From positions 120,001 through 152,000 of the forward strand of contig NZ_CP047931.1 of the NCBI RefSeq assembly GCF_014280175.1: 32,000 bases of DNA, written 5' to 3'. The stretch is from Synechococcus sp. A15-28 (GTDB taxonomy: Bacteria; Cyanobacteriota; Cyanobacteriia; PCC-6307; Cyanobiaceae). Shown piece by piece: positions 1-32,000 of the stretch. How positions within the stretch are numbered: the stretch's first letter is position 1; each line of letters starts with the position of its first letter. The notes beneath the pieces are model-generated. The model did not search any database. It was not told the origin of the DNA and saw only the letters and a list, made by a program, of their open reading frames with translations. The translations under genes and the position numbers were made by a program.

Positions 1-266
1 TGGTGACTGATGGCGCCGCCCCGGTGCGCTGGCAATTGGGAGCCGACTCAGGTGAGCAGACCGCCTTTCAGCCCCCCACCGTCGTCGATACCACCGGCGC
101 TGGTGATGCCTTCACGGCAGGTCTTTTGCACCGGTGGGCCGCCGCACCCCAGGAGCGCATTCGTTTCGCGGCGGCCTGCGGCGCCCTGGTCTGCGGAGGC
201 CCCGGCGGCATTGATCCCCAACCAACAGAGGCTCAGGTGGAGGTTTTTCTGGGAGGTGTGAGCTGA
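1..266 (+). CDS. PfkB-family carbohydrate kinase (ribokinase/fructokinase-like), C-terminal fragment; the gene begins upstream of the window
   Basis: The frame is open from the window edge. The motif VVDTTGAGDAFTAGLL matches PfkB signature 2. Stop codon at 264-266. Confidence 0.75.
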   Translation, partial: VTDGAAPVRWQLGADSGEQTAFQPPTVVDTTGAGDAFTAGLLHRWAAAPQERIRFAAACGALVCGGPGGIDPQPTEAQVEVFLGGVS

Positions 267-730
267 GCGCGGCGGCCCTCTCCGACATGGCACAGCTCCA
301 AGCGCCAGGCTTCTGGCAGCGCCAAGCTGAGCCGTTCGGGCCATTCCACCGCCATCAGGGCTCCCATCGCCCGGGCCTCCTCCTCTTCCTGGAGAAACAG
401 CTCATCAGCTGATCCCGGAGCGTCCAGCCGGTAGAGATCCAGATGGACGAGGGGCGGATTCCCGTCCGGGTAGTGCTGGGCCAGGGCAAAGGTTGGACTG
501 GTGATCGCTTCAGTGATGCCGCAGGCCAGGGCAAGGCCCTGCACCAGTGAGGTTTTGCCCGCTCCGAGTGGCCCCTGCAACAGCAGGATGCTTCCCGCGG
601 GGAGATGGCCTGCCACGTGCTGACCAAGGCTCCGGGTTGTGGCCAGCGACTTGAGGGTCCAGACACACTGTGTACAGTCCGAACTGAGCGAGCCCGAAGC
701 CTCGGCGTCTCTGCAGAGATTCACCTCCAC
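233..730 (-). CDS. tsaE: tRNA threonylcarbamoyladenosine (t6A) biosynthesis ATPase TsaE/YjeE
   Basis: Walker A motif [19 protein letters not shown], followed by SPTFAL and LVHLDLYRL, which are typical of TsaE. GTG start at 730, with no alternative in-frame start nearby. Its 3' end overlaps the convergent pfkB-like gene by 34 nt. Confidence 0.75.
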
Positions 731-752
731 GTTTCCCAGGGAGCATCAACTC

Positions 753-2183
<1,431 letters not shown>

Positions 2184-2243
2184 TCCACCCTCAGGTGGAG
2201 TGTTCAGCCCCGTGGAAGACTTGCGCGATCACGCGCAGGCTCC

Positions 2244-2903
2244 ATGGGGCTTTCTGATGTCATCACGCAGCTTCCGCAGCTGATCGGTCAGGCGGTTGAG
2301 GCCAACCAATGGCTGGGATACACGGCCATCTTCGCGGCGATGTTCCTGGAGAATCTGTTCCCGCCGATCCCCTCTGAGCTGATCATGCCCCTCGGGGGCT
2401 TCTACGTTCAGCAGGCGCAGCTTGAGTTGGTGCCGGTGGTCCTCGCCGGCCTGATGGGCACCGTGCTGGGTGCTCTGCCCTGGTACGGGATCGGTCGGTT
2501 GATCAATGAAGAGCGGATTGAGCAGTGGCTGAGGCATCACGGACGCTGGATCGGCATCAGTCCCGAGGAACTGGGACGCAGTCGCCGTTGGTTCGGCCGT
2601 TATGGAACCGCTCTGGTGTTCTGGGGGCGTCTGGTGCCCGGCATCCGCACCTTGATCTCCGTGCCGGCTGGCATCGAAATGATGCCGATGGCTCCGTTTC
2701 TGCTCTGGACAACGGCCGGCAGCCTGATCTGGACCCTGTTGCTCACCGTGGCCGGGATGGTGCTGGGTGAGGGCTACAGCAATGTTGAGGTGTGGATCGA
2801 CCCGGTCTCCAAAGCTGTGAAGGTGATCTTGGTGGTGGCTGTTTTGGGTGGGGCCATCTGGCTGGGCCTGGGGGTCTGGCGCCGGCGTCAGTCCTCAGAC
2901 TGA
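2244..2903 (+). CDS. DedA-family (SNARE-associated) integral membrane protein
   Basis: The FLENLFPPIPSELIMPLGG motif and multiple hydrophobic segments are typical of DedA/PF09335. ATG start at 2244. Confidence 0.8.
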   Translation: MGLSDVITQLPQLIGQAVEANQWLGYTAIFAAMFLENLFPPIPSELIMPLGGFYVQQAQLELVPVVLAGLMGTVLGALPWYGIGRLINEERIEQWLRHHGRWIGISPEELGRSRRWFGRYGTALVFWGRLVPGIRTLISVPAGIEMMPMAPFLLWTTAGSLIWTLLLTVAGMVLGEGYSNVEVWIDPVSKAVKVILVVAVLGGAIWLGLGVWRRRQSSD

Positions 2904-2925
2904 GCGCCGACGTCAACGGTTTGAT

Positions 2926-3312
2926 TCAGAAAGGGATTTCTTCGTCGGAGGCCTGACCACCGAAGCTGCCGGCGGCCTCCTGGTTGTCCCGTTTGGATCC
3001 CAGCAGTTCGAGCCGGTCGACGCGGACCACGGGTTTGCTGCGCTCTTCACCGCTGTTGCGGTCGGTCCAGCGATCCAGTTTGACGCTGCCGATGATGCCC
3101 AGCAGCGATCCCTTCTTGACATAGTCCGCAGCCACCTGGGCCTGTTTGCCCCAGATTTCGAGGTTGAACCAGTCCGGCTCATCGTCGCGGCTGCGGCGGT
3201 TCACAGCCATGGTGAGGTTGGCCACCATGCTGCCGGATTCGAAGTAACGCACTTCGGGGTCGCGGCCGGCACGGCCGACAAGGGTGACGGAATTCACGCC
3301 CATGGGATTCAT
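2926..3312 (-). CDS. ssb: Single-stranded DNA-binding protein
   Basis: OB-fold N-terminus VNSVTLVGRAGRDPEVRYFESGSMVANLTMAVNRR and DWFNLEIWGKQAQVAADYVKKG, with the acidic C-terminal tip DEEIPF. Confidence 0.9.
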   Translation of the reverse strand: MNPMGVNSVTLVGRAGRDPEVRYFESGSMVANLTMAVNRRSRDDEPDWFNLEIWGKQAQVAADYVKKGSLLGIIGSVKLDRWTDRNSGEERSKPVVRVDRLELLGSKRDNQEAAGSFGGQASDEEIPF

Positions 3313-3444
3313 CTCCTGGTGATGGTTTCAATGATGCGCCACGGTTTCGGTGGCTGCCTTCAAGGAGTTCCACCCAGACCGCCGGATGTAACAGGCACCG
3401 TTGAAATTCGCCTCTATGATTCACCGGCCTGAGGTCCTGAGACT

Positions 3445-4497
3445 GTGCTGTTTCGTCGTTTCCAGCTGTCTCGCGACATCGGTATCGACCTTGGCACTGC
3501 CAACACCCTGATCTACGTCTCCGGTCGGGGCATCGTTCTGCAGGAACCGTCCGTCGTCGCGCTGGATCTCGAGCGCGGAACACCCCTGGCTGTGGGTGAT
3601 GAGGCGAAGTTGATGCTGGGTCGGACCCCAGGCAACATCCGCGCTGTCCGTCCGCTCCGCGATGGTGTGATCGCTGACTTCGATGCGGCTGAGCAGATGC
3701 TCAAGACCTTCATCACCAAGGGCAATGAAGGCCGCGGCATCATGGCTCCACGCCTTGTGGTGGGCATCCCCAGCGGTGTCACAGGCGTCGAGCGGCGGGC
3801 CGTGCGGGAAGCCGGTATGGCCGGTGCAAGGGAGGTACATCTCATCGACGAACCGGTGGCGGCGGCGATCGGTGCGGGTCTCCCGGTGACCGAGCCCGTC
3901 GGCACCATGATCGTCGACATCGGCGGCGGCACCACCGAGGTCGCCGTGTTGAGCCTCGGCGGAACGGTTCTCAGTGAATCCGTGCGGGTGGCGGGTGACG
4001 AGATCAGCGATGCGATCGGCGTCTATCTCAAGAAGGTGCACAACATGGTGGTGGGCGAACGCACCGCGGAAGACATCAAGATCCGCATCGCCTGTGCGTT
4101 TCCTGACGATGCTTTTGACCAAGAGTCGATGGATGTGCGCGGTCTGCACCTTCTCTCCGGATTGCCCCGCACCATCAACCTGAAAGCCGGCGATCTAAGG
4201 GAAGCGATTGGTGAACCCCTCGACGTGATTGTTGAGGCTGTGAAGCGCACCCTGGAACGCACACCCCCTGAACTCGCCGCCGACATTGTGGATCGCGGCA
4301 TCATGCTGGCCGGTGGTGGAGCGCTGGTGCGCGGCATCAGCGATCTGATCAGCCACGAAACAGGCATCTTTGTCCACATCGCCGAAGACCCGCTGCTGTG
4401 CGTCGTCAACGGCTGCGGGCAGGTGCTGGAGGACTGGAAACGCCTGCAGCGTGTTGTTGATACGCCGGAATTCATCCGCTCACCTGCTGGCGCCTAA
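3445..4497 (+). CDS. mreB: Rod-shape-determining actin homolog MreB
   Basis: Motifs DIGIDLGTANTLIYV and MIVDIGGGTTEVAVLSLGG, and GIMLAGGGALVRG. 350 aa with a GTG start at 3445. Confidence 0.95.
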   Translation: MLFRRFQLSRDIGIDLGTANTLIYVSGRGIVLQEPSVVALDLERGTPLAVGDEAKLMLGRTPGNIRAVRPLRDGVIADFDAAEQMLKTFITKGNEGRGIMAPRLVVGIPSGVTGVERRAVREAGMAGAREVHLIDEPVAAAIGAGLPVTEPVGTMIVDIGGGTTEVAVLSLGGTVLSESVRVAGDEISDAIGVYLKKVHNMVVGERTAEDIKIRIACAFPDDAFDQESMDVRGLHLLSGLPRTINLKAGDLREAIGEPLDVIVEAVKRTLERTPPELAADIVDRGIMLAGGGALVRGISDLISHETGIFVHIAEDPLLCVVNGCGQVLEDWKRLQRVVDTPEFIRSPAGA

Positions 4498-4501
4498 GCC
4501 C

Positions 4502-5248
4502 ATGGCCCCAATGCTGCGGTCTGGGAACAGTCGCTGGCGCGGATTGGGTCGATTGACCCCCTGGCTTCTGCTGTTAGCGGGACTTGTAGTGGTCCGTCTC
4601 AGCAAGGGTGCCGGGTTTGTTGATGCCTACGCCTTGCTCAGTCGCCCGTTCTGGCCTGGGTCAGCGCAGCGGGAGTGGATCGTGTCCGCCAACGACCTGG
4701 AACTGAAATCCAGGCTGACCCTTCTGGAGAGGGATAACGAGCGCCTGCGGGGACTTCTGGCTCTTCAGCAGGATGGCGCCGCTGATGGTGTGGTCTCGGC
4801 GGCAGTGATCTCCCGACGCCCCCGCGGTTGGTGGCAGCAATTGGAACTCGGCAAAGGGAGTCTTCACGGCATTGCACGGAACGATGCCGTGCTGGGTCCC
4901 GGAGGACTTGTGGGACGTGTTGCCAGCAGCAGCCCAGCGACAGCGCGCGTGAAGTTACTGACCGCTCCAGGTCACGAGATCGGTGTGTGGCTGCCCCGTT
5001 CGCGTCGCCATGGCTTGCTGGTGGGGACGGGCTCCAGCCGACCGAAGCTTCGTTTCATCGATCGGGATCCGGATGTGCGCCCCGGTGATTTGGTGAGTAC
5101 GTCGCCAGCCAGCACATTGTTGCCCCCCAACATTCCTGTGGGTGTGGTCCAGGCCGTGGACGAGCAGGTGACGCCGTCTACAGCTGCAGTGGTGCAGCTG
5201 ATCGCTGCTCCAGAGGCCATCGATTGGGTGCAGGTGATGACGCGCTGA
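4502..5248 (+). CDS. mreC: Rod-shape-determining protein MreC
   Basis: Lies immediately downstream of mreB. ATG at 4502 gives an N-terminal transmembrane segment (LTPWLLLLAGLVVV), a coiled-coil (LELKSRLTLLERDNERLRGLL) and a beta-rich C-terminal part (GLVGRV, GDLVSTS). The tracked ORF start at 4370 overlaps mreB and is rejected. Confidence 0.8.
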   Translation: MAPMLRSGNSRWRGLGRLTPWLLLLAGLVVVRLSKGAGFVDAYALLSRPFWPGSAQREWIVSANDLELKSRLTLLERDNERLRGLLALQQDGAADGVVSAAVISRRPRGWWQQLELGKGSLHGIARNDAVLGPGGLVGRVASSSPATARVKLLTAPGHEIGVWLPRSRRHGLLVGTGSSRPKLRFIDRDPDVRPGDLVSTSPASTLLPPNIPVGVVQAVDEQVTPSTAAVVQLIAAPEAIDWVQVMTR

Positions 5249-5250
5249 CC

Positions 5251-5760
5251 ATGGCCCGCTTGCATCAGCAGCCGCTCTGTGTGGCCTCAAGTCTGCTGGT
5301 CCCCCTGGCCACCCTCGCGACTCCCCCCTGGTTGGGCATCGGCGGCGTTCCACCGGCCTGGGCCGTCATCTGGTTGTTGCCCTGGGCGCTGGTGGATGGG
5401 CCGGTTTCCGGTGCGTTGTCCGGCCTCGCCGTGGGCCTAGTGATGGATGGTATGCATCTGTCGGGTTCGAGCCAGATCCCGGCGCTGGTGCTGCTGGGCT
5501 GGTGGTGGGGGCGGCTGGGGCGTCGGGCCCAACCGATCCAGCGCAGCCTCAATCTCGGTTTGCTGGCCTGGCTGGGCTCGATGCTGTTGGGACTCACGGT
5601 GCTCGCTCCACTGTTGATGCGTTCCGGCTGGCCGCTGGACCCACTGCTGCGGAGCTGGGGTTGGCACACCCTCTGGTGTCAGGCTCTGATCACCGCACTC
5701 CTGGCACCGATGCTTGCCTCCGTGCAACTGCTGATCTGGCGTCGGAGGGTGCCGTCATGA
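5251..5760 (+). CDS. mreD: Rod-shape-determining protein MreD (polytopic membrane protein)
   Basis: Its position directly after mreC (ATG at 5251, 3 nt after the mreC stop), its size (169 aa) and its wholly hydrophobic sequence. There is no diagnostic motif, so the call rests on synteny. Confidence 0.65.
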   Translation: MARLHQQPLCVASSLLVPLATLATPPWLGIGGVPPAWAVIWLLPWALVDGPVSGALSGLAVGLVMDGMHLSGSSQIPALVLLGWWWGRLGRRAQPIQRSLNLGLLAWLGSMLLGLTVLAPLLMRSGWPLDPLLRSWGWHTLWCQALITALLAPMLASVQLLIWRRRVPS

Positions 5761-7046
5761 AACTCAGCCGCCGGCAGCTGCTGGTGGGATCGCTGGCAAC
5801 AGGGCTGGCGGCCTGTGGTCGACCTGCATCGCGACAGCAGTCCCTAGAGCTCTGGACCCTGCAGCTGGCTCCCAAATTCAATGACTACTTCGCTGAGGTG
5901 CTGGGGGACTGGCGACAGCGACGTCCCGCTGCTGGGGTGCGCTGGACAGACCTGCCATGGGGATCGGTGGAGCGAAAGCTGCTGGCGGCTGTCTATGCCC
6001 GTACGGCGCCTGATGTGGTGAACCTCAACCCACCGTTTGCCGCCAATCTCGCCAGCAAGGGGGGGCTGACGGATCTGACCCCTCTCCTCCCCCCGACGGC
6101 TGCGAGCCGATACCTCTCATCCGTCTGGGAGGCCTGCCGCGATGCTGATGCCGGACAGATCGCGATCCCCTGGTATCTAACGGTTCGCCTCAGCCTGGTG
6201 AACCGTCGCCTAATGGAGCGAGCGGGAATCGATCAACCCCCCAGTTTTTGGGAGGAGATTCCAGGGTTTGCCCGTCGTATCCGTGAGCGAACGGGTCGCT
6301 ACGGACTCTTCATCACGACTGTGCCGGATGACTCGGCGGAGTTGCTCGAGTCGATGGTGCAGATGGGTGTCACCCTGCTGGATGACCAGCGTCGGGCGGT
6401 TTTCGACAGTCCATCCGGTCGTCAGGCCTTCCGCTTCTGGACGGACCTCTATCGGGAGGGGCTGTTGCCTCGTGAAGTGGTCAGCCAGGGTCAGCGTCGG
6501 GCGATTGAGCTGTTTCAAAGCGGTGATCTCGCCATGGCGGCCACAGGAGCGGAGTTTCTGCGCAGCATCCAGGTCAATGCACCGGGCATCGCCGCCGCAA
6601 CGGAACCGCATCCGCCCCTCACCGGACCCGATGGCACGGCCAATGTGGCCCTGATGACACTGGCGGTTCCCCAGCAGAGTGTGCGCGCCCAGGAGGCCGT
6701 GGACCTGGCCTTGTTCCTGACCGATGCCGCCAATCAAATCCGTTTTGCGCAACAGGCCAGGGTGCTGCCCTCCTCCCTTGAGGCCCTGGCGGTGGTGCGT
6801 TCGTCGCTGGAGCAGGAGCAACCCGCCACAGAGCAGGAGCAACAGATTCGCAGCGCCCGCCTGCTCTCCGCTCAGACCCTCCAGCAGGCAAGGGTTCTGG
6901 TGCCGGCTCTCCCGGGGATCAAGCGTCTGCAGAGCATCATCTACACCCAATTGCAGCGGGCGATGCTGGGGCAGCTGGACAGCGATGTGGCGCTAAGGGA
7001 GGCCGCGCGGGAATGGAATCGTTATTCCCAGGCGCGCTGGCCATGA
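5757..7046 (+). CDS. ABC-transporter extracellular solute-binding lipoprotein (family 1, sugar-type)
   Basis: ATG at 5757 gives MKLSRRQLLVGSLATGLAACG, a Tat-like/lipoprotein signal with a lipobox Cys. About 429 aa with the alpha/beta pattern of sugar-binding SBPs (WTDLPWG, IPWY). The start overlaps the mreD stop (ATGA). Confidence 0.7.
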   Translation: MKLSRRQLLVGSLATGLAACGRPASRQQSLELWTLQLAPKFNDYFAEVLGDWRQRRPAAGVRWTDLPWGSVERKLLAAVYARTAPDVVNLNPPFAANLASKGGLTDLTPLLPPTAASRYLSSVWEACRDADAGQIAIPWYLTVRLSLVNRRLMERAGIDQPPSFWEEIPGFARRIRERTGRYGLFITTVPDDSAELLESMVQMGVTLLDDQRRAVFDSPSGRQAFRFWTDLYREGLLPREVVSQGQRRAIELFQSGDLAMAATGAEFLRSIQVNAPGIAAATEPHPPLTGPDGTANVALMTLAVPQQSVRAQEAVDLALFLTDAANQIRFAQQARVLPSSLEALAVVRSSLEQEQPATEQEQQIRSARLLSAQTLQQARVLVPALPGIKRLQSIIYTQLQRAMLGQLDSDVALREAAREWNRYSQARWP

Positions 7047-7152
7047 TCGCTGTCCTTTCTTAAGAGAATCGGTAAAGCGACCGCTGTCAGAGCGGTTTCG
7101 ACCCGGTCTGTTCGGATTGAACGGTAAGGTTTCAACTCGTTAAGCCAGGTTG

Positions 7153-7914
7153 ATGTCTGGTGACGTCCTGAGCCAACCCAAAGCCACTGTCCTGGTCGTT
7201 GATGACGAGGCGGCTGTTCGGCGCGTCCTGGTGATGCGGCTGCAACTTGCTGGCTACCGCGTGGTGTGCGCTGAGGATGGTGAACTGGCGTTGTCGCTGT
7301 TTCACAGCGAATCACCGGATCTGGTGGTGCTCGATGTGATGCTGCCGAAGCTCGATGGATTCGCGGTATGCCGTCGTCTGCGGGCGGAATCCTGCGTACC
7401 AATTATTTTCCTTTCGGCTGTCGATGCCATTTCGGAGAAGGTGGCCGGCCTGGACCTGGGAGCCGACGACTACCTGCCGAAACCATTCAGTCCGAAGGAG
7501 CTCGAAGCACGCATCGCCACCATCCTCCGCCGTGTGGGTCGGGGAGCCGCTGAGATCGAAAGCCGTGAGTTGCCGACCGGTCAAGGGGTGATGCGACTGG
7601 GCGAGCTGGTGGTGGATACCAACCGCCGACAGGTCACCCGTGGTGCCGAACGGATCAACCTCACCTACACCGAATTCAGCCTGCTGGAATTGCTGTTCCG
7701 CGAACCCGGCCAAGTGGTTCCCCGAGCGGAAATTTTGGAGCAACTCTGGGGTTACCCGCCCCGCCGCGCCGCTGACCTGCGGGTGGTCGATGTGTACGTG
7801 GCTCGGCTTCGGGGCAAGTTGGAACCGGATCCCCGTAATCCCGAGCTGATTCTCACGGTTCGAGGCATCGGTTATTGCTCGCAGCGTCTTGGGGAGACCG
7901 CGGCGACGGCCTGA
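7153..7914 (+). CDS. OmpR-family two-component response regulator (RpaB/Ycf27-like paralog)
   Basis: Receiver domain VLVVDDEAAVRRVL ... DLVVLDVMLPKLDG ... GADDYLPKPFSPKELEARI. Winged-helix output domain LTYTEFSLLELL ... VDVYVARLRGKLE ... TVRGIGY. Confidence 0.85.
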   Translation: MSGDVLSQPKATVLVVDDEAAVRRVLVMRLQLAGYRVVCAEDGELALSLFHSESPDLVVLDVMLPKLDGFAVCRRLRAESCVPIIFLSAVDAISEKVAGLDLGADDYLPKPFSPKELEARIATILRRVGRGAAEIESRELPTGQGVMRLGELVVDTNRRQVTRGAERINLTYTEFSLLELLFREPGQVVPRAEILEQLWGYPPRRAADLRVVDVYVARLRGKLEPDPRNPELILTVRGIGYCSQRLGETAATA

Positions 7915-7959
7915 ACCACCCACGAGCGGGCAGGATGGCGCCCGATTGCCACGTCTGCT

Positions 7960-9468
7960 GTGTCTGAGCTGCGCGACACCCGTTTGGAGAAGTCCAGGGC
8001 ACTGGCTGATCTCGGGCAGGGGCCCTACGCCCTCGGTTTTGAGCCGACCCACCGCATGTCGGCCCTGCAGGAGACCCATGCCGATCTCCCCAAAGGAGAA
8101 GAGCGTGCTGTGACTGTGTCCGTCGCCGGTCGCGTGATGACGCGGCGGGTGATGGGCAAGCTCGCCTTTTTCACCCTGGCGGATGAGACCGGCACCATTC
8201 AGCTGTTTCTGGAGAAAGCAGGTCTGGAGGCGCAGCAGGAGGGCTGGTTCAAGCAGATCACCGGATTGGTGGATGGTGGTGACTGGCTTGGGGTGAGCGG
8301 CACCCTGCGCCGCACCGATCGCGGTGAGCTGTCGGTGAAGGTGAGCGACTGGCGCATGCTCAGCAAGGCGCTGCAGCCGCTGCCGGATAAGTGGCACGGT
8401 CTTGCCGATGTGGAGAAGCGCTACCGCCAGCGCTACCTCGATCTCATCGTGTCTCCAGACACCCGGGAGACCTTTCGCCGCCGGGCGCGGCTGGTGAGTG
8501 GCATCCGCCGCTGGCTGGATGAACGGGACTTCCTCGAAATCGAGACGCCGGTGTTGCAAAGCGAACCCGGCGGTGCCGATGCACGTCCATTTGAGACCCA
8601 TCACAACGCCCTTGATCTCCCCCTCACCCTGCGCATCGCCACCGAGCTGCATCTCAAGCGGCTGGTGGTGGGGGGCTTCGAGCGGGTTTACGAACTGGGC
8701 CGGATCTTCCGGAATGAGGGGGTCAGCACCCGTCACAATCCGGAGTTCACCTCGGTGGAGATCTATCAGGCCTATTCCGATTACATCGGAATGATGGAGC
8801 TCACCGAGCAGATGATCAGTGCCGTCTGTCAGGAGGTTTGCGGCAGCTGCCAGATCACGTACCAGGGCACGGAGATTGATCTGAGCCCTCCCTGGCGCCG
8901 AGCGACCATGCATGAGCTGGTGGAGGAGGCCACCGGGCTTGATTTTCAGAGCTTTGGCAGCCGGGAGGAGGCCGCGGCGGCGATGGTGGCCAAGGGCCTG
9001 CATGCCCCTGAGCTGGCCGATTCCGTAGGGCGCCTGCTGAATGAGGCCTTCGAGCAGGCGGTGGAGACAACGTTGATTCAGCCCACCTTTGTGACCGATT
9101 ACCCGGTGGAGATTTCACCCCTGGCCCGGCCTCACCGCAGCAAGCCTGGCCTGGTGGAACGCTTCGAGCTGTTCATCGTCGGCCGTGAGCATGCCAATGC
9201 CTTCAGTGAGCTCACGGATCCGGTGGATCAGCGCCAGCGCCTGGAGGCCCAGCAGGCCCGCAAGGCGGCTGGGGATCTGGAAGCTCAGGGGCTGGACGAA
9301 GACTTCGTCACGGCCCTGGAGGTAGGTATGCCTCCCACCGGTGGCCTCGGCATCGGCATTGATCGTTTGGTGATGCTGCTCACGGACAGCCCTTCCATTC
9401 GCGATGTGATCGCCTTCCCGCTCTTACGGCCGGAGTCCAGGGCAGAGGATGCCCCCGCAATGGGATAA
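7960..9468 (+). CDS. lysS: Lysyl-tRNA synthetase, class II
   Basis: 502 aa with a GTG start. Has an OB anticodon-binding N-domain and class II motifs ([55 protein letters not shown]). Confidence 0.95.
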
Positions 9469-9495
9469 TTAACTCAGTGGCATGGTCCAAATCCC

Positions 9496-9759
9496 ATGAG
9501 TGGAGAGCGCGTTGGGTTCCGCTTCAAGCACGCCGATGCGGTGGTCAAGCGCAACCCCCAGGGCCGTTCCCGCCGGGGTTGGGTGATGGAGCCGGTGGAA
9601 CAGACCACGAGTCGCGGCACCAAGATGCCCGCGTACCGGATTCGTTGGCGCGATAGTGAGCGCCCCGAAATCGTGCTGCAGCACATGCTGATCGCCGACC
9701 CGGACCCCACCCCTCCGCCCGAGGGTGTCAGCCTCGAGCCTCCTGCTCCCAAGGCCTGA
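9496..9759 (+). CDS. Small conserved hypothetical protein (87 aa)
   Basis: ATG start, core-like codon usage and a compact fit between lysS and a convergent gene. No recognisable motif. Confidence 0.5.
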   Translation: MSGERVGFRFKHADAVVKRNPQGRSRRGWVMEPVEQTTSRGTKMPAYRIRWRDSERPEIVLQHMLIADPDPTPPPEGVSLEPPAPKA

Positions 9760-9772
9760 GTCAGCTCAGGCC
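9753..9772. terminator. Perfect 8-bp stem / 4-nt loop hairpin shared by two convergent genes (possible bidirectional terminator)
   Basis: GGCCTGAG-TCAG-CTCAGGCC. The stem-loop contains the TGA of the + strand ORF (9757-9759) and the stop of the - strand ORF (9761-9763). There is no U-tract on either side. Confidence 0.35.
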
Positions 9773-10240
9773 GGCGTCCCGTCGCAACTGCTCAAGTTCC
9801 TGCTCGGCTTCGAACAGGGCCCAGTCCTTCTCCAGTGTTGAGGGGCTGGGTGTTTGTTGTTGTTGGTGAAGCTCCTTCAGCTGTTGCTCCACCTCGTTGA
9901 AGCGGCGTCCCAGATTTTCCAGGTCGGCCCAGAGGGCACGGCCCTGGCTCATCAGGCTGGTGAGATGTTGTTCGGCTTGCCCGGCTAGATCCGCTGCGCC
10001 GGCTGCCGTGGCACGCTCCACCCGGCTGCGCCAGGCCCGTACGTCCTCTGCCAGCCTCAGCAGCTGCTGGCGTTGCTGCTTCGCTTCGCCCTGCAGTTGC
10101 TTACGTTGCCGCTGGAGGGCTGTCGCCCGATCCTTCAGGTGCTGTTCGCTGAACAGTTGCTCCTGGACGGGGTTGTTGCGTAGAAAGGCGGAGAGCCGAG
10201 CATCCAGCTCCCGCTCCAGCTGCTCCAGCCAGCTGCTCAT
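9761..10240 (-). CDS. Coiled-coil hypothetical protein (159 aa, Q/R/E/L-rich)
   Basis: Heptad-like sequence throughout (LEQLERELDARL, QRQRKQLQGEAKQQRQQLLRLAEDV, EVEQQLKELHQQQQ). Its start overlaps the upstream gene's stop (ATGA). Function unknown. Confidence 0.6.
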   Translation of the reverse strand: MSSWLEQLERELDARLSAFLRNNPVQEQLFSEQHLKDRATALQRQRKQLQGEAKQQRQQLLRLAEDVRAWRSRVERATAAGAADLAGQAEQHLTSLMSQGRALWADLENLGRRFNEVEQQLKELHQQQQTPSPSTLEKDWALFEAEQELEQLRRDAGLS

Positions 10241-10470
10241 GCCTCGCCTGGGGTGGTGATCACTGGTTTTTCGATCTCTTTCTCCAGGGACTCGATCGCG
10301 GCTGTTTTGGATTTCAGGATCATCTGGGTGAGCTGTGCCGCTTTCACTTCGCCCACCTCACCTTCCAGTTCGCCCAGGCGATCGAAGGCCGCCATGTAGA
10401 CCGCGTCCAGGTCTTGGATCAGCTGCTCACGCTGCCGTTTGATGGCTTGACGCCGTTCGTCTGATTTCAT
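10237..10470 (-). CDS. Small helical hypothetical protein (77 aa), translationally coupled to the coiled-coil gene
   Basis: ATG at 10470, charged helical sequence, and a 4-nt ATGA overlap with the downstream ORF. Confidence 0.5.
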   Translation of the reverse strand: MKSDERRQAIKRQREQLIQDLDAVYMAAFDRLGELEGEVGEVKAAQLTQMILKSKTAAIESLEKEIEKPVITTPGEA

Positions 10471-10514
10471 GCGGCCTGAGCTCCTGGACTCCGTCTTTGG
10501 ATTAGTCTGTTAGC

Positions 10515-11464
10515 TCAGTTTGCCGGCAAAAGCAGATGCAGAGCCATCTGCTGGTGTGGATCGGTCCAGCGGCGTTGGATCCGCCAGCCGGCCTGGGCTG
10601 CGAGGGCGGCCGCGGAGTCCGGTGAGTACTTGACGCTGTGTTCAGTGATCCAGGCGTCGCCCTGGCGAAAGAACCAGGCCTCACCGCCCAGGTTTAAGGT
10701 CTGATCCTGTGTGCTCACCAGCGCCATTTCGATGCGCTGATGCCCCGCCTGCCATTGGGCCCGGTAGCGGAATTGCGTGGGATCGCCATCGCCCTGCAGG
10801 TCTCGGTTGAGCCGCTGCAGCAGGTTGCGGGCGAATGCGGCGGAAACGCCGGCGGCATCGTCGTAGGAGGCCTCCATCAGGGCCGGCTCGCGCGGTTGAT
10901 CCAGCCCCAGCAGCAGCGGCCCTCCAGCCAGCAGCCGCCGGGCACTGCGCAGAAAGTCGACAGCTTCCTCTGGAGTGAAGTTGCCCAAGGAGCTGCCAGG
11001 AAAGAAGCCGATGCGCCTTTGGCCGTCCAGAGCGGGATGCTGCGGCAGCTGCTCCAGGCGGGTGTGGTCACAGCAGATGCCCACCATGGCGGTGTTGGGG
11101 TGTCTGGCCGCGAGGCCGGAGAGCGCCTCCTTCAGGGCGCTGAGGCTGATGTCCAGCGCGGCGAAGACGCTGCTGCCCAGAGCTGTGAGCAGCGGATCCA
11201 CCTTGCGGGCATTCCCGATGCCGAATTCCACCACCATTCCGGGGCCCGTGGCGGCAGCGATGGCGGGTGCGTTCTTTTCCAGCAGAGCGATTTCCCGTTG
11301 GGTGAGGGTGTATTCCGGTTGCTTGCAGATCTCGGCGAACAGCCGGGATCCCTCGGCGTCGTAGAGCATCCATGCCGGTAGTTGGCGAGGACTGCGCCGC
11401 AAGCCATCCCGAACCAGGCGTTGCAGATCCGCCGAGGGTGGGTGGAGGTTGAGCAGGCTGATGC

Positions 11465-11468
<4 letters not shown>
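10515..11468 (-). CDS. egtD: L-histidine N-alpha-methyltransferase (EgtD-like, ergothioneine biosynthesis)
   Basis: 317 aa from the ATG at 11468. Motifs include LPAWMLYDAEGSRLFAEICKQPEYTLTQRE, EFGIGNARK, FFPGSSLGNF and the C-terminal SVKYS. The long upstream extension of the tracked ORF (to 11930) overlaps egtB and is rejected. Confidence 0.8.
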
Positions 11469-12613
<1,145 letters not shown>

Positions 12614-12645
12614 GGACCCGATCCAATCTGCATGGACCTTAGGGG

Positions 12646-13023
12646 GTGCAGCGAACCATCGGTACCGTCAGCCCATCGATTCGGCTGAATCACTTGAGCG
12701 GTTCCGGCACGGTGCTGGTGGAGCGATATCGCCTGGAGGAACGGCTGAGTGGACCCGATTCGCTGCGTGGTTCCCTCTGGCGTGCAGTGGATGTGATGGC
12801 GGGCGATCTGCTGGTGGCCATTCGCCAACTGGAGAGCTCGGAATCCCAGGAGCGATTGCAGGGGGTGTGGCCACAGATGCAGATGCTGTGGCATTACCAG
12901 TTGCCCCGCTGCGGCGAGCTGGTGGAACTGCACGGGGCGTTATGCCTTGTGCGTGATTGGCAGGACGGCATCGCTTATGACCGGCTGCTGCATCAAAGGC
13001 GGGCTCGCCGCTTCAGGTGCTGA
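12646..13023 (+). CDS. Short ORF resembling only the N-lobe of a Ser/Thr protein kinase (possible truncated remnant)
   Basis: RYRLEERLSG...LWRAVD...LVAIRQL...LCLVRDWQDGIAYDRLL follows the order of kinase subdomains I-V, with R in place of the VAIK lysine. The ORF stops before any HRD/DFG region, 60 nt from the smpB remnant. GTG start. Confidence 0.4.
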   Translation: MQRTIGTVSPSIRLNHLSGSGTVLVERYRLEERLSGPDSLRGSLWRAVDVMAGDLLVAIRQLESSESQERLQGVWPQMQMLWHYQLPRCGELVELHGALCLVRDWQDGIAYDRLLHQRRARRFRC

Positions 13024-13082
13024 TCACCAACGAGGGGGTTTCGTCTGGTGTGTTCACCCTGTCCTGTCGGGCGGACCCGCTC

Positions 13083-13426
13083 GATCAGTAACGTTCAACC
13101 GCTGCTTTCACATCCTTTTTGGATTGCTTTTCCTTTTCGGCGGCGCGTTTGTCGTGCAACTTGCGATCTTTTCCCAGGCCGATGGTGAGCTTGATCTAGG
13201 AGCCTTTGAGGTGAATGTTGAGGGGGATCAGCGTCAGCCCTTTCTGATCCACCAAACCGCGCAGCTTCGATCTCACGGCGATGGGTCAGCAGTTTGTGGG
13301 TGCGCAAAGGGTCGTGGTTGAAGTAGCTGCCGGCGTGGGTGTGGGGTGAGATGTGCACGTTGTGCAACTGCAGATCAGGCAGAAGCCATCGCGAGGGTGG
13401 CTTTGCCGTTGCAGATCGACTTCACC
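13083..13426. repeat. Left copy of a direct repeat (smpB 3' region) flanking island 1
   Basis: Direct repeat with 18410-18769. It starts 2 nt beyond the smpB stop codon in both copies (GATCAGTAACGTT) and ends at CTTCACC. Confidence 0.85.
13085..13426 (-). pseudogene. 5'-truncated, frameshifted remnant of smpB (3' about 340 nt)
   Basis: Aligns base by base to intact smpB at 18412-18769, about nine positions in ten by eye. It has indels of 2, 13 and 1 nt and lacks the first ~48 codons. The translated fragment [22 protein letters not shown] matches intact SmpB and then goes out of frame. Confidence 0.85.
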
Positions 13427-13526
13427 AAGGTTTCCGACAACGAAGAAAATATTTGTTTCGATGATTGTATTTTTAACTAAGAGTTTTAAATGACATTCAC
13501 TGAAGGCTGGGCGTAAACTCAAATTA

Positions 13527-14609
13527 CTAGTTCAAGACGTTGTTCAGCAATTGTGTCCATTTTTTTTCGTTTGCTTTAGGAGAAAAGGGTAAGAGAATGT
13601 CTTCTCGTAAGCTTTTATATCTCAATGAGAGTTGATTATAATTTTCAATCGCACTATGAAGCATTGAGCTGAAATTCTCGCCTAACAATGATAACGAATT
13701 TAGTTCCTTATAACTTGGCAGCGGACTTGCTACACAGATACAACCTGCCCTGATTGAGTCAACTAATCTGTTGTGGCTAGCACCTTGCTTCTCTGGGTCA
13801 TTAGGATTGCTCGGTATTAGTGAGATGTGAGCCCTTGCCAATTCCTCATTGAATTGTTTTGGTTGCATGTAACCATTCCATTCTACAAATCTATAGTTCC
13901 ATTTTGGATATACATCTGGATTTTCCTTTAAAAAATTTCTAAAATAGTTTACAGCGTTTGTGGCTGTAAATACTGTAAACTCAATATCATAAGCATCAAA
14001 TTTACTTTGGGCAATATCTAAAAGTTTTTGATGTAAATAACAAAGATTCAACGCAGCACCAAACCATATAATTTTTATTGAAGAATTTTTATTGAGATTT
14101 TTGTAGTCTTCAAGGCTTTTGATTTGCCAGGGATCTTCAATTACATGAAAATGTAAGCCACTTCTCGAAGAACTTTGAGCAAGTTGCTTTAAAGACGACG
14201 TAGGACATACAACATGATCAGCTAAAAATAGTAAATCTCTGTAAAACTCACCTCTCTCATCTTTTCTGTTTAGGTGATGATTACTGTATAATACAATTAT
14301 GGGTATACCCATACGTTTCATTCTGGCAACTGCTGACAGGTTTGCAACATTGCACTTAATATCATCTCCGATCATTTTGCCTACCAAGCATATCCTTGGT
14401 AGGCCAAGACATTCGAGATATTCCGGAAACTCAGTGCTGAGACTTAGGCTTTTTGCTTGCATACCAATTGATTTAGCCGCATTAAGTGCAGGAATTAATT
14501 GAAGCCGTGCAGATGCGAGTTGAGAATAAGAATTTTCTTGTAAAATAGTTTCAGTTAAATCTCCATATCTGTCCCTATAGAAATTAAGAGCGAGAATTTC
14601 GTTTTGCAT
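13527..14609 (-). CDS. Paralog 1 of an unrecognised GT-B-like putative glycosyltransferase family
   Basis: Shares LASxRLQ, VGK, DPWQ, WFG and IPSxPxDPxKxGxSHNRLVDSIRAGC..ASPxxSYKEL with the two upstream genes. The ATG at 14609 sits 1 nt from the upstream stop. The alternative start at 14639 would overlap by 29 nt. Confidence 0.55.
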   Translation of the reverse strand: MQNEILALNFYRDRYGDLTETILQENSYSQLASARLQLIPALNAAKSIGMQAKSLSLSTEFPEYLECLGLPRICLVGKMIGDDIKCNVANLSAVARMKRMGIPIIVLYSNHHLNRKDERGEFYRDLLFLADHVVCPTSSLKQLAQSSSRSGLHFHVIEDPWQIKSLEDYKNLNKNSSIKIIWFGAALNLCYLHQKLLDIAQSKFDAYDIEFTVFTATNAVNYFRNFLKENPDVYPKWNYRFVEWNGYMQPKQFNEELARAHISLIPSNPNDPEKQGASHNRLVDSIRAGCICVASPLPSYKELNSLSLLGENFSSMLHSAIENYNQLSLRYKSLREDILLPFSPKANEKKWTQLLNNVLN

Positions 14610-14610
14610 C

Positions 14611-15783
14611 TTATAGAAAAATTGGATTGCAAGTATCAATATTTTTACTCTTCACCATTGTATTCTTTTGAATGTCACGAAGTATTAGCTCCCAGTTCTT
14701 AATATTAGTCGCCGGGTCAAATGGTGAAACTAATTTTTCCCTGTAGATGGAATACTTATCACATAATCGATCATAATTTAGTATCGCAGCTTTTAAAAGT
14801 TGATTAAAATCTTTGCCGAGAAGGCATATTTTTGATAATTCTTTGTAGCTTGGCATTGGACTGGCAATCGGTATACATCCCGATCGTATTGAGTCAATAA
14901 GGCGATTGTGGCTTACCCCAATTTTTGCCGGATCCTCAGGATCGGATGGAATCACTGCAATATCTATTTTGCTTAAGAAGTTCTCAAGCTGCTGAGGCTG
15001 GCTATTATTATCCCATGTAATCATTTCAAATTTCCATTTGCTTTTTGCAAAAGCTTTGTCTTGAATTGTGACTTTGATTAGTTCATGACTTATGGGCCTA
15101 CCAAGAAATCGAAAGGTTAATTTCATCCTTAATAGAGCAGGGTCTTTGATTTGCTTTAATGCATTACATAAATATGCTGTGTTATTTGGAGCACCAAACC
15201 ATCCTATTGTGTAAGCTTTGTCCCCCATTTTTTTCCTGTAATCCTTTAGGTTTTTAATTTGCCACGGGTCACGAATCACGTATTGGCATAAATTTTTTCT
15301 TATATATGCACTCGCTAGTTTTTGCATCGCAACGCTAGGGAATATGATTGAATCAGCATAATAAATAAGATCTGAATAAAGTTCAGCAATATTATTTTGC
15401 TTGATAATTTGGTGGTCACAGTATAGGAGTGATATATGAGTTCCTTTTCTTTTCAATCTTGAAATTGCAGCCAAGTTTGCCATTGCCATGCTGTGGGATA
15501 GTAATTCGTCTGTTGTAGACATTTTTCCTACAAGGCAAATCGACGCATTCCCCAAATGTAAAAAGTCGTCTGGATGAGCACTGTGCATACTCCACAATGA
15601 TCTATCAAAATTTAGAGTTTTTGCGGCAATCAATGCGGGATACATCTGTAGCCTAAATGAGGCAAGGCTTGCATTGCTAGATTTTTTATTTATTAATTCA
15701 CTTAGTTTTTCCCCGGACTTATTTTCAATGAAACTCAAGCAGATTATTTTCTTGTCCATGTTACTTTTTGAATTAGGATTCAC
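14611..15783 (-). CDS. Paralog 2 of the same GT-B-like family
   Basis: Same motif set (LASFRLQ, DPWQIKNLKDY, IGWFG, VIPSDPEDPAKIGVSHNRLIDSIRSGCIPIASPMPSYKEL). An alternative ATG at 15759 would remove the 11-nt overlap. Confidence 0.55.
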   Translation of the reverse strand: MNPNSKSNMDKKIICLSFIENKSGEKLSELINKKSSNASLASFRLQMYPALIAAKTLNFDRSLWSMHSAHPDDFLHLGNASICLVGKMSTTDELLSHSMAMANLAAISRLKRKGTHISLLYCDHQIIKQNNIAELYSDLIYYADSIIFPSVAMQKLASAYIRKNLCQYVIRDPWQIKNLKDYRKKMGDKAYTIGWFGAPNNTAYLCNALKQIKDPALLRMKLTFRFLGRPISHELIKVTIQDKAFAKSKWKFEMITWDNNSQPQQLENFLSKIDIAVIPSDPEDPAKIGVSHNRLIDSIRSGCIPIASPMPSYKELSKICLLGKDFNQLLKAAILNYDRLCDKYSIYREKLVSPFDPATNIKNWELILRDIQKNTMVKSKNIDTCNPIFL

Positions 15784-16876
15784 TATTTATGATGCTTTGT
15801 ACTATTGATTGCCAGTGAAGCTTGTTTGCTGTTGGACTAAACCTTTCAATTATATTACAGCGATTTGCATCATACTGCCTCCGCAATAAATATTGATTTT
15901 TGGCTACATAGCTCATCATGCTTGAGAAATTATTCCCTATAATGGCCAGACTTGAGAGCTCTTTGTAGCTCTGCATAGGGCTTGCTATGGGTATGCATCC
16001 AGCTCTTATAGAATCAACCAATCTATTATGACTTACCCCTAACTTTGCCGGGTCATTTGGGTCTGATGGAATCAGTACAATTTCTGCTCTATGCAGTTCT
16101 TCCTGAAGTTGATTAGGTTGGTTATTATTTTTCCACTTCAAATATGTAAATTTAATTTTTTTTGCTGAAAGATTAAGTGACTTTACTTTATTTTTTATAA
16201 ATTCAATCGCTTCAAGAGAGCTCAAGATAGTCAAGCGTAATTGCTTGTTTTGACTGTCTGAATGATATATTTGGGGTAGTATATTTATAAGGTATTGAGC
16301 GTTTAGTCCGGAACCAAACCATAGTAGATTTAAGCAATTTGAACTTGAGCTCTTGTGATAAGAATGCTCCTCTACTTGCCAAGGATCTTCTACTACATAT
16401 ATGTTCTTGCCCTGTCCAAGGGAGTGGTTTTTTAAAGATTCTTTTAGCGCCTGTGTGGGGCAAATAATTAAGTCTGAATAATAAATTAGATCCCGGTATA
16501 GCTCGCCAATCCTTGTTTTTTTTATTATGTGATTATCACTGTAGATTAGTGCTTGGACAGATTTACACCTTTTTTGTCTACATACCGCTGCCAAATTAGC
16601 CATTGCCATGCTGCTGATCAGGTGATTGCTATTTGCCGATAATTTCCCTACTATTGTCAAAAAAGATTTTTCTTTGAATATTTCGGTATTTAGGTGTTCA
16701 GAGTGTAGACTAAATCTCTTGCATTTTATATTCATTTTATTGAGAGCCTCATACAAGGGATAAAGTTGCAGCCTTGTTGAAGCTAAGCTTGAGTTTTTGT
16801 ATGATTGATCGAAGTTGAGCCTGCCCTTTTTATTAATCATAAACTCTAAAAATATTGCGCTTCTTGATATATTCAT
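15773..16876 (-). CDS. Paralog 3 of the same GT-B-like family
   Basis: Same motif set (LASTRLQ, EDPWQVE, LLWFG, LIPSDPNDPAKLGVSHNRLVDSIRAGCIPIASPMQSYKEL). Confidence 0.55.
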   Translation of the reverse strand: MNISRSAIFLEFMINKKGRLNFDQSYKNSSLASTRLQLYPLYEALNKMNIKCKRFSLHSEHLNTEIFKEKSFLTIVGKLSANSNHLISSMAMANLAAVCRQKRCKSVQALIYSDNHIIKKTRIGELYRDLIYYSDLIICPTQALKESLKNHSLGQGKNIYVVEDPWQVEEHSYHKSSSSNCLNLLWFGSGLNAQYLINILPQIYHSDSQNKQLRLTILSSLEAIEFIKNKVKSLNLSAKKIKFTYLKWKNNNQPNQLQEELHRAEIVLIPSDPNDPAKLGVSHNRLVDSIRAGCIPIASPMQSYKELSSLAIIGNNFSSMMSYVAKNQYLLRRQYDANRCNIIERFSPTANKLHWQSIVQSIINSES

Positions 16877-16926
16877 AGAAATGAATGCTCATATTGATAT
16901 GCTAGCATCTAAAAAATTTTGTTCTT

Positions 16927-17910
16927 ATGCCGTCGATAGGTATTTATCATGGAGATGAAGACTGGGTATTAAAAGGTATCGGTCAAGACTTGGCGCGATC
17001 CTTCAAGGCTTTAAGCGTTCCTGGACTTGAGATTCAGACTACGGATCAAGTGTTTAATAAAATTCGTTTAAAAACGGATTTTCATCTGTTCGTACAGCAA
17101 GGCCAACTAAATGAAAATTGTTCGAACAATCCTGAAAAAGTGCCGGAAGGCTCAATATGTTTATTTACTCATTTAGATATTCGTAATTTTAAGCCAAGAA
17201 TTCTCCATAAGTGTAAATATGTAATATTTAATTCGTCCATTCAATTGTCACAAGCTATCGCCAATGGATATAACCCAGTAAATGCGGTGCTCAAGCCACA
17301 TGCTGTAGACCCAGATTTACATAGAATTATTAGTGAGGATGATCCAAAAATGCAATTTGTGCTTTCAGATTTGCATAAGAAAGGTTATCCACATTCGATG
17401 CATTCATCTGTTGGTTTTTGTGGCCGATATTGGGATAAAAGTACTTACACAAGACGAAAAAATTATGATCTAATTAAACTTGTTATTTGCGATCTTCTCG
17501 ATAAGCGTATTCCGGTCTTAGTTATGGGTCCAGGTTGGAAGGACTTTCTCGAATTGTCCTCTGAATATTTGGTAGTTGTAGAAACAAAATACAAAAACTA
17601 TCCATACTATTACAATCTAATGAGGGTTTTTTCGAGTTTATCAATACATGAGGGTGGGCCTTTGCCTTTGCTTGAGTCGATGTGTTGTGGCGTATACCCA
17701 GTTGTTACTAATACAGGTTTTGCGTCAGATATTATTTCTGATAAGCAACATGGAACTATTGTTTCACCTTTTGACAAACCAGCTCATCAAGCTGGATTAT
17801 TGTCAGACGTCTACTTTACCCATCGAATAGATGCAGAAGCTCTTAGAGGTCGAGCTTCTAAATTCAGTTTCTCTTCTTTGTCTAAAGTGATTTTGAGATT
17901 GGTTCTGTAG
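16927..17910 (+). CDS. Glycosyltransferase, GT4-like (retaining, EX7E motif)
   Basis: The C-terminal motif SIHEGGPLPLLESMCCGVYPVVTNTG contains E-x7-E followed by a G..PV strand, typical of GT-B family 1/4. Divergent from the paralog operon, with only a 50-nt spacer. Confidence 0.7.
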   Translation: MPSIGIYHGDEDWVLKGIGQDLARSFKALSVPGLEIQTTDQVFNKIRLKTDFHLFVQQGQLNENCSNNPEKVPEGSICLFTHLDIRNFKPRILHKCKYVIFNSSIQLSQAIANGYNPVNAVLKPHAVDPDLHRIISEDDPKMQFVLSDLHKKGYPHSMHSSVGFCGRYWDKSTYTRRKNYDLIKLVICDLLDKRIPVLVMGPGWKDFLELSSEYLVVVETKYKNYPYYYNLMRVFSSLSIHEGGPLPLLESMCCGVYPVVTNTGFASDIISDKQHGTIVSPFDKPAHQAGLLSDVYFTHRIDAEALRGRASKFSFSSLSKVILRLVL

Positions 17911-18409
17911 GCTCGGGGCATCGCCATTTATATTCAAGATTTATTGACTAATGCATGTGCAGTAAAAAATTCTGAGAAAAACTGCTAAGCATCAAGCAAT
18001 AAGCTTCAAGTAAATATCGTTTGTTTAATTCCTTAATTTTCTTTGTTTTTGCCTGTCGTCTCTGTCAGCATTCAATTGATTTGCGTGTATCTGCAGGCCG
18101 ATAAAATTTTTAATCTGGTTATTTCGCTCTGCAGGGATTAATCGTCTATGTCCGGATTTCTTTGTGCTTTTGATTAAGAAATAGATTGCGTTGTTTTTTG
18201 ACTGTACTCTATTTCCTTGCTTCGTTTGAATGAATTAGATTTTGCTATTTGCCTGGATAGTTCCCTTGTTCAGGTTCAAATTTTGCTTAGAGCCTTTCGC
18301 TAAGGCGCGTGTTGATAATCGCCTTAATTATTTTTCTCTTTGCTTGATTCTGTTCTTTGATGCGGATCGCTCTCGTTCACTTTTTCTTGATGTGGATGTG
18401 GGATTACCT

Positions 18410-18769
18410 GATCAGTAACGTTCCATCGCTGCTTTCACATCTTTTTTGGATTGCTTTTCCTTTTCGGCGGCTCGTTTGTCGTGCAACTTTCGCCCTTTAC
18501 CCAGCCCGATGGTGAGCTTGATCCAGGATCCCTTGAGGTGAATGTTGAGTGGGATCAGCGTTAGGCCTTTCTGATCCACTAGGCCGCGCAGCTTGTCGAT
18601 CTCACGGCGATGGGCCAGCAATTTGCGGGTGCGCAGCGGGTCGTGGTTGAAGTAGCTGCCGGCGTGGGTGTGGGGTGAGATGTGCACGTTGTGCAACTGA
18701 AGCTCTCCATTACGGATCATGCAGAAGCCATCGCGCAGGTTGGCTTTGCCGTTCCGGATCGACTTCACC
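18410..18769. repeat. Right copy of the direct repeat (within intact smpB)
   Basis: See 13083-13426. Contains a 62-nt block (18638-18699) identical to 13309-13370. Confidence 0.85.
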
Positions 18770-18912
18770 TCGGTCCCCACCAGCTCGATGCCGGTTTCCA
18801 GGGTTTCGAGGATCTCGTACTGATGTCGTGCCTGCCGGTTGTCCGCCAGCATCCGGTTGGCTGCGGCTCGCGCCGCGGCTGCGGCTGCTTTTTTCGCTCC
18901 TCCCTTGGCCAT
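18412..18912 (-). CDS. smpB: SsrA(tmRNA)-binding protein SmpB
   Basis: 166 aa from the ATG at 18912. Motifs [58 protein letters not shown] and a basic C-terminal tail. The upstream extension of the tracked ORF overlaps the ruvB start and is rejected. Confidence 0.9.
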
Positions 18913-18962
18913 GGCTCCGGTTGCGTCTTCCGACCCTATCCAGGTCTGGGTACCCTGCCTGC

Positions 18963-20009
18963 ATGGCGATTGTCTCCTCCAGCTCCGGTCGCAAGCCACC
19001 ACGCCGCCCCGAAGCGCTGGTGGACCCCCAGCCGGCCCCTGAAGAGGTGGTGAGTCGGCCGGAAGACAAGCTTCGGCCCCAGCGCCTGGACGACTACATC
19101 GGTCAGAAGGAGCTCAAGCAGGTGCTAGGCATTGCGGTGGAAGCGGCGCTTGGCCGTGGCGATGCCCTCGACCATGTGCTGCTCTATGGCCCGCCGGGCC
19201 TGGGCAAAACGACCATGGCCATGGTGCTGGCCGCAGAAATGGGAGTGCAGTGCAAGGTCACCAGCGCACCAGCTCTGGAACGCCCGCGCGACATCGTCGG
19301 TCTGTTGGTCAACCTGCAGCCCCGCGACTTGTTGTTCATCGACGAGATTCATCGCCTGAGTCGGGTGGCGGAGGAGTTGCTCTATCCCGCGATGGAAGAC
19401 CGTCGCCTCGATCTCACCGTGGGCAAGGGCAGCACGGCGCGGGCCCGGTCTCTCGACTTGCCGCCCTTCACCCTGGTGGGGGCCACCACCCGCGCCGGAT
19501 CGCTGAGCTCCCCGCTGCGGGATCGCTTCGGCTTGATCCAGCGGTTGGAGTTTTACGGCCAGGATGATTTGGAAGCGATCGTGGAGCGCACTGCAGGGCT
19601 GATCGGGGTCGCTCTCACATCGCAGGCCCGCAGCAGCATTGCCGCCTCGTGTCGCGGTACACCCCGGATTGCCAACCGCCTGCTTCGCCGGGTGCGTGAT
19701 GTGGCCTGTGTGCGAGGCGCCGGCACTGGTGCCATTGATCAAGCTCTGGTGGGGGAGGCACTGAGCCTGCACCGCGTTGATCATCGCGGCCTTGATGCCA
19801 GCGATCGGCGCTTGCTGCAGCTGCTGATCGACCACCACGGTGGCGGCCCGGTGGGCCTCGAGACCCTGGCAGCGGCCCTTGGCGATGACCCCGCCACCCT
19901 TGAGACTGTGGTGGAACCCTTTTTGCTGCAGCAGGGGTTGCTGATGCGCACCCCCCGCGGCCGGATGGTCACCGATGCAGCCCGCAGTCATATCGGCGAG
20001 GCGGCATGA
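18963..20009 (+). CDS. ruvB: Holliday-junction branch-migration helicase RuvB
   Basis: 348 aa from the ATG at 18963. Motifs [15 protein letters not shown], Walker [13 protein letters not shown], Walker [11 protein letters not shown], and [18 protein letters not shown]. Confidence 0.95.
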
Positions 20010-20770
20010 ATCGGATTTTGGTGCTGCTTCTGAGCCTGGTGCTGACGCTGCCGGTGCATGCCCTGGATCTGCAGGGGCTCTACGAGCAGGCGCTGACGGC
20101 AAGCCGTCAGGGGGATTTTGTGGAGGCATTGCCCTTGTGGGACCGCTTCCTGGAGCAGGCCCCTGAGGATGCAGCAGCGCTAAGCAACCGCGGCAATGTG
20201 AGGCTTGCCCTTGGGGATGCGTCTGGGGCGATCGACGACCAGAGCGCCTCGATGGCTCTGGCGCCGGAGGAAAACGATCCGCATCTGAACCGGGGTACGG
20301 CAGAGGAGGCCCTTCAGGACTGGTCCGCGGCAGCCGACGACTATCTCTGGATTCTGGAGCGAGATCCGCAGGATGCCTCGGCCCTTTACAACTTGGCCAA
20401 TGTGCGCGGCTCGCAAGGGGACTGGCCTGAGGCGCGAGAGCTTTATAGCCAGGCTGCCCTCGCCCGCCCCGGCTTCGCCATGGCCCGATCTAGCGAGGCG
20501 CTGGCGGCCTGGCAGGTGGGCGATCTCGATTGGGCGGAGGCGGAATTGCGCAAACTGATCCGCCGATATCCCTTGTTCGCCGACGCTCGGGCGGCCCTCA
20601 GCGGCTTGCTTTGGCGCTCAGGATCCAGTGGTGAAGCCGAAAGCCACTGGGCCGCGGCGGCCGGGCTGGATCAGCGTTACCGCAAGGCTGACTGGCTCCA
20701 GCAGGTGCGCCGCTGGCCACCGCAACCTACGGCGGATCTGATGGCGTTCCTGGCCTTGGAGGCGTCCTGA
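20006..20770 (+). CDS. Secreted/periplasmic TPR-repeat protein
   Basis: Signal peptide [19 protein letters not shown], then TPR-like repeats ([29 protein letters not shown]). The ATG overlaps the ruvB stop (ATGA). Confidence 0.75.
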
Positions 20771-20771
20771 G

Positions 20772-21953
20772 ATGACCCAAGCAGCCTCCCTCTCCGATCG
20801 ACTCAGCCGAGAGCTGCCTGAGCTGCTGCAGCTGCGCCGGCATCTGCATGCCCACCCCGAACTCAGCGGCGAGGAACATCAGACGGCTGCCCTGGTGGCG
20901 GGCGAATTACGTCAGCTGGGTTGGCGCGTACGCGAGGGAGTTGGCCGCACCGGGGTGCTTGCCGAATTGGGTCCTGACCACGGCCCCACGGTGGGCTTAC
21001 GGGTGGACATGGACGCCCTGCCTGTGGAGGAGCGCACCGGTCTGCCCTATGCCTCCACCCGCCAGGGCTTGATGCATGCCTGCGGCCATGATTTGCACAC
21101 TTGCACGGGCCTTGGTGTCGCACGCTTGCTGGCTCAGGAGCCCCGTTTAGGGGCTCAAGTGCGGCTGCTGTTTCAACCCGCCGAAGAGTTGGCCCAGGGG
21201 GCGGTGTGGATGCGAGAAGCGGGGGCGGTGGAGGGACTCGATGCGTTGTATGGCGTGCATGTGGTGCCGAATCTGCCGGTGGGCACGGTGGGAATCCGGC
21301 GGGGCTGTCTCACGGCGGCGGCCGGTGAGCTGGAGATCCTGGTGCAGGGGGAGGGCGGCCATGGCGCCCGTCCCCATCAGTCGGTGGATGCTGTTTGGCT
21401 TGCGGCTCGGGTGATCACGGAGCTGCAGCAGACCATCGCCCGCCGCTTGGACGCCTTGCAGCCGGTGGTGGTCAGTTTCGGCAAGGTGGAAGGGGGTCGT
21501 GCCTTCAACGTGATTGCCGATCAAGTGCGCTTGCTGGGCACGGTTCGCTGTCTGGATTTGCAGCAGCACGCCCAGCTGTCGACTTGGATTGACGACACGG
21601 TGCAGCGGATCTGTGCCAGCGGCGGCGGCACTGCTGTGGTGAACTACCGCTGCATTGCCCCACCGGTGCACAACGATCCGCAGCTCACAGACCTGCTGGA
21701 GCGCTCCGCGGTGGAGTGCCTGGGCCGAGCCAAGGTGCTGCCAGTGGAGCAACCCTCCCTGGGGGCCGAAGACTTTGCTGAGTTACTTCGGGATGTGCCG
21801 GGAATGATGGTGCGGTTGGGGGTGGCTGGGCCGGAGGGGTGTGCGCCGCTGCATAACGGAGCTTTTGCCCTGGAGGAAGGCGCTCTCGGTGTGGGCATTG
21901 CTGTTCTCACGGCCACCGTGCTGGCGTGGATCACGGAGAACACGTCGGCATGA
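20772..21953 (+). CDS. M20D-family amidohydrolase (N-acyl-L-amino-acid amidohydrolase / hippurate-hydrolase-like)
   Basis: LRRHLHAHPELSGEEHQTA, LRVDMDALPV, HACGHDLH, QPAEE and RLG motifs are characteristic of the peptidase M20D/ama family. Confidence 0.85.
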   Translation: MTQAASLSDRLSRELPELLQLRRHLHAHPELSGEEHQTAALVAGELRQLGWRVREGVGRTGVLAELGPDHGPTVGLRVDMDALPVEERTGLPYASTRQGLMHACGHDLHTCTGLGVARLLAQEPRLGAQVRLLFQPAEELAQGAVWMREAGAVEGLDALYGVHVVPNLPVGTVGIRRGCLTAAAGELEILVQGEGGHGARPHQSVDAVWLAARVITELQQTIARRLDALQPVVVSFGKVEGGRAFNVIADQVRLLGTVRCLDLQQHAQLSTWIDDTVQRICASGGGTAVVNYRCIAPPVHNDPQLTDLLERSAVECLGRAKVLPVEQPSLGAEDFAELLRDVPGMMVRLGVAGPEGCAPLHNGAFALEEGALGVGIAVLTATVLAWITENTSA

Positions 21954-22177
21954 ACCAACGTCGTGCGGTGATTTGGGTTTCCCTCGGGGCCCCGTTGCTG
22001 ATCCTGCTCGCGTTGCTGGCCACCAACCAGCGTCAGGGCAAGGACCGGGTGCAGGTGCTTCCAGCAGTGCTGGTGGGTTCGGGTCTCGTCATCAGCAGAG
22101 TTCTCGGTCGGCAGCGCCGCCGCGCCAGGCTGTTGGCCGATCTTCAGCGGGCGCGCACCCCCGGCAGAAACCCATGA
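21950..22177 (+). CDS. Small membrane protein (75 aa), hypothetical
   Basis: ATG at 21950 overlaps the upstream stop (ATGA). Two hydrophobic segments and a basic tail. No motif. Confidence 0.45.
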   Translation: MNQRRAVIWVSLGAPLLILLALLATNQRQGKDRVQVLPAVLVGSGLVISRVLGRQRRRARLLADLQRARTPGRNP

Positions 22178-22788
22178 GCGAGAGAGATCCGCAACGTCCT
22201 GATCTCGAGGCGGTCCGTCAGGCCATTGCCAGTGGGGATCCGGTCCAGGCGATGCCGGCGATCACCCAGCTCCGCCATTGCACGGACGCTGAGGCGGTGC
22301 CGTTACTGGTGCTGGGCACAGAGCAAAAACCGTTCTTGGTGCGTTCCTTGAGCTGCAGCGGACTGGGTTACAAGCGCACCGAACAGGGCTGGAACGTGTT
22401 GAGTGCGTTGATCACTGCCGATGAAGACCCTAATGTGCGCGCTGAGGCCGCCAATGCTCTGGCCAGCTACGGGGTGGAGCGGGCTTGGCCTTTGCTGCGG
22501 TCGGCATTTGAAGCCGATGCCGCCTGGTTGGTGCGCTGCAGCATCCTGTCCGCCCTTGCGGAACAGCCCGCCATCGATCTGGGTTGGTTGCTGGAGTTGG
22601 CGACCATGGCGATCACCGATGCGGACGGCACGGTGCGGGTGAGTGGTGCCGAAATCCTCAGTCGTATTGTGCAGGATGGAGGTCAGCAGCCGATTGGCGA
22701 GCAGGCGAGAACCCTCCTTCAGCCGCTACAGCAGGACGGCGACCACCGTGTGGTGGCTGCGGCACTGAACGGATTGCAGCGGGGTTGA
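22174..22788 (+). CDS. HEAT-repeat (PBS-lyase-type HEAT-like) protein
   Basis: Repeated DPNVRAEAANALASYG / WLVRCSILSALAE / DGTVRVSGAEILS / DHRVVAAALNGL units. ATGA overlap with the upstream ORF. 204 aa. Confidence 0.7.
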   Translation: MSERDPQRPDLEAVRQAIASGDPVQAMPAITQLRHCTDAEAVPLLVLGTEQKPFLVRSLSCSGLGYKRTEQGWNVLSALITADEDPNVRAEAANALASYGVERAWPLLRSAFEADAAWLVRCSILSALAEQPAIDLGWLLELATMAITDADGTVRVSGAEILSRIVQDGGQQPIGEQARTLLQPLQQDGDHRVVAAALNGLQRG

Positions 22789-22825
22789 AGGTCCCACCTG
22801 CGGGACTCTTGCTAGCTTTTGAACA

Positions 22826-22920
22826 CCACTAGGGGTGTCCGGGTCTTCTTACAAGGCTTGGACTGAGATCACACCCTCCGAACCTGAAACCGGGTCATGC
22901 CGGCGCAGGGAAGTGTATGA
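22826..22920 (+). promoter_or_regulatory. TPP (THI-box) riboswitch in the thiC leader
   Basis: Contains AGGGGTG...GGACTGAGATCACACCC...GAACCTGAAACCGGGTCATGCCGGCGCAGGGAAG. This has the conserved CUGAGA, ACCUGA and GCCGG..AGGGA elements of the THI element, about 55 nt upstream of the thiC ATG. Confidence 0.8.
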
Positions 22921-22941
22921 GCGTGATCTGTGGCTATCTAG

Positions 22942-24339
<1,398 letters not shown>

Positions 24340-24340
24340 G

Positions 24341-25171
24341 ATGAAGTCATTTATATATGGACATTGTGTGGGGCATGCCGGTTCTACTTACTTATCGAAA
24401 TTGGTAAAGTATCTTTATCCGGAACTTGCCGTTGTACACGGAAAAGAAGTTACCTTGCAAAAATATAATGAATCTTATATGTATAAACTCCCGGAAAATG
24501 CATCCAATATATTTTCCTCAGGTGGAAGTTTGTTTGGTATTCATTGGGATCGTGCCGCATTCAATCCATACTTAAGTTTTTTGAAAGAACAAAGCACCAA
24601 GGATTTTGTATTAGCCAGAAATCTTGAGGAACAAGTCTGCTCAATGTATGCGCACTCCCTAAATCGTTACTCAGTGGATGAAATGAATCCATCTAATACT
24701 TTTATTCAAATGCTTATTTCGAAAGTTTCGATTCTGGGTCAAATAATTAGTTTAGCTGGTAAGAAAAATATTTCATCAATAGTAATTGCACGAATAATAC
24801 CATTAGTATTTTATACCTGGCGCATCACCTATTTTTATCATTTATTCAATGAACTGGAGCACAAGAATGATGAATATATCTTTATGGAAGATCTTTACTC
24901 AAAACCATCTTCAACATATACTTTTTTGAAGAAAAATTTCGGTTATGTAAATGAGGAAAACTGGGAAAAAATGGAGTCTTTTTCAGCATCAAAAAACGAA
25001 CATCAGAATAATAGAAAAGATAAATTGACAAAATTAATTCGATCCGACGAGTTTCGTTATGCAGCAAATTATTTTAATCAATTAAATCCGTTAAAATTAA
25101 AGTTCAGTAAATCCATTCTTAGCCATAAACGCTCTTTCCAATTTTTGCTAGACATAGGATTTGAATTGTAA
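24341..25171 (+). CDS. Sulfotransferase-like protein (tentative)
   Basis: The N-terminal GHAGSTYLSKL resembles the 5'-PSB loop (xxGTT/STxL). LARNLEEQVCSMYAH resembles the 3'-PB RxPxxxxxS.Y motif. The later FMEDLYSKP...FLKKNFGY resembles the usual YEDL...FLG segment. Motifs are read by eye only. Confidence 0.45.
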   Translation: MKSFIYGHCVGHAGSTYLSKLVKYLYPELAVVHGKEVTLQKYNESYMYKLPENASNIFSSGGSLFGIHWDRAAFNPYLSFLKEQSTKDFVLARNLEEQVCSMYAHSLNRYSVDEMNPSNTFIQMLISKVSILGQIISLAGKKNISSIVIARIIPLVFYTWRITYFYHLFNELEHKNDEYIFMEDLYSKPSSTYTFLKKNFGYVNEENWEKMESFSASKNEHQNNRKDKLTKLIRSDEFRYAANYFNQLNPLKLKFSKSILSHKRSFQFLLDIGFEL

Positions 25172-25330
25172 ATTAATTAATAATTGAATGATAGTCTGCT
25201 GCATTAATGGTTGACGCATAATTTGCATGAATATATGGAATATTAAGCATTCCGTAACAGATCTGTAGGTAAATCTGTTGTCACTAATCATAGAATAACA
25301 GTAGAATCAATTCTTCAGATAATATATTTA

Positions 25331-25897
25331 TCACCCTGGTAAATACCCTACTTGTTTTGTCAATATGTGGATATCCACCAAATATATCGCTAAGAAGTGT
25401 TCGGTCGCTTCTATTTGTTGAATCTGATAGTCATCAGAAGTTTTATCTATATTTAGCAAAATTATTTTCGTATTTATGAAATTGTGATTTTGCATTGTGC
25501 CTAAATACCTTGACCTTCCAAATATTGTTCAATGATTATTTAAATAGTCTTTCAGTTCTTCTTTAATGCATAAATCAATTTCAGAGAGTGAGTTTGAGAT
25601 GATTTCATCAAACGATAATGGTAAAAAAATTTCATTTGCAACCTCAAATCTACCATAAAAGCTTAAGTCACTCCCTCTTTTAAAATGACATAATCTATTC
25701 GCAATAAGCTGTGGACTGATGATGATTCCAAGATTGCCTACCTGTGATTGTAAATAAGAGTGAGGTACCGAGGAGTTATTTGTGATTATAAACGTAGCAC
25801 TAAAATAGGAATTTAAATATTGAAGAAGAGGGAAGTTGATGTGATCTCCATCAGTAAGAGTACCGTCCCAATCTATTGCAATAATCTTCTTTTTCAT
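25331..25897 (-). pseudogene. HAD-IIA-like phosphatase interrupted by an in-frame TGA (25529-25531) and 3'-truncated
   Basis: The N-terminal part (ATG 25897 to 25529) has motif I IAIDWDGTL and motif II IITNNSS. The same frame stays open for 57 more codons after the TGA (…TKIILLNIDKTSDDYQIQQIEATEHFL…), which is unusual for such AT-rich DNA. No recognisable C-terminal motifs follow. Confidence 0.55.
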
Positions 25898-25926
25898 GTA
25901 TAATTGGTTTGAAGTCACTTTCTAGC

Positions 25927-26661
25927 ATGTTAAAAAAAAGTGTACTAATTGTTGGTTCAAGTTCTGGATTGGGGAGAGCACTATTTGATTTATATTCATC
26001 TAATGGGGATAATGTTACCGGTTTAAGCCGATATAGAAATTGCTCAGTCCTAGATGAGCATCAATTAAAAGGTGATATTCATAAGTATGATTTATTGCAA
26101 AGTAATACACAAAAAGATTTTAATCATATTGTTATGAATATGTCATTTTTCACCCATTGCATCTTTTGTGTTGGAGGAGGCTATGGAATAAAATCAATGA
26201 TGCCCTCTTTTGATGATTTGCTTTTACTATTAAAACTTAATCTCTTGGTTCCGGCCGCTCTTGTGAGATCATTATTTGATATGAAGAAAATTAATAATAT
26301 CACTAAAATATGTTTTATATCTAGTATAGCCGCAGAAGAAGTGACTGCATCTGTTGGATACACAACAGCAAAATTAGCTCTCAATGGTTATTCTAAACTT
26401 CTAAGTAAGTATGACAATAAGGTAGGGCCTGTGATGACTGTGAAACTGGGGGCTGTAGAGGGTTACGGAGCAGCATTTGATAGATTAAAGGTAAATAATA
26501 AACCAGCCTACGAGGCATTTATACATGAACGGCTTAATGGAAGTTTTCCAATGCATGCGACCAATGTTGCTGAAGCAATTGTTTCTTTGCTAGATTTACC
26601 CTACAATTTAGTAAATGGTCTCACCATCAAATTGGACAATAGCGAGTCGTCAAAGGTTTAA
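25927..26661 (+). CDS. Short-chain dehydrogenase/reductase (SDR)
   Basis: Glycine-rich VLIVGSSSGLGRAL cofactor motif near the N-terminus, catalytic S…YTTAKLAL (YxxxK), about 244 aa. The ATG at 25927 is preferred over the TTG at 25909. Confidence 0.85.
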   Translation: MLKKSVLIVGSSSGLGRALFDLYSSNGDNVTGLSRYRNCSVLDEHQLKGDIHKYDLLQSNTQKDFNHIVMNMSFFTHCIFCVGGGYGIKSMMPSFDDLLLLLKLNLLVPAALVRSLFDMKKINNITKICFISSIAAEEVTASVGYTTAKLALNGYSKLLSKYDNKVGPVMTVKLGAVEGYGAAFDRLKVNNKPAYEAFIHERLNGSFPMHATNVAEAIVSLLDLPYNLVNGLTIKLDNSESSKV

Positions 26662-26665
26662 TCTT

Positions 26666-27430
26666 ATGAGTCTCTACACTAGTGGCATACAAAAATATAG
26701 CTTGCCAAATGATAGTTTGACGAACCAACTAATTGATTCTATCATCAAGGCAACTTCTGAATATACCGATAAAAGCTTCATTTCAGGTTTAGATCATATT
26801 CATGATTTTGTGGATGATAATGAATTAAATGAATACAGATTAAGTATTATCCAAAAGCTAAATTATAATCAGTTTGCAAGTAAACTAATTTTTTCTCATT
26901 GCAAAGAGATTCTTACTAGTATTTTAGGCCCCGATATTGCTATACAAAAAAATGTGGGATTATCAATTCAGATGCCAAACGACTCGAGTTCCCTTCTGCC
27001 TATACATAGTGATGTTTTTAGTAGTGACTGCTCACCTTATGAGCTCGTGATTTGGATTCCCTTAGTCAAGTGTTATAAGACAAAATCTATGTTCTACTTG
27101 CCCTTTGACCATTGTTCTAGTCTTCATGAATACCTACATTTACTAAGCTCAAATAACATTTCGAGTATCGACGAATTTCAATCAAAGTTCCAAAATAACT
27201 ATAAATTTTTAGAAATCACCCCCCCATCTTTTGCTCTTTTTTATCATTCTATATGGCATGGGAATGTGATTAATTGCGAGCCTGAAACGAGGTGGTCTAT
27301 AAATCTGAGAGTAAAAGGATTATTTACGCCATATAAAGGAAAGCAGATAGGAGATTATTTTACAATTGCCCAAATTTCAGATGCAACAAAACTTTCTTCA
27401 TTGATCGATGAGATATATTATGACTCATAA
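26666..27430 (+). CDS. Fe(II)/2-oxoglutarate-dependent oxygenase (PhyH-like)
   Basis: The HxD…H facial-triad pattern (LPIHSDVF … FYHSIWHGNVIN) followed by RWSINLRV (a 2OG-binding Arg) is consistent with the phytanoyl-CoA-dioxygenase-like fold. ATG at 26666. Confidence 0.6.
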   Translation: MSLYTSGIQKYSLPNDSLTNQLIDSIIKATSEYTDKSFISGLDHIHDFVDDNELNEYRLSIIQKLNYNQFASKLIFSHCKEILTSILGPDIAIQKNVGLSIQMPNDSSSLLPIHSDVFSSDCSPYELVIWIPLVKCYKTKSMFYLPFDHCSSLHEYLHLLSSNNISSIDEFQSKFQNNYKFLEITPPSFALFYHSIWHGNVINCEPETRWSINLRVKGLFTPYKGKQIGDYFTIAQISDATKLSSLIDEIYYDS

Positions 27431-27866
27431 AAGAGCATTTGGCTATATTTCCAGTACTCCATTTTGGCGAGGACAGTATATTCCGCAAAAAATTCAAAAC
27501 CTCATCGTGCGCGATTATTGTATTCAAAGGGATATTAATTTCGTATGGTCTCTTCCTGAAATTTCATTAATTGACTCCTCTTTGTCTTTTAATGAACTTT
27601 TACGTTTAAGGAATGAAAATGATGTAACTGACATTGTATTTATCTCGTCTCAGATGCATAAACCCAATCTTCTCAGATCTATTATAAACACCTGTTTTGC
27701 TGAAAATGTAAATATTCATTTTGCTATTGAAAATGAAGAATACAATTTATGCTCAACTGTATATCCAGAAGTGGCCATCAACAAACTAATCTATGAATCT
27801 ATGATGGCTTCACATCGCCGTGAGGTCCCTGCTTCACTGCTAGCTCAGTATGCTAAAATTAAATGA
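27420..27866 (+). CDS. Small uncharacterised protein, LIC12192-like (sporadic carbohydrate-cluster family; from memory, unverified)
   Basis: The N-terminus FGYISSTPFWRGQYIPQKIQNLIVRDYC resembles what I recall of a TIGRFAMs family found next to a 2OG oxygenase in scattered glycan loci. It overlaps the oxygenase gene by 11 nt. An alternative ATG lies at 27408. Confidence 0.5.
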   Translation: MTHKRAFGYISSTPFWRGQYIPQKIQNLIVRDYCIQRDINFVWSLPEISLIDSSLSFNELLRLRNENDVTDIVFISSQMHKPNLLRSIINTCFAENVNIHFAIENEEYNLCSTVYPEVAINKLIYESMMASHRREVPASLLAQYAKIK

Positions 27867-27881
27867 TATACAATTAAAAGC

Positions 27882-28400
27882 ATGAGATCATTGATTTGTG
27901 TTGCATCAAATTTCCAAGATGAAGAAGTTATTTATCCATTCTATAAATTACAAGAATTCTCTGAGGTGACGATTGCTTCTTGTGACGGTAAAACAGTTTA
28001 TGGTAAGTATGGAGTCCCTGCGAGGGCGTCGAAGCGCTTCTCCGAAATTGACACTAATGAATATGATATATTGATTATTCCAGGCGGATTTGAGTGTCCA
28101 GATCGTCTAAGAATTGACGATGAATGTATTCGAATTGTTCAAGAGATGATTGATAAAAATAAGGTTGTAGGTGCGATATGTCATGGTCCTTGGGTTCTCA
28201 TTTCTGCAAATCGCACAAAAGGTCGTGATATGACTGGATATAAAGCAGTCCATATTGATCTTTCCAACTCAGGTGCAAATGTTTTGGATAGTAGTGATGT
28301 TGTAGTTGACGGGAATTTAGTAACTGCTCCACACTACAAGAACAATCCACAATTTATGCTTGCTGTTCAATCCTTGGCCACCAATAAAAGCCATGTCTGA
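27882..28400 (+). CDS. DJ-1/PfpI-family protein (class-I glutamine-amidotransferase-like fold)
   Basis: YDILIIPGG, the nucleophile elbow VGAICHGPWVL, and VVVDGNLVTAP. 172 aa. Confidence 0.85.
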   Translation: MRSLICVASNFQDEEVIYPFYKLQEFSEVTIASCDGKTVYGKYGVPARASKRFSEIDTNEYDILIIPGGFECPDRLRIDDECIRIVQEMIDKNKVVGAICHGPWVLISANRTKGRDMTGYKAVHIDLSNSGANVLDSSDVVVDGNLVTAPHYKNNPQFMLAVQSLATNKSHV

Positions 28401-30162
28401 GAAAAAAATATTTACCGCATCAAATTTAATTGTACAGTTTTTAGAGAATATAGATGTTTCAACGGTGTTTTGCGTTTCTGGCGGCTCAATCCATAATATT
28501 ATTGCTGCAATCGATTCGTCAGATAAAATTAAACTTGTACCTTGTTATCATGAGCAAGGTGCAGTCTTTGCAGCCGAAGCATACGCACGTGAAACAAATA
28601 ATCTTGGCGTTGTTCTAGTTACGTCGGGTCCAGGTCTGACTAATATTGTCACAGGAATTTCGTCATGTTGGGTAGACTCTATTCCCCTACTTGTTATAGC
28701 TGGTCAGGTTCTTTCGTCTCAGAGAATTAGTGAGCTGGATATTCCGATTCGTCAAAGAGGTGTTCAGGAATCACCCACACACGAATTGGTTCGGCCAAAT
28801 GCTAAATCGAGTTATTCAATATCAAAATCTTGTGATCTATTATATTATTTACAGATTGCCTCTCGAGATGCCCAAACCGACAGGAAAGGGCCTGTGATTC
28901 TTGAAATGCCTGTTGATACTACATATATGTCACTACCTTTGGAAAGAAAAAATTATTCTTGTTTTTTGCCCAACAACCTCCAATCTAATATTGCAAAGAC
29001 ATTACCAGCCCAAAAAAACGAATTACTCATTGACCGACTGATTGGTTGTCTTTCTCAATCCTGCTTGCCTTTGGTTCTTTTAGGAAACGGAATCAGATCA
29101 CTGTCGCAACAATCAGTTAATGTTTTGATTGACTTTTGCGTAAAAAATTCTATTTTCTATTCTTACACTTGGGCTGTAAAAGATATTATCGAGCCGATTT
29201 CTCATACTGCTTTATGCGTTGGCTCACCAGGAATTTTTGGGTCTCGTTCGGCTAATGCATGTTTGCGCCTTAGTGATTTTGTATTAGTTCTAGGTTCATC
29301 GTTTTCTTATACACATAGTGGTTATCGCTTGAGTAAGCTTAATATGGATAAATTTCATATAGTTGATATTGATTCATCGCAACTTGCTAAGCCTGAATTA
29401 AATCAATCTAGTAAGATTGTAGCAGACCTTAGGGTTTTCTTGCCTCATTTGTTCGATAGAATCCCATACGATTTCAAGCCTTTTCATAATGATAGTTTAG
29501 AGTTTTCTTCACGTCTTAAAAAATTCGAAGAGCATGATCTTATTTATAATGATAATAGCAGCATTTATTTGATAGCTCAGTCCTTGAATGAATATCTCTT
29601 TTCATCCAAAGACAACATCACTATTGTAACCGATATGGGTACATCTTTTACTGCTTTTCATGGCTTTCTCCGCTTGCACGGTGGGCGCATGTTTACTGCT
29701 TCTGGTCATGCACCTATGGGTTGGGGGCTTCCTGGGGCAATAGGAGCCGCCATGGCAGCTCCGAACAAAAAAATCATATGTCTTACTGGGGATGGTGGCC
29801 TATTAATGAATGTCCAGGAGCTTATGCAGCTTTCTTATTATCAGTTGAATATATCGATTATTTTATTGAATAATGGTGGCTATTCAACGATTATGAAAAC
29901 CACATCACGCTACCATGGTAAGAATCTTGCCTCTGATTCCAATTCAGGTGTTTGCATGCCTTGTTTTAAGGATTTAGCCAAAGCCTATAATATCCCTTTC
30001 TCTTCAACAAATCATTACTCTAGTATTCATACTCAAATTCTTCCTAATAGCCCTCAATTCATTGAAGTTATTGTGTCACCTGATGAGTATATTGGTCCCA
30101 GGCTTATGCCCTCCGATAGCATTGATGATGAACACCTTAATATGTATCCCTATCTTAATTAA
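28393..30162 (+). CDS. Thiamine-diphosphate-dependent enzyme, acetolactate-synthase-large-subunit-like (three-domain)
   Basis: N-terminal Pyr domain (VFCVSGGSIHNII, HEQGAVFAAEAYAR, VTSGPGLTNIVTGI) and C-terminal ThDP motif GDGGLLMNVQEL…LLNNGGY. 589 aa from the ATG at 28393, with an 8-nt overlap with the PfpI gene. Confidence 0.85.
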   Translation: MSEKKIFTASNLIVQFLENIDVSTVFCVSGGSIHNIIAAIDSSDKIKLVPCYHEQGAVFAAEAYARETNNLGVVLVTSGPGLTNIVTGISSCWVDSIPLLVIAGQVLSSQRISELDIPIRQRGVQESPTHELVRPNAKSSYSISKSCDLLYYLQIASRDAQTDRKGPVILEMPVDTTYMSLPLERKNYSCFLPNNLQSNIAKTLPAQKNELLIDRLIGCLSQSCLPLVLLGNGIRSLSQQSVNVLIDFCVKNSIFYSYTWAVKDIIEPISHTALCVGSPGIFGSRSANACLRLSDFVLVLGSSFSYTHSGYRLSKLNMDKFHIVDIDSSQLAKPELNQSSKIVADLRVFLPHLFDRIPYDFKPFHNDSLEFSSRLKKFEEHDLIYNDNSSIYLIAQSLNEYLFSSKDNITIVTDMGTSFTAFHGFLRLHGGRMFTASGHAPMGWGLPGAIGAAMAAPNKKIICLTGDGGLLMNVQELMQLSYYQLNISIILLNNGGYSTIMKTTSRYHGKNLASDSNSGVCMPCFKDLAKAYNIPFSSTNHYSSIHTQILPNSPQFIEVIVSPDEYIGPRLMPSDSIDDEHLNMYPYLN

Positions 30163-30178
30163 ATTTTTTTAGATACCA

Positions 30179-31306
30179 ATGAAGCTGATTTTTCATCAAT
30201 GCGAAAAACCGTTAGTTCAGTCAATGAAGATATCTCGCGGTGGGTTTCAATCGCGAATTCACAACATATTTGAGTTAAGATTAAATAATCGATCTTTTTA
30301 CTCAGAAGTTATAGGTGATTCCTCTCTCATAAAATACCTAGTCTCGAAGCTTTCTGCATACATTAAGGCTTATAATCCTCTCGACGTCAGTGCTCTGTTT
30401 GAATGTATTGCTAGCTGGCCAAATACTTTTGTTTATTTAGAGTCTGCCAGCAGCATTCACTCCATAATATGCGCATTTGATTGGCTTTACTGTGTTTATT
30501 CTTCATATTCGCAGAATATATCCTTATATGAGTATTTAGGTCTTCCCATAGCTACCTCAAACCAATGCCCTATATATGCCTCTAACTTTTATATGTATGA
30601 TGATATGAGTGACTTTGAATCTCAATTCTCTGGGTTTGATTTTTCAAAAACGAATAATATAAAAGTTCATTTAGGAGCAAATGCAATCGAAGACGAGTCT
30701 GATTTCTATCTAGTGCTTGAGAGATATATGCATCGCGCTGATTCTATAATGATTGATTACAATTGTGGATATAACCTATCAGCGCTTGTTGACATTCAAA
30801 ATGTATTGCTTCGATATCCTAATTTGTCTAATAAGTTATTATGGGTAGAAGAACCTACTCACCCCAATTTCTCTAAATATTGGAAAGACCTGTTATTTTT
30901 TGAATGTGCGGCAGGCGAGAATCATCATGGTGTTGAAAGTCTTTTTCAGTTGACTAATTGTAATGTAAAATACATCATGCCTGATCTTGGAAGAACTTTA
31001 AAAGTATCTGAGCTTCCATCTCTAATAAAGAGACTTGAAAAGTCAGATTCATCTATTTCCTTTCATAGTTTTTCAAGTGGTTTCTTGTCTTACATTACAT
31101 TATATCTAACATTGTCTCTTGATACGAAGCATCAAATGTTTGAATATGACTTTTCTGATAACGCTTTGCTCGATGAGATTCTTCTTGATTCCTTCCAAAT
31201 TAAAGACGGCTATGTAACACTTAATAGCTCAGTCTTATTTGATTTGAATTTACCTTCTACACTAGATGGTTGGTATACTACTAGTATCGAACTTTTTGAA
31301 GCATGA
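30179..31306 (+). CDS. Divergent enolase-superfamily (mandelate racemase/muconate-lactonizing-enzyme-like) protein
   Basis: The barrel-domain ligand pattern is in the canonical order: IKVHLG, IMIDYNCGYN (Asp), LLWVEEP (Glu), AAGENHHG (Glu), IMPDLGR, SFHS, then QIKDGYVTL near the C-terminus. Confidence 0.6.
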   Translation: MKLIFHQCEKPLVQSMKISRGGFQSRIHNIFELRLNNRSFYSEVIGDSSLIKYLVSKLSAYIKAYNPLDVSALFECIASWPNTFVYLESASSIHSIICAFDWLYCVYSSYSQNISLYEYLGLPIATSNQCPIYASNFYMYDDMSDFESQFSGFDFSKTNNIKVHLGANAIEDESDFYLVLERYMHRADSIMIDYNCGYNLSALVDIQNVLLRYPNLSNKLLWVEEPTHPNFSKYWKDLLFFECAAGENHHGVESLFQLTNCNVKYIMPDLGRTLKVSELPSLIKRLEKSDSSISFHSFSSGFLSYITLYLTLSLDTKHQMFEYDFSDNALLDEILLDSFQIKDGYVTLNSSVLFDLNLPSTLDGWYTTSIELFEA

Positions 31307-32000
31307 AACCAATTGATCTTAACTCATTGAAGAACTATCTAGACTTAGGGTATTTTTCTTCTTCACCTGGTACTAGACGCAGTATCAAAAGAAATATAGC
31401 CAACAAAATGCGAGCATGGGAGCTTTCGTATGATTACTATGATGGAGATAGAGATGACGGGTATGGTGGTTTTACCTTTGATGATAGATGGAATGCTTAT
31501 CTGCATAAACTGTTTATATCTACCAATCTAATCTCATCAGCTAACCCGAATCTTTCTGTATTAGATGTTGGCTGCAAAAAGGGATTTTTATTGCAATCTT
31601 TAAGGAAATTGTACCCTAATGTCTATTCCGTTGGAGTTGAAAATCATAGATATCCATTAAGTGTTGCTGACTCTTCGATAAAGTCGAGGCTGCTTTTGTC
31701 TGAATATTATAATCTTCCATTTGAGGATCATTGCTTTGATCTCGTTATTGCATTCTCCTCCATCTACATGTATAATTTAAAAGGTGTGATTAATTCAATA
31801 CGTGAGATTCAGCGCGTCTCCTCTAATACCTCTTATATCTCTTTGGCTGCTTATAATCATGACTGGGAAAAAGATATCTTCATGAATTGGACACTTCTAG
31901 GAACAACTTGCCTCCATATTTCTGAGTGGCTTGATATATTTAACGATTTAAATTACACCGGTTATTACGTCTTTACTACTCCTACACTTTTGGGTTTTTC
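31303..32000 (+). CDS. Class I SAM-dependent methyltransferase, N-terminal ~232 codons (runs off the window end)
   Basis: I translated this ORF by hand, because it is not in the track and is open to the window edge. Motif I is VLDVGCKKGFLLQSL and the post-I/II region is FDLVIAFSSIYM. The ATG at 31303 overlaps the upstream stop (ATGA). Confidence 0.75.
   Translation, partial: MKPIDLNSLKNYLDLGYFSSSPGTRRSIKRNIANKMRAWELSYDYYDGDRDDGYGGFTFDDRWNAYLHKLFISTNLISSANPNLSVLDVGCKKGFLLQSLRKLYPNVYSVGVENHRYPLSVADSSIKSRLLLSEYYNLPFEDHCFDLVIAFSSIYMYNLKGVINSIREIQRVSSNTSYISLAAYNHDWEKDIFMNWTLLGTTCLHISEWLDIFNDLNYTGYYVFTTPTLLGF

Follow-up and report, generated by a model that had tools for sequence, protein, structure and literature searches.

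The window analysed here, a 32,000-nt stretch of the genome of Synechococcus sp. A15-28 (clade III), contains two copies of smpB separated by a low-GC island. The island occupies positions 13432-18409 (4,978 nt, no strand assigned), has a GC content of ~0.36 (0.35-0.39) compared with ~0.63 (0.60-0.67) in its flanks, and is missing in six other loci (L001-L005 and L081). An initial annotation had described an AT-rich island of ~5 kb that exactly fills the space between two smpB copies. GC content and repeat coordinates agree with this description, with the copies bordering the island directly at 13083-13431 and 18410-18774. We found no paper linking smpB with island integration in cyanobacteria, and the A15-28 genome paper does not mention the locus.

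Three of the four island genes are paralogs on the minus strand: cargo A (13527-14639, 370 aa), cargo B (14611-15783, 390 aa) and cargo C (15773-16876, 367 aa). Cargo A is 37-38% identical to cargo B and C, and cargo C is 38-39% identical to cargo A and B. Sequence searches with this family (Pfam, NCBIfam, PDB sequence, PHROGs and PADLOC) were empty, including those with cargo A itself (Pfam, NCBIfam, PHROG and PADLOC), and only the predicted fold was informative. An alignment (A2) served to predict the fold of the family. The AlphaFold2 model of cargo B, which is 100% identical to an A15-28 hypothetical protein, has a pLDDT of 85.7 and a pTM of 0.84, and Foldseek matched it to GT-B/GT4-type structures in the PDB (6eji, SenB, Gtf3 and BshA; E ~1e-9, TM 0.55-0.7). 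Judging from this model, cargo A, B and C are predicted to form an uncharacterized family of GT-B-fold glycosyltransferases. The fourth gene, on the plus strand (16927-17910, 327 aa), encodes a GT4-type glycosyltransferase (Pfam Glycos_transf_1, E = 7e-13, and Glyco_trans_1_4; weak NCBIfam EpsE/stp2 matches). Between this gene and the smpB stop codon lies an AT-rich non-coding stretch of ~500 nt (17911-18409, no strand) that holds no ORF and, translated in six frames, matched nothing in Pfam (E <= 10). Promoter and terminator scans did not rise above shuffled expectation.

At the distal end, the partial smpB copy meets the remnant of a native, convergent Ser/Thr kinase gene (12646-13088, plus strand), which was detected by tblastn with the 547-aa protein of locus L082: residues 1-105 align at 12694-13008 and residues 515-547 at 12990-13088. 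The ORF at 12646-13023 that had been listed in the initial annotation is part of this remnant. A full-length kinase gene with a Pkinase domain is present in L102 and L103. The C-terminal end of the kinase gene runs into the stop region of the partial copy, an overlap that island-free genomes share.

The two copies of smpB

The intact smpB gene (18412-18912, minus strand; TGA stop at 18412-18414) encodes a protein of 166 aa that matches Pfam SmpB over its full length (E = 3.7e-56) and is 99% identical in amino acids to SmpB of related Synechococcus; compared with its relatives, the gene has a pN of 0.000-0.011. Repeat search and alignment placed the duplicated part at 18410-18774 (minus strand), which covers codons ~47-166 plus 2 nt past the stop codon. 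Its counterpart, a 5'-truncated pseudogene of ~349 nt on the minus strand (13083-13431), sits in the original chromosomal junction. The copies are ~90-92% identical overall, with 90% identity between 13083-13267 and 18410-18594, 94% between 13267-13376 and 18596-18705, and 87% between 13394-13431 and 18737-18774. The partial copy starts at about codon 47/48, contains deletions of 2, 13 and 1 nt and an in-frame TGG to TAG change (13196-13198), and carries nine of the ~10 non-synonymous differences. In the proximal repeat copy, all 10 of the 10 window-specific changes are GC to AT. Thus, the alignment confirmed what had been noted from the sequence at the outset, namely a complete gene, a 5'-truncated second copy with indels of 2, 13 and 1 nt, and homology that begins 2 nt past the stop codon in both.

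A stretch of 62 identical nucleotides (13309-13370 = 18638-18699, minus strand) had been noted as an identical core, with separate trees proposed for the segments on either side of it. It is neither special to this pair nor a demonstrable crossover site: the stretch is the most conserved part of smpB, and in five related species 97% of its positions agree with the window. Thus, its identity between the copies reflects the general conservation of smpB.

Homology ends abruptly at 13431, the inner edge of the partial copy. Positions 13432-13476 (minus strand) may hold a scrambled extension of the duplicated segment, reaching back to about smpB codon 34. In the metagenome contigs L110 and L112, TACGATCGTCGAAAC resembles TACGAGATCCTCGAAAC at a near-colinear offset. 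The shuffle test, applied to L110, was marginal (p = 0.03), and in the window the remaining similarity to smpB on the upstream side of the partial copy was not significant (p = 0.07). As a separate observation, the motif GGAAACC adjoins the joint and is found again in smpB, 23 nt upstream of the position that corresponds to the joint.

Empty sites, metagenome copies and divergence of the copies

A single smpB is present in all 80 genome loci and in L081 and L102-L109. The initial annotation had proposed a search for island-free alleles with one smpB, and these were found: L001-L005 and L081 are homologous to the window as far as the 18409/18410 boundary and then again from the partial copy onwards (13426 to 12999). 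The partial copy is contiguous with a native flank that matches the post-smpB sequence of these same loci. No island-free relative with a partial copy, which would have spoken against the insertion model of the initial annotation, occurred among the 80 genome loci, L081 and L102-L109. The island is an insertion.

The island is also present, at 92-99.8% identity, on four metagenome contigs (L110, L111, L112 and L113). Contig L110 spans both junctions and is 93% identical to the window across 12997-18517, and L112 reaches the distal junction. The insertion had a single origin, as the window, L110 and L112 share one and the same distal junction. Judging from the 7% divergence between island copies and the decay of the partial smpB, it is old. 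The partial copy of L110 has neither the indels nor the stop codon.

Direct repeats that bracket an insert might also arise if the 3' part of smpB was duplicated locally in tandem and an unrelated insertion then separated the copies, or might be an artefact of assembly. The latter is ruled out, as independent metagenome assemblies reproduce both junctions and the island. For local duplication, the divergence of the copies is decisive. We reconstructed the ancestral partial copy, with lineage-specific decay removed, before comparing it with the intact gene. The two differed by an Sd of 23.5 and an Nd of 4.5 (pS 0.284, pN/pS 0.06), which matches the divergence between species. A Poisson test that left out L110 gave 17.5 synonymous differences where 5-10 were expected, and trio site patterns were star-like, with no greater similarity between the copies than between either copy and other species. 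The copies had thus diverged before they came to lie side by side. Sister copies produced in place, which the initial annotation had named as grounds for rejecting its model, are refuted by these results together with the metagenome copies, and we regard local duplication or an artefact as extremely improbable.

Because the ancestral difference is almost wholly synonymous, the copies were functional alleles of different lineages, already ~8-10% diverged when they were joined. After the split the partial copies decayed neutrally, with a pN/pS of 0.55 plus indels. The three deletions and the stop codon were acquired in the A15-28 lineage.

The smpB slot and the search for an integrase

Pfam found no integrase domain in the island ORFs and no integrase remnant in a six-frame scan of 17905-18415 (E <= 10), in line with the initial impression that none was visible; none was called in L110-L113. 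The window has no tRNA or tmRNA gene. No att-like core was found either: the ~349-nt repeat is only ~90% identical, and its short perfect core is the generally conserved stretch described above. Phage and defence genes were absent, the only PHROG match being to a generic glycosyltransferase, and no plasmid or replicon gene was seen at the island. Viral contigs in IMG/VR contained no cyanobacterial smpB fragment, junction sequence or cargo, scans of viral and metagenome sequences gave no circular contig, and no donor genome was observed. A cargo homolog does lie beside a truncated 226-aa Phage_integrase in a Prochlorococcus island (L087), but this integrase had no match in the metagenome cargo loci, including L089, L093, L095 and L099.

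In at least five other Synechococcus loci (L010, L017, L089, L095 and L099), smpB is directly followed by the same cargo family. The slot from smpB to egtB is filled differently in these five and in L082 and L093, and is empty in most loci. The switch from native to island sequence occurs 2 nt past the stop codon in the window, and in L095 and L089 it lies ~12 codons ahead of the stop; L017, L010 and L099 diverge only within the last smpB codons, each at its own position. Several independent islands break within the last ~12 codons, just past a 20-nt conserved block. The cassettes of L095, L010 and L099 lack any smpB duplicate, and the distal ends of the L010, L017, L082, L089, L095 and L099 islands have no remnant of a partial copy, even at E <= 10. 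L095 and L089 have AT-rich smpB tails of 12 codons. In L093 the cassette order is homologous (B-like, A-like, then smpB), its last cargo gene is 48% identical to cargo A, and the distal smpB copy is full-length, AT-rich and conserved in protein sequence. The exact L093 SmpB protein, sought for the proximal side of that island, is absent from the collection, and its closest relatives (L102-L109) come from ordinary loci without an island. The protein sequence of the SmpB C-terminal tail was rejected as a marker of island-linked alleles, since tails vary naturally; only the AT-rich tail codons of L095 and L089 were used. The target is less exceptional than the initial annotation had supposed, since this cargo family is repeatedly found at the 3' end of smpB in other Synechococcus. 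Genomes with the cassette family immediately after smpB are common, and one of them is probably the donor.

One explanation is that the island is a site-specific integrative element, tycheposon-like or other, with attB in the 3' part of smpB, a surrogate 3' end in attP and an integrase that was later deleted. The order of complete gene, insert and 5'-truncated gene is that of attL and attR after integration at a gene 3' end, related cassettes repeatedly use the smpB 3' end, the L087 integrase adjoins a cargo homolog, and the 500 nt of non-coding DNA lie where a proximal integrase would sit. This explanation has to contend with the empty searches above (for an integrase or its remnant, a match to the L087 integrase, tRNA/tmRNA genes, a short perfect core and viral carriers), with junction positions that vary between lineages, and with smpB not being a tycheposon att site. 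We consider it possible but not probable.

Tycheposons are low-GC islands of Prochlorococcus and Synechococcus with full and partial copies of the target gene at their flanks, where old partial copies persist, and they use a tyrosine recombinase and ~40-nt att sites in seven tRNA/tmRNA genes; the paper describing them does not mention smpB (Hackl et al., bioRxiv 10.1101/2020.12.28.424599). The A15-28 island resembles them in its low-GC cargo flanked by a full and a partial target copy, the latter a fossil, but differs in having no recombinase, no tRNA or tmRNA gene, a repeat of ~349 nt rather than ~40 nt, and a protein-coding target. Their replication and packaging hallmarks (primase, helicase, PICI-like capsid/terminase) are missing as well; only four glycosyltransferase-type genes are present. 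Of the features of integrase-type islands in general, terminal direct repeats with reconstitution of the target are found at smpB, and an element-encoded recombinase and a constant crossover nucleotide in independent insertions are not.

Replacement-type flexible genomic islands, the glycotype islands of Rodriguez-Valera and colleagues, are said to be swapped by homologous recombination within the core genes on either side. The smpB-to-egtB slot is similar in its low-GC glycosyltransferase content and in having different versions in different strains. However, replacement by double crossover leaves no duplicate, whereas the window, L110 and L112 keep a displaced partial smpB and thus record a one-sided or single-crossover event. 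The complete arrangement of smpB, island and partial smpB may still have been imported ready-made, by double crossover in the flanking core genes, after it was generated in another genome. Slot replacement of this kind is evident elsewhere in the cassettes that lack a duplicate, the flank phylogeny is reticulate, with L004 sharing 16 exclusive sites with the window, and L093 provides a homologous cassette order with a distal smpB copy. But the partial copy and kinase remnant are contiguous with a flank whose identity to clade relatives is the usual 86-88%. Moreover, ready-made import only relocates the origin of the duplication, for which a single crossover or homology-facilitated illegitimate recombination (HFIR) is still needed. 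We think it unlikely.

A model for the insertion

Based on these results, we propose that the locus probably arose by a single, ancient, homology-driven insertion without a detectable integrase. A low-GC glycosyltransferase cassette would have arrived physically joined to part of the smpB gene of a different Synechococcus within the clade, and this imported segment would have paired and recombined with the resident smpB. This may have happened in one of two ways. A single crossover may have integrated a circularized fragment (Campbell type). Alternatively, a linear fragment may have been anchored by homology on one side and joined illegitimately on the other (HFIR, '3'-end displacement'). Either way, the cassette would end up between a complete, functional smpB on its upstream side and a 5'-truncated smpB on its downstream side, the latter overlapping the native kinase gene at its 3' end. 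Homology would stop 2 nt past the stop codon because the donor island began there. We infer recombination of the RecA type rather than site-specific recombination, because junction positions differ between lineages and a fixed att core would not predict this. Against this model, an integrase could have been lost since the old insertion, the clustered breaks after the 20-nt conserved block could mark a preferred recombination site, and marine Synechococcus are not known to be naturally transformable.

Both forms have precedents. At Rhs, CdiA and T6SS effector-immunity loci, C-terminal (3'-end) displacement has been attributed to HFIR (Jackson et al. 2009; Kirchberger et al. 2017, PMC5361080). 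The map of those loci, a complete gene with a new 3' part, inserted DNA and an orphan 5'-truncated 3' fragment, is also that of the smpB locus, where the orphan fragment is likewise joined to foreign DNA at a non-homologous junction; displacement takes a conserved gene part as homology anchor and involves no integrase. Those loci have hypervariable toxin 3' ends with immunity genes, and displacement diversifies the gene; here a housekeeping gene was merely restored, the glycosyltransferase payload is unrelated, and there is one displaced copy. As in Campbell insertion-duplication, the repeat is the shared homology segment, with one complete and one truncated copy, and recombination between the repeats would excise the circle again. 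Such insertions are known mainly as a laboratory tool or from plasmids. Here no circular form, replicon or plasmid gene was seen, and the repeats were already ~8-10% diverged when joined. Thus, of the Campbell-type insertion originally suggested, the foreign smpB segment arriving with the island is supported and the circle is not, as one-sided HFIR gives an identical map.

The initial annotation had further suggested that the 3' end of the intact gene came with the insert. The GC to AT direction of its window-specific changes hints that this is the imported part, but the distance data do not settle the point. In crossover mapping by informative sites, distance matrices, trio patterns and exclusive sharing, the relatives were ~10-12% diverged, star-like, reticulate and equidistant; pS values between either copy and the relatives overlap with those of the native baseline (SE ~0.05), and differences between the copies are spread over the whole repeat.

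More speculatively, and with considerable doubt on our part, the slot cassettes could be a family of integrase-less mobile units with smpB as a built-in homology arm. Such arms may be represented by the full-length smpB of L093, the 118-codon segment of A15-28 and the 12-codon tails of L095 and L089. The units would excise as a circle by RecA-type recombination between repeats, be transferred, and re-enter any host smpB by a single crossover. If true, a universally conserved housekeeping gene would be the target of 'homing' by units with no recombinase of their own.

The pangenomes of marine picocyanobacteria are very large and are concentrated in low-GC islands, mostly without mobile-element machinery. 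How genes are gained by such islands is a long-standing question, and this locus is an unusually readable fossil of the process. The empty sites, the junction shared by three independent copies and the comparison at codon level show that a surface-glycosylation cassette entered with a piece of the neighbouring core gene from another species, probably by homology and with no detectable integrase. The smpB-kinase-egtB slot recurs as a hotspot for one uncharacterized family of GT-B glycosyltransferases. Given what surface-glycan islands are known to do, this family probably matters for resistance to phages and grazers. Our results suggest that cassettes adjoining conserved genes can use them as portable homology arms.

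The smpB repeat and its ancestral junction

The arrangement described in the initial annotation, an intact smpB followed by an AT-rich island and a truncated second smpB copy, was borne out in the sequence of A15-28, a clade III strain (PMC7522525). The intact gene (18412-18912, minus strand; Pfam SmpB, E = 3.7e-56) and the second copy share the last ~119 codons and 2 nt past the stop codon (18410-18774 versus 13083-13431). The second copy lacks the first ~47 codons and carries deletions of 13, 2 and 1 nt as well as a TGG>TAG stop. The copies are separated by 4,978 nt of DNA (13432-18409) whose GC content is 0.35-0.39, compared with 0.60-0.67 in the surrounding genome region. No tRNA or tmRNA was found within the window, and neither the island ORFs nor the 500-nt non-coding stretch adjoining smpB, translated in six frames, contained an integrase domain.

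We fetched 80 genome loci, all encoding close SmpB relatives, and only one smpB was present in each of the 80 (tblastn and blastn). The island-free alleles that were to be sought in relatives do exist: the closest related species (L001-L005) and L081, a metagenome contig whose SmpB protein is identical to that of the window, have a single smpB at an empty site. In these six loci, homology to the window covers ruvB and smpB, ends at 18409/18410, and restarts at the partial copy, from where it runs on into the flank (13426 to 12999).

Natively, the gene next to smpB encodes a Ser/Thr kinase (547-706 aa, with a Pkinase domain); it is convergent with smpB and either abuts the smpB 3' end or overlaps it. 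In the window this gene (12646-13088) is reduced to residues 1-105 and 515-547, and the ORF originally noted at 12646-13023 is its remnant. As the C-terminal piece of the kinase gene has kept its overlap with the stop region of the partial copy, it is the partial copy, and not the intact gene, that holds the ancestral chromosomal junction. The kinase gene shows independent decay in several lineages; its N-terminal 220-300 residues are missing in L001-L003 and the metagenome contig L093 (MDTB01134584) retains just residues 1-222, while L004, L005, L082 and L102 carry the complete gene.

Eight of the comparison loci (L020, L025, L036, L048, L053, L067, L070 and L079) show the picocyanobacterial ruvB-smpB-kinase-egtB synteny on contigs labelled as unrelated organisms (Chitinophaga, Pimelobacter, Bradyrhizobium, Bordetella, Microcystis and others), and these look like mislabelled MAG bins. 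Additionally, a second AT-rich island (24340-32000; GC 0.29-0.40) begins right after the stop codon of thiC (22975-24339), which has an ordinary TPP riboswitch upstream (22821-22928; Rfam RF00059, 60.3 bits). Homology to relatives ends at 24297-24305, and the island, which continues past the window end, encodes an SDR, a DJ-1/PfpI protein, a TPP-dependent enzyme, an enolase-superfamily protein and several family-less ORFs.

Age and origin of the two smpB copies

The island represents one ancient event and is found in independent samples. Metagenome contig L111 (BATS) is 99.8% identical to window positions 14169-17424, L110 is 93% identical over 12997-18517 with both junctions included, and L112 and L113 carry the island at 94.5% and 92.4% identity. 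The distal junction, where island DNA meets smpB at ~codon 48, is base-for-base identical in the window, L110 and L112. As these contigs reproduce the island and its junctions, an assembly artefact is ruled out. The L110 partial copy is free of the three deletions and of the stop codon; thus, these lesions arose later, in the A15-28 lineage. In L110 and L112, the equivalent of 13432-13476 contains TACGATCGTCGAAAC, which is similar to smpB codons 34-39 and lies at a nearly colinear offset (shuffle p = 0.03), and the 28 nt between it and the distal junction are 46% identical to smpB, with differences that are mostly GC>T/A. The duplicated smpB segment may once have been ~45 nt longer.

The two copies are 90-92% identical to each other, and each is 89-93% identical to the smpB of other clade species; their trio site patterns are star-like. 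The intact gene and the window partial copy differ by 17.5 synonymous and 9.5 non-synonymous changes, the latter nearly all on the partial copy, whereas identity at insertion would predict just 5-10 synonymous differences (Poisson p 2.5e-5 to 0.03, depending on the assumptions). We used L110 to reconstruct the ancestral partial copy at the A15-28/L110 split. The intact gene differs from this ancestor by Sd 23.5 and Nd 4.5 (pS 0.284, pN/pS 0.06), values indistinguishable from those between species (pS 0.23-0.38, pN/pS 0.00-0.07). Since the split, the window and L110 partial copies have diverged with a pN/pS of 0.55 and have accumulated indels. These substitution patterns indicate that both copies were distinct functional alleles already at the time of joining. 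Local tandem duplication of the smpB 3' region, the alternative that the initial annotation had set against its own reading, is excluded because the copies differ like between-species alleles, mostly at synonymous sites, and are no closer to each other than to other species. One smpB segment entered along with the island, its source being a different lineage within this clade.

The imported 3' end is weakly indicated to be the one in the intact smpB. This assignment is favoured by three results: window-specific changes in the intact repeat segment are GC>AT in 10/10 cases versus 104/190 in the native genes next to it (binomial p = 0.002), rare GGT, CGA and CGA codons are common to the L110 and window intact genes, and at synonymous sites the ancestral partial copy is closer than the intact copy to 6/6 island-free relatives. 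Against a firm assignment, the pS of the intact segment to relatives (0.27-0.38) equals the native ruvB baseline (0.26-0.36), with a sampling error of ~0.05, and the intact-copy variants showed no preferential sharing with island-linked alleles elsewhere. Sites shared exclusively with the window number 16 in L004, 5 in L081 and 2-3 in the others. The relatives are reticulate, and therefore no genome is usable as a native reference. L004 is overall the least similar relative across 18775-20950 (87.5%), yet its 16 exclusive sites lie there, in ruvB and the TPR gene, which suggests a past recombination tract between the L004 and window lineages. The 62-nt identical core of the repeat is no evidence for a crossover site, as it is 97% conserved across species.

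The cargo family and its recurrent slot

The island encodes three paralogs (13527-14639, 14611-15783 and 15773-16876, minus strand; 370, 390 and 367 aa) with ~38% mutual identity, and a GT4-type glycosyltransferase (16927-17910, plus strand). The paralogs overlap by 29 nt (14611-14639) and 11 nt (15773-15783), consistent with a single operon, and a 159-nt repeat (14807-14965 and 15927-16085; 70%) merely reflects their paralogy. They have no match in Pfam, NCBIfam, PDB sequences, PHROG or PADLOC. Structure prediction from an alignment of 23 sequences (pLDDT 85.7, pTM 0.84) gave a GT-B glycosyltransferase fold, with 6eji, SenB, Gtf3/GtfC and BshA as the best PDB matches.

Cargo homologs (33-48% identity) lie directly after smpB in two genome loci (L010 and L017) and three metagenome contigs (L089, L095 and L099), and others are found elsewhere, within clusters for type I secretion and ABC-2 export. 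These five smpB-adjacent islands contained no integrase match, tRNA or second smpB. In L095 and L089, a GC-rich smpB turns AT-rich for its last ~12 codons, just past the conserved block GCCGAAAAGGAAAAGCAATC. The GC3 of the last 24 smpB codons is 0.33-0.50 where cargo lies directly downstream (window, L010, L089 and L095), compared with 0.62-0.79 in island-free loci. The AT-rich tails beside cargo indicate that this slot generally has recombination joints within the smpB 3' end, at positions that differ among lineages.

In L093, a homologous cassette has the order B-like gene (43% identity to the second paralog), A-like gene (48% to the first), then smpB. This smpB (1892-2386) is full length, has a GC3 of 0.25-0.5 in an otherwise GC-rich genome, and encodes a protein 91% identical to the window SmpB; it forms the distal end of the cassette and directly adjoins the central part of the kinase gene. 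Such an island-like composition is unusual for a core gene.

Cargo homologs also occur at other sites. L082 (Synechococcus sp. YX-04-1; 9500-11600) has a 2-kb low-GC islet with one homolog between the kinase 5' end and egtB; the neighbourhood is shared but the insertion point is another one, and there is no smpB repeat. In L087 (Prochlorococcus GCA_001632075.1; 9224-11107) a homolog (38%) lies 96 nt from a truncated 226-aa Phage_integrase gene inside a genomic island, with no tRNA within 10 kb. The ergothioneine genes egtB/egtD (10515-12613) adjoin the window cassette, the YX-04-1 homolog immediately precedes egtB in the same orientation, and the selenosugar synthase SenB is one of the matches to the cargo model, alongside many generic GT4 enzymes. 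This proximity is probably a coincidence of the insertion site.

A model for insertion at smpB

The map needs one homologous exchange inside smpB and one novel joint at ~codon 48. By one route, a circularized fragment containing an smpB segment and the cassette would enter by a single crossover, as the initial annotation suggested. By the other, smpB homology would anchor one end of a linear fragment, and the opposite end would be joined illegitimately. Such homology-facilitated illegitimate recombination has been proposed to underlie '3'-end displacement' at Rhs and T6SS effector loci (PMC5361080). Thus, homologous exchange with an imported smpB segment is retained from the original proposal, and the circle becomes one of two routes that would give this map. 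Donor genomes carrying the cassette family right after the smpB stop would account for the end of homology 2 nt past the stop. It is possible that a site-specific integrase acted here and was later lost. We rate this lower because the repeat is ~349 nt long and diverged, junction positions differ among lineages, no recombinase or remnant was found in any instance, and nothing related was found on viral contigs. The tycheposon study gives only tRNA/tmRNA att sites, of ~40 nt, in contrast to the long smpB repeat.

We infer that exchange between the two repeats would restore the empty site and release a circle able to re-integrate elsewhere, so that the structure could in principle move without encoding an enzyme for it. 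A hint of cassettes in which smpB serves as a homing arm comes from L093, with its AT-rich full-length smpB, although we consider a family of such integrase-less cassettes unlikely. Low-GC glycosyltransferase islands, insertion-duplication and 3'-end displacement are each already known; their combination is not, and our literature search found no paper in which smpB, a conserved housekeeping gene, acts as the homology arm of a surface-glycan cassette in marine Synechococcus, backed by fossil and population evidence and without an integrase. If true, integrase-less cassettes homing by an smpB arm would be considerably more interesting than the main reading.

Follow-up and report, generated by a model that had tools for sequence, protein, structure and literature searches.

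A horizontally acquired, modular gene cassette in Synechococcus sp. A15-28 with a candidate role in building an acyl-branched surface-glycan sugar

Based on gene content, catalytic motifs and the neighbourhoods of related loci, we propose, with about even confidence for and against, that a foreign low-GC cassette in Synechococcus sp. A15-28 builds a tailored acyl-branched, nucleotide-activated sugar for a cell-surface glycan, as a variant of the YerE-type pathways. The cassette lies at the right end of the window, the 32,000-nucleotide stretch analysed here, where seven plus-strand open reading frames (ORFs) run from 25927 to beyond 32000 and neighbours abut or overlap by 4-16 nt. The features discussed below are:

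24260..24345, no strand: left junction of the low-GC island, within the final ~25 codons of thiC
24341..25171, plus: 276-aa ORF at the island edge, without Pfam or NCBIfam match
25529..25897, minus: short HAD-like gene, 122 aa (Hydrolase_6, E = 0.0025)
25927..26661, plus: gene 1, classical SDR oxidoreductase (adh_short, 29.8 bits; cutoff 26.6)
26666..27430, plus: gene 2, Fe(II)/2-oxoglutarate (2OG) oxygenase (TIGR04324, 218.6 bits; cutoff 150)
27420..27866, plus: gene 3, divergent LIC12192-family protein (TIGR04323, 50 bits, just below the cutoff of 55)
27882..28400, plus: gene 4, DJ-1/PfpI family (PF01965, 147.7 bits; TIGR01382, 146 bits, cutoff 139)
28393..30162, plus: gene 5, ThDP-dependent enzyme of the decarboxylase superfamily (TPP_enzyme N, M and C domains all present)
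30179..31306, plus: gene 6, divergent enolase-superfamily protein (MR_MLE_C, 45.4 bits; cutoff 29.4)
31303..32000, plus: gene 7, class I SAM methyltransferase, nearly complete (Methyltransf_31/11/25)

Re-checking of the coordinates bore out the seven ORFs and six junctions of the initial annotation, with gaps of 4 nt (26661/26666), 15 nt (27866/27882) and 16 nt (30162/30179), and overlaps of 11 nt (27430/27420), 8 nt (28400/28393) and, as ATGA, 4 nt (31306/31303). The cassette has a GC content of about 35% compared with 64% for the A15-28 genome, and values of 0.31-0.40 from 24 kb on contrast with 0.58-0.66 in the host flanks. At about 24260, GC in 60-nt windows drops from 0.50-0.67 to 0.37-0.38; thiC stops at 24339, the following ORF begins at 24341, and the whole window contains no tRNA gene. 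The horizontal acquisition earlier deduced from base composition is upheld by this difference and by relatives on contigs of 26-41% GC, which place the source among low-GC ocean bacteria.

Two ORFs lie between thiC and the operon. No homologue of the 276-aa ORF was found by tblastn in loci L001-L081, among the named genes of L082 and L085, or by blastp in the ORFs of L002-L085, and its membership of the system is doubtful. The 122-aa HAD-like gene points away from the operon and is 24-25% identical to residues 7-107 of the product of a divergent gene (div241) in L082 and L085, the L082 copy of which matches HAD-IIA (TIGR01460) at E = 4e-5. No C-terminal HAD remnant was found in 25172-25528. 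By sequence comparison, the short gene is best read as a truncated version of the 241-aa HAD-IIA-like gene found at the same place in related cassettes.

The same gene order, at 35-62% amino-acid identity, recurs on about ten independent marine contigs in at least eight contexts besides the window (L082-L092, L095-L097), so that the genes form the co-conserved unit that had been supposed; the arrangement is far beyond chance. The unit is larger than the seven genes first described, comprising at least nine genes plus the divergent HAD gene, since in related loci the cassette extends by two more genes after the methyltransferase. It joins two modules that occur apart elsewhere, namely a triad of oxygenase, LIC12192-like protein and methyltransferase, and a DJ-1, enolase-like and cupin trio with its ThDP enzyme. 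The initial annotation was also correct that, within the window, the region lacks a nucleotidyltransferase, 4,6-dehydratase, aminotransferase and exporter. This is probably an effect of the window edge, because such entry enzymes adjoin the cassette in most related loci, which carry a nucleotidyltransferase, a 4,6-dehydratase-like gene, two DegT aminotransferases and GmhA/HldE-type heptose genes. Examples with flanking NDP-sugar entry genes are L085, L086 and L088, the second of which also has a TIGR04372 glycosyltransferase beside the cassette; with glycosyltransferases and NDP-sugar enzymes as neighbours, relatives of the cassette lie in the surface-glycan setting previously suggested.

The triad (genes 2, 3 and 7) is the core of the curated TIGRFAM 'sporadic carbohydrate cluster', and our literature search found no paper on these TIGRFAM names or on LIC12192. 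Gene 2 carries the invariant residues H114-x-D116...H198 and R209, and its AlphaFold model (pLDDT 89.6) adopts an oxygenase fold, with PhyH-like oxygenases as best Foldseek matches (CurA Hal, SyrB2, PtlH, KanJ and proline hydroxylase), which points to a hydroxylase-type member of the 'sporadic carbohydrate cluster' family. Gene 3 is a small alpha/beta domain with a family alignment invariant at G8, Y9, Q23, Q26, S44, E47 and E104; it matches no solved structure by sequence, nor by fold with a low-confidence model. The 232 codons of gene 7 within the window compare with 229-232 aa in homologues, so that only the stop codon region would lie beyond 32000; its product is 53% identical to the methyltransferase of L082 and L085 and weakly similar to a pseudaminic-acid-associated methylase. 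Among 80 generic loci from 80 genomes, a LIC12192-family gene lies directly 3' of the oxygenase in 59 and a methyltransferase homologue follows in 69. The triad adjoins a split transketolase in 68-69 of them and E1alpha/beta in three (L012, L028, L041), and in at least 71 the ThDP enzyme beside it belongs to one of three superfamilies with a known or proposed part in keto-sugar branching (reviewed in PMC12247030). It is nevertheless not tied to branching, since L015, L051 and L056 carry it without any nearby ThDP enzyme, and it occurs in LPS and glycan loci, Leptospira included.

The second module centres on genes 4 and 6. Gene 4 has a Cys-His nucleophile elbow (AICHGP) and is the best-conserved cassette member (61-65% identity); DJ-1 also stands beside the enolase-like gene in a distant group of loci (L098-L109; 44-51% identity). 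The gene 6 family is invariant at K162, H164, D193, E224, E247, D269 and H296, retains all metal ligands and the His/Asp pair, and has only 25 representatives at E <= 1e-10 among 1.84 billion. It is 28% identical to the acid-sugar-dehydratase-type relatives of the distant group, whose best matches are arabinonate and galactonate dehydratases; both score far under every dehydratase equivalog cutoff. Like MR-subgroup dehydratases and cycloisomerases (5xd7; galactonate and arabinonate dehydratases), gene 6 has a barrel domain with D/E/E metal ligands and the Asp of the His-Asp pair. Unlike them it is very divergent, aligning motif by motif with the 3,6-anhydro-L-galactonate cycloisomerase 5xd7 through its profile only (E = 1.8e-8), has K-x-H in place of K-x-K and an N-terminal capping domain unrecognised by Pfam, and fails all equivalog cutoffs. 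We propose that gene 6 is an acid-sugar dehydratase/cycloisomerase type of the MR subgroup that makes a 2-oxo-acid donor, a role supported by the 2-keto-3-deoxy acids that such relatives yield. The trio always adjoins a decarboxylating ThDP enzyme, which is swapped between groups (YerE-like in the close group; E1alpha/beta in 10 of 10 distant-group loci with enough sequence), and none of the 80 generic loci, most of them of the transketolase type, has the trio; this pattern fits 2-oxo-acid supply. However, alphaKADH2 (E1alpha/beta) enzymes appear specialised for pyruvate, giving C2 branches (PMC12247030), which weakens the argument for a special donor in the distant group.

Gene 5 scores 244 bits against acetolactate synthase (ALS; TIGR00118, equivalog cutoff 538), and its top PDB match is 8rph (JanthE), a ketone-accepting carboligase described as YerE-like (PMC12188165), which scores 234 bits when the single sequence is the query and 288 bits when the family profile is. 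The margin over the best ALS in the PDB (240 bits with the profile) is modest, and 5ahk, another putative YerE homologue, scores no higher than ALS. Because it falls below the TIGR00118 cutoff and scores highest to JanthE, gene 5 is predicted not to be a true ALS and to be nearest to YerE-like ketone-accepting carboligases. The SDR encoded by gene 1 carries GSSSGLG and YTTAK (YxxxK) motifs, is 41-42% identical to the same-position gene of L082 and L085, and is a candidate side-chain ketoreductase with a YerF-like role.

In the proposed pathway, the enolase-superfamily enzyme, possibly assisted by DJ-1 and the downstream cupin, would dehydrate a sugar acid to a 2-keto-3-deoxy acid. The YerE-like ThDP enzyme would decarboxylate this 2-oxo acid and add the acyl-anion equivalent to the keto group of an NDP-keto-deoxy sugar, creating a tertiary alcohol branch; the acceptor could come from the flanking nucleotidyltransferase, 4,6-dehydratase and DegT (or heptose-pathway) genes of related loci. 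The SDR would then reduce the side-chain ketone, as YerF does, and the portable triad may hydroxylate and methylate the product. Of the branched, methylated acidic sugar first suggested, branching and methylation are favoured and acidity is not required, because the enolase-type enzyme more probably makes a donor that is later decarboxylated.

YerE-type systems include yersiniose A (Yersinia pseudotuberculosis), erwiniose (ErwE/F/I/J), caryophyllose (MMAR_2331-2333) and gastriose, and their unifying scheme combines deoxy-keto-sugar genes, a YerE-like enzyme, an NAD(P)H reductase, an enzyme supplying a functionalised 2-oxo-acid donor and sometimes a SAM methyltransferase (Steitz et al. 2022; PMC9306805). 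The cassette, together with the genes that usually adjoin it, fills every role of this scheme, which supports the acyl-branched-sugar reading: a three-domain ThDP enzyme nearest to a YerE-like one, an adjacent NAD(P)H-type reductase, a dedicated candidate donor enzyme, a SAM methyltransferase (also present in the Rhodopseudomonas palustris cluster), and NDP-deoxy-keto-sugar genes alongside in related loci, in a surface-glycan setting. Unlike these systems, the cassette has a donor enzyme of the enolase-superfamily dehydratase type rather than a pyruvate aldolase, adds DJ-1/PfpI, a PMI-like cupin, one or two 2OG oxygenases, a LIC12192-family protein and a HAD, and occurs in marine picocyanobacteria and low-GC marine bacteria.

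The 'sporadic carbohydrate cluster' (TIGR04323, TIGR04324), found for example in a Leptospira LPS locus and SAR11 genomes, shares with the cassette a full member (gene 2), a divergent member at the same position (gene 3), a homologous methyltransferase and the glycan locus. Its generic triad, however, comes after a split transketolase that is accompanied by genes for an HldE-like fusion and a GalE-like protein (68-69 of 80 loci), whereas the A15-28 cassette has no transketolase and places DJ-1, YerE-like ThDP and enolase-like genes between LIC12192 and methyltransferase. The earlier statement that no described pathway matches thus stands in that no member is characterised, but the set fits both this cluster and the acyl-branched-sugar scheme. 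A further parallel comes from the alphaKADH2 (E1alpha/beta) and split-transketolase enzymes of aldgamycin, avilamycin, kibdelomycin and miharamycin/amipurimycin, for which addition of C2 units to keto sugars is known or proposed (PMC12247030). Transketolase or E1alpha/beta (L012, L028) holds the equivalent position beside the triad, and E1alpha/beta stands beside the trio in L098-L109; the window instead has a third, YerE-like type, and the known examples are actinomycete secondary-metabolite clusters rather than marine surface-glycan islands.

Other readings of the cassette are less probable. The ThDP enzyme could extend a chain, joining the donor to an aldehyde (for example, an NDP-hexose or NDP-heptose oxidised at its terminal carbon) to give an octose, nonose or larger sugar that is then reduced, hydroxylated and methylated. 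Heptose genes (GmhA, HldE-like or HddA/HddC-like, HAD) turn up repeatedly close to each of the three cluster types, transketolases, the commonest triad partner, normally use aldehyde acceptors, and YerE-like enzymes also accept aldehydes in vitro (PMC9306805). We nonetheless consider this rather unlikely, as the nearest characterised relatives are notable for ketone acceptance, a 4,6-dehydratase-like gene, of the kind that yields a 4-keto sugar, sits beside the cassette in three contexts, and no obvious sugar-aldehyde-making enzyme is present. It is likewise unlikely that the product is a non-sugar acyl or acyloin unit decorating a separately made sugar (for example, as N-acyl on an amino sugar or nonulosonic acid) or a free small metabolite: genes for an acyl-activating enzyme, carrier protein, CoA ligase or acyltransferase are missing from the cassette, and the recurrent NDP-sugar genes and glycosyltransferases fit direct action on a nucleotide sugar, even though two DegT aminotransferases often adjoin the cassette, L056 has the triad in a NeuB nonulosonic-acid context, gene 7 weakly resembles a pseudaminic-acid-associated methylase and the window contains no NDP-sugar gene.

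A catabolic or salvage route for sugar acids in a variable island (dehydrogenase, enolase-type dehydratase, ThDP decarboxylase) is very improbable. Non-phosphorylative sugar-acid catabolism classically has an SDR and an enolase-superfamily dehydratase at its core, and the distant-group enolase is closest to arabinonate and galactonate dehydratases, but the typical transporter, regulator, aldolase and kinase are absent, the dehydratase scores are far under every equivalog cutoff, and the cassette is fixed beside a triad known from LPS and glycan loci, including Leptospira, with glycosyltransferases and NDP-sugar enzymes adjoining. Finally, the top NCBIfam names of gene 5 are all ALS large subunit, yet it scores less than half of the equivalog cutoff and has no small-subunit gene; an extra ALS in an accidental neighbourhood is effectively refuted by a gene order that persists on contigs of 26-41% GC as well as in a host of 64% GC.

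The acyl-branched-sugar reading would make the cassette a set of new parts within the yersiniose-erwiniose-caryophyllose logic of YerE, in which an acid-sugar dehydratase, and not an aldolase, would supply the 2-oxo-acid donor.

We read the window cassette, seven genes for an SDR, an oxygenase, a LIC12192-like protein, a DJ-1 protein, a ThDP enzyme, an enolase-like protein and a methyltransferase, as a variant of the acyl-branched-sugar pathway with new parts. In published pathways of this kind, the LPS acyl-branched sugars yersiniose, erwiniose, caryophyllose and gastriose are products of a YerE-like ThDP enzyme, which transfers an acyl unit derived from a 2-oxo acid to an NDP-4-keto-deoxy sugar and is followed by a YerF-like reductase (PMC9306805). 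The clusters also encode a maker of the functionalised 2-oxo acid, so far always an aldolase, and in some cases a SAM methyltransferase (PMC9306805). A 2025 review lists three superfamilies of ThDP enzymes with a known or proposed activity in keto-sugar branching: YerE-like decarboxylases, alphaKADH2 E1alpha/beta enzymes and split transketolases, the last with 13 candidates that all come from Streptomyces (PMC12247030).

The GC profile of the window shows host DNA of 64% GC with two low-GC blocks, at 13.0-18.5 kb and from 24.3 kb to the end, the second of which contains the cassette. The seven plus-strand ORFs and six junctions described in the initial annotation were recovered, with gaps of 4, 15 and 16 nt and overlaps of 11, 8 and 4 nt, and HMM searches bore out each of its gene-by-gene family assignments. 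The run begins and ends with the following genes:

25927..26661, + strand, gene 1, classical SDR (HMM)
31303..32000, + strand, gene 7, class I SAM methyltransferase, essentially complete at the window edge (HMM)

The fall in GC starts within the last ~25 codons of thiC (24260-24345), which are AT-rich, and the start of the following ORF lies 1 nt beyond the stop codon of thiC, which suggests that the 3' end of thiC was replaced by recombination at the island junction; a tRNA search of the window found no tRNA gene involved there. Ahead of gene 1, a minus-strand HAD-like gene (25529-25897) encodes 122 aa. All related cassettes have a divergent HAD-IIA-like gene of 241 aa upstream of the operon, of which, by sequence comparison, the window gene is a shortened counterpart. 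It has probably decayed, since no remnant of the C-terminal HAD half was detectable in the adjoining 357-nt non-coding stretch (25172-25528). Scans for promoters and terminators gave counts no higher than chance in this AT-rich DNA, and thus neither support nor oppose co-transcription.

The same gene set is conserved elsewhere, the outcome on which the initial annotation had made its proposal depend. The nearest oxygenase homologues (54-61% identical) all derive from marine metagenomes or single-cell genomes, and around them the order SDR, oxygenase, LIC12192-like, DJ-1, ThDP, enolase-like and methyltransferase is repeated, with cassette proteins at 35-62% amino-acid identity across related loci and contigs of 28-30% GC. 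After the methyltransferase, these loci encode a cupin of ~250 aa with a weak phosphomannose-isomerase-type match (gene 8) and a ~280-aa protein assigned to no family (gene 9); PDB profile searches with both returned nothing significant, and gene 9 resembles a second HxD...H oxygenase by eye only. Scanning metagenomes with the enolase-like family as seed added further contexts (L090-L097), and in these the DJ-1, ThDP, enolase-like, methyltransferase and cupin genes are contiguous throughout, with a block of divergent HAD, SDR, oxygenase and LIC12192 genes directly upstream in L090 and L091 and inverted downstream in L096. This gene order and the movable block indicate a cassette of at least nine genes in two blocks, so that the proposed gene unit is confirmed but its count of seven genes was too low; our account of the A15-28 island past 32000 draws on homologous contigs only. 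Taken over all cassette relatives, the contigs range from 26 to 41% GC and include a Marinimicrobia-labelled MAG and a single-cell genome, which together with the ~35% GC of the A15-28 copy in a 64% GC genome upholds the suggestion of horizontal acquisition.

No genes for making an NDP-deoxy-keto-sugar acceptor lie within the visible window, as had been observed, but this absence is probably not a trait of the system, since entry enzymes flank the cassette in the related loci L085, L086 and L088. Of the first four contexts, obtained by looking up exact proteins, three (L085, L086/87 and L088/89) share a neighbour set of a sugar-1-phosphate nucleotidyltransferase, a GalE-like SDR, two PseC/DegT-type aminotransferases and a 4,6-dehydratase-like SDR (TIGR01181, 162 bits). 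The heptose-pathway genes GmhA, HAD and HldE-like are also often near the cassette in related loci, and a TIGR04372-family glycosyltransferase lies beside it in L086. The missing entry enzymes are most simply explained by the position of the window end.

Gene 5 encodes a three-domain ThDP enzyme (HMM) that scored 244 bits against the ALS equivalog TIGR00118, for which the cutoff is 538, and no acetolactate synthase small subunit (ilvN/ilvH-like) was found in the cassette. Its best solved relative is JanthE (8rph; 234 bits with the single sequence, 288 bits with the family profile), and the family profile scored 240 bits against the best ALS (ALS I) and 233 against 5ahk, a tentative placement based on PDB scores. 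JanthE is described as YerE-like and forms tertiary alcohols by joining 2-oxo acids to ketones (PMC12188165). The catalytic Glu E54 (YHEQGA) and the ThDP/Mg motif G466-D467-G468...N493-N494 are invariant in the family alignment. Phosphonate biosynthesis was rejected for lack of a PEP mutase and because the three-domain architecture of the ThDP enzyme is complete. In comparison with YerE-type clusters, the adjacent reductase slot would be filled by the cassette-conserved SDR, a candidate for the YerF role, whereas the place of the pyruvate aldolase (ErwI, MMAR_2331 or MygI) is proposed to be taken by the enolase-superfamily enzyme; no aldolase was found, either in the window or among the cassette genes of any related locus.

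This proposed substitute, gene 6, has an enolase-superfamily C-terminal domain (HMM), keeps the family-invariant residues K162, H164, D193, E224, E247, D269 and H296, and aligns with the 3,6-anhydro-L-galactonate cycloisomerase 5xd7 motif by motif. The three metal-ligand carboxylates and general bases of the MR subgroup are present, with His164 in place of the second Lys of KxK. No MR_MLE_N capping domain was detected in the window protein, and its equivalog scores against all named dehydratase families were negligible. The family has few members, with 25 representatives at E <= 1e-10 among 1.84 billion. Across it, the first 140 aa of the long ORF are strongly conserved (invariant ISRGGF, SE.IGD and FVYLE), and the annotated start is therefore probably too far downstream; the NCBI product at 30179-31306 in A15-28 (P0069) has only 233 aa, or 62% of the ORF. 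The neighbouring DJ-1/PfpI protein (gene 4) scored 146 bits against TIGR01382, above the cutoff of 139, and has a Cys-His nucleophile elbow (AICHGP).

A distant branch of the enolase-like proteins (L098-L116; 24-34% identity) has full MR_MLE_N and C domains, with best matches to arabinonate and galactonate dehydratases. It is again accompanied by a DJ-1 protein (44-51% identical) and the same cupin type, and an E1alpha/E1beta ThDP pair follows in 10 of the 10 loci with enough sequence. Neighbours on this branch include an HddA-like kinase, an HddC-like nucleotidyltransferase, an epimerase/dehydratase, a HAD protein, an RfbH-like DegT enzyme and an L-2-hydroxyglutarate-oxidase-like flavoenzyme. 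In L098/L099, two B12-binding radical SAM enzymes (5454-9016 and 13040-14380), which are candidate C-methyltransferases, flank the enolase/DJ-1/cupin/E1alpha-beta set.

The oxygenase (gene 2) belongs to TIGR04324 (218.6 bits, cutoff 150), and its HxD...H triad and an Arg are invariant in the family alignment. It had no sequence match in the PDB, and its structural model (pLDDT 89.6) has a PhyH-like fold with matches to CurA Hal, SyrB2, PtlH, proline hydroxylase and the aminosugar enzyme KanJ. Because the HxD is retained, a halogenase reading was rejected and the modelled enzyme is predicted to be of the hydroxylase or oxidase type. Directly downstream, the LIC12192-like gene 3 scored 50 bits against TIGR04323 (cutoff 55; the homologue in the related locus L082 scored 44 bits) and keeps all seven of the invariant polar or glycine residues of LIC12192 proteins (G8, Y9, Q23, Q26, S44, E47 and E104). 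A word-based homologue search gave two matches only, both near-identical, and the AlphaFold model, built on a shallow alignment, was of low confidence (pLDDT 61.6), with generic alpha/beta matches only in Foldseek (E > 0.004, TM < 0.5); the LIC12192 family profile found nothing in the PDB.

The two families belong to the generic 'sporadic carbohydrate cluster' (TIGR04323/TIGR04324), on which searches for that name, for either family or for LIC12192 returned no papers. We sampled it as 80 loci from a genome scan with the oxygenase alignment, which came from SAR11 (about 22), Reyranella, Leptospira (5), cyanobacteria, Bdellovibrio-like bacteria and others. The oxygenase is followed by a LIC12192 gene in 59 of the 80 loci and by a homologue of the window methyltransferase in 69, and a split transketolase is present in 68-69 (tblastn). 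By ORF clustering and HMM, the generic order is GalE-like, HldE-like nucleotidyltransferase/kinase fusion, 533-aa protein, split transketolase (N and C halves), oxygenase, LIC12192 and methyltransferase, with GmhA, RmlD-like, WbuC cupin, DegT and TIGR04372 glycosyltransferase as frequent extras. In contrast to this order, the window has the methyltransferase without the usual partners transketolase, HldE-like and GalE-like, none of which was found there, and thus represents a variant architecture; transketolase is likewise absent from every variant locus, and the DJ-1, ThDP and enolase-like genes of the cassette occur in 0 of the 80 generic loci. The ~533-aa protein (L053, 6478-8079, and 46 other generic loci), encoded just upstream of the split transketolase, is matched by no NCBIfam model; its N-terminus carries a HAD-like DxDxT motif, and its C-terminal region resembles, by eye, the aminoglycoside/choline-kinase fold. 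Three IMG/VR contigs classed as viral (L117, L118 and L119; GC 0.55-0.63) carry the generic transketolase-type cluster and may be mis-binned cellular DNA or mobile-element cargo.

The ThDP position beside the triad of oxygenase, LIC12192 and methyltransferase is occupied by a split transketolase in ~85% of loci, by E1alpha/E1beta in some SAR11 and by the YerE-like enzyme in the cassette. In the SAR11 loci L012 (7796-9849) and L028 (4-1682) the E1 pair replaces the split transketolase directly upstream of the oxygenase, and in L041 (2-1806) it lies at a greater distance; ThDP superfamilies have thus been exchanged at one cluster position. A few loci, including L056, L015 and L051, have the triad without a nearby ThDP enzyme. 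The triad is thus a portable tailoring module for which a ThDP neighbour is usual but not constant, and its hosts include SAR11, marine Synechococcus, Marinimicrobia and a Leptospira LPS locus. The SAR11 locus L056 has a second oxygenase and LIC12192 pair (13501-14707), 3.5 kb downstream of the first, which adjoins the nonulosonic-acid genes NeuB, UDP-GlcNAc 2-epimerase and formyltransferase and has no ThDP enzyme nearby.

The three published branching ThDP types are those exchanged beside the two modules, the triad and the enolase-like/DJ-1/cupin trio, and it is on this basis that we read the cassette as an acyl-branched-sugar variant. In the proposed pathway, the enolase-type enzyme would probably yield a 2-keto-3-deoxy acid donor, the YerE-like enzyme would join a unit derived from it to a keto sugar, the SDR would reduce the branch, and the triad would hydroxylate and methylate the product. 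Transketolase donors are common metabolites. The trio occurs only with 2-oxo-acid-decarboxylating ThDP enzymes and never with transketolases (0 of the 80 generic, mostly transketolase-type, loci), which supports its proposed role in donor supply, an argument based on three architecture types only and weakened by the E1-type (alphaKADH2) enzymes being seemingly specialised for pyruvate (PMC12247030).

The most serious rival to carbon branching is chain extension, in which the unit would be added to an aldehyde to give a higher-carbon sugar, and the recurrence of heptose-pathway genes near the clusters speaks for it; the reading as a branched sugar draws on the YerE-like ThDP enzyme and its exchange partners. 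A non-sugar acyl decoration or a free metabolite is possible, but the cassette lacks any acyl-activating enzyme. A catabolic route is poorly supported, as is a 'spare ALS' in a chance neighbourhood, a reading to be set beside the TIGR00118 score and the conserved gene order. The branched, methylated sugar suggested initially is retained in sharper form, while the seven-gene extent and the lack of a matching pathway are not. A wider proposal, which we offer tentatively and consider rather unlikely, is that the triad and its interchangeable ThDP position produce a large family of carbon-branched or chain-extended surface sugars, with the trio as a polyhydroxy 2-oxo-acid donor route from sugar acids that replaces aldolases.

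Outside the cassette, the window has a first low-GC island (13527-17910, GC about 0.36) and a gene pair in host DNA:

within 13527-17910, - strand, three tandem paralogues (370, 390 and 367 aa; 37-39% mutual identity)
16927-17910, + strand, GT4-type glycosyltransferase, divergent from the tandem paralogues
10515-12613, - strand, adjacent genes for a histidine-specific methyltransferase (Methyltransf_33, 306 bits) and a DinB_2/FGE-sulfatase-domain protein, in high-GC host DNA

The three paralogues matched no Pfam family and are not related to the protein neighbours of the cassette at other loci, and a link between the two islands was rejected. The gene pair at 10515-12613 has the same domains as EgtD and EgtB, the enzymes of ergothioneine synthesis.

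A15-28 is a clade III marine strain (PMC7522525). A 1.6-kb Sargasso Sea (BATS) scaffold encodes a 100% identical DJ-1 and a 99% identical LIC12192-like gene, and near-identical LIC12192-like proteins occur in ENA metagenomes, which indicates that the island is present in natural populations. In marine picocyanobacteria and SAR11, the cell-surface chemistry recognised by phages and grazers is encoded in variable low-GC islands, and to our knowledge no product is established for the majority of the genes in them. The prediction from the cassette is a methylated sugar with a tertiary-alcohol branch, which a YerE-like ThDP enzyme would make, and across the loci compared three ThDP superfamilies are swapped within the same conserved gene frameworks. 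If true, this would give a function to the curated TIGR04323/TIGR04324 cluster family of SAR11 and Leptospira, and sugar branching of the transketolase and E1 types would for the first time reach beyond the antibiotic pathways of actinomycetes, into primary surface glycans. It would also provide new carboligases and a new donor-supply route for chiral tertiary alcohol biocatalysis, and would mean that this sugar family is carried by bacteria that rank among the most abundant in the ocean (SAR11, marine Synechococcus and Marinimicrobia).
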